From contig NC_134847.1 of the NCBI RefSeq assembly GCF_965363235.1, positions 63,916,144 to 63,980,143 on the forward strand: a DNA stretch of 64,000 nt. Reading direction: 5' to 3'. The position numbers and the translations under genes are program-made. Below, piece by piece: positions 1-64,000 of this stretch (positions within the stretch are counted from its first letter, which is position 1; each line of letters starts with the position of its first letter). The notes under the pieces are model-generated. The model did no database searches, was not told the origin of the DNA, and saw only the letters and a list, made by a program, of their open reading frames with translations. Origin of the DNA: Mytilus galloprovincialis. Its lineage: Eukaryota.

Positions 1-411
1 TAATGAGACAATTGTAAAACTTTAATGGCAGTTATACATATTTATCTCACCTCCAATACATTTCTAGGAATATGATTGGTTAAAAGCGTCCACGTTGAGA
101 TCGTGTATATTCCATAATAGGTTAATTGGGAGGAAGGCTTATTTCAATACACAGTTAGTAGCGGAGTTACGACTTTGGCACTTTTTAATTATTCAAATGT
201 GTTGTAATTTCTGTTTAATGACTTTAATATTATCATATCAAGGTTGTTTATATTAAATTGGTATTGTTGACATTAGGTTTTTATGCAGACCAATGGAAGT
301 AGGTTCATAAAATTAAACACTTGAACACTTTAATATAAAATATAAAGTTGTGGTATGATTGCAAATGAGACAACTCTGGTCTAAATTCCACAAATAAAGA
401 TAGTCGGTAAG

Positions 412-560
412 ACAAACTAGTTACAAAGTGTGCTAGTGACCTCATACGATATATATCGATCAGTAAATTTTGTATGGGGTTCCAGCTTCACTCACACCCC
501 ATATGGAATTTACTGACCCCGTATATATCGTATTAGGTCACTAACACACTATGTAACTAA
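412..560. mobile_element. Hairpin MITE (about 150-bp imperfect palindrome)
   Basis: The arm AGTTACAAAGTGTGCTAGTGACCTCATACGATATATATCGATCAGTAAATTTTGTATGGGGT has a 15-nt loop and then its inverted arm ACCCCATATGGAATTTACTGACCCCGTATATATCGTATTAGGTCACTAACACACTATGTAACT. A truncated related copy lies at 36225..36300. Confidence 0.55.
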
Positions 561-1026
561 CACTATCTGTTTATAAACAAAAATAAAATTAATAGAAATT
601 GTTATATTATCTAATATTGGTTTAAATGTTTAATATTTCATTCCTTTGTGACAATCAAACTACTTTCAGCACCATTCACATACAGGATAGATCCACCATC
701 TTTGTATTGTTTTCTACAACGAAAGTCGTATGTGATTGTTTATAAATATACAAATAAATAGTTATCAAAGGTACCAGGATTATAAAATGCGTTATGTTTA
801 AAAAGAAACTACAACAGAACTGATTTGCCAATATCCTAGGATACGAACTGTTATCAAATTTTGTTTTATCTATAAACTTATAACTGTAATTGTAATTTCT
901 GTAATCTATAAATGGAACTTGAAGAAGTATAACAAATATTCTGAACTTCGAGGTAAATAAATATTCTGAACTCCGAGGTAAATAAATAAATGTGAGGTCC
1001 ATAAAAACTGACAAAACTGTGATGAT

Positions 1027-1460
1027 TCTTTGCTATATAGATATAGGAAGATGTGGTGTGAGTGCCAATGAGACAACTCTCCATCCAAATAACAATTTAT
1101 AAAAGTAAACCATTGTAGATCAAGGTACGGCCTTCTACACGGAGCCTTGGCTCACACCTAACAATAAGCTATAAAGGGCCCAAAAATTACTAGTGTAAAA
1201 CCATTCAAACGAGAAATCCAACGGTCTTATCTATATAAAAAACGAGAAACGAGAAACACGTATAAATTACATAAACAAACGACAACGTCTGTACATCAGA
1301 TTCCTGACTTAGGACAGATGCAAATATTTGCAGCGGGATCAAACGGTTTAATGGTACCAAACCTTCTCCCCCTTTTTCTGAAACAATAGTATAACATCAC
1401 AACATAGAAAAACACACGATAAAATAACAATTGGAAGGCTTAACTCAATCAGAAAACGTA
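1027..1460 (+). mobile_element. SINE-like interspersed repeat family A, full-length copy (about 430 bp)
   Basis: It begins ATATAGGAAGATGTGGTGTGAGTGCCAATGAGACAACTCTCCATCCAAAT...GGTACGGCCTTCTACACGGAGCC...CGAGAAACGAGAAACACG. It is about 85% identical to the copy at 48657..49070. Confidence 0.7.
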
Positions 1461-2377
1461 AATTAACATTATTTGGTACTGTTTAACATTGATTTGACGT
1501 GTATTTTGTTGTTGTCTATACTACCGATAATGTAAAGTTAAATATTTTTTTCGTATAAGAAAAAAACTGTTTTGCCACTGAAACTTATATTTTGGTGTTT
1601 AAAATTGTCCAGCGTGTGTGTCGTATCTAAAACATTAAAATAGTATGTCGATGAACGACTTCAAGCTACTTAGTTTTCTTTTGAATTGTTTTATATCAGT
1701 GATTTCGGGGTCTTTGATAGCTGACTATGTTGTATGGGCTTTACTCATTGTTGAAGGCCATACGATGACTTATAATTTTTAATTTCTGTGTCATTTTTGG
1801 TCTCTTGAAAGAGCTGTGATATTGGCAATTATACCACATCATCTTCTTTATATATTTTTTTTCACGTGATATATTCAACTATTAATACTCATTCTCAGTT
1901 CCTTAACACATTTCCCATCAATTAAAAAAAGATGTCATTGGTTGTAATTACATAATGTTATGAATTTGATTTGTTGTTTAGTGTTTTTCTCAGCTCTTTA
2001 CAATTATGATAATTACAAATAGAAAATTGCTTTCTTTGACTGAATTTAAAACTGGTCATATATTTTACAAAACGGCTGTTTAAATACAGTCAAAGCCTAG
2101 TCATCAATGTAAGTAGTATAAAGTCAGAAAACTCTAAGGATACTTTCAATACTATGCATCATGTTAACTATTCTAGTGAGACTTTAAAATATATGTGTTT
2201 ACTGTAAAATTATTTTGATAGGTTGAATGCTAAGGTGAAAAGATATAATTTAATGAAAATCCCTTGAGATATTGCTCATTTATTAACGTATGCTTTATCT
2301 GAAACATCTTATGAACGACATTTTTATGAGCAAATGGTTTAAAGTATAGAATCATTTGAGAAATCCATTCCTTCGAT

Positions 2378-2563
2378 TTAAGGTTTTTGTTGCTTAGACG
2401 TAAATACAGACCTTGAAATATTTTCAGCTTCGTGTATACTTTGAGGCAATGGCATATTTTTAGTCTCTGGAAGGGCAAACGATAGTAAACCAGCACAAAT
2501 ACCAAAAGCCCCAAATATTACCAGCGGTAAGGCAACACCAAACTTTGTATCAACCAATACACC
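2378..2563 (-). CDS. SLC22-like terminal coding exon 9 (TM12 + C-terminus; stop TAA at 2380..2378)
   Basis: The acceptor is aactttgtag|GGT. It encodes GVLVDTKFGVALPLVIFGAFGICAGLLSFALPETKNMPLPQSIHEAENISRSVFTSKQQKP*, where the SLC22 consensus is LPLILFA.L..LAA...LLLPETKG..LPET..DAEN. A weak internal donor TCAAG|GTCTGT might splice to a further exon, but the read-through stop is close. Confidence 0.75.
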   Translation of the reverse strand, partial: GVLVDTKFGVALPLVIFGAFGICAGLLSFALPETKNMPLPQSIHEAENISRSVFTSKQQKP

Positions 2564-2814
2564 CTACAAATATATGAAATGAATTTGCTGGAAATTAACT
2601 AATTATAATTGATACATGAAGAACCTGTGAAATGTGACTTAAAAGCTATCATTATTTATCTTATTTTATTCTAGGGTTATTCGTGTTCCTATTGTAATTC
2701 TGACTGTTAAATCTAACCTTCATTTTAGCATGCGTCTCATGTTTATGGATTTTTCATATTTCATTAAAGCAGGAAATTGAATGAGTTTTAAAAGTAAAAT
2801 TGGATTAGATTTTG

Positions 2815-2842
2815 GTAAAATCAAATATATATATATATATAT
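2815..2842. repeat. (TA)n microsatellite
   Basis: ATATATATATATATATATAT lies in the intron just 5' of SLC22 exon 8. Confidence 0.7.
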
Positions 2843-2930
2843 AAACATCTTGTCAAAATTTCTTTCCTCGTTTCGAAAAATGGTCACCACGAAAAAAGAT
2901 TGTAAAAAATCTCAAAAAACACATATTTAC

Positions 2931-3112
2931 CAAATCACCCACATATGCAGACACCATTGACCCAGCATACCCAGATGAGCTGCAAATTCCAATCGCAAAT
3001 GATCTGAGGTTAGTTGGGAAATTTTCCGCTACCATAAGATAAATATTAAAGTATGCCACCGTTATTGTGAGCTTTCCTATCATAGCTAAGGTTATCGTCA
3101 ACCAGTGAAGGG
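2931..3112 (-). CDS. SLC22-like coding exon 8 (TM9-TM11)
   Basis: The acceptor is ttttcatttgtctactacag|CC. It encodes (S)LHWLTITLAMIGKLTITVAYFNIYLMVAENFPTNLRSFAIGICSSSGYAGSMVSAYVGDL, where the SLC22 consensus is DLHWL...ELYPTVIR...G..S..R.GS..SP. The donor is GATTTG|GTAAAT. An alternative acceptor 60 nt upstream (gcaag|GT) was rejected because the protein alignment is poorer. Confidence 0.8.
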
Positions 3113-4412
3113 CTGTAGTAGACAAATGAAAATACGATAAAAACCATGTTATCATACCTTGCATACAAAGTTTTAGTCCGACGTGGTTTAAATGAATTTA
3201 AATACAACATAGATGCAAAGAAAGAAGTATAGACTTCCAAGTGCATTTAGGTATTACTAGCTATGTTCATTTTAACCCCGAAATGTTGATTGAATGAACC
3301 GTGTCATTGTTACTCCTTCTACATGGTTTGTCGTATCTACATGAAACTATATGCTATATGCAAATAAATTCGTGGATTAACATTCGAGTTCCATAATGAA
3401 TAGATATAAGTCATATTTTACAAAAGCCGAATTGATTATGAATTTAGCTTGTAAAATTCAGTTTAAAAATTATCAGTCTGAATAGTTATGTTTTTATCAT
3501 GATAGTTTATTTAATTGATTTGGATCAATGCAAAACCAGGTATTAATTCCAATGGGGCGATAGCAAAGAAATTGCGTATATATCTATGATCATATCACCT
3601 GATATCATTGATAACTATCAGAGAAATATATGATGAATTTAAAGAGCTAATGGTGGGAATGGAAAACGACGAAAAAGTATGTTATCTTAATGTGAAACTA
3701 CAAGCAATTTCAAGTATCTTCCAATTGGTGATATTAGTGCGAACCTAACTAAATTTTTCTACATTTTCATCTGCTATTGTTCAATCTATTTAAACTTTTT
3801 TTCAGTTCTGTTGTTTTATTGAGTGAATACAATAGCTATTGTTGTGTTTGTAGTTTATTCACCGGTACCTTTAATTTCTTTTAGCAAATAAAAGTTTGAA
3901 TAGATTGAAACTGTGGAAATGTTTCTTTTTTTTTTCATGCAGCTTGTGCATTTTAAAACGTTCGTTAAAAAAAGACAGACAGCAAATATGAAAAAAAGTC
4001 ATTGACTCCAAAAATCAAACAAACCACCAACGAATTATGTTATGATACAGAGTCTGGAAGCAAGTATATGTTGGGTCGCTATCAAGTGTACCTGATTATA
4101 AAAATGATAATCGTTTGCGTATATAAAGTTCCAAAAAGTTCACCTCCACTTATTGACAGTGAAAACTATACCATTTGTTTCACATCTATTAGACAAACGG
4201 AAAAGCGAAATGAATTGTACATAATATAATGCATTTGCAATCATCGATGGAAAATGTTCACATTGGTTTAACTCCTTTAAAAATACGTACGTTATCGGCA
4301 TGTCAAGAAAGCTCATATATACTAAAGTTATGTACTTAAGGGGCTTTTTCAGAAGTTTTATTATACTTTGATTGCAATTAAAGCTTTTGAAAGTGTTCTT
4401 AATTCTACTTAC

Positions 4413-4639
4413 ATGGGCCACCGTACAAAGATGAAAATATTGTACACAGGCAACCAATGCCACAGATTAACATAGAAGAACTGAATATTTTCTTTCTTCC
4501 AAGTCTTTCCACCACATAAAGACATACGAATAAGGCAATTACTTCAGCTGACGTGGATATTAAATAATTAACATAAACATCACCACCTAAGTTACCAACT
4601 TTCATTGTGATCCCAAAATAAGTCATACTTATTGAAAAC
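4413..4639 (-). CDS. SLC22-like coding exon 7 (TM7-TM8)
   Basis: The acceptor is tttaacag|G. It encodes (W)FSISMTYFGITMKVGNLGGDVYVNYLISTSAEVIALFVCLYVVERLGRKKIFSSSMLICGIGCLCTIFSSLYGGP, where the SLC22 consensus is LSLNVGNLGGNIYLNF...DRLGRR. The donor is CCCAT|GTAAGT. Confidence 0.9.
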
Positions 4640-5717
4640 CTGTTAAACATATTACAAGTTTATATTAAAATGCTACATTTTTATCATAACACAAGAAAGT
4701 CTACAAATATCAAGCAAACATTTAATAAAAGCAAGAACGATAACAAAATGAAAAGTTTTAAACACAAAACATACATCGTTAAACTCTATTGAGATGTCAG
4801 TGTTCACTGTTGACTTGATAATGCTTTTACTATTCCTTAGATTTTCGTTTATTACATAACTTATTGATGATGATGTAAGTTTTTAACGACATTGACTTGC
4901 TATAGAGCCCTTGCACGGTCGGTTTAAGGTTTTCGCGGTTGACAATAAATATACACGTAATTCAGTTATCCAATAAGTGTAATTGATGTGAAAAGAAATG
5001 CTTACTCCGTCAATTATAAAAGTGAAACTGCTGCGTCCACAAAGTGCCTTCTGTCTGAACAGAAAAAACTGAAAACGGCTAGAAATGGGCATGCAAATAC
5101 CGATTTTAAATCAGTGGATATTTTTTGGCTTTTTTTATATAAAAAATAAGATATGGTATGATTGCAAATAGCTATTCAACAATCGTAATACTTTCAAATA
5201 TGATTTATATCAATATTGAGGGAAATGTTTTTTTTTTTATTGCAATTCAATGAAAAATTGCTTTCCTTGGGCATGCCATGAAATGAATATACCGCTTGGT
5301 ATCATGGTCTCATGATGGCCTCGAGTGCATGATATCGTGTGCTCGATTTCATGTTGTTTCAAACAATATCCTTGACCTTTTAGCTACATTTCCGCTAAAT
5401 ATGCGTCCTTAAGTAGTAAGAACAGACTGATCAGTTCAAAGTCATAAGTATGTGTCTGGGTATGGTAACATGTCCAGCTGCTATATTTTAGCTTGTGAAA
5501 TTGCACGTTGCATATACGGCTTAGCATGTCGGTCAAATATAAAACTGGGTTCAAAGTCATATCACATTAAGACATTCTTGTCCTTATATGTACACAATAT
5601 TTGTCATCCGACGTTCAACAACAATTCTTTCACCCATGCTGCTATATCATGGCAATACATTGATTGATGTACATGCTGATTTACAAAGTGTTTATGTTAT
5701 TGTATCAAAGTACTTAC

Positions 5718-5942
5718 CAATTAAACATAAATATAGCCAATCGAACAGTAAGAACTTTTGTCTTGAAAAGCTCTCCGACTGTTGTACAAAATGCAACCTT
5801 TTCATGTTTTTCATCAACCTTAATATTCTGAATGTCAACGTCAAAACTAGCATTATTTTCTTTTGCTATATCCTTTAGAATCATTTCAGCTCTCGATAAC
5901 TTCCCCTTAGCTATCAGCCATCGTGGCGACTCTTTCTGGAAT
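5718..5942 (-). CDS. SLC22-like coding exon 6 (ESPRWL motif, cytoplasmic loop)
   Basis: The acceptor is cttcag|A. It encodes (L)FQKESPRWLIAKGKLSRAEMILKDIAKENNASFDVDIQNIKVDEKHEKVAFCTTVGELFKTKVLTVRLAIFMFN. The donor is AATTG|GTAAGT. Confidence 0.9.
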
Positions 5943-6360
5943 CTGAAGTATAGTATTTCTAAATATAATGATTTGCATTTCTAAGAGAAAACTGTGTGAG
6001 GGGCTAACAATTACGTGCGCTGTTCATTAGTATTTTGTCTGGTTTCTTTAACAATATTTTTTGTTAATACTTTTTTTCGCGTTAAGATATATCTATATTG
6101 TAAATTCTGCCTTCATGTTCATCATAATAAAACACAAATAAATGCTTTATTAATTTGACAGAAAGAACAAACGAAGAAAAACAATATAGTACTGTTCCTT
6201 GAATCTTTGTGTTTTCATGAACGAGTAGTGATTTTGTTTCTTGAAATGTTTTGCCATTTCCCTTCTTTTCCATAAATTGTCCAAAGTATTTTTATTATTT
6301 TATTGTATTCAAAATAAACTATTTAGTTGCTATGATTATACTTGATATATATCTACATAC

Positions 6361-6529
6361 AGTAATGAGGTGAGAAATATTCCAACAACTATTGATGTTG
6401 ACCAGCCCAGAATTCGCCAATCTCTGATAAAGTAGGCAAAAATTACCAGCACGTATTCTCCAATACAGAAGGAGAAATAATAGGCAAAGTTTGCAAACAC
6501 TCTTTTAGATGGATCCACCAATTCGGTAG
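6361..6529 (-). CDS. SLC22-like coding exon 5 (TM4-TM6)
   Basis: The acceptor is tttcgttctag|CT. It encodes (A)TELVDPSKRVFANFAYYFSFCIGEYVLVIFAYFIRDWRILGWSTSIVVGIFLTSL, in which AYFIRDWR is a near-invariant SLC22 block. The donor is ACT|GTATGT. Confidence 0.85.
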
Positions 6530-6890
6530 CTAGAACGAAAAACATTTAAACAGATGAATAGCGTTTATGCATTCAACATATTTATATCTTTCATATTGTG
6601 AACTGATATATTGTTCTTTTTTCGAAATGAATCATCCATCTGTTATAAAGGTACACGGAATCTTGCGCATAGAATAATAATAAGATTATTTATTGAATCC
6701 AATTGAAGGGCCCGTTTCTTGGCATAAACATTTAAGTAAGGTAAACAAATTACCAGCAGTACTTGTTAAATTTTACTGCTTCTCATTTTATTAATCTTCA
6801 AATTCGTTGTCATATTTCTGTTAGATTAACATTTAAACATATCCACCTAATCACATATAAAAACTGCGATATAAAATGTAAACAGCATAC

Positions 6891-7045
6891 CTAGAGTATA
6901 ACCTGACTGATACACGAGTATGCTGAAATAACCGTTCGCAAATATCAGGAAACCAACAAGTGGAAGAGACGAAACAAAAGACCTTATCAAATTTGGTAAC
7001 ATCATTCCTATAAGCGCTGTTGTCAATACGGGTCGTCTACCTAAT
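6891..7045 (-). CDS. SLC22-like coding exon 4 (TM2-TM3; D-R-x-G-R-R motif)
   Basis: The acceptor is aaattcag|A. It encodes (T)LGRRPVLTTALIGMMLPNLIRSFVSSLPLVGFLIFANGYFSILVYQSGYTL. The donor is CTCTAG|GTATGC. Phases link to exons 3 and 5. Confidence 0.85.
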
Positions 7046-9589
7046 CTGAATTTAAAAAATATATAATTCTGAGAGATTTGGTTACCAAATAAAAAAAAAA
7101 TCAGTTTAAACAGCATGGTTCTTCTAGTGCTATTAAACTAGTCAACAAACGAAACGATACAAGACTTTTTTTTTCGAATTAAAGATAAAGTTTTCCGTTC
7201 ATTGGACCAATATTGAAAGAAGTAATACTTAATCATTATGGAAATATAAATCCGTTTAAAAAAACATTTTTTTTTTCTTTGTGACGTTTTTTCGCAATTT
7301 TTTTTTTTTACAAAATTTACATAAAACGACAATTTTAAAAACAGAAGTTCCAACTAATGATGCCAACCTCTCATTTAAAGGTAAAGACAGTGTTTGCCAT
7401 CAATTTGTTTTTAAAAATCATACAGTTTCTTCGTTTATTAGTTAAGCAAAGTTCGGTCCCACGAGAAATCGTTAAAATGTATACATTATCAACTGATTTA
7501 CCATAGACAGTATGTGTAAAGTGATATTCAAAAAGCGGTAACAATCTTAAAACTAATCCGAAAGGTTCCAAATTTACTGTGTATTGTTTTCATATCTAAA
7601 GCATTGATTTGAGACGAAAATAAAAAAAAATTTTTTTGCAATTTTTGAGATTTCAAAAAACACTTTTTTTCCCAAAAATTAAAAAAAACAATATTTCAAC
7701 CCATTAGTTACAACATGAACATAATTTGATTAGCATATTGAATATTTTTAAACAAATTTGAAATTTTATTTAGTACTTAGAAAATTATGTGTCGATTTTT
7801 TATTCAACTTTCCGCAAAACTAATTTACACCCTATGATCGTTTACACGGAAATTAGATACTTTCCGAAAAGTTTTGATTTTCATTATCACATGTGCATAC
7901 ATTGCAAATGAAAGCTTTTTAAAATAGTGTATATCATTTTGTTTTATATGTAATACTTTTTGATAAATTTTATTTCAAAGTCGTGTATCGTTTCTTTTGT
8001 TGACTAGTTTTTTTAAGAAACATATTAACAATCACAATCAACAATGTAATTATGTCCTTAAATGTTGTTTTATTGGTAAACATATTGATTTTGTTATCAG
8101 TAAATTAAAACCAAATAAAAAGTCTGGTTATATACATTGGAATATTCACGATACCAGTAATTTGGCATTACACAAGGTCATTTGTCTCGAACTGCTAATG
8201 ACGTCTTTGCACTATATTCGTTGGATGTTGGATGTGTACAGTTTGATATTTTAGTCTTAGATACATAATGTTTTATTATGTGTTATTGGCTTTCAATTAA
8301 CTATCAGTGACTGAGAGTATTCTCAGATTTGTACTTTGTGTATATTTTTTATTGCGGGATATAATTTGGATCGATTTGATGAATAAAACACTTTTCAGGT
8401 GTTTTTTTTATAGTTTGTTCTTATGTTATCCGTTACACCTCTGTCCCAGGTTAGGGAAGGGTTTGCGGTTTAAAACATATCTACCGCCACTTTCTGTATG
8501 TGTATGTACCAAATCAGGACCTGTTATTCAAAGGTGTTCGTTTGTTACTGTATATCAAATTTTGGTTTCGTTCATTAATTTGTACATGAACAAGGCCGTT
8601 AGTTTTTCTCGTTTTAATGGTTTTCATTTGTCATTTAGATGCATTTATAGCTACCTATGGAATATGGTTTTGTTCATTGTTGAAGGAAATAGGGTGACCT
8701 ATAGTTGTTAACTTCTATTTCATTTAGTCTCTGATCAATTGTTGTCTTATTGGCAATTATAACACAGTAACTTTTTTTATAATATATGCGATAATTAATG
8801 TCTTTTTTATTTTTAGCCATGCCGTTGTCAGTTTATTTTCTATCTATGAGTTTGACTCTCCCACTGGTATCTTTCGCTCCTCTTTTAGTCTGGCTAAAAT
8901 ATAATAACACTCTAGAGACAATACAGCAATTAGCATTGTGATTCCAAATCTTCAAATATGATAATGGCGTACATTTCAAATTAGATTAAAAAAAATCGGA
9001 TTTCAGTACTATTTTTTTACTATTATTTGATATCTCAAAAATCCTTTAGTACAAAATTATTCAAGAGTTTAGACTTAAAGTATCAATTGCACCATAACAT
9101 CTTCTTTTTGATATTTCTCTTGCATGCTTTTCATGCTGAGCGTATGATTGGTCTCAGTCTATGGAAGAAGCGTATCGATAAAAACTTTTCTTATATCACA
9201 TAGCGATATTGTCTAATATCAATTGTAAATATGCAGACATTCCATGCGCAAAATGTTGTTTTCGGCAACGAAAAATTAAGAAAATACTAACTTTAAAACT
9301 TATTGTTCAAATGTAAACAACAATTGAGTCTAAATATACATTCAGAAGTTAGTTAGAAGCTCAAGTTTATGTCCGTGTAAAATTTGAAGTGCTGTGTTTT
9401 TCTTATATACATAAATAAACAAATGATATTAGTTCTTATATCAATGCGATACTTTTAAAATATCAAAGCGGTGTTTTTGTTATATCAATATTAGTACTTA
9501 TTAGTATTAATATTAGACTGCTGTACCCATATTTTGACAATTTTACCTATTATGTCTGTTTTGTTCACGCATCGTTGTAAATATGACAG

Positions 9590-9800
9590 AATGTGATGAG
9601 ACTGTCATACACGTGAGAGGTTAAGCGCTATAAAACCAGGTTCAATCCACCATGTTCAAATTTGAAAATGCCAGTACCGAGTCAGAAATATGACAGTTGT
9701 TATCGATTCGTTTGGTGTGTTTTATCATTTGATTTTACCATTTGATAAGGGACTTTCTGTTTTGAATTTTCCTCGGAGTTCAGTATTTTTGTAATTTTAC
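9590..9800 (-). mobile_element. Family B repeat, partial (reverse orientation)
   Basis: It is the reverse complement of the ACTGAACTCCGAGG...CCAAACGAATCGATAACAACTGTCATATTTCTGACTCGGTACTGGCATTTTC...GAACCTGGTTTTATAGCGCTTAACCTCTCAC blocks. Confidence 0.65.
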
Positions 9801-10184
9801 TTCTTAATAGTATTGTTTGTAAATAAGCAGTTTTAAGATCATTACTTAAATTCAAATTGTTTTTGATAACATCTTACAAATTTCTCAATTGGTTTTGGAA
9901 GCAAAACTAATCAAATAAAGGTTTACAAACAATATCGTAATCAAAGAGCTAAGTATCAAAATGATTGTTCACATACATAACATTTAGCAATTTTTTTAAT
10001 GAACGCACCGAAATAATATATATCCGATATTCTCGCAACACACGCATGGATGACTTTCTTTATTGATAACAATGAAACTAACTTGTGACAAAGATGAATC
10101 ATACTGATCTCGTTCAGATAGATTCGACAAAATCTGATCTGCATTTTTTAATCTCCTTTTTAATACAAATTAGACCTTGGTTTT

Positions 10185-10335
10185 CCTGTTTGAATGGTTT
10201 AACACTAGTAATGTTTTTGTTCCTATATAGCGTGGTGTTCGCTGTGTGCCAAGGCTCCGTGTTTAAGGCCATACTTTGATCTATAATGGTTTACTTTAAA
10301 CAATTATTACTTTGATGGAAAGTTGTCTCATTCGA
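10185..10335 (-). mobile_element. Family A repeat, diverged 5' fragment (reverse orientation)
   Basis: Sequence: GCCAAGGCTCCGTGTTTAAGGCCATACTTTGATCTATAATGGTTTAC...GGAAAGTTGTCTCATTCGAACTCATGCACCATCTTCTTATAT. Confidence 0.5.
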
Positions 10336-12333
10336 ACTCATGCACCATCTTCTTATATCTATAAATCTTTTTTAAAAAATCCCCTTATAAATAACTACTT
10401 TCCAGTCCTCAAACTGAACGATCTACATTTATAAATATAGAAAAGATATATACACATTTCTAACGTCAAAAGACATTTACATCTTATTTATTTGTGTTCT
10501 TAACATTTTTTTTTAGTACTCATTGAAGAAATGACTTTATAACAAGCTATACGGATTGTTATTTTGCACCAAGAAATGTTCGCGTATTTATACGATCGGT
10601 TACTAGTCAAAAACGAAAGGCAATCTCTGTGACAACAATACATCGGAATGCCCTCACGGTCATCGCGATGTAAAATAGCGTCCACGCGGCGAGCTGATTA
10701 TGTTCATAGAGATTTCGATTTACCAACAGGAAAAGTCTTTGATATATAAAAAAAAAAAAAAAAAAGAACTGTTTTCCTTCTCAATATTTTGCTCTATGTT
10801 AATAATAAATACATTTTCTGTTTGACAAGATTTTTGATTTTCATTGTATCTGAAGTTGTCCAATTTATAGTCTGAGGCTACTCAGTTGGTATCTTCAAAG
10901 TTCGGGACATCAGCATTTGTGCATCTTAATTTGTTTGGATTATTTATTTTACCATTTGAATATTCATTGTAATTTGGAGCTGTATTTGATTGGATTGTTT
11001 GATAGAATTTTTCTTTTAAGTAATGATATTTTTTTGTCTATTTCGATATTACCAAGGTGGATAGGCTATAGCAGTGTGACCAGTATATTAGAATCTAATA
11101 GGTCGGTAGACTATTTGCAACCACATTTAAATTCCACCATTGCATCATCACTTCAAATAGAATTAGTCGGTTAAACCAATGTGTTTGAAAACAATAGACT
11201 GATCAGGTTGTTAACACTTTCAACTATTAATAGGGTCAAGCAACATTTTCGAAATGATAAGTTTATATAAGCGTTAATTTTGCCACAGTTACGAAATTTT
11301 AGTGATATTGACCCTAAAACATTAAACAAGTCATGATCTAAGTTTGTGAATTATGTTTGCAGTTTTCTTGACATGCATTGTGACGTGTCATCGTATTCAT
11401 TTTATATTAGAAAACTATAGCAGTTATATTATAAAAAGTATCGCATTCATAAATTTTTGATATAACAAAATCATCGCTATGATATAAGACCAATATCGCA
11501 TTGATATAATAAAATATAGCAGTATCTTTGACTTATAGGTGATTTTGGCTTAGCAAACAATTGAATTGCTACATGATATTTATAGAATGTGTACACCTAC
11601 AAATGATAAATCGTGCATTTATGTTTCATTTAATCAACAGTTCAATTTTCTCGTTTAAATACACCTTGCTTGTTATTACATAAATAATTCATGGAAATTA
11701 TACACCAGACGTATGTCGTGTTAAATGTCACCCTGTTTTAAGAAAAGAGTCTTTACTTTATGCCGAGAAATCTGCCTTTCTTCGTACAAATGCTAACATT
11801 CGTCTGAAATTTCCCACAATGCAACTCGTTGATATAAGACAATATCGCTCGTTGATACAAGAAAAGTTTTTATCGAATCGCTTCTTCCATAGACTGGGTC
11901 TAGTGAAGAGCCATTTCATTTGAAATCATACGGGCAAAATCTTATAAAATGAGTTTTAATTTCAAGGGCGCATCGACCTGTGAAGTCAAGTGCCCAGTTT
12001 TTTAACTAAATTTCACGATTTTGAATATGACACTCTTGTATTTACATCTACATTTTACAAGTCGACCTTTATAACTATATATTCTCATGTGCGCGGGTGA
12101 TAAAAAAATGAGGTTTGTCATCAGATAGCCCTACGACGCATGTATCTATATAGTGCAAATCATAATATTAGCAGCGCTTAAGTTCTGAAGGTTTTGTGAT
12201 GTTGATGATTTGTTTAGTGTTAGACCTTTGCTTTCTTTTTGTCTGTGTTGTCTTTTGTTGCCATGTTATTTGTTATTCTTTTCAATTTTTGTGTACTCTA
12301 TACGACTGCAGATCGACTAGTGTGCATACGTAC

Positions 12334-12437
12334 GTGTCAGAAAACATTCCATATGTGAAGGCACCACTAAAAATTCCAATATAATGACATAGCATCGTGT
12401 GACTTCTTACAAATTTGTTGTCGCATACCATATCAAA
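12334..12437 (-). CDS. SLC22-like coding exon 3 (TM2 region)
   Basis: The acceptor is ccatttttcag|TTTGAT. It encodes FDMVCDNKFVRSHTMLCHYIGIFSGAFTYGMFSD, which matches the F-N-L-V-C...G...G..SD block. The donor is GACAC|GTACGT. At 104 bp it is the same length as exon 2 of human SLC22A1. Confidence 0.85.
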
Positions 12438-12916
12438 CTGAAAAATGGTAATGCATGAATAATTTGTAATGCAAGCACTAACTGTAACTAACAATTTGAC
12501 TGTAAAATACTAATTTACAAATAAGTTTTTTTGTGTTGTGAGCAAACTGCTTGGTTTACAATCTTTATGTTGTTGTTTTCGTTGACTGTTTAACGTACAT
12601 ATTCTTTTGCTATTCGGCATGTTACGTTTCATCCCACTTCTTTTTTAATGCACCAGTCCTAACACAGGAGCATGTTGTTCACTGATTGACGTCGGTGTGG
12701 TTCATATATAAGTGTTTTTGTTTCATTTTTTTTTATATTCAATTCAATTCAAAGTTGTATTGCCATATAAACTATACAGTTTGTGACATATAACAACAAC
12801 AAAAACAAATAAAGACAATTACTAAGTAACTCAATATATATACACAAATTCAGGTAAATATTAAAGGGTCCCCTGTCCTCAGTTCCATTGACTTTTTATA
12901 AAGGATCCTAGTTTAT

Positions 12917-13789
12917 TCACTTGTGTTGGTGTTGATGGGTTAAGTATATATATATAACTTTGTCATTGTCAGTGAGATTAGCAAATGAATTACTTTCTCT
13001 GTTAATGCAATTAAAATATGTTAATCTAATATTTGAATTATGAGAACAATTTATTAAGAAATGTTTCTCATCATCTAGTACTTTGCATTTTTTGCAAAGT
13101 CTTTCTTCGCGAGGAATTTTAAAATGCCTTCCTTTTTCAATTAGTAATGAATGGTCACTGATTCTAAGTTTTGTAATTAATTTTCTAAATTCAAAGTTTG
13201 GGTTAGAGAGGTAAGGTTTGATCAATAGATTTGGCTCAAGTCCTTTATAAAAATTTAATTTACTTTTATCGTCAATAGATTTCAACTTATCCATCAACAG
13301 GTTGTTGTAATATGAGTTTATTTGGGGTTTAATATAGCTTTTAATATTTTTTAATTGTTTTAAATTATTACAGGTTTTTGGTCTATCTATATCAATGTTA
13401 GATTCAGAAAGAATATCTTTTGCAAAAGTGAACCATGAATAGGAGCCACTAGAATCCAAAGTTTTAGTTAATTGAAAAGATTTATGTAATAAGGGATTCA
13501 AATTTGAGGTAAAAAGCCTTGCTAAATACATAATAGTTTGGGTTTTTATATGACATTCAATAGGCAGTCTTCCCAATTCGTTCCTTGTACCAAAATTTGA
13601 GGCACTCTTGTTAGTGCCAAGGGTAAACTTGCAATAACCAAGATAAAAGTTTTCTATTGGAGTCTTGTCAATAAAATTAAATGGGTCCACAGTTTTTCCA
13701 GAAACCAAAGCTCTTTTTTTAGCTTTGAAATATGTTATATATGAGTCCAAATATGTTATCTCAGAATTATAAGTTAATATAGGTCTCAC
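12917..13789 (-). mobile_element. 5'-truncated non-LTR retrotransposon (LINE) fragment: ORF2 C-terminal region
   Basis: A 290-aa ORF ends ...ISDHSLLIEKGRHFKIPREERLCKKCKVLDDEKHFLINCSHNSNIR. This is the C-x2-C...H-x4-C zinc-knuckle tail typical of the CR1/L2/Jockey-type ORF2 C-terminus. No intact RT domain lies upstream. It sits in the intron between SLC22 exons 2 and 3. Confidence 0.7.
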
Positions 13790-14087
13790 TAATATGTAAA
13801 GATCAAACAGTTGTTTTGAATTGCTTTACACCAGTCCGATTGGGGCCTTAAAATATCTTGCTACTCTATGTAAGCCAATATTCCGATGTAAGCCAATATT
13901 CATTGTTGAAGGCCATACTTTGACCTATAATTGTTTTAGTTTTATACATTGTGACCAGGATCTTATACATTAAGATTTTCTTTAATAAAATGTGTTTACA
14001 TAAACAATCAACACGTTCGAATGCATATTTTTAGTTAAAACGAAATTGAGAAAAGTAACATTTTAGAATTATTTTATAGAAGTACCC

Positions 14088-14125
14088 TCCCCCCCCCCCC
14101 CCCAAAAAAAAAAAAAACAACCAAA
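14088..14125. repeat. (C)15(A)14 homopolymer pair. Similar C-run/A-run pairs recur at 41365..41403 and 16965..16982.
   Basis: Sequence: CCCTCCCCCCCCCCCCCCCAAAAAAAAAAAAAACAACCAAAAAAAC. Confidence 0.6.
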
Positions 14126-14533
14126 AAAACACATTCACACACATTAGACACGAAAAAAGATGAAATAGAATGACAGCAACAAAACGAATTAAAATTTTGA
14201 TGATATCAATAATACGTTTTACAGTATTCTAAATGAAATAGTTACAAAATATCAATTATTTCTTAAGCCTGTAAAGACGAAATCAGTTTTTACTTTTTTC
14301 AAAATAGTGCGTTCGTATGTCAGCGTTTATCCGAGTGTATTAACTGTTTGTTTAAAACTATATCCAGCATATGATTCAAACTTTGTAGAGCCATGGATTT
14401 CATCGGTGTAATCGTCGTTGTTTAGCTGTGAGGCTCATGAATTCCAAATTACTTGATATATGTACATTAAGGATCCTTAAGATTGCACTTGGTTTTCTAG
14501 CATACCAAAAACTTAATTGAACGCAAAACTTAC

Positions 14534-14690
14534 TGTTGAAATAAGTGTAGATTTGTACTGACTTTGATCGTAGACCCACTCATTACAGGCGGTTGTACTT
14601 CCATTTTGATATACAAAACATTCAGAAATGTTTGCAGCCATATTTAGAGTACTGTTAAATGGATCACCCATGGTGTTTAGCATTTGGCAT
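14534..14690 (-). CDS. SLC22-like coding exon 2 (large extracellular loop)
   Basis: The acceptor is tatattgcag|A. The translation (R)CQMLNTMGDPFNSTLNMAANISECFVYQNGSTTACNEWVYDQSQYKSTLIST has N-glycosylation sites and the conserved Cys/WVYD pattern of the SLC22 loop. The donor is TCAACA|GTAAGT. Phase is consistent with exons 1 and 3. Confidence 0.85.
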
Positions 14691-16395
14691 CTGCAATATA
14701 TAGTGAACATGGTGAAAATGCATAAACTTTTACAGGAAAGGTTTTCAAATTATCAATATTCAATTCATATTTATTATATAAAATTAAATTCTTCGTTTAG
14801 GTTTAGGTCACAGCAGACATATTTTTGAAATGCTATCCTATTACATATTAACTCAATATTGAGATAATAAAACAAACTATATCAATTGTGTTGTCTGTTT
14901 TTTTTTTTTTTATTTTTATTTTTCTATTCGACATTTTAGTTTTTTTTTTTCTTTAAAAAGTCAGAAAAATAACAATTGCATCTTTAATCGACCGCTCAAC
15001 AAAAATTACTTTTTGTAGCTTTATACGTTTTTCGTAACGTGATATATTTTTTTGGAATGGAAGTGTCATGATCTCATATTCAGATGCTTACCATGAAAGA
15101 TCAATTTGTCATAAAATAGGCTGTTTAAAATAGTCCTTAAATATGAGTACTTGTACAATGTATATCAGATCGTCAATGTTGATTTATAAAGGAACATATA
15201 AAAGCTTATTTAAAAACCTGCTTTAAAAAGTGTAATGCCATGAGTGGTATGAAGCATTTCCTGGAATCATGATAATAAATCTCATTTTTTTTTTGTACAT
15301 TGTTGAATAATCTATAATAAATGCAAACAACTATCTCTGATTTAAGGCGAAGTGTACGTAATTGCACGCCTCTAGCGGAATACGGGATTAAAAACGTTCG
15401 TCGTTAGTTACGCAAGTTATCTCCCTTACTCCAAGAAAGGACACACGAAAGAGAAACTACTTTCTGCGGTCTATAATGAATCCAACAAGCACTCCTATGC
15501 TGTCTTAAACCTCATAGAAATTATCTAAATAACTTCAATTAGAAATCACAGCATTCTGTACGTTGTTCTGTGTGCAGCCTGACTTTAAAACATCATTTTT
15601 TTTAGACGCGTAGGAGAAGGCATTTCGTGTTTATGATGTCAACAGAAAGAAAAAAAGCCTCACAACAAAATTATAAACAAATAAACAAATAAACATGTAA
15701 CAATTTTTCTTCTATTGATATAAAATTAATTTAAATGAAACCTGAATTGACCCAACAATATCGTTTTAAAAAGCCGTAGTCTTGAACGAAAAACACAGTA
15801 CGCAACGTAAAGTTTTATAATAGGTTACAAATAATTAATGAAAGACGTGTGAATTTAATTGTTTAATTAAAAAGACGTTGAAATGTTCGTATTTTGTGCA
15901 ATTGAAAATTTAACGACATGATTTATATTCATATAAGAAATCAGACGATACCAAGAGAATAATTTGACCACTAGTGCAACACTTACAGGTCGGAAGAACA
16001 AAGCGGGAAAACAAACAAAAAATAAACAAATTAGGCCCCAATAATTATTCAGAAACTTAAAATTTGTCTCACTCTAACATTTATCTTAAAATAAGTAAAA
16101 ATTATGTCATTAAACTCCCAGTTTTCAACTTTTTCTACATGTACAGAAAATAAACAGGTGTCTTCTATTCCGTCCGCAATTTATGGGAAAACTAAATCTA
16201 AATTTAGAACCATAGTGAAATTGAAAGTACACATGTAAGATAAAATATAACATGTCATTTCTTCTTTCACAAATTCCAATTTCGATGAGATATATAGTGA
16301 AATCTGTTTTCTTTTATTGTGCCTGTGTGTATCATTCAAAATTAGAGAATGTAATTTTGAAGTATCAAGTCTCAATTCAAGATTATGAATGAATA

Positions 16396-16640
16396 GAATA
16401 TAGAATTACGGGGGGAGGGGGTGGGGGGTAGGACCTTTATCGGAACTCCTGGATCGGGTGTTTTTAAGCTCGGGATTTCGGGATTGACCCTTTCGGGATC
16501 CGGGAATTCTATTTCCGAATTTCGGGTAGTCGGGATTTAATTTTTTTTAAATTGAGGACATCGGGATGTCGTGTTTTTAAGCCCGGGATTTCGGGATCCG
16601 GATCCCTCCGTCCCTCCTCCCTCTATTATGGTTAAAGAAA
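16396..16640 (+). repeat. Dispersed element of about 200 bp with internal CGGGAT / TTTCGGGAT subrepeats and a G-rich leader (copy 1)
   Basis: After GGGGGAGGGGGTGGGGGGTAGGACC comes ...GGAACTCCTGGATCGGGTGTTTTTAAGCTCGGGATTTCGGGATTGACCCTTTCGGGATCCGGGAATTCTATTTCCGAATTTCGGGTAGTCGGGATTTAATT... The stretch is collinear with 41526..41725. Confidence 0.55.
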
Positions 16641-18325
16641 AGAGGTCAGGGAAGTTTTGTGATACTTGTAACTGCAATTTAATTATTAGTGGAATGAGAG
16701 GTGAAATGTGTTCAGGCTATTACATTTCGATTTTTTTTTTTAAATTTAACCCAAGTTTACTGCAAGGGGTGCTTAACGACCTCGATGATTATCCATGAGG
16801 ATCTCGCACTCGGTCAGCTCTAGGTTTTCACCTAGTTCATGATCATACAAGAATTGAGAAGCCTGTGGTTTACTAGTCTCATAATATGAGACTTTGGAGT
16901 TCATATAATTTACATTCAACGTTTTTTATCGAATATTTCAAGGCTTTTTGACAATCAATGTTGACCCCCCCCCCCCCAAATTGATTGGATAAAATGAATG
17001 GATTACCGCCCCTATTTCAAACTAAAGTCCTATAAACTGACTGGTATTCGAATTTGTTAAAAGAAAAAATTGGTATCTCTCATATTGATTCAATACCGTA
17101 ATGCCGAAAAACAATCATTTGTTTCCGCGAATTCCGAACAGCTAGAAATATATTCCCGAGTTTCAATTTGAGTAACTCGAATAAGTCAAGCCCTTTTCAT
17201 GTCCGATTTTCTCCCACACGAGAAATGTAGCATTCGTACATTAGCTGAATAATACGACTGAATTATTCGGGTTACAATTTGTGTAAATCCCGAATGCACA
17301 TAAACGTAAAGGTCCAGCCCGATTTTCGGGAAAGGACTGTTGTAGATTTCAGATTGATTTCCAGAAATAAAATTCATACAAAAATGTTTCACGCAAATAT
17401 TCGTCTTCAGACGTGTAAAGTTATAAAAAGGTTACTAGCCGGTCTGGATTGTGATAAAAAGAAGCGCATGCAATGCATAAAATATATAATGTCTTGGCTC
17501 AGGGATGTGTTGAATTATAGAGATGCTTATGCGACACAAAGATAAGATTAATTTACCCAAATGTACTAAGAATTACCAAACAACTTAAATTTACTTAAAT
17601 ATTGATTTGTTATCCTGTGCCAGACAGATGGCTAATATTCTGAGAAGAGACCTTGATGAAATGAAGTTTTATGGGAACAAAGATTTTGAAAAAACGTCGC
17701 AGTGTTTAGATTTTAACAAAAATAAGGCACCAAGGTCGAAAATAGTTCTAGTTAATAATGAAGAAAATATCAACCGTTTTCTAGCTTGGCAATCGCCGCA
17801 CGCACCCGAATATAAAAGACAAATACAATACAATAGTACACAAAACGTAACATAAAGAACTAAAGACCGACCAACACCAACAAAACGGTATATATTTCAT
17901 ACAAGTAAAGAACTATATGAAGCGTCGTAACTGTTGCGGCGACGTCAATAACGTTGTCGTTGGTTTTTGTTTTTTTTTTACACTCAAGATTCAACTTTAA
18001 CAGGGTATAGCTTGAAAATTAGCACGGTTGCTAAGGACTTTCTTTGCACCAATCGATTCCTCAGACATTTTAGAATCGTCTCATAAATTTAAAAAAAAAT
18101 TGATTGTCTAATATAATAGAAAATCTTGGAAATGTAACAATTCCCGCCGAATTTCACGATTTTCCCTATATATCCTTTGTAATTTTGGTGTATGATGCTG
18201 TTAACTTCAACAGCTCGTATCTCAAAAACGAAAACGGTTACCGTATTGTAATTATCAGTAATTATTTTTTCTGTGTTTTATCGCGTATTGTTGTTATTCC
18301 GATTGCAGTTTGAACAATAACTTAC

Positions 18326-18468
18326 CTGTGCTTATGATCTCCGAGTATAAATGTCAGCATGTATGACGTCATGGGATCCAAAAAAGGAGGAATTATTAAC
18401 AGAGCCAGCATACGTTTCTGAAAACGACCAAACCCTCCGATCTCCATTAGCAGCTTGTCGTAATTCAT
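18326..18468 (-). CDS. SLC22-family (OCT-like MFS) transporter, coding exon 1; ATG at 18468..18466
   Basis: The minus-strand translation is MNYDKLLMEIGGFGRFQKRMLALLIIPPFLDPMTSYMLTFILGDHKH. The conserved GRFQKR motif, TM1 and the D-H-(K/R)-C element of SLC22 N-termini are all present. The donor is CACAG|GTAAGT at 18326. It carries 2 nt (AG) that complete codon R together with exon 2. Confidence 0.8.
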
Positions 18469-18590
18469 ATTGGTCCTGACAAAAAAGTCATATTTCATTA
18501 AATAGACAAAAAATTGGCAAAATATTCAATTTGCAATAAGAAAAATTGCTATAGATTCCATAGGCGGCCTTTTACGTTTTTTCCATAAAG

Positions 18591-18600
18591 TTTAAATAAG
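18591..18600 (-). promoter_or_regulatory. TATA-like element (CTTATTTAAA) about 125 nt upstream of the SLC22-like ATG
   Basis: From sequence only. An additional upstream 5'-UTR exon cannot be excluded. Confidence 0.15.
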
Positions 18601-18724
18601 AAGGCACCAGAGAAGAGTGTTGCCAATGGAACTTGAGATGTGAAAAGTTCCATCCGATCTGACGGTAAAGAGTTGCAAGTTTCACTTTAATATGGTAAAT
18701 AGAAGATTTTTTTAGACAAAATTT

Positions 18725-18795
18725 TTGACGGGACGTATTATGATATACAAATGTCCGGCGTCCGTCTGTCCGTCTGTCTGTCTGTCTTTCTGTCC
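18725..18795. repeat. Imperfect (TCTG/TCCG)n microsatellite
   Basis: Sequence: CCGTCTGTCCGTCTGTCTGTCTGTCTTTCTGTCCGTGTGTCTGTATGTCC. Confidence 0.7.
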
Positions 18796-19680
18796 GTGTG
18801 TCTGTATGTCCGGCGTCCACATGTTGCACCATAACTCGAGAACCGCTTATCCACATTTCATGAAACTTCATCTAGTTGTTTCTTATGATTGTCAAACGAT
18901 CTGTATACTTTTTGGTGAAAATAGGATTTAAATTTCTTGAGTTACGAGACTTTATAACTAAAACAGAGGTGTGTATTTTTCACATGTCGCGCTGTATCTC
19001 AAAAACGATTTCTGATTTTTGCTTTAAACTTCACACACTTCTTAATTATAATAATCCAAAGATCTGTATATTTTTGTTGATGATTCAAAATTTTGTTTTG
19101 GAGTTAATAATGAGTTCTTTGTAAAAAAAGAGGAGAGGGTTCACATGTTGTATCGTATTTTAAAAACCATTAATGACTATTGCCTAAAACTTAACACACT
19201 TCGTAGTTATATTAATCTTTAGATCTTGATCTTAATATTTTTTAGTGATGATTCAAAATTTTATTTTAGAGTTATTGAGATTTTTGTAAAAAAAAAAGGG
19301 GGGGGGTCACATGTCGCACCATATCTCATAAACGATTTATGATTATTGCTTAAAACTTTACACACTTCTTAGTTATATTAATCTAAAGATCTGTATATTT
19401 TTGTTGATAATTCAAAATTTTGTTTTGGAGTTAATGAGTTTTTTTGTAAAAAAGAGGAGAGGGTTCACATGTTGCATCGTATTTTAAAAACGATTAATGA
19501 CTATTGCCTAAAACTTAACACACTTCGTAGTTATATTAATCTTTAGATCTTGATCTTAATATTTTTTAGTGATGATTCGAAATTTTATTTTAGAGTTATT
19601 GAGTTTTTTGTAAAAAATTGCGCCGTATCTCAGAAAATATTTATGATTATTGCATAAAATTTCTCACACAAGACAAATGG
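18795..19680. repeat. Tandem satellite array of about 5 units of 170 to 180 bp, with a two-variant (about 350 bp) higher-order structure, 0.3 to 1.2 kb upstream of SLC22-like exon 1
   Basis: The alternating unit types are ...TTTGCTTTAAACTTCACACACTTCTTAATTATAATAATCCAAAGATCTGTATATTTTTGTTGATGATTCAAAATTTTGTTTTGGAGTTAAT...GAGGAGAGGGTTCACATGTTG... and ...ATTAATGACTATTGCCTAAAACTTAACACACTTCGTAGTTATATTAATCTTTAGATCTTGATCTTAATATTTTTTAGTGATGATTC(A/G)AAATTTTATTTTAGAGTTATTGAG.... Each is present at least twice, nearly identically. Confidence 0.75.
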
Positions 19681-21894
19681 CGTATCATGCGCTCATGGCG
19701 CATCTGTCTATTGTATATATTTTGTTTAGTTTAGTTGGTTTTTTAGGGGTCTTGTCTTCTGTTTGTTTCTAATTCCTTCATTGTTTCTTTAAGCTACAAG
19801 AGGCTCAACTGCATAACTTTTGCAGCAAAAAAAGAAACACAAGCGGTTTTATAATTTTTCTCTCATTCGAACTATATCCGGTTCCTTGTAGATTCATTCT
19901 TTCTAAATGCAATAAAATACTGTTAATGAATGTCCTCACCCTCCCCCTTTTCCTCAACTCCACCCTCCCCTATGTGATGCCAGATATGCAATCCCGTGCA
20001 AAACCTTACATTTAGACAAAACATTAACATTTATACCAAGAAATGGCTTTAGTTCTGTGATATTGAGTCAATTCTATATACTAAATACCGAAATAGGTCG
20101 CCGGTCTTGAACTTCAAAATCTACGACACAAAAACTCAAGAGCCTTTAGAAAACTGTGCAATGGTTACGTCTGCTTCTCCTATCTGGAAATAAATTACAT
20201 ATCATTCCGTTCAGTGCAAAATATTATTTGGTGTTTACTTTTCTCAAAAAATTGTTTTTATACTTTTTCTTACCTTTGTCGTTTTTCTAAGCTTCGAAGT
20301 CGCCAACATTGTCAAACATAGTTAACATGCCAAATGATGCGTTCAACACAGTGATATGTGTGCGGATATATTTGCATTATACAAAAAAAAAACATTTAGG
20401 TGTTGTGTTTACACGGTAAGAGCGACAGCAACCCCACAGTACTATAAAACAAAAACAGGTACATACAGGTCACTTTCTTTTCGTCATGATGGAAAAAAAT
20501 ACCTTGAATGCCCGTCCTGTTCTGTTTATGTCTTATATGAAAGTAATTAGACAATGTCAAAGCATGCTTTTGTTTACACGGCTTTATCAATTAACCACAA
20601 TAATCTCTATCCGCGGAAATCCTGGTGATCAAGGTAATATGTTAACAAAAATTCGATTAATAATTGGTGTAAATATTAAAGTTGATACAAGTAAAGAGGG
20701 GCTTAAATCAAAAAATAATATAACTTCAGAATATTTCTTTTCTTTATACATGTAGGAAGATTTTCATTTCATTAGTAGGAAGCTCACTAGTTATATATTT
20801 TTCTTGTTTACAAATAAAAACGTTTACATTTATATGTTAATTGATTTGAATTTTACAGTGAATATTTCAAAATTATGTATATGTTGACATATTTCTTCAT
20901 TCTAGCGGTTTTTTTTCTCCCGTCATATTTTAATTTATAAGAGCACTGAAAATTGAGAATCAAAATGGCGAAGGTGTCAAAGTGACATTAACCTTAAAAA
21001 AAAGAGCAGATAACAGCTGAATGCCACCAATCGGTCTTCAACACAGCGAGAAAATCCAGCAGCTGGAGGTGGGCTTTAGCTGACCCCTAAACAAAAATTG
21101 CGTACTAGTGCAGTGAAAATAAACGTCACACTGAACTCCAAAACAAATGGATGAAATAAAATTAAAAAACAAACAAGACCAGCAAGACCAGTAAGGACTT
21201 GCATATTTATATGTTAATGTCAGCATACGATCATGCATCCTTGGAATCCCGATATGAATCATCAACAGTGTGAATTTAAGGCACAACAAAACGAAAATAA
21301 CACGAAGCCTTGTTGACATTTAAAGTAAGACGGAAAATATTAGGACAGTATTTTCTGTAAGTTCTGATTGTGAAATTATATGCTGATCAACACAGATATA
21401 AATGTAGTGAATTACGTTTTGGTGATTTTTTTAATGTGGGGAAAAATCCTTGATAGAAATGAAGTCTCATGTATTTGCCTAAGATTCGGATCAAATTGAC
21501 ATCCATGTGGATGTTCTTTCAAGTATATATACCAGGGGTGGATCCAGCCATTTTAAAAGGGGGTCCTAACCCAGGACAAAAGGGGGCGTTCCAACTACAT
21601 GTCCCCATGCAAATGCATTGATCGGCCAAAAAAGGGGGTTCCAATGTGACGTTGAACAAGTATAAAATTGTAAATGTAATGATACCATTTCATTTATCAT
21701 TACTAAATATAATAAGAAACTTAGAAAAACAGAGACATCCGCCAAATTGTGTTTTCGTGAATGGTATTATTATGCTTTATTCTTGAATAAATCTTAATAT
21801 TTCAGAAGTTAGATGAACTGAATGTATTGGGCATTGCATACATATCCCTTATGTTACGAAGATACTTTGACCTTATACTATACATTTCTTCTTT

Positions 21895-22110
21895 CGATAT
21901 TATTTTGACGTAGAGTCATAAAACCAGGTTCAGCCCACCATTTGTTTTCTTCAGATGCCCTGTACCAAGTCAGGAAACATGGAAGTTGTTATCAAATAGT
22001 TCGTTTCTTTGTATATTGGCGTTTGTTTTTATTGCACGTGAGTGTTTCTGGAGTTTCGTTGTTTTCATCTTAAGGTTGATGTATTTCCCTCGGTTTTAGT
22101 TTGTTACCCT
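21895..22110 (-). mobile_element. Family B-related repeat, diverged (reverse orientation)
   Basis: Sequence: CATAAAACCAGGTTCAGCCCACCATTTGTTTTCTTCAGATGCCCTGTACCAAGTCAGGAAACATGGAAGTTGTTATC. Confidence 0.45.
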
Positions 22111-23229
22111 GATTTGTTTTCTCTCAATCAATTTATGACTTTTGAGCAGTGGCATTCTACTGTCGCCTTTATTAGATTCTGAATATTTTACAGTCGAAAA
22201 CTTTTATACACTCCCAATGTGCGTATTTTTGCTAACAATGTTTGTGCTTTAATTTTGACCTTACTTGACAGAGGTTATTTCAAAAACACCCTACAAACAG
22301 TTTATTTTGTTTTAAAAAAAGACACATTCGAAGTTATTGATTTGTAATAGGGATAACACGAGAGCTGAGTGGTTTGTTTGTCATCCGTCATTATATTTGA
22401 AATGCTTTATTATTATATTATTGGTTTGAGATATTTAGAGCGTATTCCAGTATACTAGTATAAAGAAATGTAATATAATTACACTATGAGGCATCACTAT
22501 TTGGCTTTCATATTTCATATCTTCTTCTGCGATTTGCAATTTGCTATATTGTATTATTTACTTCTATTCAAAACGCAACCTGAACCACAGAAAACAGGCA
22601 ATAATAAATGAAAATTAAGAAAAAAATTAAATTGAAAACAAGACTTCGCGTCCCTGATACCTTTTGTTTTAGGACAAAAGAGGGGCGAAAGATACCAGAA
22701 GGACATTCAAACTGATAGACTGATAGACAATATGTGCTGTGACTAACTGCCATGTACACATTGCCATTTCTGCAATAACATTACTTACATATTACTCTTT
22801 GTAGTGCAACTATATAAATATATCATTTTGGAAATCAATGATAAGATTCGTTTATATTCTATTGCTGTTTATTCTGTTGACTTTAGACAACTTCTAATTT
22901 CTTTGATTTTCGTTTTTTAGATAGAGCGATGATTTTTTTTATGTTTTGCGTTCCATAAGCTTAAACAGTTGCTATATTATTTAGTGTAGTAAAATGGTGT
23001 TTTTTGTAGAGTCAATTGACACTATAAAGCTTCCGGTAAAGGTAATTTAATTACTATCATTACAATTTTTCACTCGCACTTGCGCATTGCGATTGTTGAA
23101 GTTCTAACATAAAGTATTGGAGTTAAGGTCACTGCATACGTAGAAGTATAGACGAATTAATGCATGGGAAGACAATATTTCAATAGCAATACATAAAATA
23201 CGTAAAGGATTTTGTTTTTCAAAAAAGTT

Positions 23230-23770
23230 ATTTACCACACTTGAATGAAACTATTCAATTATATTAAACATTCAACTTTTATTTTTTTGATTTGAAGTTT
23301 CATATCACTATAAAGTTCAACACACAAATTTTAAATCGAGGTCGAATTTTTAATTCCAGCTACAAGTTAAAAAACATTTAACTTTTCACAGTTCGAATGA
23401 CCGAAATTTCATTACCGGTTTGAATAGGTTGAACTTGTTTTGTGGACAAACATCAGAACATACTATATATACACTTATAGACATTCAGAACCCTTCTTCC
23501 ATCACTTTGGTATTATAACTATACAACTTATTTTGTTCAAAACAAATATTCATGCTTAATTGACCGCTTTTACGTATATCTATAAACCGTGTTCTTGTAA
23601 ATTTATCAGACCTTGAAAAAATACATATCTCAAGGTTTGTGTTTACAAACCTGCGTGGTCTACATAACCTTGAGGGAAGACTGTCTGTATCACTAAAAAA
23701 AATCACTTGAATTGATTTACAATCCGATAGAACTATTCAATTGAACATATACTTTGTTTAACCCTGATTA
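23230..23770 (+). repeat. Dispersed repeat of about 540 bp, copy 1 (partner at 32290..32790)
   Basis: The copies are about 70 to 75% identical over blocks such as AACATTCAACTTTT..TTT(G/C)ATTT(G/A)AAGTTTCAT, AATTCCAG(C/G)TACA..GTAAAAA.ATTT.ACTTTT..CAGTT(C/T)GAATGA, and TTGAATTG..TTA.AATC(C/T)GAT.GAA.TATTCAATT.AACATATA. Confidence 0.5.
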
Positions 23771-24092
23771 TGTTTTCTCTATGCACATTTTCTTGGTTTA
23801 GAGATTGTTTGAAGTCATCAACTACAATACTAAAATAACAGAATTTTAAGACTTTCAAACCAATAATTGGTATTTCTTATAAACTGTTATTTTTTTTTTA
23901 TCTAACTTTTAAAAAAAACGTCATGATATTTGTGGAAATAAAACCTTCTCTTTATATTGCCTATATTATTATTCACTTTTCAGATTGGTTGACTGATCCA
24001 GTCAAACATATCAAAGGTGGTTAGAAAACAACCAGTTATGTAGGAGTTTTTGGATCTAGATTCATAACTGTTAACTACAAGTCTCTTTTATA

Positions 24093-27000
24093 CCCCAGTC
24101 CCACTAGACCACGATCGCACTACGATCTGTGAAAAAAATGCAAATTTTGATGATCGTGGTACGATCGTGTAGGTCGCAGTAAGGTCGTACCACGGTCGTG
24201 GCGAGGTCTTCAAGATCGTGCAGAGCGTGGCCAATTTTGAACATGTTCAAAACAATCGTGGTGCGGTCGCGGCGAAATTAGGTCGTAGTAGAAGCGTAGT
24301 GAGAGCGCACTAAGATCGTAGTAAGATCGCAAAGGTCGCTGTACAATCGTAGCGAGAGCGTAGCGAAAGCGTGATTCTATTCGGAGAGATTGCGCAACGA
24401 TCTCACAGCGACGTTATCACGACCTTACTACGACCATCACGTTCTCACCGCGACCCAACTACGCTTCCACTACGACATTACCACGCTGTTCACGACCATA
24501 GTACGATTCTAGCACGCCCTTGCCGTCCTCATCACGCTCTTCTCGCGACCTTACTACGTCTAGAGACATATAATAATAATGTATTATATGTCTCTGCTAC
24601 GTCCACACGACGACCATCATTTTTATTGTCATTTTCACATAAAATATATAAAAAAAAACTGCCTAGATTTTGTTTGTCTGAATGTATTTATCCATTTGCT
24701 CTAACGGCTCAACCATGCTTCTCGTTTTTATATAGATTAGACCGTTGGTTTTTCCCGTTTAAATGGTTTAACATTTTTTTTTATGGGCCCTTTATAGCGT
24801 GCTGTTCGGTGTGAGCCAAGGCTCCGTATTGAAGGCCGTACCTTGGCCTAAAATGGTTTATTTTTATAGATTTTTACGTTGATGGAGAGTTGTCTCATTG
24901 GCACTCATACCACATCGTCCTATATATGTTACAGTGAATTTGAATAATCAGTGATTATGTAGAATCACTGGCTACTTTAGGGATTATATATAATCACTAA
25001 AATTTTCAGGGATTATGTATAATCACTAGAAAAAACGTCAGTGATTATACATAATAACTGAAATGAAGAAATAGTTTTATTTATAAAGAAAATGAATAAA
25101 AGTCAAATAATTTATTCTATAAAATCATAATGAAACATCAATATAAACATAAATTGTAAAATGTTAAACACAATATATTAAAATAATAATTCGTCCTCAG
25201 TCAATATCATTCTTTCAGGTTAATATATGTTTGTACCAACCTCATACAAAGGCTATAATTGTATAATATTAGACACAATACATTGAAATGTTAAGCATAA
25301 GGTTAAACAGTCATTTATTTTTTACAAATTAAATTTGGATGGCATTGACCATTGCATATTTGCCCTGATTTTTAATAGGCATGTTTATTTGCTTCACATC
25401 TATTTTACCACAATATCCAAATTTTAAAAAAATAGTTTCCTTCACAAATCAGATTTACGACACGCCTAAGAGAAATAAAGTTTTCAGTAAAAACATCTGA
25501 AGGTACCCCCCCAAAAAAAAATAAAAATAAAAAATAAATAAAAATTAAAGGGTTTCAGTAACCTCGAACAGGTTCGAGCAATATACCATGTTTTGGGGTT
25601 TCACTTTCTTTTTTTTTTACCCTGTGGAATTGCTATGAGAATATTACACTAAATGTCAGCATCCTCTACAATTTTGTTCTATTTGTCAATCCTTAGTTCT
25701 GCCTGTTTTCTATACACTTAGATGCGTAAGTTCTCTCAGTTTGAATTTCTTGTTCATTTGAACAAAAAAACACAACACAAAACATTTGTTCCATAATCAT
25801 CTTCATCATTTGTTTTACCACAAATAACATGCTGTGTGGATTTACAAATAGAACATGAATATCGATTTGACGTTGGATTTTGATAAACAAACAATACATG
25901 TAAAGTTATCGCTATAAAGGAAATGTTGATATTATTATTTTGAAGCCTTCAACTTTATCTCAAAACCCCGTGTTGTTTAAATCTTTAAGATCACTCTGTG
26001 TTAAAAAGGAGAATAATCTCATCTTGAAAGGAATATGAAAGGAAAAAAGGATAATTTGTCTATATTTAAAAAAAAATAGCAAACAAAGTATCCTTAAATT
26101 TTTGATAATCCCTGAAATATTAGGGAATTTGTAGAATAATCATTAAAATGTTCAGTGATTTTGTAAAATCACTGGCCATTTTCAGGGATTATATATAATT
26201 ACTAATGATTTCAGTGATTCTACATATTCCCTGAAAAATCAGGGATTCTACATAATCCCTGACTATACAAATTCACTGTAACATATATATTGACACATCT
26301 GTGTCATCTCTGCTATCGTTGACTAAACTATCGTCATTTGAGCTTTATGGACCAGCAATATGTTGTAAATTAGGTTTGATTGGTCGTTCCGACATCTCTT
26401 GATGACAAGTATTATACTACTTATGTGTATAGTATCAGTTTAATTGAAGTCTGGAGCATGTCAGTTAACTGATAGTAGTCTGTTGTTATTTATGTATTAT
26501 TGTCATTTTGTTTATTTTCTTTAGTCACATCTTCTGACATCAGACTCGGACTTCTCTTGAACTGAAGTTTAATGTGCGTATTGTTATGCGTTCACTTTTC
26601 TTTTCTTCATTGACTAGAGGTATAGGGGAGGGTTGATATCCCACAAACATGTTTAACCCCACTATTTTTGCGCCTGTCCCAAGTCAGGAGCCTCCGGCCT
26701 TTGTTAGTCTTGTACTATTTTTAATTTTAGTTTCTTGTGTACTATTTGGAGTTTAGTATGGCGTTCATACTTTGCTCCCTCTGCCTCTACATCAACCCCT
26801 ACCAACACGCCCACGTGTTCTAGTAGATTTTGGTAGCATGACTGTATTGTATCCGAGAAATCTCCGTTTTAATCAGAAATAGAAGGAATGGAACTATATT
26901 GATATGAAACACGATGTTGACGGTATTGCTGAGAACGTAGTAAGATCGCGGTATGAACGTAGTATAATCGTGGTAAGAACGTGCTATAATCGCAGTAAGA

Positions 27001-27275
27001 TCGTGTTGCAATCGGATAACTCGTGGTATGGTCGTAGTGAGAACGTGAAGGGCGTAGAAAGATCTTGATAAGCGTAGTGAGGTCGCAGAATAAGCCCGAT
27101 GAGAACGTGGTTTAATCGTAGCGGGATCGTTGTAGAAGCGTAATTAGGACGTAGTAGCATCGTGAAACCAACGAAAATTATCATTTTATGCCGCTCATAC
27201 CGCGACCTCACCACGATCTAAATTTATTTTAGATCGCGGTGAGCGTGGTGCGATCGTGGTCTAGTGGGACTGGGG
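24093..27275. mobile_element. 3.2-kb foldback-like palindromic element with terminal inverted repeats CCCCAGTCCCACTAGACCACGATCGCAC
   Basis: The left terminus at 24093 is CCCCAGTCCCACTAGACCACGATCGCAC. The right terminus at 27250..27275 is GTGCGATCGTGGTCTAGTGGGACTGGGG, its exact reverse complement. The outer arms (24100..24560 and 26920..27250) are degenerate GATCGT(A/G)G / CGTAG-type subrepeats that are reverse complements of each other. Inner arm segments 24930..25040 and 26100..26285 (CAGTGATTATGTAGAATCACTG / CAGGGATTCTACATAATCCCTG) are also inverted. There is no long ORF. Confidence 0.65.
24770..24925 (-). mobile_element. Family A repeat, 5' 150-bp fragment (reverse orientation) inside the left arm of the foldback element
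   Basis: It is the reverse complement of family A positions 1..150: ...GGCTCCGTATTGAAGGCCGTACCTTGGCC...GGAGAGTTGTCTCATTGGCACTCATACCACATCGTCCTATAT. Confidence 0.65.
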
Positions 27276-27285
27276 CTTTAAGGGG

Positions 27286-27800
27286 CACCAGCTACGAGAT
27301 ATATAATAAATCAAAAGTATGATTTTTTTGTGTTCAATCATTAATGAAAGTGAAAAAGTGAAATAATAATTTGCTTTTATCAGCTAAAATGGTTCAATTT
27401 TGTCAAATTAAGCTTATAAACATTAATAATGTATTATTCACTTGCAAGTGAATAACTTGACCTCATAAAATCCATATTCATTTGAACTTCAATTTAACCC
27501 CGTAGAAAGTGATAGAATAACGCATGCATTGTCCGTGTACGGGTATTTAAAGGAAAGAAATGTCAACATTGAAAGTGAAACAAAGGTAAATAATTTGATT
27601 AACTGATTCGATCCACACAAAATCATTCTTATAAAGGTAAACGACGATAAAAATAAATTTTTAATCTATAATACAAAATTTAACAGACCTATAAAAATCC
27701 AATTGCACTAGTTGCCTAATCTATTTATATCTGTGTTTATGTTTACATCGCTTATATGGTCATAGAAGGTCAACTCGACAGTTAATTAGATGGCGTCTTG
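27286..27800 (+). repeat. Segmental repeat X (direct). An inverted partner lies at 34600..35235 and a third partial direct copy at 33060..33370.
   Basis: It begins AAGGGGCACCAGCTACGAGATATATAATAAATCAAAAGTATGA... and is the reverse complement of 35000..35235, which ends ...TATATATCTCGTAGCTAATGCCCC. An internal block at 27640..27800 recurs directly at 33150..33370 and inverted at 34660..34870. Confidence 0.55.
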
Positions 27801-28289
27801 GCTAAATTTCACACGAAACGAAGCAACATTGTATTGAGACCATGTCCTGTAAATAGTTTATTTGATATTTTTGATAGTATGGAAAAATGTAAATAAAATA
27901 TGAGAATTTGAGTCAAATCGGTGATCATGAATTTGGCAGCTATTGCTCCATTAAGAATAGACAATAACACACTATAACAATAAATGCCCATGCGTTTTTC
28001 TTATGGTGGCCTGTGTCACGATTATTTTTTTATAAATAAACCTATCTATGATATCAAATGTTTGGATACAGTAATACCACAAGTAAAGAGATTAAAAGAA
28101 TTATTTTTTTGCGAACATATGTTCAACATTATTTTTTACCACCACAATGTTTAGTCTCTGATGAATGGTTAGCAATTGTACAGCATAAATAAAGGCAACA
28201 GTAGTGTACCACTGTTCAAATCTCATAAATCGATAGAAACTTTTTATATTATAATTGGAACAAAGTTTTTATAGTATTAATTTTTTAAC

Positions 28290-28710
28290 TTCATAGCTAA
28301 TGCCCTTTATACCGATCAGAAAATAAAATAGATTTAGAAGTATTTTGTAACAGCATTTTCTACTTTTGTGAGATTTTTTATTATCAAGTTCGTAAAACTT
28401 AAATTCGTACTCTTCAAAACAAATAAGTACATGCGATCTGTTCAACAAAACAAAGTTCTTACCTTTAAATGATCTTTTAATCTATGTCATCAAATTTTCT
28501 TTCAAAATGAATATTTTTTTATAATTACTATCTAGAGAGGTATTCTAATTCTATAACACTGACACAGATCAGTAAGAATAACAACTGTTACGATGGAAAT
28601 TTAAGTGGTATCTATTTCACCCTGTCGTAATGCCATGAATAACAAATTACAACATGATTGTCACAAACATAAACTTTCTCCTTTCGTATTTCATTTTCAT
28701 ATGTTTACAA
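28290..28710 (+). repeat. Segmental repeat Y, copy 1 (direct partner at 35235..35560)
   Basis: Both copies begin (A/G)TAGCTAATGCCC(C)TTTA. They share ...TCTTCAAAA.AA.TA..T.CATGCGATCTGTTCAACAAAA... and then ...ACACAGATCAGTAAGAA.AACAAC.GTTACG.TGG.AATTTAAGT...TTTCATATGTTTACAAA. Confidence 0.5.
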
Positions 28711-29174
28711 ATTGAGATTGTTATGCATACCTATTAGGAATTTAATTTTAATTTTTCCAATGTTTACTCAAGAGAATCTTGGAATAAAAAACGTATAGAA
28801 AGATGCACTTGCAGCTCTGTGAAAATAAGTGTCATGTTAAACAAACAAAGTAATCTAATTTGAATCTTTTAGTTAGTGATGAATTTGTGATATTCCTTAG
28901 GATTCAAAAGATGTAATTGCTTTCATGAATGTGTCCTATTTTTCAAAATTTATTTTGGCAAAGGTTGTGCCTCTGCACTAGCTTTGACGTTTCGAGACCA
29001 ACTCTACCAAGACATAGAGTAGTTAAACAATCCTACCCCTCGTATAATATTATTTCGTAATTTTTCCAACCGTTCACGATGTGATCAGTGTATGTATCCA
29101 AGTTTTTAGAAAGGGAATTGGTTCACTTTCTACCTGGCTAGCAGTCAATGAATTGAGGTTCGGGAAAAGTGGTT

Positions 29175-29560
29175 TAAATCTCAGTATTCCTCAATGCTCT
29201 TCAACATCGTACTTCATTTGGACTTTTTTTTAAAACTTTATTTGATGCCTTTTGTAGACGAAACGCGCGTCTGGCGCAAATACAAAAAAAAAAGGTAAAA
29301 TCACAAAAAATACTGAACTCAACGGGATAATTCAAAACCTAAAGTCCCTAATTAAATGGCAAAATCAAATGACAAAACAAATCAAATCAAACGAATGGAG
29401 ACAACAGCTGTCATATTCCTGACTTGGCACAGGCATTTTTGAATGTAGAAAATGGTGAATTGAACCTGGTTTTATAGCGCTAAACCTCTCACTTGTATGA
29501 CAGTCGCATCAAAATTTCAATCCTGGTATCTATGATGAGTTTATTTTACAGACGGGTCAT
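29175..29560 (+). mobile_element. SINE-like interspersed repeat family B, near full-length copy (about 390 bp)
   Basis: It contains AATGCTCTTCAACATCGTACTTCATTTGG...GTAGACGAAACGCGCGTCTGGCGCAAATAC, then an A-run, then GGTAAAATCACAAAAAATACTGAACTC...CAAACGAATGGAGACAACAGCTGTCATATTCCTGACTTGGCACAGGC...GAACCTGGTTTTATAGCGCTAAACCTCTCACTTGTATGACAGTCGCATC...TCAATCCTGGTATCTATGATGAGTTT. Confidence 0.7.
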
Positions 29561-29869
29561 TTACAAAACTTGAGTAAATATATGCTACAGTCAATTTGGG
29601 TGAGGTAGATCAACCGGAAGCACGAGCAACAGTGTATGTTGTCATTCATTCTCCTTTACAATCAATGATCACCGAAAATTGTTTTCCTCAAGATTAAATT
29701 TCAATGTCTTTTTTTGGGGAGTGGTGGATCCGTATGCGCACCAAATTTATTGAAGTATCATCAGTTCGTTAGTTGAAGTTGAAACAAAAAGAAGACAGAA
29801 ATAAGTTTTACTAGACGTGAAAAAACACTTTAATAGCTATCATTACTAGTAGTTTTTTATTCCGTTTTG

Positions 29870-30115
29870 GCACGACTTTAATGCAACTTCCTCAAGCAAT
29901 TGCGATGTAAAAAGTAAAATCACAAAAATTTTCAACTCCGAGGAAAATTCAAAAAGGAAAGTCCCTAATCAAACGGCAAAATTAAAAGCTCAATCACATC
30001 AAACGAATGGATAACAACTGTCATATTCCTGACTTGGTAGAGGCATTGACTTATGTACAAATGGTGGATTAAACCTTGTTTTAAAGCTAGCTAAACCTCT
30101 CACTTGTATGACAGT
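29870..30115 (+). mobile_element. Family B repeat, 3' two-thirds
   Basis: Collinear with 29300..29560. A 5' portion of another copy (GATTCAAGCATCACCGGTGAGTCGTTTG) follows at about 30240..30340. Confidence 0.65.
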
Positions 30116-30769
30116 TAAAGCTTTTCTGTTTATTACCTATTTATACTTTGTAACAATGAACATATTCTTTTGCATCATATTTGTGGGTTTACTAGGAATA
30201 AAACTAGGGAAATATAGTAAATCTGTCATCTGTCACTATATATTTTGGTTTACCCTTTCGGAATTTTGGTCGTCACTGCTCTTTAACTTCGCACTTTATT
30301 TGGTATTTGACTTCTTCTCTGATTCAAGCATCACCGGTGAGTCGTTTGATGAAGATAAAATGATAAAATTACACTATGAGGACGAAAAAGTTGAATTTCA
30401 TAATTTTTCTTCTGCTTTTTTCATTTCACTTTATTGTGTTTTTTTAATTCAGCATTTATTAAAAAAAAATTCTCATAGATAAAAGAAAAATATGAAATAA
30501 TTATAGATGAAAATCAAGTTTAATGAAAACTAGAATACGCGACTTCGTTAAGTTATGATTTTAGATTAAACATGTGCTCTGACTGACTTTATGTATATAT
30601 TGCCCTCAATCAAATAAAATTGATTTAATCATAAATTTTGTAGCATAAAGTTCATTGTTATGAAATCGAGGGTTTGGTTCGTTTCTATTCATTTGAGTTT
30701 GATTTTGTTGACCGTTTAATATCCAACAATCTTATTAGACAGGAAGTTACACATTTTCTCTTGGTCAAT

Positions 30770-31895
30770 CTTGGTCTCTAATCGACGTCCGTTCCTCAAA
30801 TCGACGTCCAAATCTGATGTCACATTCTCAAATCGACATCCAATATTTTGATCCTCTAATCGATGTCCAATGTGACGCCATGTATTGCCAAAACGACGTC
30901 TGATAGATTGTAGTCTTCTTATATCGATGTTCAATAACTAATGAAATAACAAATTACTGCACTTACATTTTTACATGTACATTCGGAGGACGTTGATTGA
31001 TTTTGAAATTTTCAAATGCGAAATAAACAATGAATTTTGATCTGATTTGTAGGGTTTTTAAAGCAATTTAATTTTCAAACAGTTATACATACTTTCCATA
31101 GAGATTTAATTCACCCACTAATACTCACTTATAGGTAACTTGCGTAATGATATTTAATAGAAACTAATCCAGTCGATCTACCTTGACGAAGTTCATTCAT
31201 ATTCATATTGATAAATTATATGTGAGTATACATCAATGAGAAACCAACGACATATAAAGGGCAACATTCAGTCTTCAACAATGGACAAATTAAAGAAGTA
31301 AAGCCATCTATTTTTCGGAATTGTTTTTTTTTATAAGTAAGACCGTTAGTGTTCAGTTCTAATTGGTTTGCATTTTTTATGTCATGGCATTTAATTGCCG
31401 ACATTATCGTTGGCGAAGGACGTACGATTGATTATAACTGCTTATATTAATTTATTTGAACTCTAACTTTTTACATTACTTAAAAATTTATATAACAACG
31501 GTCCTGTAAACATCGATTATACATTCAGAAAAATAGGTTTTTAATATATTTTCTTTGTCGCATATAATGAATTATGTAAAAAAAATGACGTAGAACTGTC
31601 TTTACATCTCTCCCGGACGATACAAGTTTCAGTTCTGTTATAACCTTTTTCGGTTTCTATTTGCAGTTTTGTTCATTTGTTTTGGATATTTACGGAATGT
31701 CGGTCCAACATATCACGGCGTTTGGATCTTTGCATATGCCCATTAAACGGACGTCGATCCGAGAATCTAAAAATTGGACGTCGATTAGAGGGACATAACA
31801 TTGGCCGTCGTTTTGGAATGTTATATTATTGTGACGTCAGATTTGAACGTCGATTTGAGAAACGGACGTCGATTAGAGACCGGACGTCGATCTGA
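30770..31895. mobile_element. MITE/foldback-like element with about 170-bp inverted arms built from TCGACGTCC-containing subrepeats
   Basis: The arm 30770..30940 (GGTCTCTAATCGACGTCCGTTCCTCAAATCGACGTCCAAATCTGATGTCAC...) is the reverse complement of 31730..31895 (...GTGACGTCAGATTTGAACGTCGATTTGAGAAACGGACGTCGATTAGAGACC). ORFs 30716..30934(-) and 31677..31895(+) are mirror artefacts of these arms. Confidence 0.6.
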
Positions 31896-32289
31896 GTCTT
31901 AGATATATATTATATAAAAAAAATTAAAAAAATGATGCAGTTTAAAATTATCTTTTTTTATTTTTTTTTTTATTTTTTTTTTCTGTTATAAAATCTCAAA
32001 GATACCAGACATCTTAAGTCCTCTAAAATGCGTGTTTTGCCTACTTAAGATTTAGCATAGTAACATAATGCAGGATACCGAGAAAAAACGATATTGCCAA
32101 AAATGGATTAAATAGTAAAATTATAGAAGAAGAAAAAAGGTGTTTGTCCTGGAACAAGTTTAAGGGTGGTGTACTCATATCGGCGAATTAAAACACGGGA
32201 AGACAAATTACCAATGCATTTCTGAAGATTTTGATCATATAAGGATTTTCCCTTACAAAATAGTCCACGTAAACCTGTTTAAAAGTAAA

Positions 32290-32790
32290 ACTTAGCCATA
32301 CAAGTAAATAAAACATTCAACTTTTTTTCATTTAAAGTTTCATCTGACTTTAACGTGCAACGCATTATACAACGCACTTGAAATCGATTTTAATTCCAGG
32401 TACATTGTAAAAATATTTGACTTTTTTGCAGTTTCGAATGAATGATATTTGAGACCAGTTTAAACTGGTTGCGTTGAATTTCAGAATATATATCAAATAT
32501 ACACTAAGCGACTTCAGAACCATTCTTCCGTCACTTAAATTTACATCTTTTATGTTCGAAAAAAAATATTTATGGTAAATTAACTACTTTTACAAATGTT
32601 TGAAAATGTGTTCTCGTAAATCTTCATAACTTCTAAAAAAAGATATATTTCAAGGTCTGTTATCACCTTCGTCGGCTTAAATAATCATCAGTGACAACTG
32701 TCTAGTTTATACGAAAAGAAAATTATTTGAATTGTGTTATAATCTGATGGAATTATTCAATTAAACATATAGTTTCCCTGTATACTTCTG
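32290..32790 (+). repeat. Dispersed repeat of about 540 bp, copy 2
   Basis: See 23230..23770. Confidence 0.5.
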
Positions 32791-34599
32791 AAAGTTAACG
32801 TTGCAAAAACTTTTTTTCTTCAAAATTACAATTTTTCTTACTGTGTTTGCATATTTTCTTAGTTTTTTAACACAGTTTTCAAATGTAACCTTTGCTTATT
32901 TTAGTAACTGGAATTTGCAATGAAACGTTTTTAAAATTTGTCTAAATGACAGCTTGTTGTTGGGTTTTTTTTTAAGTGTTATGATGCAAAGCAAGCAAAA
33001 TGACATTCCAAATATGCATTTGATAAGACGCATTTATAAATATTATGCAATTTAATGATTTTAACTATGAAAACTCGATGGAACCGGTTAAGGTGAATTT
33101 TAAACACATTAATACATTATTAATCTTGTTATGCAATCTTTTTTTAACTATCTTATACAGATAAAAACGACGATAAACATATATTTTTAATCTATAATAT
33201 GAAATTAAACAGACCATAAAAAATCTAATTGCACGAGTTGCTTAATCTATTTAAATCTATATCTTTGTTGATATTGCTTGTATGGTCATCTGAAGTGTTC
33301 GGGGTTGAACTCGACTAGATGGCATCTAGACTAAAATACACACGAAACGAAGCTACATATTATCAAACTCAAGACCTGTAAACTGTTTATTATTCAATAG
33401 TTTGGATAAATGTTTAACATTGTTTCATTGCCAGCAAACATTTGTTCATTATTAAATCTATTGCTATTTCAATTCAACGGTTGTTGATGTTTTTGTCACT
33501 TGGTTCAAGCCGTCACCTGTTCAAATCTAAATCCTTCAAAACTGCCTTTACAATTAACATAAATTTTCATGGGAGTTTAGTATTTTTGTGATTTTACTTT
33601 CTATTACTAATGCTTTAATTATGGAAGAAATATGATAAAGTTCGAAATGTATGTAACTAAAAGTAACGTGCTTTCGCCATTACCATGATACGAAAATTCT
33701 GAACATACACATATCTTTAATATCAGGTTATTGGATACGGTATATTACCACAGGTAAAGAGATTGCATTTGGTCTCTAGTGGATAGTTGGCAATCAAACC
33801 GCATATACCTTTTTTAATATCATAATAAACCTAATTCGCATGCATCTAAACTAGTAAGCCATTATGAATGCACGGTCTATATTTTAATTCGGCTTAAAAT
33901 GCATGATAATCCGTTTATTTCGCCAATATTTGCAACAAAACATGCTATCATTGCAGAATAAGTGTTATTGAGAACTAGTGGTAAGAGTATACAACATACG
34001 AATAATATGGTATAACTACTAATATGACAACTATCAACCTGAGACCACATGACTTAGGTTAAGCAATTTTTGGCCGTCGCGATTATGTCTGACAGATTCT
34101 GTAGGTCACATAACCTTATATAAACATAAATACACACGAAGCACGTGCAATAGTTTAATTGCCATTTTTCTAGGTCAGTTTGATTTCATGTCTTATATTA
34201 AAAACGTGTTAATCATCGTGATTTGTGAGCATGGCAAAATCAGTGAATGACAGACAATTACCGGGTGTCTGCTTTTTCACTTTCAATATTGACATTCTTT
34301 TTTTATTGATAACTAAACATGCTTTCACCATGAATAACCATTATCAATTATTGCGAAATATTATTTCACGACTCTGCTTTTATATGGGCTTGAAACAAAT
34401 AACCATATTTTTGTGCATGTTTTTTTTGTCCAACTTCGTAGCTAATGTCCCTTTCATCATCTGCAAATAAAAAAAATTCTGAAGAAGTTCTTAACAACAT
34501 ATTTCACTTCTGTTACACATTCAATCATGAATTTGTTAAAGTGATACTAGCTGTCAAATTCATGTTCACCGATTCTAATCAAATTCTCATATTTGATTT

Positions 34600-35235
34600 A
34601 TAACAATGTAAAACATTTATCCAAACTATTAAAAGTCTAAATGAAACAATAAACAAGGCACAGGCATGAAAATACGTAGCTTCGTTTCGTGTGTACTAAT
34701 ATTTGAGTCTAGACGCCATCTAATTATTTATCGAGTTGACCTCTATAGTCTTCCGATGAACATATATTATTAATTAAGCGATGTAAACATAAGTATAGAG
34801 ATAAATAGATTAAGCAGACACGTGCTGTTGAATTATTCTAGATCTATTTAATTTCATATTACAGATAAAAAAAATGTTTATCATCGTTTATACCTGTATT
34901 AGAATGTTTATTTGCGGATCGAATCAGTCAATAAAAAGATTTACCTTTGTTTCATTTTCAATTTTGACATTCTCTTCCTTTAAATAACTTTACACATAAA
35001 ATTCACGTATTATCCATCTCAAGCTAAGGGGTTCACATGAATACGGATTCAATGAGGTCGAGTTATTCACTTGCATAATTCATAATCAATAATGTTTTGC
35101 TTATTTTGACAAAATTGAACCTTATTGGCTACTAAAAAGGAATTATAATTTCACTATTTGTATTTCATTACTGATTGAGCCCCAAAAAACAAAACAAAAA
35201 ATATATTAGGTTTTTTATATATCTCGTAGCTAATG
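34600..35235 (-). repeat. Segmental repeat X, inverted copy. Together with 27286..27800 it brackets an 8-kb interval like long inverted terminal arms.
   Basis: See 27286..27800. Confidence 0.55.
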
Positions 35236-35560
35236 CCCCTTTAAACATGAGAGCGGTTTGATAAATTCTTCGTCTTCAAAATAATTAGATGCATACGATC
35301 TGTTCAACAAAAAAAAATCTTACCTTACCTTAAATTGTCTTTCGAAATGAATCAATGCCCGATAAATATCCTATAAATACCTTTTCAATTTTATTACAGA
35401 CACAGATCAGTAAGAACTACAACCGTAACGCTGGTAATTTAAGTAATGCAAATCTCAACCTGTCTTAATTCTGTAAGATATAAATAACGTATTAAATTAT
35501 AACATTTCTCATAGTTTCTTTTATTTTCATATGTTTACAAAAAGTTTATGGACACGCGTT
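35235..35560 (+). repeat. Segmental repeat Y, copy 2. It abuts the inverted X copy.
   Basis: See 28290..28710. Confidence 0.5.
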
Positions 35561-35649
35561 GGATATTTAAATTCTTTAGTTCACTTATTTCATCAATTCT
35601 TATCTACCCAATGGGTTTGAAAATAAACAGGGTATAGAGGTATGTTCTT

Positions 35650-35770
35650 ACAGGTCATATTTTTGACTTGGTACAGGCATTTTCGTATGTAGAAACTGTT
35701 GAATTTAACCTGGTTGTTAAAACCTGGTTTTATAAAGAGCGAGAGCTACTACTTGTTTTACAGTCGCATA
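35650..35770 (+). mobile_element. Family B repeat, internal fragment
   Basis: Sequence: CATATTTTTGACTTGGTACAGGCATTTTCGTATGTAGAAACTGTTGAATTTAACCTGGTT...TTTACAGTCGCATAAG. Confidence 0.5.
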
Positions 35771-36224
35771 AGATATCATTGGTTTTTTAACAAAACAAAG
35801 ACACATTATAGTTAAAAACGTCAAAATTAGGGTACACTAGTAACGTTTCATCATGTTCCATTACACATGTTTCCCATAACGTCAATGCAAATTATTTTCC
35901 GGTTATACTTCCGAACCGCGAGAAAATATCAACCAAAACACGATAAAATATATGTCATAGTAAGTTCCTTCAAGAAATACGAAAATACTCACGATCTTTC
36001 GTGTATACATTCAGAATATTAATGAAATTTGAAAGTGTATACACATGAAAATACTCTCAGAAACATATAATTGTTACCTAAATGCATGTTTTGAATGAAT
36101 CTGTACTTGTATAGCCTATGTTGTCATTGTACATGGCATGTTTTCATAACCTTTTGATCATATGATACATGTATAAATGCATGTTGACATATTTACACTG
36201 TTGTGTCAAATTATTAGTTACATA

Positions 36225-36300
36225 GAGTGCTAGTGACCTCATGCGGTATATATGGGATCAGATAATTTCATATGGCTCCATATATACCGAATTAGGAATT
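36225..36300. mobile_element. Truncated copy of the hairpin MITE family seen at 412..560
   Basis: AGTTACATAGAGTGCTAGTGACCTCATGCGGTATATATGGGATCAGATAATTTCATATGG is followed by a partial inverted arm CTCCATATATACCGAATTAGG. Confidence 0.45.
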
Positions 36301-36452
36301 TACATTGGAGTTCGGTATTTTTAAGGTCTTTCCTCTACGCGAGGAAAGACCTTATTGTTTTTCTCATGTTTTTAAGGTCTTTCCTCTCCGCGAGAGAAGA
36401 CCTTATTGTTTTTCTCCTGTTTTTTTTTTTTTTTTTTTTTTTTTCATCCAGC
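36300..36452. repeat. 56-bp tandem duplication with a perfect 11-bp-stem hairpin (GGTCTTTCCTC tacgcg AGGAAAGACC), followed by a (T)30 homopolymer
   Basis: GGTCTTTCCTCTACGCGAGGAAAGACCTTATTGTTTTTCTCATGTTTTTAA is followed by GGTCTTTCCTCTCCGCGAGAGAAGACCTTATTGTTTTTCTCCTG. The T-run is at 36421..36451. Confidence 0.7.
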
Positions 36453-36454
36453 AT

Positions 36455-36740
36455 TTGTTTGACATGGCCTCCCCTCGTTTCTATTGGAGTTATCAAGACC
36501 AAATATGGACCATCGGTAGACCTCATCATGAAGTATTACCAGATGAGGCTGTGTAGGATTTCATCATCCCCTTTAGAAGTTATCTCCCTTTTATTGTTTT
36601 TTTTCGACATGGCCCCCCCTCATTGTTTTTAAAGATATTATGACCTTATTTGGACAAAAGTTAGATCTCATCATGATGTGTTACCATATGAGGCTGCTAA
36701 GGATTTCATCATTCTCTATGAGAGTTACGTCCCCTTGAAG
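36455..36740. repeat. Two diverged tandem copies of a unit of about 145 bp
   Basis: CATGGCCTCCCCTCGTTTCTATTGGAGTTATCAAGACCAAATATGGACCATCGGTAGACCTCATCATGAAGTATTACCAGATGAGGCTGTGTAGGATTTCATCATCCCC is followed by CATGGCCCCCCCTCATTGTTTTTAAAGATATTATGACCTTATTTGGACAAAAGTTAGATCTCATCATGATGTGTTACCATATGAGGCTGCTAAGGATTTCATCATTCTC. Confidence 0.6.
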
Positions 36741-36914
36741 CAATTTCTTTCTTTTACATTTTTCTCAAAAAGTATTCAAGATAGAATCGATTTGAAAACG
36801 GCAACATGTACAAGACCAGATGGCAATGATAATAAACATATACAATCATTTTGTTGTTAACCCGTATAAGGAGTTATTTCCCTTGAAAAAATATACACAA
36901 TTTTTGAAAAATTG

Positions 36915-37425
36915 TATCTCGAGAACCGGAAGTCGTAAAGACTTGGGACCTACACCAATAATCTGAAGTTCATGTGACCTTTAATTTGCACCCAAGGTCA
37001 AAGGTCACCGAGTGCAAAAAAAAAATTACGCTGCAATTTGAAGCTTACATATTAGGAAAACGATAAGATTTTGCTGCATACATACAGCGTATAAAATGTT
37101 CCTCTCGACGAGCTCTACATTTTATATAATAAGCTCAAAAATGTCCGACCGTCTGTTACAACGGGATGATTCTTAAAAGTATAGTATTTTGTGTATATCT
37201 TTTTAAAGGTAACAGATATCAACCTACTATAAACTGCAAAGATGATCAGTAATTCAAGACCTTCAATTTGAGGTCAATGTCAGGTCATGATGAAATTTCA
37301 CCTTGACCTTCACAGTATACAATGACCTTGACCTTGTGATAGTTGAAAGGTTAAGTGGTCCTGAGTTGTGGTCCTGAGTTGAATGGTGCTAGTCCCATGT
37401 CTCTACGACTTCCGGTTCTTAAGTT
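36915..37425. mobile_element. MITE-like element, about 510 bp, with 30-bp TIR GAGAACCGGAAGTCGTA(A/G)AGAC(T/A)TGGGAC
   Basis: The left end is CGAGAACCGGAAGTCGTAAAGACTTGGGAC. The right end is GTCCCATGTCTCTACGACTTCCGGTTCTTAAG, its reverse complement. Subterminal TGACCTTTGACCTTGG at the left and CCTTGACCTTCAC / AATGACCTTGACCTTG at the right are also mutually inverted. Confidence 0.55.
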
Positions 37426-37859
37426 TGGTATTGCATCATATATTTGATGATTAATTGTGACCTTGGTGAACTTTAAAATTGTCCAAATTCTTTTTCTATA
37501 ATGTTGTTCTTCAACTGTAGATCATTTATCATTTAACAAATTTGAGATATCTATTGTCGTTTTAGAGATAATGCAGTTTGAAGTTTTGCGAGCGGAGGCA
37601 TGTATTTCTGAATCAACAAGAGCTTGCCACTTAAAATGTTTTAGAAATTGAAGAGGTTAACATAGTTATATGTTTGACCAAATACCAAAAACATTCCATG
37701 GACAAAAACACCAAAAATTCAATTTGAAATTTTCATGTTTTGCATTGACTTTGTAAGTTTCATTACTTCTATTTATATAGTTGATATTGCATCATTATTT
37801 GCACTTTGTCAAATGGGGTCATCTGATATATCAAATTGAAGGTCTTAATAAACTCTAAT

Positions 37860-38340
37860 TAAAAATGAAAAATTTAAACCCCCTTTTCATCCCAGGGGGA
37901 CGGGTGGGGTCATTTAGTACAAACATTCAAATTCCTCAGATAGTAAGGTTGTCGCATATCAAATGAAAGAACATAAAGCGTACATTTCAAATTTCAAATT
38001 GACGTCTCCCAAAAATGGGTTGGATGGGGTTATTGAGTGCAAAAAATAAATTTTCTTTTAAGATAGGGTTGTTGTATATCAAATGAAAGGTCATGATGTG
38101 AAAATTTGAAATATCAAATTCCCGACCTCCAAAAATTAGTTGGATAGGGTTATTAAGTGCAAAAATTAAACTTTCTAGAACATGGCTTGTCGCATATCAA
38201 ATGAAAGCTCATCTTCTCTATGTTACATATATCATAATTCCGATCTCAAAAATGTAAGCGAAAAGTTTCAGACGGTATGCTTGTCGTATATCAAACGAAA
38301 GGTCGTACAAAGTACATTACGAAAACATCACTTTTACAGG
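37860..38340. repeat. Tandem repeat of about 4 units of about 118 bp
   Basis: The recurring unit is ...GTTGTCGCATATCAAATGAAAG..CAT.A..GTGAAAATTTCAAAT.TCAAATT..CGACCTCCAAAAATGGGTTGGATGGGGTTATTGAGTGCAAAAAATAAA.TTTCT.... Copies start near 37945, 38063, 38183 and 38280. Confidence 0.65.
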
Positions 38341-41300
38341 AAAGACCTTTCAATTGTTTTACAAACAATTGAGATACTAGTTGTGATACTTTTTCTTCTA
38401 CATTGATTAAACTCATCATAGGTACCAGGATTAAAATTAAGTATTTGCGCCAGACACACGTTTCGTCTCCAAAACAACCGTTAATTCTATAAAAATGTTT
38501 ACAATGATCAAAAGTCGATATCATTCATCCTCCGAGTCATTGAATCTCACTACGAACCAACTTTTATCTATAAGTATTTGACTTTTCGAGAATGTAACTT
38601 TAACACACTTATGACTGTTGTAAAATTAGTTGTTATGATTATAGATTCACGCAATATTTCTGAAGATAAACTAGCTTCATCAGGTGCATGCATCCATCAA
38701 GGTGAATTCAAATGATGATAAGAAATTTTTTCAGCAATCGCACATTTTCTTCAATTTTTGGTTTCTTTTCGTTTTTTTTACAAACAAGACAGCCCAGCCT
38801 ACTTTAAAGTTCTCAATAATTGAAAAATAACTCTTTATCTATTCATTAACTAACATTATTTCTCTCTTAGAACAGGTTTGTAAGGGGTATTTTATTTCGA
38901 ATATTGCATCATTTTACTCTTTCACCGAATCATATATCAGTCAATTGAAAGTTAAAGGTATGTACATATAAACCTCAAACTGAAATCATAGCTTGTTTTA
39001 TAAATTTTATAAAACGAGAACATTTTAAAAAAAATATGAGAAAGTTCATGTAATGACAAAATAAAAAAAATAACTCTCATGACTATTAAACTAAAGACGC
39101 GATACTTTTCAATTTGATCTAAACATGATTGTTAAGGTCAAGGATCAGTAAATGAACTAGTCCATAGATTTTTTTTAAATTTAGAACTCGATTAGATATT
39201 GAAAATATACATCAGAAAATGTAAAAAAAAGTATATGTCACCGACTTCGTTTTCGAGAAAAATTCATTTTTAAAATGGTCCGAGAGGGTACTAAATTACA
39301 TTGAATATATAGGGAAAATCTGTATTTTTCTTCTACAATTTTCGGTTTCCGGTATAAATCACGTAAACCGCTCCATAGAATTTTTTTTTAAATTAACATT
39401 TTCTTCCTCTTTGTCTTACAAATTAGATGATGTTAAAAAAAAATATGGTCACCGACTTCGTTTTCCCTGTAGAAGCGACGCAAACTCAACATTTTGGCAA
39501 GAAAAATATCAAATTTCGTGACGTCGTTATTTTTATTACATAACGTCAAGTTATCATGCTAATTATTTCCAACGTTCTTCGTGTTGATTATGCACGATTA
39601 TTATGTGTTTCGTATTGATAGATTCTTTTTATCTGGATAATTATCATTAATTTTTATTTTGTATTTCCAATATTCTTTATTCTTTATATTTAGGCACCCC
39701 ATTATGCTCTTTTTCTTTTTTCTTTTTTTTTTTTTTGCCTTTTATTCTGCAATTTTTGCCCATTATTCTGTATTCCGTTAACCCCAATCAGACCCTCTTT
39801 TATGGAACATTTTAAAAAGAAATTATACGTTATAAAAAATATGATACATGTATGTTCATTATCAATACACATGTCTAAAACAATTACTAATTCAAACAAA
39901 AATACATTGTAAGTACATGAACGCAAAAATAGTAAAAACATAAAAATAGAAATCATCAGGTTTACTGTCTACAATCTACAAGTTGACACAATAAAAGATG
40001 TAATTGAAGCTATAATTTGTTATGCCCCCGCAACTGAAAGTTGGGGGGGGGGGTGTGTGTTACCCCTGTCCCTCTGTCCGCCGTCCTTCCCCTATTATAG
40101 TTAATCCGCATAACATCTACAGTTTGAATTCTAGAACGTTTTCACTTTGTTGTCTGTTTGTACATATATTGAAGGTGTGCATGTGGTCAGGGTTGTGATC
40201 TTTATTAATATTTGCTCTAATGAGAGATTGTTGAATTTTGTCACTTTTTTGGGAAACCAATACGTAAATCTCTTAGACTATAGTGTAGATCATCTGTTTG
40301 CATTTTTTCTCCGTTCCGATATATGATTTGGCAAATTTTTGAAAACAACGGTTACTTTAGCAGCGGAACATGTAATAGCTCGTTTTTTGGTACTATATCA
40401 CGACAGATCGAGTTCTGTCCATATACTACTGCTTAACATCGCATATATAAACAAACATTATATCAACGATTCTACAAATTATTAAAAGAGTGTCGTGCGG
40501 TTATTTATACATCTGCAAGTTAACAATTAAAACACGCAGACAAACTGACATCTTTGTAAATATTTTTGTTTGTTCTGCATACAATTTATTGTAATCAAGT
40601 CTTCAAAAACGTGTTAAAAAGTTTAGTAAATAGTTATTTTTCCATAAGTGTATATGTGTATGCTCGAAGTATATATAGAATCAGTACATGATACACAACA
40701 TGCGACAAAAAAGGGGGGTAGTAATAACAGGAAACTAAATTAAACTAAGGCTTTCATCGATGTAAACTTCAACAAAACTGGAAGGCGAACAGGAAAATAA
40801 GAATATATTGCATCACTTACGACAACCTTTGAATTGACCAGTGACTTTTTTTTAATTTATTACTGACCAGCCACACCGAGATAATCCAACGAGTTTTTAA
40901 GGGTTCATATGAAGTGTGGACCTAAATATTCTTTATCTTTAAATATAACGCTTATTCTGTAAAATCCTCAATAAACAATTTTGTAAAATTCTTCTATCAT
41001 CAAATGATTTCTTAATTCTGTACATGGTTCTTGTCTGTGTCTACACTGTTGTATTAAATTATTATTTTATTTTCTGTTGTTATTCTTTATAATTTTGCAA
41101 ACTTTTTGTTCAATTTTTAAATTCGCCAGTATCCGTTATTCTGCAACTCCCTTTGAGATCTTATTATATGTGACAATAAATTAATGTCCTTCTCTCTCTG
41201 ATTTTCGCTTTCTCTCAAGACATTGCACGGTCTTTGAAGCACGGTGTATTTTCCAGAAGATACATCGTGTAAAATATTTACAAGGAAACCAAACATACGG

Positions 41301-41525
41301 AGATTGAGATATAACTTAAAAACAGATGTACAAATTAATGTTTAATATGCCTACCAAAATAATCCCCCCCCCCCCCCCCCCAAAAAAAAAAAAAAAAAAA
41401 AAAAGAAAAGAAAACACAACAAAAAACAAAAAACAAAAAAAAAACAAAACAAAAATACAATCGCACACAGGCTGAGACATAACTCGAAAATGTTTGTTTT
41501 GTTATTTAGTTCATCCACACAAATG

Positions 41526-41725
41526 AGGGAGGGGGGAGGACCGGGATCGGAACTCCGGGATCGGGTATTTTTAAACACGGGATTTCGGGATTAATCTTTT
41601 CGGGATCCGGGAATTCTATTTTCGAATTTCGGGATGGCGGGATTTATTTTAAATTTCGGGACCTCTGGATTTCATTTTTTAAAGTCCGCGATTTCGGGAT
41701 CAGGACCCCTCCTATTTTTTTAGAA
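41526..41725 (+). repeat. Second copy of the CGGGAT-subrepeat element, preceded by a (C)17(A)22 tract
   Basis: After GGGAGGGGGGAGGACCGGGATCGGAACTCCGGGATCGGGTATTTTTAAACACGGGATTTCGGGATTAATCTTTTCGGGATCCGGGAATTCTATTTTCGAATTTCGGGATGGCGGGATTTATTT comes ...GGACCCCTCC. A C17 A22 homopolymer pair lies at 41365..41403. Confidence 0.55.
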
Positions 41726-43669
41726 GGTATATAGTAGTAGTATGATATAGAGATGATCGATATAATCTCGTTCTCGACCTTCAAGTTTTATGGGTGAAAT
41801 AGAATTGAGAACAGTTCTATTCTATATTTGAGATGCTACTTTCAGGGTACATTTTTATTTTTTATTCGGTTAATTTTTACCCATATATATATATAGAACA
41901 ATTTCCTTTGAGGAGACAACCATACGAATCAATACTAGTAAGAAAATTCTTTTAAGGATCCACTGAATGTTCTTTTATTAGGATAATATTCCATGTATAA
42001 CTCTTTAAACCATAAACTATTTATACATGTATCTATTAAAAAGATTTGTGTTCTATTTTTAACATCGAAACTTTCAACAAAATTGCGGACGTGAAAGAAA
42101 ACACCATAACAAAAAAAACCGTCAGAATACAAAATGTAGCGATGGATTAATGATCGTGAAACATCATTTTCGTTTATTTTTCATTTGTTATAGTCTAAAA
42201 ACTGTTGTATGAATATTAAATTATTGTTCCAACCGTAAAGAAGGTTACAAATTTAAATGTATTATAGTTTAGTGTCATCTATATGACTGACTGACAGCAG
42301 CGGAGAATTTATGACCAGTATTAATTTATGTGGTTCATTTCCTTCTCTACTTTGAAAATATTTTTAATTGTTCCGAATGGTGTGATAGTTTTCAAAATAG
42401 GGGATATCTAGTCTTACCGTACAAGACTAAGTTTAGTATTAATGTCCCAAACTTGCACCCCCTTCTGCTTATTTCCTGCTACACGATGTCTTTTCCCAGT
42501 GAATATAGGGTTTTTGTATGGATAGTTTTGACATACTACAAGTAGAATACAGGGGCCAATCCAGGATTTTGCAAAGGGGGGCGAAGTTTTTGGGACCTTT
42601 TTTTGGTTAAAAAACATAAAATAAGTGTAAAATGCACTTTTTAAACGGTTCTAGACGTGGGGCATGTATATTTTATAGTTGCTGTTAAGTGTAAGAGTTG
42701 GACATTTTTGATGTTGTATTCTCCCCATAAATTGTCTATCATAAAATTATAGTATGGGTCAAAAGCTATGAACTGATATATTTGATGTGGGACTTGTCAG
42801 TAAAAAATAGACATGGAAAATTCTCGCTTGTTGTATGTTACGTTAGCATAAACTCACAGATTTCTTGTTGTAAACAAGATACACGCCGCGCTATTCGATG
42901 AATTTTACAATACGAGCGACACGAGTTAAAAAAGACAAACAAGCAATTTTTAAACAAATGTTTGGTTAAAATGTTTTACCCAACACAATTGAAAATTAAC
43001 CAAAGGCTACGAATGAGTCTGAAATGACAACGAATTTATGAATGACGGTCGACAAATGGAGACATAAGGGCCACACCAGCAGGCAGGTTGCAGTCTGATC
43101 TTGATAAAAGTATTCAATATATCAGTTCATGCAAACCCCCGTCCCCCCAAAAAAATACGCCCGTTTTTTATTCATTATGTTCATTTAATGCTATATTATT
43201 CTGTTGGAAATTTTCGTTTCTATTAGCCAAAAAGTGGACAAGATTATTGTTTTCAATCTAAATACGGCCAGACTCTCAGATCTCAGACTGCCTCCTCAAA
43301 CAAATGGCTAGTACCTTGCACTTTAAATCTATCCAGAGCTTAATATACTGACTGGGTAATAATTATTCAGCTATGTTATTTTAAGATAGGCGCGGGCGTT
43401 TGGGGTTAAACATAATTTCGTAGGTAAATAATATTAATGTGGAACTTTTTTTCATGAGATTATAATAGAGTATAACTTTCTTTTTGGTTGAATTGTGAAA
43501 TAGAAGTCAATACGTTCTTGCTCACTCCTTTGTCGCTTGAAGGTGTTATGATTTTTCATGCTCAGAATTGCAAATGTGTTCCTGTAATTTGAATTTCAAA
43601 ATGACTGAGTGACGTTTTTTCGACGAACTGGTCAACTCAACCATACCGAATCACTCTACTGTGATGCGA

Positions 43670-43880
43670 CTGCCATATAAGTGAGAGGTTTAGCGCTATA
43701 AAACCAGGTTCCATAAATCCATCATTTTTTACATTTGAAAATGCCTGTACCAAGTCAGGAATATGACAGTTGTTGTCCATTCGTTTGATGTGTTTATCAT
43801 TTGAATTTGCCATTTGATTAGGGACTTTCCGTTTTGAATTTTCCTCGGAGTTCAGTATTTTGTAATTTTACTTTTGAAAT
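43670..43880 (-). mobile_element. Family B repeat, partial (reverse orientation)
   Basis: About 88% identical to 9590..9800. Confidence 0.65.
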
Positions 43881-45193
43881 AATCAGTAAATAATGGCGAA
43901 AAATTCTTTATATGAAAAGAATTGTCTCATAAAAATTAAATACACGGGAAATGGCAAAGTTCACGAAGTCTAGTCTTATTAATCTTTTTACAAAAAAAAA
44001 AAAAAAAAAGTCCAAGCAAAAAGGGGGGGGGGCGTACGCCCTCATGCCCCCCTCTGGATCCGCAACTACACGCAGTTACTGACAGCTTGTTCAAAGCCAA
44101 TAACAACTAATAAAAAATCAAGCATCTAAGACTAAATTCTTACCAAGATTTCTGTAAATCAGTGTTGATTGAGACCCACTGGAAAGAAATGCACCACTAT
44201 TATTCTGTGTAACAGATTGTCATTGTTGCGTCAACCAGATTGATTTCTTGTTTTAATTCATTTCAATTTTAAAAGTGTAAGAAAAATTGATTTCTTGTCC
44301 AAAAATACCGTGTGTTGCACTTATAAACATTTCTTACTGTTTTTAAAACATGCTAAATGTTTATAATTACATGATTGTGTAAATTTACATTCAAACATTA
44401 GATGAATTGCATTTATTTCAAACGTGCCAGAAAACATGCACATATTCGAATAAGCTGACAATAATTCAAGTGAAACAGGGATGGGGATATACAAAGTACT
44501 GTAAAAGAAAAGTTAGAGTATCTATACTAATAAACGAGAAGACCTACTTTTGTGTGTCGCTTCTCTTCCTTCTACAATGAATTAATCAGCATGCCTCTGT
44601 GTTCTATATAGGTATAGTCGCATTTGTCATCTTTTCTTATGATTATTCAGTTTGGGTTATTTTGGGAGGAAAACGAAAATAAAGGTGTCAGACCACCAAT
44701 TAAAAATCCCTATCTGTTCAACCGATTCTTGCAATTTTCACAGCTATCTAAATATTTTACCTTAAGTTTAACTTCAATGAAACCAGGTATATCCTGAATT
44801 GTACATGTATCACCTTTCTACATGCCAATTTTCAACCAAAGTTTAAAGTCTTATATGAAATTTCTGATCTTGAAAACACAGGTACTACCAAAATAACTCC
44901 CTGTTTTCTGGAAATCTTAAATTAGTGTACTATGTAGCGCATTAATCCTGAATTTTTAACGCAAACTCATAGACAAGTGAATTTTGACTCAAAATGGTCT
45001 AAATATATTTCCCTTTCACCAGAAGTTTCATTTCTGCATATTTGTTGGTTAGTTTACGTAAACATGACATCAAAAGTACTATTTTGTGTCATAGTTCAAT
45101 ATACTGTCGAGACTGCACTGTTTTTCCTCATCACAATTATGTAGAAGTAGAAATAGTGGTGAGCAACAGTGATCAACAGTTTTCACACTTGTT

Positions 45194-45402
45194 TTAACTG
45201 GTCGGCAGATATCCAAACTCAAACACCTGATTTTCGTTTTGAAGATCGTCTTCATGACTGTTTTCATATTCATTTTCAAAATCCTGTAGCATTTCTTCAA
45301 TTTTAGCAAACAAGTTCATGCTCCTAGAAGATACATACTTTCCGTCAGATTTACCGTTGTCCCATTGAAAAGTCACCGGTTGAAATTTTAACATTGCAAA
45401 AT
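45194..45402 (-). CDS. Candidate terminal coding exon of an unidentified gene (acidic C-terminus)
   Basis: The acceptor is tccctttgaccag|AT. The translation is (x)FAMLKFQPVTFQWDNGKSDGKYVSSRSMNLFAKIEEMLQDFENEYENSHEDDLQNENQVFEFGYLPTS*. Its composition is protein-like and not repeat-like. No family was recognised. Confidence 0.3.
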
Positions 45403-48400
45403 CTGGTCAAAGGGACGTAATTCGTACAAAACATCGCAATATTTCGCGGAATCCGCTAGACGGCGTTCATTTACTGTTACTTGACCTTAATGTTCGTATC
45501 TTTATCTCGCATAATTAGTGAACAAAATTACTGACGCATAGCAAAGTTGTTATCACACTTGAACGGAAAACGGAAAATTTGACCAATTTAAACAGAAATG
45601 AAATGAAAATTTAAATTTAAAAGAGAAAAATGTTTCCAGCTGTAACAGTTACTCCTATTTACAATCAAAAACGGTTATCTTTATACAGCGTAAAAAAATG
45701 TAATTTTCTTGAATTATTTGAAAGGTATTTTAAATGACAATCCTGGTGTACTTGTATGTATAGTGTTACACTAAGACAATCAAATAAATAAACGTCTGTC
45801 CTCATAGATCTTAACTAACATAATGGATTGCCTCATGAGCGAGCTATTAATGCTGCTGCAGTCTACAATCACCAAGTTTGTTTATGTAAAATACTCAAAA
45901 TAAAACCTATATTGTGCTGTTTGCTGGTATCGAATAGTTATTATGCTTTTGAAACTCGTGCTTTTTAACAGAACACTGTTCCATATTGGGCTGTCTTTTC
46001 AAATGAGTTCCTTTGGCATTAGGAACAATGTTAAAGGTCAATGAAAAACTCCTTTTCCGAACGCCAATGTATTTGTGTGAAAGTGTTCTTTGGACTTTTT
46101 AATGGAGTTGTATCCCCTTAACTATTTTAAAAAAAAACTATTTAGTATGAGAGTTCCTAACCGTATATAGAGACTTAATGTTTTCTGATTTGAGATCCTC
46201 GATTTTTTACCCTAAAACTTAGGGCAAGGTCATATTTTGACTTTTGGTAGAATTTTATACTCGTAACTGATGAAGCCATTTTGTCTTTACTATCAGTATT
46301 AGCATGAAAATGGCTTACACGAAGTAACTGTGTTTAAGTTTGATAGACAGTTTTGCCCAATGGCATGTAAAAGAAAACAGAAACAATATATTTTTCGCAT
46401 TTGTAAAAAATTACTTTTTCATTTGACATCTGATTGGGAAAATTGTTTGCCGTAAGTAGTAAATAATTCCCCTTATTTCAATGAAACCATATATATTCTT
46501 TTCAAATCAGTCAAAATTAAGTTTACACTCGAATGGCTTTTGATACTAAGTAGCGGATCATCTCTCTTGCTTCAAAGAATGATTTACAAACAGCATATTT
46601 TTTTGGGATTGGAGCTGGATAAGTGGTCTTCTGACACGAATTGTTTAAATATAAGTTCATTTGTGGTCTCGAAAAATTAGTGTCTGCAGAACAGTTTTTT
46701 TTCCCAATATTTATCAGCATGTGAGCGAAAAATAACTCCGATAGATCTCTGAACAATTGTTTTTTGTTTTGTATTATTTTTTTATTCTGTAAAATCTTTA
46801 GTTGTATGGTTATTTATGATATATGCATTACTGTTTTCACAATTTTGGCTTTAATTTATTGTTGAAGCACCGCAATCCTATAGCAATCACAGGACGTACG
46901 TACTAAATCTTAAGGCTGGTATCATTGATGAGTTATTATATGTAAAAAAGAGATATATCCCCTTGCAGGAGATAGCTTTCACGAAAAGAAAATTATGTCC
47001 CTCTCATCCTAAATTTACTTTACTAAGTAGCAATATGGACAGATTTCTATCAGTCACAGGTGGAATTTTATTTTGATTGTAAAACGTATAGTCGTTTGGG
47101 GTAATGTATGTTGTATATTAAATAATCATATACCTTGATGATATCAGGTTTAAAAGACTCGCGCGTAAGACAAACCAAAGTATATACCTGGTATATATGA
47201 GTTTTAACAACCACTGTTTCGATGTCTTTGCTTTATGACGTCCCGTCTCCGAGAGTATAGTCAGCCTAGTAGTCAGCACTGTTTTCGTTGACATGAAATG
47301 GCATCAATCGTTTTATGTTATGAAAATTAACTGATTATAAACTGTTGAAATATTCAAAACACTGATGTTTTTCTATACCCAGAAATAAGTTTTCTAAGCT
47401 ATATTTGGCACACCTTTTTTTGAATTTACGGTTATAAATACACTCGAACTTTGTTTTTTAATTCAAGCGACATTTTTGCGTCTTTACGTAAACCGAATTA
47501 TAAGCCTGGTATCTTTGACGAGATGTTTTAATAATTTTTGATAAATTCAAACTAGTTATCGCAAAGTATACCTTATTTCTCCCTAAAACAATATATTTTT
47601 ACATATTTTGGTCAATTTTTTTTTATAAACAGAATTCTTCTAATCTGTCTTAAACTAGGATTATTTGTGTAAAGGGTACAAAATGTCGATGTGTAATTGA
47701 GTGTACTCTTACATATGCGTTCTTTATATTCCAAAATAAGACGCACACCCCTAGCGATAGAGCAGACATTTTCACGCTTAATCTAATGCTCTGTTTTTAT
47801 TGCTCAGATAAAAGATATGCGTAATTTTGATGGAGGTTTTGGGGGGAAATAGACCTACTTAAGTTAATAACAATATAACTGTTTGTTGGGACACCTTTTA
47901 TTTGTATCCATTTGACAATTTTCGTTATGTCTTGATTAATATTTACTTTGCAATCCTTGAAAGTTTTGATTAAACATAAAAGCTTACCACAATCTGTTCT
48001 CATAATATTTTTTTTCATTTCGTTCTTAAGTATTTAGTGTTTCTGCTAACATTCATAATACCTCAATGCAATGATCTATTTGTATCTATGTTATATATAT
48101 ATATATTATTGTATTTTCACTCATATTGTTTTGAGTACACTGTCAGATTTATTTTACCTTAAATAGCCTACCATTTCATGAACTATGCAAATCTGTAAAG
48201 ATATATTTTTCACAAACTCATCCTTCCTTTTTTCATAAAGATATATTTCATCCTCATTCCTTAGTGAAGTTAAACACTATATGTTAATAATTTTGAGGAA
48301 TTGAGCCACATCAAGGTCCAGAATTGTGTAATACAAAAGGAAAATAGCACAATTTGTTAAAACGCCTGTAATGTACGTCCAAAGTTAGATCTCATTAACA

Positions 48401-48656
48401 CCGATATACATAAGTAGGATATTATTTATATATAATTATCTCATCATAACAGGTTAAATAATTTCCTTTACAAAAATAAATTATATATCCTTGTTTTAAA
48501 AATTTCAATAGGGAATATATTTTGTAGTAATTAACCATTATTCAAGACGTTTCGGCCACTGGCTTTCTTCGGTTTCTTTATTTTTCTTCTTAGCTATATG
48601 ATAGACATTTTTCCTTTCACAATCAATAAATTATCTATGTTTCAAAAACATGTAAG

Positions 48657-49070
48657 GTACAAGATATAGGAAGATGTGGTATGAGTGACAATGAGACAAC
48701 TCTCCATCCAAGTCACAATTTATAAAATTAAACCATTATAGATCAAGGTACGGTCTTTAACACGGAGCCTAAGCTCACACCGAACAGCAAGTTAAACGGG
48801 AAAACCAACGGTCTAATCTATATAAAAAAAAAGAGAGAAACGAGTAACACTTATGAACCACATAAACAAATGACAACCACTGAGCATCAAATTACTGACT
48901 TAGGACAGGTGCAAATAATTGCAGCGGTATTAAACGTTAAATGGTACCAAACCTTCTACCTTTTCTAGAACAGTAGTATAACATCACAACATAGAAAGAC
49001 ACACTATAAAATATCAATTGGAACGACTTAACTCATTCAAAAAATTATATTGAATGTATAATGTAACAGC
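48657..49070 (+). mobile_element. SINE-like repeat family A, full-length copy
   Basis: Collinear with 1027..1460, with the same 5' terminus and internal blocks. Confidence 0.7.
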
Positions 49071-49849
49071 AGTTTACTGATATTCAAATCCGATAAATCA
49101 AATTAAAAGATAAAAATTCAAATTTAAAACTAACAAAAACGGAGGGATTTAGGGAACAAAAATATTGTCAACAGAGTAAACAGTCTTTGGACATGTAACC
49201 GCTGCCATAAGAAGGCACACTCAGTCAAAATGTAACAATCCACTAAAAACGTGTTTACTTCTAAAAGGGATAGAACTTACTGTACTTGTTCTTTCTGCAC
49301 CATTCTAAACAAGTCGATATTTTATTGGAAATCACTGTTTCTGTACAGGTATTATCTGAGAAAAAAGTTAAAGGTACTTGGTTTTATGGCTAACTGAAAC
49401 TCTGGCTTATACATCATTTGTTTAAATTTCATTTATATAAACCATATTAAGTCAGCAACTCCAACAGACATGATATGTTAATAATTTGATCCAGTAAATG
49501 TAGCACACCAAGTGTGACTGAGTGTGTAATAAAAGCTTTTTAATCTTTGGTGAAAATTAATTAAAAAAAACTATTAAAGATGGAATGGATTTGAATAAGT
49601 AAAAAAACAACAAATGAGTTTAAACGGTTAAAAAGATGACAGAAAGAAATATGTTAAGCATTGATATTAAACATTTTATAGACATAGATATGTCAAAGAA
49701 AATTACTTATTAAAAAAACTTGTCCATTAAAATTTGCTAATGCATATTGTAAATCAGGTTCTGATAAAATCATGAGATAAATGTTAGAGATAGGATTTAA
49801 TGATAGTAGATAAATAAATTAGAAATAGTTTAAAAAAAAAAAGTAATGT

Positions 49850-49960
49850 CATCCCTCATATATTCATATTTACCGAACTCCAAGGAAAATTCAAAACGGA
49901 AAGTTCTTCTTCGAATGGTAAAGTCAAAAGCTCAAACACATCAAATGAATGGAAAACAAC
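49850..49960 (+). mobile_element. Family B repeat, left half of a copy split by the 4.7-kb long-TIR element
   Basis: It runs CCGAACTCCAAGGAAAATTCAAAACGGAAAG...CACATCAAATGAATGGAAAACAAC and then breaks at 49960/49961. The continuation AACTGTCATATTTTTACTTGGTACAGGC resumes at 54655. Confidence 0.7.
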
Positions 49961-52900
49961 CAGGGCCGTAAGTACCATTGAGGCAAATGAGGCAAATGCA
50001 TGCCTCATGCCGGAAATTAAAAAAAAAATGAAAAAAAAAGATTGTCTTTTATCAAATTGTTTTCACAGAAAGTGTCTTGCAAGAGGCAAGCTCTATTCAC
50101 TCCCTGATGTCGCCCCTGCATTTTTTCCGTGATCCATTTTCTATTTTACTTTTGGTTTTCGGAGTTGATGGTCTATTGTTTGTACTTCTGTGTCTCGGGT
50201 TTGTATTTGTTCTTTTATTGTCCTACTTTATGACTATAGTCTGAGTGTTGATTTTCATTTGTAAACGTGTGCAATGTTAATGTTGCATGTCTGATGTCCA
50301 GATATAGTGTGGGAAAATATTTTAAGAATATGCTCTACGACAAAAATTGTTGACTTGTATCTGCATGGATAATTGAACTTGATATCAAAGAATACAAAAC
50401 TGTCTTATTTGTATATTAAACCACAGGTCTGGGCATATGATACAGATATTTTTTTTATTTTTTTGTTGTTGATTAAGATATTCAATTTTCTATATATTAA
50501 TAATACATATCTATCACTTTTGTGCGTGTCTCACCTAGTTTCGAGTGATTTAAACGACTTAGAGAACTGAAATACCCAATTTTTCTTAGTATGGATGGTA
50601 AAATTGGGTATTTTCTCGGAGTCGTTTAAATCACTCGAAACTAGCTATATATAGGTGAGACATGCACAGAAGTGATAGAAGATATGTGTTATAAATATAG
50701 AAAAATGACTATTTTAATCGACAACAAAAAATAAAAAAAAAGATATCTGTATCATGTACCCAAGCGCCTATAGCTCTCATGGTTTAAATTAAAGTAAGAC
50801 CACCAATTTCCTGGTATCAAATTATTTAAAAAAAAAACCAACAATGTATTGCTATATGACCTTTTACATTGAAGGGTTAAACTTGCATTAAGTCGTGTTC
50901 AGACAGAAAATAAAGGAATATGGAGTAACCTTGCACGGGACCTAATCGCACACAAAGTCAATGCATAGAAAAAATACTAATGATCAATGGTCAAAATTTG
51001 TATTCCTATTCTTCATCTTGATAGTTGTTGGAGGGTCTTCAATAATAAAAGATTAGAATCATTAATTCTGTAAAAGAAGGTCAAGATGGTCCCTAGTGTC
51101 GACTTGAGCAGTACTAGTACTTAAAGTATAATACTGCACTGTCGCAAATTTAAATCTTGTCATTAAAAAAAATCATCAAAGTCAGCACAATACAAGACAA
51201 GAGCAGACAGACTGAACCGGTATTAATGATTATGAGAAATACGATTTTTACTTTATCCTACATATTGGTCTTTTTATGTTGCCCCTAAAACCTAAAATGA
51301 ATCTATGTTTTTGCTTTGAGACCAGAATATTATCGAAAAAAATAGCTAAAGATGATTTGCGTTTCAATATAAGAAAGAGTCCGTGGAATGCTCAGAATGC
51401 ACGAATTTGCGATATTTTTTCACAGTTTCTGGGGGCCTTGAGCAACCCCCAGACCCTTCGCCAAAAATTTTCAGCTTGCTCCGCTCGGCGAATATATTTT
51501 GCCTCACTATTAACAGTATATGGGCGTTTTTCAATAAAACCGTATTTTCTTGTCCCAGCCACTTTAAAAAAAAATATGTTTGATCTTTGCAAGTAATTTT
51601 TTGTGCAGTCAGTACATTGAATAAGATTTAACATTTTTAAGCAAAGAAACAGTTTATTTTTAGAGGAATTAATAAGATATTGACTCCTGAATGGTCCAAA
51701 ACAACCAAAATGGCATGTCCCTAGACCGCCTGTTCAACATTCATACTCTAAAATATCGTAAAAAAATGAAGAAATAAATGTTATTTTTACTTTACATAAG
51801 TTCTTTAATAATTCAAAAGTATGTTCAGTGCCAACATATTTTAATAAACAGCTTTAAATATCGGATTTTTAATTTCAGAAGGTGTGTCCCTCACAAAATG
51901 TCCACTACGAAACGAAGTCTTTAAAATTTGCCAATAAACAGTTTTATAAAATCAATGTAATTTTTGTTTGCAAGAGATATAAACATTAGGGTCTTACAAA
52001 AGAAGTGATGCTTTTATAACGGCAATTAAATTGTTGGTAAGAAAAATTGAGCACATCAAATGGACCAGAGTGATACCGTATTTTTGTTAATGTCCACTAC
52101 GAAACGGGTCAAATCTCCTTCAGTATCTGGTTTTAAAATTATGAAAAAAATATCAGTGTACAGCTTAATAAATGCTTTGATGAATACAATCAGTCTTGTT
52201 ACTATTGCAATATAGGGATTGTGGGGGAAAAAAATAAAACATGCGAATATGTCCCCTACGAAACGGTCCCCTACGAAACAAGTATGGGAGAAAAACGTTT
52301 CGTAGTGGACACTACCACTACCATGCAGTCTTTTTTTAATCTTTTTTCAATTATATTCGTGCAAAACAAATAACAAGGGTTAGTTTCATGTAATTTTTAT
52401 TATGTTTTTATTAACATATAATAGGGTTGATGTCAACTACGAAACTTTTTGTCCACTACGAAACGGTTTTGTCCACTACGTAACGCATCAAAATGTCCAC
52501 TACGTAACATGAGTTGAACCTTCATATGTAAAGTACTGTCTAATCTTTAACGTTAAAAATGGTTTTCCAATTCAGAAAAAATGAGATTTTCTAGTATTTA
52601 AAGTAAACAAACTGGAATGTCTATAGGAAGCATTTAAAATTGCAAAAAATATGTGTGTTTAGAAGAATTTTCGTAGAGGACAAAAGTCCCCTACGAAACA
52701 GTACACAAATTATGAAAATAATATCATTTCAAAGAATATTTAAGATTGCACTTTTTGTTTACAAACAGGTCTATAATAGAAGTATTCAAAATAACTCTTG
52801 AAATTAAATTTTAGACATGTCAAGTTGATTTTCCATTTTTTTAGGTCTGAAAGTTACGCTTTTATTGAAAAACGCCCATATATGTGTCAAGACATGTAGA

Positions 52901-54654
52901 TTCCGCACCCATAATATTCCAAATATAGTCAGTTTAACTTATTATTCATAGTATTAATTAAGTGACTCGAGAAATTCACATAATAAAATAACTCAAGCAG
53001 TTGCTGTTCAACCCATATGCAAATGATATCAAGAACCATGGACAATATGATTGATATGACGGATAGTAATGCCTCGCATACTGCGACGAAAAGGCGTGAC
53101 AAAAAAAAACGACAAAAAAATAGAAAAAGGTTGCCGAAATATTGAAGCTATAGAGTATATAAAGAACTTATAGAATAATCATATTCAAATCATATGCAAA
53201 ATAAATAAAGAATGGAGAAAAATTGTTAAAACAGGGCCGTAACTAGCCCCTTTTAATACTGAGGCAAAATATGTTTGCCGAGCGTAGCGAGGCGAATTTT
53301 TTTTTGGCGAGGGGCTTGGGGCCGCTTTTAAAGGCCCCCAGAAGCTCTGAGAAAAATAACGCAAAATCGTGCATTCTGAGCGTTTCCCGGACTCTTTCTT
53401 ACATAGAAACGCAAATAATTTTTAGCTATTTTTTCGACAAATCATAATTCTGGTCTCAAAGCAAAAACATAGATTCATTGTTATTTAAGACTTTTAGGGA
53501 AATTCAAAACATTAAAAGAGCGATATGTAGGATAAAGCAAAAATCGTAATTCTTATGATCATTAATACCGGATCTGTCTGTCTGTTCTTGTCTTGTATTG
53601 TGCTAACTTGAGATTTTTTATGACTAGATTTAAATATAGTGACAGTCATTAGTGCAGTAATATACGTTAAATACTAGTACTGCTCAAGGCGACACTAGGG
53701 ACCATATTGACCTTGTTTTACGGTATTTATGATTCTTTCATAATGGAAGACCCTCCAGCAACTATCAAGATGAAGAACAGGAATAAAAACTTTGACCATT
53801 GATCATTTGTATTTTTTTCTATACATTGACATTGTGTGCGATTAGCTCCCGTGCACGTGTACTTCATATTCCTTTATTTTCTGTTAAAGGGTCTAAACAA
53901 GAATTAATGCAAATTTAACCCTTGAATGTAAAAGGTCATATGGCAATACATTGATGTTTTTTTCAACAAATGATTTGATACCGGGAAATTGGTGGTCTTA
54001 CTTTAATTTAAACCATGTCAGCTATCTAGTTTTATCCACAGGTGCTTGGGTATATGATACAGTTTTTGTTGTTGTTTTGTTTGGTTATGATATTCAATTT
54101 TCTATATTTATAATACATATCTATCACTTCTGTGCATATCTCACCTACAGAAAATACCTAATTTTGCAATCCATCCTGAGAAAAATTGGGTATGGTTTTA
54201 TATACAAGAAAATCAGTTTCGCAGAAACGACCACTTTTTTCTGTGTCCAGTAGCATCGTATATTCTTAAAATATTTTCTCGCATAATGCCTGGACATCGG
54301 TGGACATGCAACATTACACAGTGTGACACGTTTACAAATGAAAATCAACACTCAGACTAGTCATTAAGTAGGAGAATAAATGAACAAAGACAAACCCGGG
54401 ACACAGAAGTAAAAACAATAGACCATCAACTCTGAAAACCAAAAGTAAAATAGAAACATGGATTACGAAAAATATGCAGGGGCGACATCAGAGAGTGAAG
54501 AGAACTTGCTTCTTGCAAGACACTTTCAGTGAAAACAATTTGATGTGAAGACAATCATATGAAGAAAATCTTTTGTTTTTGTTTTAGTTTTTTTTTTTTG
54601 AAATTTAAAACATGAGGCATTTGCCTCATTTGCCTCAATGTAGTTACGGCCCTG
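49961..54654. mobile_element. 4.7-kb long-TIR palindromic non-autonomous element (termini CAGGGCCGTAAGTAC...GTAGTTACGGCCCTG) with a 5-bp TSD ACAAC
   Basis: The outer arms 49961..50385 and 54225..54654 are reverse complements. Nested inverted arms lie at 50760..51600 and 53230..54020. An internal hairpin module occupies 50400..50575 / 50585..50760 and is repeated directly at 54035..54180. The core 51600..53230 is unique. The element sits inside a family B SINE copy, with ACAAC duplicated at 49956..49960 and 54655..54659. Intact SINE copies carry a single ACAAC at the corresponding site. Confidence 0.75.
51890..52710. other. Cluster of at least 9 copies of a 14-nt motif GTCCACTACGAAAC (variants GTCCCCTACGAAAC, GTCAACTACGAAAC, GTCCACTACGTAAC) in both orientations
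   Basis: Occurrences are near 51899, 52092, 52252, 52268, 52297 (reverse complement CGTTTCGTAGTGGAC), 52430, 52449, 52471, 52496 and 52685. All lie in the unique core of the 4.7-kb long-TIR element. Confidence 0.6.
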
Positions 54655-54760
54655 ACAACTGTCATATTTTTACTTGGTACAGGCTTTTCCTCATGTAGAT
54701 TATTATGGCTTAGCTAGCTAAACCTCTAACTTGTATGACAGTCGCAAAATCTGCATTATT
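54655..54760 (+). mobile_element. Family B repeat, right half of the split copy
   Basis: Sequence: ACAACTGTCATATTTTTACTTGGTACAGGC...GCTAGCTAAACCTCTAACTTGTATGACAGTCGCAAAATC. Confidence 0.7.
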
Positions 54761-55569
54761 TTAACAGCAATGTGTGAGCAAAATAAACAGACATAATTGG
54801 TAAAATTGTCAAAATTTGGGGTACACCAGTCAACAGTGCGTTATAATATTTATCACTATAAAAACAAATAACTATATTTCAAGGGAGAAAAATAAAATGG
54901 CATATTCATTCTATAAATAAGTACCGTGATAAGCAAACTTGAAAGACAAGAATACAAAAAAAAAATGACTATAGCACAATAACAAAATGTCGGGATGTAT
55001 AAAAACTGAGCCAGACAAAAAGCATATTACCAAAACTGGACAAAACAGTAAAAGTTTTAAAAAAATATACAAAGACAATTTAAAACACTATAAAACGTAA
55101 TAAGGACGATAAAGAATATCAGTACTTGACTTCAAGATCATCATGTAATATTTGTTAAGTTAATACGGAATATTTATGAAAAAAAGGTTAAGTATCTTCT
55201 GATGATATTGTTTAAAAAAAAGGACGATACGTTCTTTGACACAACTCTAGATCATCAAATCTCTGCTTGGACACTGATGGCATTTTAGTAGCTGCAAGCT
55301 CTCAAATACCAAATAAACGACTAAATGTATATCCCATATACAGATGGATTTGGAATAGTAAGGTGGGGGGAATTAATAGTTTTAAAATAAATATTGTCTC
55401 GTTGTCATAGATTCTGATTCCCGCTAGTGTCAAATTTGAGTTATATATCAGTCTAAAAATGAGGCAGAGGAAGCATTATAAGTTATATATCATAACTACA
55501 CTGCGGTAGTTATAATATATAGGAATAGATTACCTTAGCTGTATTTGGCAAAACTTTTAGGAATTTTTG

Positions 55570-55720
55570 GTCCTTAATGCTCTTCAACTTCGTACTTTGT
55601 TTGGCCTTTTTACATTTTTTGATTCGAGCGTCACTGATGAGTCTTTTGTAGACGAAACGCGCGTCTGGGGTAAATATAAAATTTTAATCCTGGTATCTAT
55701 GATGAGTTTATATATAAACT
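55570..55720 (+). mobile_element. Family B repeat, 5' portion
   Basis: Sequence: AATGCTCTTCAACTTCGTACTTTGTTTGG...GATTCGAGCGTCACTGATGAGTCTTTTGTAGACGAAACGCGCGTCTGGGGTAAATAT...TTAATCCTGGTATCTATGATGAGTTTAT. Confidence 0.6.
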
Positions 55721-56271
55721 TTGTTTGAATTTTAGTTCAACTTTTCTAGATTGGCAAATTTGTGGTTTTAAAAATCTAGTGTCATGGTCTCAGCTGTAAA
55801 CCCATGATTTTTTGACATCGACGCAAAACCACCTGCACTGTTTCCAGTGCCCAAGTCCACGTAATCTACTAGACGATACGAAATATAGCGTTCGTACGTT
55901 AAAAAAAAGGCTATCTCCGTTGTCTTCTAGAGTTGGAACACACTGCATGATTTTGATGGCATACTTTGCAAATCTATGTTTTATCTGTCATCAAGAATAT
56001 ACGTATCACTGGATCCTTGTTCTCTCATTGTGTGCATTTATGCCAACTTCAAATAATATAATGGTTTTAACAAATAATTATGAAATATCATACAAAATAG
56101 ACAATAATTTGGATATCATTTATAAATGCAAGAGAGGATGTACAAAATTGATGAACAGTATTTTATCGAAATGTGCTTTAAATGTAAGCACCTAGCGAGT
56201 AATACACGCTTGGATTGAACCTGTTCTTACAGAGTTTCTGCGTTTGTATACTATAGTTAATAAAACTATTC

Positions 56272-56545
56272 CTAGTCTTTTTTCGGTTTCCTCTCTAACC
56301 ATTTGTCGATTTCTATACTTGAATGAACACAACAGTACATGACAAACAAGTTTGTTAACCACGACTTCATCGAACCTGTAATGAAGACAAGCTTTTTTAA
56401 ACAAAGATGTCGCTGTCTCAAACCTTCAAAAAATAAACGATATCCCCCCAAAAAAGATATGAAAGTAAGAATTACTAGTATTACCCTCACAATGAAAACG
56501 AATGTCGGATCTGAGTACCATAACGTATTTAAAATATATAATATA
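56272..56545 (-). CDS. HHAT-like candidate terminal coding exon (stop TAG at 56274..56272)
   Basis: The minus-strand frame reads ILYILNTLWYSDPTFVFIVRVILVILTFISFLGGYRLFFEGLRQRHLCLKKLVFITGSMKSWLTNLFVMYCCVHSSIEIDKWLERKPKKD*. The block VILVILTFISFLGG aligns to the human HHAT C-terminal region LILSNLVFLGG. The acceptor is uncertain: either ccaaag|T at 56545 or ctcag|A at 56510. Phase does not join exon B directly, so at least one intervening exon is missing. Confidence 0.45.
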
Positions 56546-59417
56546 CTTTGGTTTTAAATTGAAACTTATTCCCATACCTTGAATTTGATTTCAAAATTCA
56601 ATTCAATTCAAAAACAGTATCATATCAAAGAGAAAGAGAGTTTTATGATGGCAAATACGTCATAATAGTATTCGATACAGTCAGTTTTACGGTTGCCTTA
56701 CACAGAAGGGACAAAAACAAGATAATTTATATAAAAAAAAACACAACACAAGTAAAACGTTTAATCAAGTACAGGAAAACGATTGAAAAGAAAGAACGAA
56801 AATACAAAAACAAAGTTGAATTTGTTTAAAGGCCTTAAAGATAAACAAACGACGGGTTCCACATGTGGAACAGGATCTGCTCACCCTTCCGGAGCACCTG
56901 TGATCACCCTAAGTTTTTGATGGGGTTCGTGTTTCTTAGTCTTTAGTTTTCCAGGTTGTGTCTTGTGTACTATTATTTGTCTTTTTGTCTTTTTCTTTTT
57001 TAGCCATGTCGTTGTCAGCTTATTTTCGATCTATAAGTTTGGGTGACTGTCCCTATGGTATCTTTCGTCACATTTTCATTGACTGCATTCTAATGTTCAA
57101 TTCATAATTTATAAGTTATAAATTTGAAAGTAAAAAAAGTTTTGCTGTCTTTAACTAATGATGTTCGTTGTTATTCTTCGGTTTACATGTTACTAAATTG
57201 TACTATTATATTGTTTATTTGTGCGTTTCTCTGTAGTGAGTGTTCAGGATTGTGTTTGCTTGTACTATATTCCTGTCACGTAGTGTTGTTATAAAATTGA
57301 TGAATTCTAGAAAACAGTCTTTCTCTAGTTATTTAGCGCGTCTTTGTGAATTTTTCATATTCGTTTGTATTTGGTAAGTAAAAAAATATTTGGAAGCTTA
57401 CCTTTTACAATAATAGTCTGATAATAAATGTTTCCTATACTGCTCCCTCCAATGAAACAGAAAGCAGATAAGATTGACATAATAGCTATCGGCGCTGAAA
57501 CAAAGCACTGTATTCTTCTGTAGGCAGCGGGCATGGATGTTTTCTAAAAAAATGATAATATGACTTTCAAATTTACATTGTTTGTATCGAGGTATTTAGT
57601 GTACTTATAAAACTATATTTCATTGTACATGTTCGACATTTTTATACAACCACAAAATGCGGTCGTAAATTGGTATCCTGTGCGAAGACAGATGGTTTCC
57701 GGATAATAACTTTAGTAAAATAAATAGAAATCAATAAAATTATAACACAATGTTTATAACCACAAAAGGAAGTTTAGGATTGATTTTTGGGGGTTATGGT
57801 CCCGCCTTAATCTAGAGTGTCAGTACAAAAAGTTGTGTATTAGTATTTCAATTGTTCTGAAATTGTACCACAATGTTTCATACCATAAGTAGAAGGTTGG
57901 GATATATTTTGTGGCAAACATTCTAGGAATTAAGGGCCAAAACGTCCAGAATGGTTATTGAATAACCTAAAACCAATGCTTTATGATATCTTCTTTGAAA
58001 ATTAGAGTTATCTTTCTTTGTTCAGAATAGTAGTTTAATCAACTTTAATCAATGCTATTTATACAATATACAATGCAATATTCACTTTACTACCAACTGA
58101 TAAATTAAAGCAGTCATTAATTACCATTCAGTGATTACAAGCACTTTGATTATCATTCTAGGGTTATGCCCTTTTACAAATGGAAAGATTGAAGAATTTT
58201 TTATTTTCTGATCTCTTAACTAAGTTTGTCTCCACTAAATTAAATGAAATGTGTATATAAGGCTTATTACCTCTAAACTTAGTTTAAGTTTAATATTTGG
58301 CAGCTTCACTTTTACAGTTCTTGATTTATGTCCCTTTATAACGTTATATGCTAGCGGGGGCATCATCTTTGTCCCTTTGGACACATTCCCCATTTATTTT
58401 TTTTAGAAGTTACTATTAATTATTATTAATTTTAACATAGACTGTATGACATTTTATATTTTAATATTTTATGATGTATTTAAATGAGTAGTTATTGTTG
58501 CAAACTCCATTAGAAATTTGAATTGAGATCATCTTTGAATAAGGAAAAGGGGGAGGTGAAAAAAAATTTGGGGAGGGGGGTCAATTTTTCTCATTTCTGA
58601 AATTTTTTTTGAAAGGATTTTAAATATTCAACAGCATAGTGAATTGCTCCAAAGCAAAACAAATATTTTAAGTTCATTAGACCACATTCATTTTGTTTCA
58701 GAAACCTAAGCTTAGTCAACTATTTAATCACAATCCAAATTCAGAGCTGTTTGCAGCTTGAATGTTGTGTCCATACTAGCCCCAACCGTTCAGGGTTCGA
58801 CCTCTGCAGTCATATAAAACTGCGCCCTGTGGAGCATCTGGTCCATTCATTTGTTTATTTCTTAATTTGTGTGAATTAACATTGTTACAGTAAATGATAA
58901 TTACTACACTTTCATACCATAACAAATATTGTATTGGTACATGTATCACTTATATTTGTATCCATATAACAAACAAAAAATGAAAAGGAATAACTTTGCA
59001 TTACCTTTTGAATACTATGACTTTTTAGATATTTAGACATATTAATACTAATAAAGTAGATGTTGATAATATTGGCTTGACATGCTTGAAATTCTATCAG
59101 ATTACTTTTGGAGCAGTTATGAGTCTTTGAAGCATGCTCACAAAAGTTCTTTTGATGAAATCATTTTCATATTAGTCAAAATTTTCTTTACTTCGACCAG
59201 CTTTGGAGGAGATATAATCAAAGAATTGATATAAATCAGCACAGAAGTTTACTTCCTAGCTCATCTATCCCCAAGCATCATGTCAGGCATTGTCATTACT
59301 AAAAACCAATAAATGTATTCTAATCTGAGGAACAATTGAACATTTTAACAAAATTTTAACTAATGATACCGACGATCCACCACAAAGTAATATAAATAGA
59401 ACCATACCAATAGTAAG

Positions 59418-59700
59418 CAATTACATATGGTATGATTGCCAATGAGACAATTCTCCACAAGAGATCAAATCGACACAGAAATTAACAACTACATGTCACT
59501 GTACGGGGATAAACCAGCAAAGTCAATACCGCATAATCAGCTATAAAAGGCCCCGAAATGACAATGTAAAACAATTCAAGCGAAAAAACTAATGGCCTTA
59601 TTTTTTATCAAAAAAATAAACAAAAAACTAATATGTAACACATAAACAAACGACAACCACTGAATTACAGGCTCCTTATATCATGTTCTCAAAACTAGAT
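59418..59700 (+). mobile_element. Family A repeat, diverged partial copy
   Basis: It begins GGTATGATTGCCAATGAGACAATTCTCCAC and continues ...CAGCTATAAAAGGCCCCGAAATGACAATGTAAAACAATTCAAGCGAAAAAACTAATGGCCTTAT...CATAAACAAACGACAACCACTGA. The block order matches family A. Confidence 0.55.
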
Positions 59701-60372
59701 ATCATGTCCCATTTAGAAAAAAAACACGTGAAAAAAGAACCTAGCTATTATGTGTTGCTCTCCTAGCTACAAAATGTATCCAAAATCAAAGATGTAGAAC
59801 ATATTATATCATAATAATTTGGTAACTAATGTAATTACTGTCTCCTACATGCCTTGGACATAATTTTTTTTAATAAATAACACTCCTAATGCTCAGATTG
59901 GTTGTCATCGTGCAACACAGTTAATAACACCATATAGGAAAAACATAGAACTCTTTGTCATAAGACACTGTCAAACATCCAAACATACTATCCACACTCA
60001 TCTGTGTCCACACTTGTTAGTGTACTTAAAATAATTAAACTAAGGAGTAATTACTTATGACTTTTATAATATAAATATCAGATTCATAACTTTGCATATT
60101 GTTCGTTTACAAACTTTTTAATGGCTTTGAAACTGGAAAGTTTTCAAAACGGTTTGCAAATTTCTGAGTATATTTCGAATGGTGATTTCCAGATGCTTAT
60201 ATCTGTAATGTTGTCAAAAACCTTCTCCTCTTAAACCTCTTTATCAAAATTTAATAATGATTGTTCATTTGAAAAAGAAGAAAAAAATATACTTTCAATT
60301 TTCAATTTCAATCAAAATTTATAAAAAAAAAATTGGAAGTGTTGAAGTATAAGGACGAAATTGGGAACTTAC

Positions 60373-60606
60373 AAAGTGAAACACGGCAGTTTGTTTATCT
60401 ACCCAGCTACCAAACACTTCCAGTGAGATACCAATAAAGTTAAGTAATGTCCAAATAAATATGTAGTATTCTGTACCGTGCCAAATGAACACAAATATAA
60501 AACAGGATGCTGAACACACTAGTCTCTGTAAAGTATTTCCTTTAGAGCCTCCGAGAGGTACATATATATACCTGTAATAATGAGTTAAATAATAGTTAAG
60601 TGTATA
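60373..60606 (-). CDS. HHAT-like coding exon with the MBOAT catalytic-His region (YIYVPLGG ... FIWHG ... LNFIG)
   Basis: An open frame directly follows the tag at 60618..60616. The translation is YTLNYYLTHYYRYIYVPLGGSKGNTLQRLVCSASCFIFVFIWHGTEYYIFIWTLLNFIGISLEVFGSWVDKQTAVFHF. It is collinear with human HHAT YFDVGLHNFLIRYVYIPVGG...AFVSYWHG...LNWLGVTVE. The donor is CACTTT|GTAAGT at 60373. The acceptor is ambiguous: either tattacag|TAT at 60606 (phase 0) or cattattacag|G at 60571. Confidence 0.7.
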
Positions 60607-62029
60607 CTGTAATATCTATCAGTGGAACTCAGAAGCACAAATATATATATGTTATAATAACACTTTATTTTAGACAAAACCCAACACCCTTGATATTAAA
60701 ACTGTACTCAGTCGCCTTTTGCAGATAATTACATAATATGGGTGTTCTCAGAGTTGGAGGCCACTTACGGTGACATATAGTTACTTTCAACGTCATTTTA
60801 ACTCTGCTGGTTAGTTTTCTCAATGACTTTCGTCATGATCGTACCACATCTTATTGTATACAAATAAGAGTTCTATCCATCATAAACTAACAGTGTTGTT
60901 ACAAAACGATAGACACCATTGACGTGACATTATTGGTCGGTCGATGATTATTTCAGTGTATCCAAAGTAATGGTAGATTTATCTTCAGTGCTTCTTGTCA
61001 TTTTAAACATTACCTTATTTGAAATATTATCGGATATGACCAACTACCAAAATGTGGAGTTCTAATGCTGAGATTGATACGCTTATATTTGAAAGCAGTT
61101 AAAGTTTATGTTGACAGTATTATGCATTGCTTTAAGGTCGTGTGTGCTGTTTTTGATATATATAGCTTTGAGTCCGTCTGTTTTTGTTGGTCCGTGCATC
61201 TGTCTCATTGATTTTGCTTTGTCACATTCGTTTATTGTTTATTGCATTTTCTAGTTTTCCAGTTTTAAAATGCGTATACCCAAAATATAATTCAATGAAG
61301 AAAAAAATATGTATGAATTACCCTACCAACCTTTTGATAAAATTGTACATCCCTCTGTCAAAGCACCTACAAATACAAAATGTATTGCCTAAAATAAAGT
61401 CAAAATCTCTGGTAAAATCAAAATCAATAGATAAAAGTTGCTGCGAGAACCGAATTTTATCTAATCTATTATTATTCACTTTATAAAAAGAAGTTTTTTT
61501 TTGTTTTTTTTTTAACTTTGATATACAAATATATATGTCCTTTTACTTCTATGCTGTTTTCTGAGGTTTAATTCCTTAATGTGTGTGTCAATCATCACTA
61601 CCTCATAAAATATCCTGGAATTACTTTATTCAAATTATTATTCTTCTGTTTCAATGAATTGCAACAGGTTCTTTTTGACACCCGTTAGCGTATCTAGATA
61701 TGTAGAGTGAACAATACGAATAAGGGTAAACTCATAACTTTTTATGAAAATGGATAGAAAAAGTAATAAGGGATGATTATTTTACAATTTTTTATAACCA
61801 GTTTTTAGAAGTCTAATCAACAGAATGTAGAAAATAGTTGTCTTAAATCTTGGATAAAACAAACGATGAAGCTTCTAATATACTCTTTCACTTTCTTTTA
61901 ATTAATCAATCAATTAGTTGAAAAGTAGGTACAAAATATAAACAACATACCGATTGATACACAAACGGCTTATATTCAAGTGTTGAATTAATCTCATCCC
62001 CCAAAAATATAAAAACCTAATTTCTTACT

Positions 62030-62355
62030 TCCACATATCAGAGTATTTGTAAATATGTCCTACGTAATTAGGTCCTTCTGGTGGAACAATGCCACAAATC
62101 CTGGCCACTACAGACGGCAGACCAAATAACACCCAGTATTTTATCATAAAGAAATGGCCTTGACAATATCCAATTCCCCATAAAGTCCACTGGTCAATGT
62201 TTTCTAGAGTAGACACATTATTTTGAAATGCATTGACATATAAGAAGTGAAGAATGAATTCAATGAAAAATGTCCAGAATATCACCCTTGTTGCTTGGAA
62301 TGCTATAGATTTCAGTTCCGATGCTTTTAAAGTTTTCTTTTCGGATTCGTTCATC
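62030..62355 (-). CDS. HHAT-like (hedgehog acyltransferase-like, MBOAT family) internal coding exon
   Basis: The acceptor is tttatttttag|ATG. The track ORF 62025..62354 is offset by 1 nt from my count on the printed sequence. It encodes MNESEKKTLKASELKSIAFQATRVIFWTFFIEFILHFLYVNAFQNNVSTLENIDQWTLWGIGYCQGHFFMIKYWVLFGLPSVVARICGIVPPEGPNYVGHIYKYSDMWK. This is collinear with the human HHAT region ...DSLKASL...LGGLALAQVLFFYVKYLVLFGVPALL...RCVSTMFSFTGMWR. The donor is TGGAA|GTAAGA. Confidence 0.75.
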
Positions 62356-62465
62356 TAAAAATAAAATAAATTGTTAATACTTGCTATTTTTGTGGATTTT
62401 GCCATTTAATTTACACAAAAAATAGCGCTCTTTGTTTGGGTAAACACTTCGCAAAAACATTAATA

Positions 62466-62520
62466 ATACTTGGATGGAGAGTTGTCTCATTGGCACTCAT
62501 ACCACATCTTCCTATATCTA
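62466..62520 (-). mobile_element. Family A repeat, 55-bp 5'-terminal fragment (reverse orientation)
   Basis: GGAGAGTTGTCTCATTGGCACTCATACCACATCTTCCTATAT is the exact reverse complement of the family A 5' end. Confidence 0.6.
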
Positions 62521-62652
62521 TATCATGAATGTAAAGGCATAATGTACGAACCATACTAGACAGATACATGTACTAACATACCTAGAAAAGTAAATACACC
62601 AACCGTCCTCAACCCCTGACTTTTATTTAGAACTGTACCAGGCTTTGCTCCA

Positions 62653-62745
62653 GTGATTGTAAGTGTTTACTGCCATACATATATTGTAACTGTTTACTGC
62701 CATACATATATTGTAATTGTTTACTGCCATACATACATTTTACGT
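62653..62745. repeat. 27-bp minisatellite, short proximal block (about 3.5 units TGTTTACTGCCATACATATATTGTAAC)
   Basis: Direct tandem copies. It is related to the large array at 63258 onward. Confidence 0.75.
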
Positions 62746-63257
62746 GACATATATTGTAAAAGAGGGACGGAAGATACCAGAGGGACAGTCAAACTCATAA
62801 ATCAAAAAAAAAAACTGACAACGCCATGGCTAAAAAAGAAAAGGACAAACAGACAAATATAGTACACATGACACAACATAGAAAAATAAAAAATAAACAA
62901 GACGAACCACACCAAAAACTAGGGGTAATCTCAGGTGATCCGGAAGGGTAAGCAGATCCTGCTCCACATGTGGCACCCGTCGTGTTGCTTATGAGATAAC
63001 AAATCCCGTAAAGAACTTATTCGATATCATTTGTGAAACGGTTATTCTATAACGGTCAACCAACTCGTGATGGCGTCCGTAAAATTTACGAAGAGATGAT
63101 TTCAACTTCACCATTTGGAACTCTTGATTTAATAGCTTCCTTGTGAGCAACAACCCTTTATCAAGAAAAGCATAATAGGATGCAAGCACAGGAATATCGT
63201 ATCAATTGGGAGATATATACACCGTATGCAGACCATGTGCTACTGGAATGTTTCTAC

Positions 63258-64000
63258 TTAGAAATTGTTTACTGCCCTACATACATTGTAATTGTTTACT
63301 GTCATGTATACATAGTAATTGTTTACTGTCATGCATACATTGTAATTGTTTACTGTCATGCATACATTGTAATTGTTTACTGTCATGTATACATTGTAAT
63401 TGTTTACTGCCCTACATACATTGTAATTGTTTACTGTCATGCATACATTGTAATTGTTTACTGTCATGTATACATAATAATTGTTTACTGTCATGCATAC
63501 ATTGTAATTGTTTACTGTCATGCATACGTTGTAATTGTTTACTGTCATACATACCTTGTAATTGTTTACTGTCATGTATACATTGTTATTGTTTAATGTC
63601 ATGCATACATTGTAATTGTTTACTGTCATGTATACATTGTAATTGTTTACTGCCCTACATACATTGTAATTGTTTACTGTCATACATACCTTGTAATTGT
63701 TTACTGTCATGTATACATTGTTATTGTTTAATGTCATGCATACATTGTAATTGTTTACTGTCATACATTCATTGTAATTCTTTACTGTCAAGTATACATT
63801 GTTATTGTTTAATGTCATACATACATTGTAATTGTTTACTGTCATGTATACATTGTTATTGTTAAATGTCGTGCATACATTGTAATTGTTTACTGTCATG
63901 TATACATTGTAATTGTTTACTGTCATGTATAAATTGTAATTGTTTACTGTCATACATGCATTGTAACTGTTTACTGTCATGTATACCTTGTTATTGTTTA
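63258..64000. repeat. 27-bp minisatellite array (unit GTCATGCATACATTGTAATTGTTTACT), at least 27 units, continuing past the window end
   Basis: The period of 27 was verified from successive GTCATG positions (63301, 63328, 63355 and so on). A period that is a multiple of 3 explains the 138, 219 and 240-aa repetitive ORFs called in several frames. Confidence 0.85.

Follow-up and report, generated by a model that had tools for sequence, protein, structure and literature searches.

What kind of element occupies positions 24093-27275 of the 64-kb stretch of Mytilus galloprovincialis DNA analyzed here (the window)? An initial annotation described this segment as a 3.2-kb Foldback-type transposon. 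We find at window 24091-27277 a copy of a non-autonomous cut-and-paste (class II, terminal inverted repeat [TIR]) DNA transposon family. PIF/Harbinger is its probable superfamily, with the family as a long "Tourist-like" derivative; this placement is drawn from target site and TIR length.

The locus is one copy of a dispersed transposon family

We began from the termini. The sequence CCCCAGTCCCACTAGACCACGATCGCAC lies at 24093-24120 and its exact reverse complement at 27248-27275, an inversion matched in 0 of 100 shuffles; the termini are exactly inverted as proposed, but over 28 nt rather than 26. Inverted similarity of the ends continues past this string at 76% over 78 nt.

The 20-mer terminus matched one marine-metagenome contig, which carries the copy L001. 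Further copies were sought by protein database search with spurious open reading frames (ORFs) translated from the arms. These queries returned 18 database proteins, 12 of whose contigs were examined; the left-arm ORF as a query gave just three matches. Among the 13 related contigs, which come from two marine metagenome assemblies, we counted at least 16 copies that share these termini and lie in unrelated sequence, which confirms a mobile element, as had been claimed, rather than a local inverted duplication. Including the window's own, the set contains 12 right-type and 5 left-type ends, and four further copies are complete (1227, 1450, 1134, and 483 bp).

Alignment of these 17 ends placed the conserved ends at 24091 (TA) and 27277 (CT), 2 nt outside 24093-27275. 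"TA" was present at all five left-type ends, with inter-copy homology ending just beyond, and "CT" (AG on the opposite strand) at 11 of 12 right-type ends. Inter-copy similarity breaks off exactly outside TA...CT, and the right boundary is corroborated by L001, which is inserted in the arm of another copy. The left TIR (24091-24127, plus strand) consists of TA, the 28 nt of CCCCAGTCCCACTAGACCACGATCGCAC that match the right end exactly, and 7 nt matching at 5 of 7 positions; it holds two 11-bp units (see below) in minus orientation. The right TIR (27241-27277, minus strand) ends ...GTGCGATCGTGGTCTAGTGGGACTGGGG followed by CT. True TIR identity is confined to ~35 nt. The outermost dinucleotides of the two ends are non-complementary (TA versus AG), which counts against our preferred explanation.

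BLAST, a search allowing mismatches, and an nhmmer profile of the family all failed to detect a second copy in the 64-kb window. The exact terminus had no match in bacterial or archaeal genomes or viral contigs, as expected for a eukaryotic repeat, and was not found in the searched supplementary files of a curated bivalve transposable element library paper. The 13 related contigs, together 33-41 kb, carried no transposase gene, DDE_Tnp_4 included, and no Myb/SANT/MADF gene, and there was no autonomous, transposase-bearing copy among those recovered. Elsewhere in the window, at 12917-13789, we observed a reverse-transcriptase-like ORF whose relatives were found only in metagenome or Logan contigs.

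Nested repeats account for the size of the window copy

The canonical element is 1.13-1.26 kb long (copies L002 and L007), so the 3.2 kb first proposed is not the size of the element but that of a swollen copy. It comprises 28-35-bp TIRs (TA/AG-CCCCAGTCCCACTAGRCCACGATCGCAC), subterminal arrays of the 11-bp unit, and a non-repetitive center of ~400 bp without a gene. In the window, canonical non-repetitive sequence is found in three segments: 24616-24720, aligned to L002, L003, and L007; 26283-26413, 90% identical to L001 1157-1287 and likewise aligned to L002, L003, and L007; and 26768-26932, within a 512-nt block 95% identical to L001. The window copy reaches 3.2 kb because it also contains a captured SINE-like piece, two private insertions, and a 36-nt palindrome.

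The captured piece (24721-24930, plus strand) derives from a dispersed SINE-like repeat and is truncated at its 5' end. The segment 24716-24950 belongs to this repeat, which has at least six other copies within the window, among them 1020-1248 (minus), 10152-10358 (plus), 48657-48826 (minus), and 59425-59622 (minus). Seven of 12 family copies carry the piece at an identical position, five lack it, and the carriers are 88-94% alike. Because the position is shared, the piece was captured once and afterward spread along with the element. A SINE fragment had been placed in the left arm and used to date this copy. It is indeed a dispersed repeat, but it lies in the interior, just beyond the left arm, and since it is not private to this copy, it cannot date it. 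Neither the element, this piece included, nor the rest of the window gave a tRNA or Rfam match above threshold, and searching the literature for the SINE-like sequence returned no match.

The larger insertion (24931-26282) is an unrelated TIR transposon of ~1.35 kb. Its TIRs (~140 nt, 80% identity) are made of 29-bp subrepeats (TCAGGGATTATGTATAATCACT...), its ends read TGTTACAGTG...CACTGTAACA, and its site is consistent with a 4-bp TATA duplication; the empty site, CCTATATCTATTGAC, is preserved in L001 and L003, both of which lack this transposon. A minus-strand ORF within it (25754-25894) matched Pfam Znf_SCAND3 (E = 1.6e-8). The second, inner inverted pair attributed to the element does exist (24921-25062 versus 26289-26151, 142 nt at 80%) but belongs to this separate transposon. 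Two weak microRNA-family matches fell on its hairpin subrepeats, and we took them as chance. The other insertion is SINE-like, ~354 nt long (26414-26767, plus strand; head ...GCGCCTGTCCCAAGTCAGGAGCC; boundaries ± ~10 nt), private to the window copy, and a gap in all other copies. Both segments are missing from L001, L002, L003, and L007, and they are later insertions, private to the window copy.

Also specific to the window is a 36-nt palindrome (24561-24596; TAGAGACATATAATA...TATTATATGTCTCTG, 91%), flanked by 7-bp direct repeats CTACGTC (24554-24603) and missing from L002, L003, and L007. It may derive from a very small transposon that was deleted, or be what an excision left behind.

The reported lack of an ORF held: the element has no coding capacity. 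No Pfam domains were found in the arm ORFs, which are artifacts of stop-poor repeats, and ORFs of at least 70 amino acids within 6 kb on each side of the element were non-coding in appearance. In the strict sense, a MITE is non-coding, TIR-bounded, present in high copy number, and shorter than ~0.8 kb. The family is non-coding and TIR-bounded, but its canonical length of 1.13-1.26 kb exceeds that limit, and "non-autonomous element" is therefore the better label.

The family inserts at T-W-A

We then examined the flanks. TTA adjoins the conserved left end at 24088-24090, and an identical TTA lies at 27278-27280; the window element inserted at TTA and duplicated it. Across the family, T-W-A abuts 14 of 17 ends (binomial P about 3e-13, background 0.08), with T, W, and A each present in 16 of 17 flanks at their respective positions and the sequence variable beyond. 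The 3-bp duplication is perfect in two of five complete copies (TTA/TTA in both the window and L003) and off by one mismatch in L002, L007, and L009, although agreement is expected in about half of cases by chance, given the constraint to T-W-A on either side. The nested L001 copy sits exactly at GA-TAA-GCGTAG in the arm of its host copy, a site that is uninterrupted in the window at 27066-27078.

Longer duplications did not appear. A perfect 6-11-bp duplication was present in none of the five complete copies across 100 boundary offsets, and the best match fraction for k = 8-9 was 0.36-0.45. Duplications of 2 bp (TA) or 4 bp (TTAA, piggyBac/Kolobok-like) were rejected, since they fit fewer copies and would require the boundaries to be asymmetric or to shift. 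As for an extended 9-bp target preference, the 17 flanks, a small sample, show a weak pyrimidine excess at -1 alone (13 of 17).

The arms are arrays of an 11-bp unit in both orientations

A position weight matrix found 59 units of GRTCGTRGTRA in the element minus its nested inserts, compared with a mean of 4.7 and a maximum of 12 in shuffles. Units are spaced mainly 11 or 22 nt apart, with some at 9 or 20; TRF reported a period of 11, and periods of 11, 22, and 33 in the right array. From the left terminus inward, the order is 2 minus, ~17 plus, and ~15 minus units; on the right, it is 18 plus, 2 minus, and 3 plus at the terminus. The left outer array (24152-24366; ~17 units, nearly all plus; spacing 11/22 and 9/20 nt) can pair with the left inner array (24392-24615; ~15 units, minus) to form a hairpin inside the left end, and the left inner array can also pair with the right array (26933-27157; 18 units, plus). 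On the right, a two-unit minus block (27197-27218) folds with the terminal units into a short hairpin, and 27192-27256 is self-complementary.

Arm-to-arm pairing is limited to 24398-24559 versus 27085-26935, at 66%. Complementarity between arms reaches just 60-66%, because each end carries units in both orientations, and the left end is mostly self-complementary. The initial annotation had envisaged ~450-bp arms of degenerate short repeats that are reverse complements of one another; the degenerate repeats are there, but as blocks of mixed orientation rather than mutual reverse complements.

Folding supported a real, asymmetric foldback potential. As a single strand, the left arm self-folds with z = -8.2 and the right arm alone with a non-significant z = -1.6. 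For the canonical element of 1264 nt, the folding energy is -241 kcal/mol, whereas shuffles fold at -145 ± 5 (z about -19); 168 of its base pairs join left to right and 100 left to left. The foldback geometry is probably a by-product of site arrays that lie in both orientations. Unit number varies among copies, which carry 11-22-nt indels in the arms, and the 483-bp copy (L009) has lost most of its arrays yet keeps both ends and T-W-A-like flanks.

The target site points to PIF/Harbinger

We favor PIF/Harbinger because of the strong T-W-A flank at family ends. Classical Tourist MITEs are shorter than 0.5 kb and have no long unit arrays, which counts against this placement. PIF/Harbinger elements make a 3-bp TAA/TTA duplication and require both a transposase and a Myb-like ORF1 protein (PMC2836001), and bivalves are rich in them (PMC10294476). 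The window family has this duplication, and it shares short TIRs and a non-coding interior with the trans-mobilized mPing and Harbinger3N_DR. It resembles Harbinger3_DR in its repeated subterminal motifs. It differs from these relatives in length (1.2 kb versus 0.1-0.5 kb for non-autonomous members), in its ~60 phased units in both orientations with the strong foldback potential that they give, in its non-complementary outermost dinucleotides, and in showing no extended target preference in 17 flanks. The mPing end, taken from the primers of PMC2836001 (GGCCAGTCACAATGG), matches CCCCAGTCCCACTAG at 10 of 15 positions, with a 2-nt shift relative to the true terminus, and we treat this as a lead rather than as evidence.

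Another superfamily with a 3-bp duplication, chiefly CACTA/CMC but also Zator or Academ, is unlikely. A 3-bp duplication combined with subterminal motifs that run in direct and inverted orientation is also a hallmark of CACTA/En-Spm; many ~12-bp motifs in both orientations over a few hundred base pairs at each end, where a TnpA-like protein binds, form the classical En/Spm layout that the window family resembles. The termini, however, do not start with CACTA: in place of CACTA(C/G), the conserved ends read TACCCCAG... and AGCCCCAG..., and CACTAG sits 11 nt inside the end. To our knowledge, a T-W-A flank is not a described CACTA preference. CMC, Academ, and Zator are all present in bivalves (PMC10294476), but a near-invariant T-W-A flank is what characterizes PIF/Harbinger (PMC2836001).

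A genuine Foldback element (FB or Mutator-Foldback), with subrepeat TIRs, a MULE-like transposase, and a 9-bp duplication, is very improbable. The window family does share with Drosophila FB and root-knot nematode Tm1 the internally repetitive ends of variable length, with units gained or lost in 11-22-nt steps, as well as strong hairpin potential and the lack of an ORF in mostly non-coding elements. Tm1 and FB-like elements, however, make 8-10-bp duplications, mostly 9, without a target consensus (PMC3169594). A duplication of 7-11 bp was seen in none of our five complete copies at any boundary offset, and the flanks are T-W-A; on this ground, the Foldback-type assignment of the initial annotation is contradicted. 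Strict Foldback elements also have TIRs built largely from tandem subrepeats in one long inverted pair; the subrepeat arrays and the folding of the whole element found here agree with this, whereas the ~35-nt TIR identity, mixed-orientation arrays at each end, and 60-66% complementary arms do not. Long internally repetitive ends span several superfamilies and are hence not diagnostic (PMC3688188).

Galileo, of the P superfamily, and other Foldback-like elements illustrate that repetitive ends arise independently and may hold multiple transposase-binding sites; Galileo differs in its 7-bp duplications, 0.5-1.2-kb TIRs, and THAP-domain transposase. hAT duplications are 8 bp and those of P elements 7-8 bp, and we rejected both superfamilies (Galileo included), having found a 7- or 8-bp duplication in none of the five complete copies. 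Finally, a local inverted duplication or palindrome formed in place, which a single copy in the window might suggest, has practically no chance of being correct given copies with the same ends in unrelated flanks on 13 contigs of two assemblies, one nested in another, with sharp and conserved boundaries.

The 11-bp units are candidate protein-binding sites

In the mechanism that we infer, a DDE transposase and its Myb/SANT/MADF-type DNA-binding partner, both encoded elsewhere, would mobilize the element in trans. The 11-bp units, an abundant candidate motif spaced at one helical turn, may be repeated binding sites of that partner or of the transposase, drawing the two ends together. By analogy, a 9-bp motif in the subterminal regions of Harbinger3_DR is bound by its Myb-like protein (PMC9710019), and the long, internally repetitive ends of Galileo have been shown to carry repeated binding sites (PMC3688188).

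We consider it doubtful that the arrays are instead a neutral minisatellite, expanded by slippage in a master copy, with just the 28-35-bp TIR recognized. The units are degenerate, array length varies among copies, the arrays could be plain inheritance in all of them, and the 483-bp L009 retains both ends and T-W-A-like flanks without most of its arrays. Against neutrality, the CG core is retained in 94-98% of the 59 units. CpG is the dinucleotide that decays fastest, and many inter-copy differences are CG to TG/CA changes. Both ends carry units, as does the TIR itself, and their 11-nt phasing would place sites on the same face of the helix. The Harbinger3_DR subterminal motif (PMC9710019) and the Galileo THAP sites (PMC3688188) provide precedents for a binding role.

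Implications

Annotators should record the 3.2 kb as a host element plus three or four nested repeats instead of a single foldback transposon, and the repeat library of this genome gains a clean consensus with exact boundaries and a T-W-A target site. The SINE-bearing subfamily suggests that a DNA transposon can acquire a retroposon fragment and go on transposing. The family touches no long-standing open question, and its dense, phased 11-bp arrays are a handy substrate for studying how accessory proteins recognize transposon ends. It is possible, if somewhat doubtful, that a marine-invertebrate PIF/Harbinger lineage independently evolved Foldback-like ends, several hundred base pairs with ~60 helically phased 11-bp sites in both orientations for its Myb/MADF partner. 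If so, PIF/Harbinger would join Mutator/FB and P/Galileo as convergent origins of the repetitive-end architecture, and the family would serve as a natural test case for whether multiplying the sites of an accessory protein compensates for greater element length.

Results

The terminal sequence CCCCAGTCCCACTAGACCACGATCGCAC occurs at 24093-24120 and, inverted, at 27248-27275. This 28-nt match is exact (0 matches in 100 shuffles), so the exact inverted termini of the initial annotation stood but their length of 26 bp did not; terminal similarity extends over 78 nt at 76%. No second copy was found in the 64-kb window. A 20-nt terminus matched one public metagenome contig, L001 (ENA ORXM01037036, "marine metagenome"), in which 512 nt aligned with window 26768-27278 at 95%. 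Because the arms (the unit-bearing left and right ends) are poor in stop codons, spurious ORFs are predicted in them, and these served as protein queries: a 117-aa ORF from the L001 arm returned 15 arm "proteins", and the window left-arm ORF returned 3 further ones. We examined 12 of those contigs (L002-L013, all from ENA assembly ERZ6864376). Complete copies were present in L002 (1227 bp), L003 (1450 bp), L007 (1134 bp) and L009 (483 bp, internally deleted), besides several partial or doubled ones; at least 16 copies were seen in all, the contigs being incidental host DNA in metagenomes. Flanks were unrelated from copy to copy and similarity stopped sharply at the ends, which refutes a local inverted duplication and bears out the earlier call of a mobile element. 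We found no autonomous partner among L001-L013. The family may already be catalogued in Repbase or Dfam.

The window and related contigs together provided 12 right-type and 5 left-type ends. TA directly preceded CC(C/G/A)CAG at 5/5 left-type ends, and CT directly followed CTGGGG at 11/12 right-type ends; because TA and CT are conserved at the family ends, the limits move from 24093-27275, as first annotated, to 24091-27277. The three positions outside the ends were T (16/17), A or T (16/17) and A (16/17), and bases beyond them varied between copies. A T-W-A flank (W, A or T) was observed at 14/17 ends versus ∼8% expected from base composition (P ∼3e-13). The window copy lies between two TTA trinucleotides (24088-24090 and 27278-27280), as does the L003 copy; in L002, L007 and L009, the flanking trinucleotides differ by one mismatch between sides. 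The L001 copy interrupts an arm of another family copy: beyond ...CTGGGGCT, the sequence runs on as TAAGCGTAGAGAGGTCGC, corresponding to the arm segment GA-TAA-GCGTAGTGAGGTCGC that is intact in the window copy at 27066-27085, and TAA is therefore part of the target. These data establish a T-W-A target with a 3-bp duplication. FB-like families such as Tm1 have composite TIRs and 8-10-bp (mostly 9) duplications with no target consensus (PMC3169594). Across 100 boundary offsets and lengths of 2-11, none of the five complete copies had a perfect duplication as long as 6 nt; we therefore rejected Foldback membership, which had been proposed initially, and the element resembles Foldback in shape only.

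L001 1802-1899 is the site of the copy-in-copy arrangement, and L008 carries two family copies side by side (1725-2650 and 2784-3342). As copies lie in or next to one another, the TAA-containing arms are themselves targets of the family.

Alignment to L002 and L007 resolved the canonical element into window 24091-24720, 26283/26290-26413 and 26768-27277. The remainder consists of nested repeats, and the view of a single 3.2-kb element had to be abandoned. The first nested part (24721-24930) is a 5′-truncated member of a SINE-like dispersed repeat family that recurs at least six times elsewhere in the window, at 1020-1248(-), 1670-1856(+), 10152-10358(+), 48657-48826(-), 59425-59622(-) and 62467-62535(+). 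Dispersed copies share the 3′ end ...GGAGAGTTGTCTCATTGGCACTCATACCACATCTTCCTATATCTAT, and neither ARAGORN nor Rfam detected a tRNA-like head on this family. The piece sits at an identical position in 7/12 copies (window, L001, L003, L004, L006, L010 and L011), which are mutually 88-94% alike; the copies lacking it (L002, L005, L007, L008 and L012) are mostly more divergent. The identical position indicates that the piece was captured once and that the composite kept transposing, and it cannot date the window copy, as had been suggested.

The second nested part (24931-26282) is a TIR transposon whose ends, ∼140 nt at 80%, consist of 29-bp palindromic subrepeats; it is missing from every other family copy. 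The empty site in L001 and L003 reads CCTATATCTATTGAC; the filled site reads CCTATATA, then TGTTACAGTG...CACTGTAACA, then TATATATTGAC, fitting a 4-bp TATA duplication. The previously described inner inverted pair thus exists but belongs to this separate transposon. Its 46-aa ORF (25754-25894, minus) matched Pfam Znf_SCAND3 (E = 1.6e-8), so this transposon descends from a coding one and has decayed. TGTNR ends with a 4-bp duplication would fit a Ginger-type element; alternatively, the nested transposon may be a hAT.

Two further parts are private to the window copy. One is a 354-nt SINE-like insertion (26414-26767) with the head ...GCGCCTGTCCCAAGTCAGGAGCC, resembling the 5′ region of the captured SINE-like family (cf. 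960-1330, minus). The other is a 36-nt palindrome with a perfect stem (24561-24596), TAGAGACATATAATA...TATTATATGTCTCTG, which has the 7-bp direct repeat CTACGTC on each side (24554-24603) and may be what is left of a transposon after extreme deletion, or the trace of an excision. In the non-repetitive centre, window 26790-26850 (minus) reads ATG, then MPPKSTRTRGRGGRG, then a stop, and is conserved in L001, L002, L003 and L007; judged from the sequence, it might be a first-exon remnant of the ancestral element's gene.

TRF reported periods of 11, 22 and 33 in both ends, and the CGYRG core recurs at 11, 22 or 33 nt, at times at 9, 20 or 31. With nested inserts removed, an iterated weight matrix identified 59 non-overlapping GRTCGTRGTRA units, versus a shuffle mean of 4.7 and maximum of 12. 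By this matrix, the left end comprises two (-) units within the TIR and, beyond a 25-nt spacer, an outer array of ∼17 (+) units (24152-24366) followed by an inner array of ∼15 (-) units (24392-24615). The right end comprises 18 (+) units (26933-27157), a short block of two (-) units (27197-27218) and three terminal (+) units running into the TIR. The arrays of short repeats noted initially are therefore real, but each end is of mixed orientation rather than one of two complementary arms, and the sole long arm-to-arm pairing (24398-24559 with 27085-26935) reaches 66%. Because (+) units are followed by (-) units, the left end by itself makes a long, imperfect hairpin (62% self-complementarity over 24254-24508; left-arm DNA fold z = -8.2); the right arm alone showed no significant structure (DNA fold z = -1.6). 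The 1264-nt canonical element folded as a single strand at -241 kcal/mol versus -145 ± 5 in shuffles, with 168 left-to-right and 100 left-to-left pairs. Foldback potential is thus real, and follows from motif arrays in both orientations.

The window is AT-rich (GC ∼31%), with no tRNA or Rfam-level RNA genes in ARAGORN and Rfam scans; it is crowded with dispersed repeats and looks non-coding and metazoan. A longer inverted repeat of another family, with truer foldback geometry, lies at 50510-54193. Its arms (∼50510-51545 and 52855-54193) contain collinear blocks of 72-135 nt that are 88-90% complementary, one 33-nt block being exact, and in its 1.3-kb centre TGTCCACTACGAAACG recurs at least 10 times, in both orientations. 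Long ORFs filled with repeats span window 63180-63980 on both strands (...CHAYIVIVYCHVYIVIVY..., ...MTVNNYNVC...); we rejected these as a gene, the region being a tandem minisatellite. For a 290-aa ORF at 12917-13789 (minus), 47 relatives were present on short contigs from metagenomes or Logan, 3/47 with the reverse-transcriptase domain PF00078; the ORF probably represents the C-terminal portion of ORF2 from a non-LTR retrotransposon.

Discussion

The element at 24091-27277 is non-coding, TIR-bounded and multi-copy; each end bears dense, phased arrays of the unit, and other repeats are nested inside. It is an ordinary non-autonomous DNA transposon with nested repeats; the initial annotation was right to call it mobile and wrong about the Foldback class. 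PIF/Harbinger elements are marked by a 3-bp TAA/TTA duplication and depend on both a DDE transposase and a Myb-like protein, ORF1 (PMC2836001); bivalves have many of them, represented by 58 curated consensus sequences (PMC10294476). The TIR core matches the mPing end at 10/15 positions with a 2-nt offset, a lead only (mPing sequence from PMC2836001). Because the duplication is that superfamily's mark, we infer that the element is probably a long Tourist-like non-autonomous PIF/Harbinger derivative. The main rival is a non-autonomous CACTA/CMC element. That group combines a 3-bp duplication with subterminal motifs of either orientation, as our element does; however, our element does not end in CACTA, and its T-W-A preference points to another superfamily.

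As a PIF/Harbinger derivative, the element would have been moved in trans, and the GRTCGTRGTRA units would be multiplied putative binding sites for an accessory protein or the transposase. The Myb-like protein of Harbinger3_DR binds a 9-bp motif of the subterminal regions (PMC9710019). The arrays could also be a pure product of slippage, and L009 persists as a copy with most arrays deleted. Against slippage, the 11-nt spacing sets the sites on one helix face, units are present within the TIR itself, and the CG core is retained in 94-98% of units, though CpG decays fast. We therefore favor a functional role for the units, with binding as the putative one. Galileo, with several THAP-binding sites in long repetitive ends, is an architectural precedent, the sites in our element being putative; long TIRs are found in different superfamilies, according to the authors of that study (PMC3688188). 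Overall, a single trait stands out as mildly unusual, namely how large and how regular the 11-bp arrays are in what is probably a PIF/Harbinger element.

Follow-up and report, generated by a model that had tools for sequence, protein, structure and literature searches.

The window, that is, the whole 64-kb stretch of Mytilus galloprovincialis DNA analysed here, carries in an intergenic region a 4694-bp element (49961-54654) that interrupts a copy of a short interspersed repeat; its boundaries are exact, as given by the sequence and by comparison with empty sites. The features of the locus are listed below in terms of the reading that we prefer, with the strand where one is assigned (TIR, terminal inverted repeat; TSD, target-site duplication).

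49871-49960: left part of the interrupted repeat of about 260 bp (the "family B SINE" of the earlier note), ending in TSD copy 1; 82% identity to 9696-9785.
49956-49960: TSD copy 1, ACAAC; the pentamer is single in four intact paralogues.
49961-54654: whole element, read as a composite non-autonomous transposon; inverted termini, 5-bp TSD, no coding capacity, single copy in the window.
49961-49998, plus strand: outer left TIR; contains CAGGGCCGTAAGTA and two tandem TGAGGCAAA repeats (49979-49996).
49961-51516, minus strand: left copy of the unit (1556 bp), in the opposite orientation to the right copy, with 85.4% identity to it.
50421-50769: internal palindrome of the left unit, about 340 bp; by BLAST, 50430-50762 matches itself inverted.
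51517-52882: central segment, 1366 bp, bounded by 28-bp inverted repeats (TATATGGGCGTTTTTCAATAAAACCGTA, 27/28).
52883-53231: 349-bp spacer from the central segment to the right unit; unmatched elsewhere in the window, no Pfam match.
53232-54654, plus strand: right unit copy, complete, 1423 bp, with its own 14-bp TIRs (CAGGGCCGTAACTA ... TAGTTACGGCCCTG).
54617-54654, minus strand: outer right TIR, the inverted partner of 49961-49998.
54655-54659: TSD copy 2, ACAAC, from the sequence and the alignment to paralogues.
54655-54831: right part of the interrupted repeat; 72% identity to 9516-9700; joins the left part without a break once the element is excised.

Excision in silico confirms a nested insertion, with a non-autonomous TIR element lying inside an older interspersed repeat: when 49861-49960 is joined to 54660-54840 and one ACAAC is kept, the repeat of about 260 bp is restored and its alignment runs unbroken across the junction. 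Four uninterrupted copies in the window provide the empty sites (9506-9800, minus strand; 29300-29520, plus; 29920-30125, plus; 43650-43870, minus; 73-79% identity), and all four read ...GGAnAACAAC followed directly by TGTCATATT..., with the pentamer present once (CAGC in one copy). The bases beyond ACAAC are unlike on the left and right sides, which makes the TSD exactly 5 bp long, a length known from this one insertion and controlled by paralogous rather than orthologous copies. The earlier note had proposed a nested insertion with an ACAAC TSD, had pointed to intact copies with a single ACAAC in the window as an empty-site control, and had set an alignment to such copies as a test; exact coordinates, the junction alignment with four paralogues, and the continuous repeat rebuilt from the flanks bear out all three. 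As for the interrupted repeat itself, its copies have one end in common and vary in length at the other, a pattern compatible with 5'-truncated retroposons but no proof of them; neither a tRNA-like sequence (ARAGORN) nor an RNA gene (Rfam, gathering thresholds) was found in the 64-kb window, and a literature search with strings from the repeat gave no match.

The outer left terminus of the element is CAGGGCCGTAAGTACCATTGAGGCAAATGAGGCAAATG, and the outer right terminus, as reverse complement, is CAGGGCCGTAACTA-CATTGAGGCAAATGAGGCAAATG. A single mismatch and a 1-nt indel separate the two over 38 bp, so "perfect inverted repeats", as they had been called, is slightly too strong. CAGGG begins both outer termini as well as the inner terminus of the right unit; the 14-mer CAGGGCCGTAASTA, with up to two mismatches allowed, has three sites in the 64 kb (0.17 expected), namely the two outer termini and, further inside, position 53232, and thus occurs solely at ends of the element or of a unit. 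Exact copies of TGAGGCAAA number six in the 64 kb, all of them no more than 45 bp from a unit end; such a distribution is what subterminal repeats that bind a transposase show.

The longest open reading frame in the element encodes 106 amino acids. Pfam searches returned nothing credible in the three plus-strand frames of the whole element or in the three minus-strand frames of 51401-53300; no match to the 1.4-kb unit, translated in six frames, turned up among 5.8 billion proteins; and exact-ORF look-ups found none for the 106-aa ORF or for a 290-aa retroelement-like ORF. The ORF, Pfam and protein searches uphold the earlier statement that the element has no transposase ORF, and as judged from its sequence it is non-coding, hence a non-autonomous class II TIR transposon.

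Global alignment of 49961-51516 (1556 bp) with the reverse complement of 53232-54654 (1423 bp) gives 1325 aligned columns with 85.4% identity, a K2P distance of 0.16 and 28 gap events, in agreement with the arm length of about 1.4 kb estimated before. The description of the whole as a single long-TIR palindromic element fares less well, as the inner side of the right arm carries the same 14-bp terminus together with TGAGGCAAA: the right unit has subterminal TGAGGCAAA copies at 53260-53268 and 54620-54637, and the left unit lacks some 20 bp at its inner end, where the terminus would be, and retains the inner subterminal TGAGGCAAA at 51498-51506. Because the right arm is bounded internally by the family terminus and TGAGGCAAA, the structure is better read as a 1.4-kb unit present twice, in diverged and inverted copies, on either side of some 1.7 kb of other DNA, with the same end of the unit forming both outer ends of the composite. 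The right unit has no TSD of its own (its flanks are TAAAA and ACAAC); since it possesses both family termini and a TSD is found only at the outermost ends, the composite most likely moved as one piece via those two ends.

We propose the following course for such a move: an autonomous relative at another genomic site would provide a transposase in trans; this enzyme would recognise the two outermost ends, inverted repeats of about 40-50 bp that each combine CAGGGCCGTAAsTA with a pair of TGAGGCAAA repeats and a short GCCTCA palindrome; everything between them would be excised together; and integration would use a staggered cut of 5 bp at ACAAC, the duplication arising from gap repair. Composite and macro transposons, in which a pair of non-autonomous elements is closely linked, are familiar from the IS-flanked composites of bacteria and the Ac/Ds macrotransposons of maize. 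As in those systems, two smaller units bracket other DNA, the outermost ends would serve as those of a single larger element, and a TSD is present at the outer ends only; the Mytilus element differs in that its units are inverted, with the same end outermost, in that one inner end is deleted, and in that its movement as one piece is deduced from a single insertion. The two ends of Ac/Ds-type hAT elements are not interchangeable, which counts against a composite with the same end on both sides.

Most cut-and-paste superfamilies are distinguished by TSD length: 8 bp for canonical hAT, TA for Tc1/mariner, TTAA for piggyBac and Kolobok, 3 bp for PIF/Harbinger and CACTA, 7-8 bp for P, 9-11 bp for Mutator and 6 bp for Polinton. 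A TSD of exactly 5 bp excludes canonical 8-bp hAT and is likewise unlike those of the other superfamilies named. [quoted passage not shown] The combination of CAGGG termini with a 5-bp TSD had been taken to fit no common signature; CAGGG is in fact an instance of YARNG, and hAT5 is a named 5-bp group known in bivalves. The element resembles hAT5 further in being a cut-and-paste TIR element with short subterminal repeats, and the group is found in invertebrates including cnidarians; it is unlike a typical hAT in its longer conserved TIR of about 40-50 bp.

The element has only CAGG and one TGAGGCAAAT 10-mer in common with the bivalve hAT5 consensus as given in that part of the supplement, and tblastn of the transposase from this consensus found no match in the window or in any other locus retrieved. 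hAT transposases combine a DDE/RNase-H-like core with a hAT dimerisation domain at the C-terminus; the transposase of the bivalve consensus matches the Pfam model of that domain weakly and below threshold (E 0.0014, with a score of 18.8 bits where the cut-off is 21.4). We infer hAT membership from a 5-nt motif and the length of the TSD. Ginger1 and Ginger2 are excluded: their termini are TGTNR and their TSDs in animals are 4 bp long (CCGG/CCGT for Ginger1, within RTATAY for Ginger2; PMC2836005), as opposed to CAGGG and the 5-bp ACAAC.

No second copy of the element lies in the 64-kb window, nor did some 160 kb of sequence from M. edulis, M. coruscus and M. galloprovincialis contain a member of its family. 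The M. edulis loci of a neighbouring OCT-like gene (L009, L010), about 92% identical to the window, reach window position 33.2 kb or so, 16 kb short of the element. A scan of JGI metagenomes for the terminus gave three relevant contigs (L005, L006 and L007); on two contigs of an organism of about 40% G+C, a related terminus with 82% identity over 51-56 bp makes a perfect 48-bp inverted pair, with the similarity between the ends stopping after 48 bp, these relatives being single ends on short contigs. Contigs L004 and L008 from the same source were set aside as bacterial chance matches (57% G+C). The terminus was not found in viral contigs or in prokaryotic genome contigs, its exact sequence is absent from the part of the curated bivalve TE library considered (PMC10294476 supplement), and a literature search with the string returned unrelated primers only. 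As the terminus is kept in another eukaryote, we regard it as a functional module under conservation rather than an accident of this locus.

Taken together, we consider it reasonably probable, if short of assured, that the element is a composite non-autonomous hAT-type transposon, most likely of the hAT5 group, inserted in an older short repeat. An unlikely but serious competitor is a genuine long-TIR family of foldback-like elements of 3-5 kb, in which the inner CAGGGCCGTAACTA would be built into a repeat of about 1.4 kb. Foldback elements such as FB in Drosophila and Galileo of the P superfamily have 7-9-bp TSDs and arms of tandem subrepeats; the Mytilus element shares with them kilobase-scale inverted arms, an absence of coding sequence and internal palindromes, whereas its arms are of unique sequence and each is a separate unit that has termini of its own. 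The inverted similarity does span the full 1.4 kb, and the 28-bp pair that bounds the central segment (51517-51544 and 52855-52882) extends the symmetry inward, as a larger palindrome with a left deletion of about 370 bp might; however, the full terminus with its subterminal motif at the inner end of the right arm has the look of a free-standing unit, and the ends of the metagenome relative are alike for 48 bp only, so that long TIRs are no trait of the family. The arms, moreover, are 15% diverged with 28 indels, and a difference of about 15% could equally have arisen in place, by divergence of once-identical long TIRs after the insertion. It is rather improbable that a single 1.4-kb unit was inserted and then duplicated in place as an inverted copy (through aberrant transposition, a template switch or gap repair) before the copies diverged. 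Local rearrangements are a known effect of hAT elements, and the better conservation of the terminal 38 bp relative to the arms is only weakly significant (about 0.02 by a binomial estimate at 85.4% arm identity), both of which speak for such a course; against it, the new outer end would have to abut the TSD exactly, 1.7 kb of unrelated DNA would have to enter between the copies, and the contrast between the K2P distance of 0.16 in the arms and a TSD preserved at 5/5 with near-perfect termini is easier to explain if the arms had diverged before the last move.

The composite hAT-type reading must also be set against other sources of transposase. Transib and RAG-like (RAGL) elements are the remaining cut-and-paste groups of animals that have 5-bp TSDs, and a non-autonomous member would account for the TSD seen here. 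Such elements are found in molluscs, with RAGL transposons reported in bivalves and present, along with non-autonomous derivatives, in oysters (PMC7204232). Yet their termini begin with an invariant, functionally critical CAC and they prefer GC-rich targets (PMC1131882, PMC7204232), as in the Transib consensus CACAATG (PMC1131882) and the protostome RAGL consensus CACTWMCAAACKTYKBB (PMC7204232), whereas the element starts CAG at a boundary fixed by the empty site, has no heptamer/nonamer-like organisation and has ACAAC, which is not GC-rich, as its target; we regard such an origin as extremely improbable. Only a little less remote is a transposase family that is undescribed or for which 5-bp TSDs have not been reported, with the CAGGG start a coincidence. 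In its favour, no transposase was found in the searches run, the terminus has no extended similarity to the bivalve hAT5 consensus, and it is missing from the part of the bivalve TE library considered; the argument is a negative one, however, and hAT5 already explains both diagnostic features. With similarly slight probability, the terminus of about 48 bp (CAGGGCCGTAACTAG..TGAGGCAAA..GCCTC), shared with an unrelated marine eukaryote of about 40% G+C, could mark a non-hAT lineage with 5-bp TSDs, be it a superfamily still undescribed or an unexpected branch, whose ends are functionally interchangeable; in that case, any pair of inverted units could mobilise whatever DNA they enclose.

If the preferred hAT5 reading is right, the element would be a well-documented but ordinary insertion within a described group, and a new biological question would be opened only if the transposase proves to be non-hAT. 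The value of the locus is modest: an internally controlled nested insertion fixes the termini and TSD of a non-autonomous DNA transposon family in Mytilus, and documents an apparent composite in which two inverted units mobilise the intervening DNA. In practice, it can seed a hAT5-type family in mussel repeat annotation, where the 4.7-kb structure should be split into its units.

Of the palindrome of the left unit, the right unit holds, at 54036-54193, only one half and the central 45-bp hairpin; 50421-50537 matches 54036-54147 directly, and the arm alignment has a 149-nt gap at the palindrome. The central segment probably represents a nested TIR element in its own right, with an ambiguous TSD (TA or ATAT); the 14-mer GTCCMCTACGWAAC, counted in both orientations, occurs 11 times in it as against 0.38 expected, all within 51900-52699.

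The element occupies 49961–54654, where two copies of the pentamer ACAAC (49956–49960 and 54655–54659) enclose 4694 bp, exactly as the earlier note had placed it. At its two ends, 38 bp are repeated in inverted orientation, with one mismatch and a 1-nt indel between the repeats; the 14-mer CAGGGCCGTAASTA has three sites in 64 kb at two or fewer mismatches, against a chance expectation of 0.17: one at each outer end of the element and one inside it, at 53232. In-silico excision, in which 49861–49960 was fused to 54660–54840 and aligned to other copies in the window, rejoined the interspersed host repeat that the element splits: the fused flanks align uninterrupted with four other copies of ~210–270 bp at 73–79% identity, and each of the four carries the pentamer once, precisely at the junction. 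As the bases bordering the pentamer are unlike on the two sides, the target-site duplication (TSD) is exactly 5 bp. The nested insertion with an ACAAC TSD proposed in that note is thereby confirmed; the insertion, its boundaries, the 5-bp duplication and the non-autonomy of the element are genuine, and the evidence for them is unusually well controlled.

The element has no recognisable coding capacity. Its longest ORF has 106 aa, and Pfam scans of the three plus-strand frames of the whole element and the three minus-strand frames of its central part gave nothing credible, in agreement with the previously noted absence of a transposase ORF; six-frame translations of the arm unit, searched against 5.8 billion proteins, returned zero relatives.

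The internal anatomy differs from the single “long-TIR palindrome” described earlier. The two arms, 49961–51516 (1556 bp) and 53232–54654 (1423 bp), align over 1325 columns with 85.4% identity (K2P 0.16; 28 gap events). The inner edge of the right arm opens with CAGGGCCGTAACTAGC, the terminus of the outer ends, and carries the subterminal motif TGAGGCAAA 29 bp in; 53232–54654 therefore forms an entire unit of 1423 bp that has inverted termini of 14 bp, is flanked by TAAAA and ACAAC, and lacks a duplication of its own. The left arm repeats this unit in inverted orientation; its inner end is short by about the last 20 bp, and its inner TGAGGCAAA is kept at 51498–51506. Two inverted 1.4-kb units that act together as a composite therefore describe the structure better than a palindrome. 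Every exact copy of TGAGGCAAA in the 64 kb, six in all, falls no more than 45 bp from a unit end, the arrangement expected of subterminal transposase-binding repeats, and we regard them as candidate binding sites. A palindrome of ~340 bp, centred on a 45-bp hairpin, also occupies 50421–50769 of the left unit and is either a foldback MITE nested in the unit or a palindromic extension; the right unit has only one half of it and the hairpin (54036–54193).

Two stretches of DNA separate the units:
51517–52882: central segment, 1366 bp, bounded by 28-bp inverted repeats (27/28)
52883–53231: spacer, 349 bp, between the central segment and the right unit

The central segment probably represents a TIR element of its own, nested here, whose insertion or later rearrangement would have cost the left unit its inner end. 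This 1.37-kb segment holds, between 51900 and 52699, the GTCCACTACGAAAC array: the 14-mer GTCCMCTACGWAAC occurs there eleven times, in both orientations and against 0.38 expected, which looks like the binding-site array of a different TIR element family. The spacer has no matches elsewhere in the window.

When JGI metagenome contigs were scanned for the terminus pattern, five matched. Two (L004 and L008) were rejected as bacterial chance matches with 57% G+C. The other three, from Ga0126337 and Ga0099810, are eukaryote-like (~40% G+C), represent one locus (L005 and L006) and another (L007), and all carry CAGGGCCGTAACTAGCATGAGGCAAACGAGGCACTTGCCTCGTCTTAA; their 48-bp sequences related to the terminus lie at these positions:
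L005 2881–2928: 48-bp terminus relative
L006 1745–1792: 48-bp terminus relative
L007 76–123: 48-bp terminus relative

The ends of L006 and L007 are perfect inverted counterparts over 48 bp, beyond which their similarity ends; they match the outer terminus of the window element at 82% over 51–56 bp and the inner terminus exactly over 16–18 bp. The terminus is thus a conserved module that another organism also has, and kilobase-long arms are not a family trait. The three contigs stop short of any transposase gene; L006 runs 605 bp into its element and includes a GTAAGT splice-donor-like site, so that an autonomous copy may begin there with its 5′ end. No further copies of the element were found in the window, in ~160 kb of M. 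edulis, M. coruscus and M. galloprovincialis DNA, or in viral or prokaryotic collections.

We infer from this anatomy, which is that of a non-autonomous cut-and-paste element, that it was mobilised in trans: a transposase would bind the ~40–50-bp ends, cut out whatever lies between the two outermost inverted termini and integrate it through a 5-bp staggered cut whose repair would yield the duplication. Because the duplication is present at the outermost ends only and the complete inner unit is without one, the most economical interpretation is that all 4.7 kb moved together, as a composite made of two units and the DNA in between. With one insertion examined, two alternatives are less likely. 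One is a true long-TIR family, in which inverted repeats of ~1.4 kb would be ancestral; the family terminus and TGAGGCAAA at the right arm's inner edge, and the arrest of similarity at 48 bp in the metagenomic relatives, argue against it. The other is that a single unit was inserted and later duplicated in inverted orientation in place. The 15% divergence between the arms, set against near-perfect termini, points to arms that already differed at the last move, although this argument is weak (binomial estimate ~0.02).

The earlier note held that CAGGG ends with a 5-bp TSD fit no common superfamily. With hAT5 taken into account, that misfit disappears: CAGGG is covered by the hAT terminal motif YARNG (PMC3014272), and hAT5, described from invertebrates and fish, is unusual precisely for its 5-bp TSD (PMC9004415). 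The name was given in 2007 to hAT families with 5-bp duplications, as cited in PMC12730594, and hAT5 is among the standard classes of RepeatMasker, used for instance in Hydra. Other animal groups that give 5-bp duplications were rejected on a defining trait: Transib or RAG-like elements for their invariant CAC start and GC-rich target preference, and Ginger for its TGTNR start and 4-bp duplications in animals. Two short diagnostic features and the elimination of these alternatives thus lead us to favour, with moderate confidence, membership of the element in hAT5.

An autonomous hAT-hAT5 consensus is available for Anadara kagoshimensis in a bivalve TE library curated by hand (PMC10294476); it starts with CAGGCTTTCAACCGTACC and ends with ...GAAAGCCTG, and its ORF matches the Pfam hAT dimerisation domain only weakly, at E 0.0014 and 18.8 bits, below the 21.4 cut-off. 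The 10-mer TGAGGCAAAT, located 84 nt from the 5′ end of hAT_A.kagoshimensis_18 (nt 84–93; PMC10294476 supplement file 12), exactly matches the window element's subterminal repeat; as a single occurrence noticed post hoc, this apparent sharing is a lead only. A bivalve hAT5 transposase query had no match in the window or in any other locus retrieved for comparison. Any residual novelty hinges on a non-hAT transposase serving the termini, which we consider very improbable. The element adds to an already described group; its use lies in mussel repeat annotation, and its general interest is low.

The element lies between two genes in a window of 31.6% G+C, without overlapping recognisable coding sequence and ~5.7 kb from the MBOAT exon:
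2381–18525, minus strand: SLC22/organic-cation-transporter (MFS) gene, eight exon-like ORFs
60322–60615, minus strand: MBOAT exon (Pfam MBOAT match, E 1e-9)
62028–62354, minus strand: second exon-like ORF, upstream of the MBOAT exon

The concatenated transporter exons are 86–90% identical to M. edulis OCTN proteins, non-Mytilus proteins being far less similar. Positions 600–33240 are ~92% nucleotide-identical to two M. edulis loci, each of which has a tandemly duplicated copy of the transporter gene. These matches place the source in the genus Mytilus, though probably outside M. edulis. The MBOAT exon and the exon-like ORF upstream of it together suggest a membrane-bound O-acyltransferase gene that continues past the right edge of the window. 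Inside a transporter-gene intron, a 290-aa ORF (12917–13789, minus strand) has no Pfam match itself, but a reverse-transcriptase domain (PF00078) is present in a few of the more remote relatives from a protein search, so that the ORF may encode the C-terminal tail of a protein from a non-LTR retrotransposon. Its relatives at 98% and 94% identity are in short contigs of ENA metagenome assembly ERZ27294030 and Logan run SRR13891816, indicating mussel DNA in both datasets.

The host repeat, labelled a SINE in the earlier note, has copies with one common and one variable end, as do 5′-truncated retroposons; neither ARAGORN nor Rfam detected an RNA-gene-like head. Other dispersed families, at 80–90% identity, pair 1039–1345 with 48662–48936 (and 59565–59676), a family also present in M. 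galloprovincialis and M. edulis loci, 10222–10358 with 24789–24925, 27639–27862 with 33165–33391, and 16424–16543 with 41531–41650. Tandem arrays occur at 18980–19617, 37897–38252 and 36454–36736, with periods of ~160, ~120 and ~145 bp, respectively. A 27-bp minisatellite of ~50 units at 62629–63992 (consensus near ATTGTAATTGTTTACTGTCATGTATAC) accounts for spurious long ORFs in three frames. Long tracts of poly-C and then poly-A (C15–19 A14–23) at 14088–14165 and 41363–41448 may be repeat-family tails or junctions.

Follow-up and report, generated by a model that had tools for sequence, protein, structure and literature searches.

An 11-copy array of a 14-nt motif, a candidate protein-binding-site array, in the centre of a nested non-autonomous element of a mussel genome

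RESULTS

Organization of the locus

The window, meaning the whole 64-kb stretch of DNA that was analysed, contains a long inverted-repeat structure and, between its arms, a shorter non-coding element that carries the motif array. Their parts are as follows, with the strand given where one applies.

49956-49960: candidate 5-bp target-site duplication of the outer structure, ACAAC, with its partner at 54655-54659
49961-51516 (+): left arm of the long inverted repeat, outer terminus CAGGGCCGTAAGTA
51517-52882: nested non-autonomous element with the motif array, 1366 bp, non-coding, with a 28-bp inverted repeat at its ends
51517-51544 (+): left terminal inverted repeat of the nested element, TATATGGGCGTTTTTCAATAAAACCGTA, 27/28 complementary to 52855-52882
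52855-52882 (-): right terminal inverted repeat of the nested element, 28 bp
52883-53231: spacer from the nested element to the right unit, 349 bp, unique, with no match elsewhere in the window
53250-54654 (-): right arm of the long inverted repeat, outer terminus CAGGGCCGTAACTA at 54641-54654

The long arms are about 81-82% identical to each other, with indels, and a third copy of their terminus word lies at 53232-53245 (+). The outer structure starts with CAGGG and is flanked by a 5-bp, not an 8-bp, repeat. The ends of the nested element match at 27 of 28 positions, whereas the long arms are about 81% identical, and the 20-mer core of its terminal repeat occurs at only two places in the window, which are the two element ends. 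We conclude that the nested element is the younger one, having inserted into an older inverted-repeat structure between its two arms, and that it is very probably a separate, independent repeat to which the motif array belongs.

The longest stop-to-stop frame in the nested element is 96 aa. All ten frames of at least 38 aa, searched as one concatenated sequence, gave no homologue at E <= 1e-3 among 5.8 billion proteins, and Rfam reported nothing at gathering score for the element, with one chance-level match at E < 1. A coding or RNA explanation of the motif region was therefore ruled out, as there are neither long frames nor an Rfam family; an alternative genetic code for the window was likewise rejected, since translation with code 4 is also devoid of long frames. 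The terminal 93-94 nt of the element fold no better than shuffled sequences (z = +0.6 and +0.7). The CpG observed/expected ratio of the window is 0.90, and because this means almost no depletion, CpG retention is unusable here as a sign of selection.

The motif array

Scanning both strands of the 64-kb window for GTCCACTACGAAAC with at most two mismatches gave 11 matches, all at 51900-52699 (four perfect, six with one mismatch and one with two), and none outside this interval. Shuffled sequences gave a mean of 0.20 matches and a maximum of 2. The dense cluster that had been noticed in the sequence-only reading is thus real, and 'at least nine' copies, the count given there, holds as a minimum and falls short of the 11 found. 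It had also been right about both orientations, nine copies being on the + strand and two (52297 and 52668) on the - strand, and about the absence of the motif from the rest of the window, where no other abundant repeat contains it. With a position weight matrix derived from the copies, the 11 sites score 20.6-31.7 bits and stand clear of the next best site in the 64 kb (7.6 bits). The copies, together with a second recurrent box and the micro-tandem arrays detected by TRF, are listed below.

51900-51913 (+): motif copy 1, perfect GTCCACTACGAAAC, identical in contig L006 (see below)
52092-52105 (+): motif copy 2, perfect, identical in L006
52136-52155 (+): second recurrent box, AAATTATGAAAAAAATATCA, 19/20 against 52707-52726, z = 5.0 against shuffles
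52251-52279: micro-tandem array, 15 bp x 1.9
52251-52264 (+): motif copy 3, GTCCCCTACGAAAC, first unit of the 15-bp micro-tandem pair
52266-52279 (+): motif copy 4, GTCCCCTACGAAAC, second unit of the 15-bp micro-tandem pair
52297-52310 (-): motif copy 5, perfect, inverted, forming an inverted repeat with copies 3 and 4
52431-52485: micro-tandem array, 20 bp x 2.8
52432-52445 (+): motif copy 6, GTCAACTACGAAAC
52451-52464 (+): motif copy 7, perfect, in the 20-bp micro-tandem array
52471-52484 (+): motif copy 8, GTCCACTACGTAAC; L006 has the consensus GTCCACTACGAAAC here
52495-52508 (+): motif copy 9, GTCCACTACGTAAC
52668-52681 (-): motif copy 10, GTCCTCTACGAAAA, inverted, two mismatches
52686-52699 (+): motif copy 11, GTCCCCTACGAAAC
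52707-52726 (+): second copy of the AAATTATGAAAAWAATATCA box, 19/20 to 52136-52155

A weaker third copy of the AAATTATGAAAAAAATATCA box lies near 52637-52655. Inverted copies create two potential hairpins. Copy 5 can pair with copies 3 and 4, from which it is 17-30 nt apart (DNA hairpin over 52245-52316, z = -4.7), and copies 10 and 11 stand head-to-head with a 4-nt spacer (z = -6.1).

The copies are alike only across the motif, where their mean pairwise identity reaches 91%; the 19-nt flanks are at 27-28%, and chance gives 28% there. The three most dispersed copies are identical at 14/14 positions. High information content is restricted to the 14 nt plus a T at -1 and a G at +1, which gives a fuller consensus of about 16 nt, TGTCCACTACGAAACG; variation is tolerated at position 5 (A/C/T) and position 11 (A/T). 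The motif does not resemble the terminal repeat of its element, and the spacers between copies are AT-rich and mutually unrelated.

Start-to-start spacings of 192, 159, 15, 31, 135, 19, 20, 24, 173 and 18 bp agree in essence with the irregular 16-200 bp reported earlier. The accompanying statement that this is not a simple tandem repeat stands for most copies and needs qualification for two stretches (52251-52279 and 52431-52485), which are the only micro-tandem arrays that TRF found in the motif region; outside them the copies are dispersed. Neighbouring copies share variant bases, with C at position 5 in those at 52251 and 52266 and T at position 11 in those at 52471 and 52495. These shared bases indicate that slippage, not selection, made at least three of the copies. 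However, a lag-identity scan and pairwise local alignments of the inter-motif spacers revealed no periodic or pairwise homology beyond one 20-nt box, and hence the dispersed copies are not leftovers of a decayed longer repeat. An ancient repeat of about 160-190 bp in which only the box stayed conserved was rejected on the same scans, and a satellite or other head-to-tail repeat of constant period is ruled out by the two inverted copies, the irregular spacing and the lack of a periodic lag.

A second copy in a metagenome contig

Positions 2045-3096 of the marine-metagenome contig L006 correspond to 52571-51518 of the window with 97% identity over 1055 bp. The homology stops at 51518, the outer edge of the left terminal repeat, and the 169 bp of contig flank beyond the element have no similarity to the window's long arms. 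All nine comparable motif copies (9/9) are kept in L006, with order and orientation unchanged, and the sole difference inside a motif turns copy 8 into the consensus; retention of the motif in other copies of the element was thus borne out in the one copy found. This sequence comparison shows that the motif array travels with the nested element. The sequence-only reading had placed the cluster in the unique core of the element with long terminal inverted repeats; that placement fails, since the cluster lies in a nested element with its own 28-bp ends and L006 has it without the arms.

L006 is a contig of 2.7x coverage that is chimeric at its other end, and may for these reasons be a mosaic of several element copies. 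Differences from the window fall on 1/126 motif bases and 31/927 other bases, a contrast that is not significant with two copies (Fisher p = 0.16). The motif-bearing zone at 51890-52520 diverges by 1.1%, and the left 371 bp diverge by 5.4% (Fisher p = 1.4e-4, with zone boundaries picked post hoc, after the data had been seen).

One copy of the nested element was found in the window and one among all metagenome contigs scanned. Scans of viral contigs for a motif-pair pattern, for the 16-mer and for the terminal repeat of the nested element yielded at most single chance matches, and the terminal repeat was absent from them. Matches in prokaryotic genome contigs and seven other metagenome matches were discarded as GC-rich bacterial tandem repeats (32-44 bp) that contain the word by chance; these are mostly from Planctomycetes and have no further similarity to the nested element. 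For the 14-mer in either orientation and for the terminal repeat, the literature yielded nothing but unrelated primers, for MSI2 and others.

Transposon class of the nested element

With inverted-repeat ends and no coding capacity, the nested element has the features of a non-autonomous class II (TIR) transposon, and homology between loci ends at the terminal repeat, as seen in one extra copy and at the left end only. The flanks, at the window junctions and at that of L006, permit either a TA duplication (element TGGGCG...CGCCCA) or an ATAT duplication (GGGCG...CGCCC), which are not separable from the repeat sequence because both words are palindromic. A TA flank, such as a Tc1/mariner/pogo duplication would leave, is present at both window ends and at the left L006 end, with the same ambiguity with ATAT. 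No 3-, 8- or 9-bp duplication fits the flanks.

Other classes were rejected. A strict MITE, which is small (below about 800 bp) and present in high copy number, is excluded by the size of 1366 bp. Members of the hAT superfamily have 8-bp duplications and short YARNG termini, both of which the nested element lacks. For CACTA/En-Spm, the ends read TATATGGGCG instead of CACTA, TA or ATAT takes the place of a 3-bp direct repeat in the flanks, and the array is not subterminal. A Helentron-associated element (HINE, DINE-1 or pearl-like) does not fit the TATATGGGCG ends, the TA flank, the lack of a terminal hairpin and the mostly non-tandem central repeats.

DISCUSSION

The 11-copy array is best read as a candidate protein-binding-site array of some kind, to which we give a probability of about 0.7 from the sequence pattern. 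The array would comprise 11 recognition sites of about 14-16 nt that all serve the same sequence-specific DNA-binding protein. This protein would most likely be supplied in trans by an autonomous partner, as either a transposase or an accessory DNA-binding protein, and may assemble a transposition complex or regulate the element, in parallel with maize En/Spm TNPA on its 12-bp repeats. That the binder is the element family's own protein is put forward tentatively, with slightly less than an even chance; no autonomous partner, transposase or binding protein was found in the sequences scanned. Cooperative or dimeric binding would be possible at the tight clusters and at the two inverted pairs. 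The array probably grew in part by local slippage, as micro-tandem neighbours carry the same variant base. A binding-site array on a transposon is a familiar kind of feature, not a new one, and the general idea of transposon-borne binding sites, already raised from the letters, is still the best reading; their supposed subterminal placement did not survive, as the nearest motif copies lie 383 bp (left) and 183 bp (right) from the element ends.

CACTA elements provide a precedent for binding by the family's own protein. Their TNPA-like proteins bind reiterated direct and inverted subterminal motifs (PMC2613891). Like the arrays of En/Spm and Tgm, the present one repeats a short motif (12 nt or slightly more) many times, as direct and inverted copies at irregular intervals; stem-loop potential, non-autonomous carriers and a motif of which one half is GC-richer and the other AT-richer are further points in common (PMC2613891). 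However, CACTA arrays lie within the terminal few hundred bases, whereas the array described here occupies the central 800 bp of its element and is not mirrored at the element ends, 9/11 copies having the same orientation. Classical sites of transposases or accessory proteins are subterminal. The central array, together with terminal repeats that contain no motif copy, therefore weakens the classical transposase-site model. In Ac/Ds, a hAT system, subterminal clusters of the hexamer AAACGG in both orientations are bound by the transposase. Short reiterated motifs in both orientations are common to Ac/Ds and our array, in which several copies end in GAAACGG; this resemblance of GAAACGG to AAACGG is probably a coincidence.

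An alternative is a platform for a host factor, in which a transcription factor or an architectural protein would use the site cluster as an enhancer, promoter or insulator-like module. Such a module may have been captured by the element, or may be a relic of the regulatory region of its autonomous ancestor, and would then have been dispersed by transposition. The central position of the array and the motif-free terminal repeats are in favour of this explanation, as are the dense, sharply bounded sites amid unrelated AT-rich spacers and the finding that the central zone is the best conserved between the window copy and L006. However, the element is non-coding and lacks any gene of its own that such a module could control, and to our knowledge the motif fits neither the CTCF nor the CENP-B box consensus. 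On these sequence features we regard a host-factor platform as somewhat unlikely.

A specific form of the host-factor explanation is suggested by the gypsy element of Drosophila, in which about a dozen Su(Hw) sites of 12-14 nt lie within a few hundred bases with AT-rich spacers. Gypsy is an LTR retroelement, its Su(Hw) sites are all in one orientation, and the binder is a host zinc-finger protein. As in gypsy, the array is interior to a mobile element, not at its ends, and is spread by transposition; a similar insulator reading is compatible with an array that lies centrally, not subterminally, and with sites that end sharply at 14 nt. Unlike gypsy, the carrier here is a non-coding DNA transposon, the sites have two orientations, and they are putative. 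By this analogy, a mussel DNA transposon that scatters roughly a dozen sites, to be bound by an architectural or transcription factor of the host, as a counterpart of the gypsy Su(Hw) insulator array, is a doubtful prospect.

The array may also be a by-product without sequence-specific function, in which a short unstable repeat expanded through replication slippage and small rearrangements. Two genuine micro-tandem arrays in the motif region and the same variant base in neighbouring copies agree with this origin, and a 162-bp tandem repeat elsewhere in the window indicates that such repeats are present in the genome. Non-autonomous elements with internal repeats are, moreover, well documented in bivalves (PMC5139131, PMC4067079). 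The pearl family, DTC84 and CvA have head-to-tail monomers of about 150-170 bp or microsatellites (PMC5139131, PMC4067079), and HINEs have 12-15-bp subterminal repeats with T runs, TT insertion, a 3' hairpin and central tandem repeats (PMC4067079). Like these modular elements, ours is non-coding, has a repeat-filled middle with micro-tandem stretches and resides in a bivalve host (PMC5139131, PMC4067079). Unlike pearl elements and HINEs, its unit is 14-16 nt and mostly dispersed, its ends are true terminal repeats of 28 bp with a TA flank, and a terminal hairpin is lacking. Satellites of BIV160/Cg170 type have monomers of about 160 bp with two conserved sequence boxes in common (PMC5139131). 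Some motif spacings, at 159-192 bp, match such a monomer in length, and the element likewise has a second conserved box, but the spacers are not homologous.

The by-product origin is unlikely for the array as a whole. Slippage that leaves the flanks behind cannot yield inverted copies or copies 135-192 bp apart, and the spacers have no periodic homology. The motif is 91% identical among copies whose flanks are at chance level (27-28%), the three most dispersed copies agree at 14/14 positions, and with non-periodic spacers plain duplication and decay therefore fails for the dispersed copies.

It is highly improbable that the motifs belong to the long-inverted-repeat element at 49961-54654, whether as subterminal binding sites of a transposase or as its functional core: this outer structure resembles an inserted unit, with matching termini (CAGGGCCGTAA.TA) and a 5-bp direct repeat ACAAC, but both long arms are motif-free, the motifs lie in a nested element with better-conserved ends (27/28 against about 81%), and the motif region is present in L006 without the long arms.

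Our results correct the annotation of this locus, which consists of an older inverted-repeat structure and a younger, separate element nested at its centre that owns the motif array. If a host factor binds the sites, the element would exemplify regulatory or insulator modules carried by transposons, in a group from which none is known. DNA transposons of molluscs are poorly described, and should the family's own protein bind the sites, the element would provide a defined cis-sequence with which an uncharacterised bivalve transposon system may be found and tested.

The motif cluster

A search of the whole window for the 14-nt motif GTCCACTACGAAAC with at most two mismatches returned 11 matches, all within 51900–52699 (four perfect, six with one mismatch and one with two), and dinucleotide-preserving shuffles gave a mean of 0.20 and a maximum of 2. 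The cluster is a real, non-random feature, which the sequence-only reading had placed correctly and, with its count of at least nine copies, somewhat understated. Nine copies lie on the plus strand and two on the minus strand (52297 and 52668); the core word CTACGWAAC occurs 10 times in the window, always inside the cluster, and start-to-start spacings are 192, 159, 15, 31, 135, 19, 20, 24, 173 and 18 bp. Under a weight matrix derived from these copies, the 11 sites score 20.6–31.7 bits and the runner-up in 64 kb 7.6 bits; therefore, the 64 kb holds no degenerate additional copies. Information content is high solely across the 14 nt, the T before and the G after, which widens the consensus to about 16 nt (TGTCCACTACGAAACG), with variation tolerated at positions 5 and 11.

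The nested element and its second copy

The cluster had been assigned to the unique core of an element with long terminal inverted repeats. This long inverted repeat is real, and between its arms lies a 1366-bp unit (51517–52882), the nested element, which is bounded by its own 28-nt repeat and encloses the entire cluster.

Outer structure and nested element (window coordinates)
49961–51516 and 53250–54654, left and right long arms, about 81–82% identical, with indels
Both ends of 49961–54654, matching outer termini CAGGGCCGTAA(G/C)TA
49956–49960 and 54655–54659, ACAAC, 5-bp flanking direct repeat
51517–51544 and 52855–52882, terminal inverted repeat of the nested element, 28 nt, 27/28 matches
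52883–53231, unique stretch between the nested element and the right unit, 349 bp

The match between the 28-nt repeats far exceeds the identity of the long arms. Metagenome contigs were scanned for pairs of motif copies no more than 30 nt apart, and among the eight loci recovered only L006 is related to the nested element; this marine metagenome contig (ENA ORXM01018674) is 3265 bp long and has 32% G+C. L006 2045–3096 aligns to window 52571–51518 (97% over 1055 bp). Homology ends where the 28-nt repeat ends on its outer side, and no similarity to either long arm was detected in the 169 bp past this edge. The stop at the repeat edge and the unrelated flank show that the nested unit is a repeat in its own right, with ends of its own, and that it occurs at a second locus where the long arms are missing; it postdates the arms and is inserted between them. 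Given its own repeats and this copy without arms, the cluster had been ascribed to the wrong element.

L006 1–2066 encodes a bacterial RsmF-type 16S rRNA methyltransferase of 468 aa (Pfam PF01189, E = 2e-41), which is readable solely with TGA as a sense codon and joins the mussel-like repeat at about 2045–2070 (coverage 2.7x). The gene is that of a TGA-recoded bacterium, which argues that the contig is very probably an assembly chimera at this end, although gene and repeat may instead be truly juxtaposed. The left junction can still be trusted to mark a repeat boundary, since it falls within 1–2 bp of the 28-nt repeat edge; reads from several element copies may have been merged in L006.

Retention of the motif in another element copy, as envisaged from the sequence, was observed: all nine copies of the shared region are kept in L006 with order and orientation unchanged, and the sole change within a motif is GTCCACTACGTAAC to the consensus. 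Window and L006 differ at 32 of 1053 positions, with 1/126 motif bases changed versus 31/927 other bases, a difference that is not significant between two element copies (p = 0.16). The lower divergence of the motif-bearing zone 51890–52520 (1.1%, versus 5.4% for the leftmost 371 bp; p = 1.4e-4) depends on boundaries chosen post hoc and may reflect mosaic assembly.

The nested element is non-coding. Its longest frame has 96 aa, its frames of at least 38 aa, all concatenated, have no homologues among 5.8 billion proteins, and it has no Rfam match. Flanks at both loci fit a TA and an ATAT duplication equally, both words being palindromic, and no 3-, 8- or 9-bp target duplication fits the window and L006 junctions. 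Family membership was tested on terminal sequence, duplication length, terminal hairpin and tandem central repeats. CACTA, hAT and Helentron-associated (HINE/DINE-1/pearl) membership were each ruled out on these defining features; TA-targeting Tc1/mariner-type membership is possible.

Among the papers searched, the 14-mer and the terminal repeat turned up only as unrelated primers. Tandem arrays with a unit of about 32–33 bp (GGGACTCGTCACCTCGTCCACTACGCAACTAA and variants) contain the same 14-mer in Planctomycete genomes and lake metagenome contigs (L010 5350–5730; L011 4400–4560; also L002, L003 and L012). Beyond this word the arrays, which are GC-rich, do not resemble the mussel element, and in collections as large as those scanned such sharing is probably a coincidence.

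In the outer structure, the terminus word CAGGGCCGTAA occurs a third time at 53232 (+), which points to the right unit, 53232–54654 (1423 bp), being a complete short element. On this reading the left arm would be an inverted second copy of the right unit, minus the inner 18 bp, and the long-arm structure may be made up of two units, mobilised by their outer ends. The left arm also has its own 333-bp palindrome (50430–50762, 77% self-complementary), of which the right arm has one half only (54036–54147); it is an inverted duplication or hairpin-like insertion specific to the left arm.

Anatomy of the array

Features of the array (window coordinates; copies numbered 1–11 from left to right)
52251–52279, micro-tandem array, 15 bp x 1.9
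52431–52485, continuing to 52508, micro-tandem array, 20 bp x 2.8
52668, minus strand, inverted copy head-to-head with neighbour 52686 across 4 nt, single-strand fold z = -6.1 versus shuffles
52297, minus strand, inverted copy facing copies 3 and 4 across 17–30 nt, single-strand fold z = -4.7 versus shuffles
52136 and 52707 (19/20), second box AAATTATGAAAAWAATATCA, with a weaker copy near 52637, the sole shared spacer sequence

Adjacent copies within the micro-tandem stretches carry the identical variant base, which indicates slippage there; copies outside these two stretches are dispersed. Mean pairwise identity of the 11 copies is 91% inside the motif versus 27–28% in the 19 nt on each side (chance 28%), and apart from the second box no pairwise or periodic homology was found among inter-motif spacers. 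Chance-level flanks and unrelated spacers argue that the dispersed copies are not relics of a longer decayed repeat, and just these 14–16 nt seem to have been maintained, or specifically created, by something.

Other features of the window

The window has 31% G+C, almost no CpG depletion, no tRNA or Rfam matches and few long frames under any genetic code. By eye, exon-like frames resemble an SLC22-type organic cation transporter (about 1–12000) and an MBOAT/HHAT-type acyltransferase (60700–62500, near 61–62.5 kb). The acyltransferase-like exon is 96–98% identical to Logan contig peptides from runs SRR29152242 and SRR29152237, and contigs of the same runs match window 61.0–62.5 kb at 97.3–97.7% nucleotide identity, introns included; the one paper found to cite this run series concerns Mytilus galloprovincialis gill metagenomes (PMC11729891). 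Judged by this proximity of accessions, a Mytilus species is the most likely source of the window.

A tandem repeat at 18979–19642 (about 158–166 bp x 4; higher-order period 324 bp, 92% identity) has a monomer size typical of bivalve satellite-like repeats in pearl or Helentron-type elements. The minisatellite at 63263–64000 (27-bp unit, at least 27 copies, 87% identity) extends past the window end and gives rise to long but spurious open reading frames on each strand. A 302-aa frame at 12712–13825 (-) looks by eye like the C-terminal part of a non-LTR retrotransposon protein; Pfam gives no match for the frame itself, and PF00078 reverse transcriptase is present in its more distant homologues (P0018, P0025 and P0029; 32–57% identical). 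ENA marine metagenome, Logan and NCBI contigs (L015, L016) hold copies that are 92–98% identical in protein and 95–96% in nucleotides; this repeat family belongs to the same host and was recently active.

Possible function of the array

The best-supported reading of these sequence features is that the array, carried by a non-autonomous DNA transposon, would serve as a recognition-site cluster for a single sequence-specific DNA-binding protein. The general proposal of a binding-site array in a transposable element was reasonable, with the wrong element named and the subterminal label misplaced: the array is central, no copy comes closer than 383 bp to the left end or 183 bp to the right end of the nested element, and none lies in the terminal repeats. 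The binder would most likely be a protein that the autonomous partner of the family provides in trans, on the precedent of CACTA elements, whose reiterated direct and inverted motifs are bound by TNPA-like proteins (PMC2613891).

The central position, the ends without sites and the lack of mirror symmetry at the two ends, with 9/11 copies oriented the same way, count against the classical subterminal model, and they leave substantial room for the array being a platform for a host factor. Gypsy carries such an array, of Su(Hw) sites. Pure slippage would account for three or four copies but leaves the dispersed and inverted copies with chance-level flanks unexplained. The nested element is of a known type, a non-autonomous DNA transposon whose interior holds an array of short motifs.
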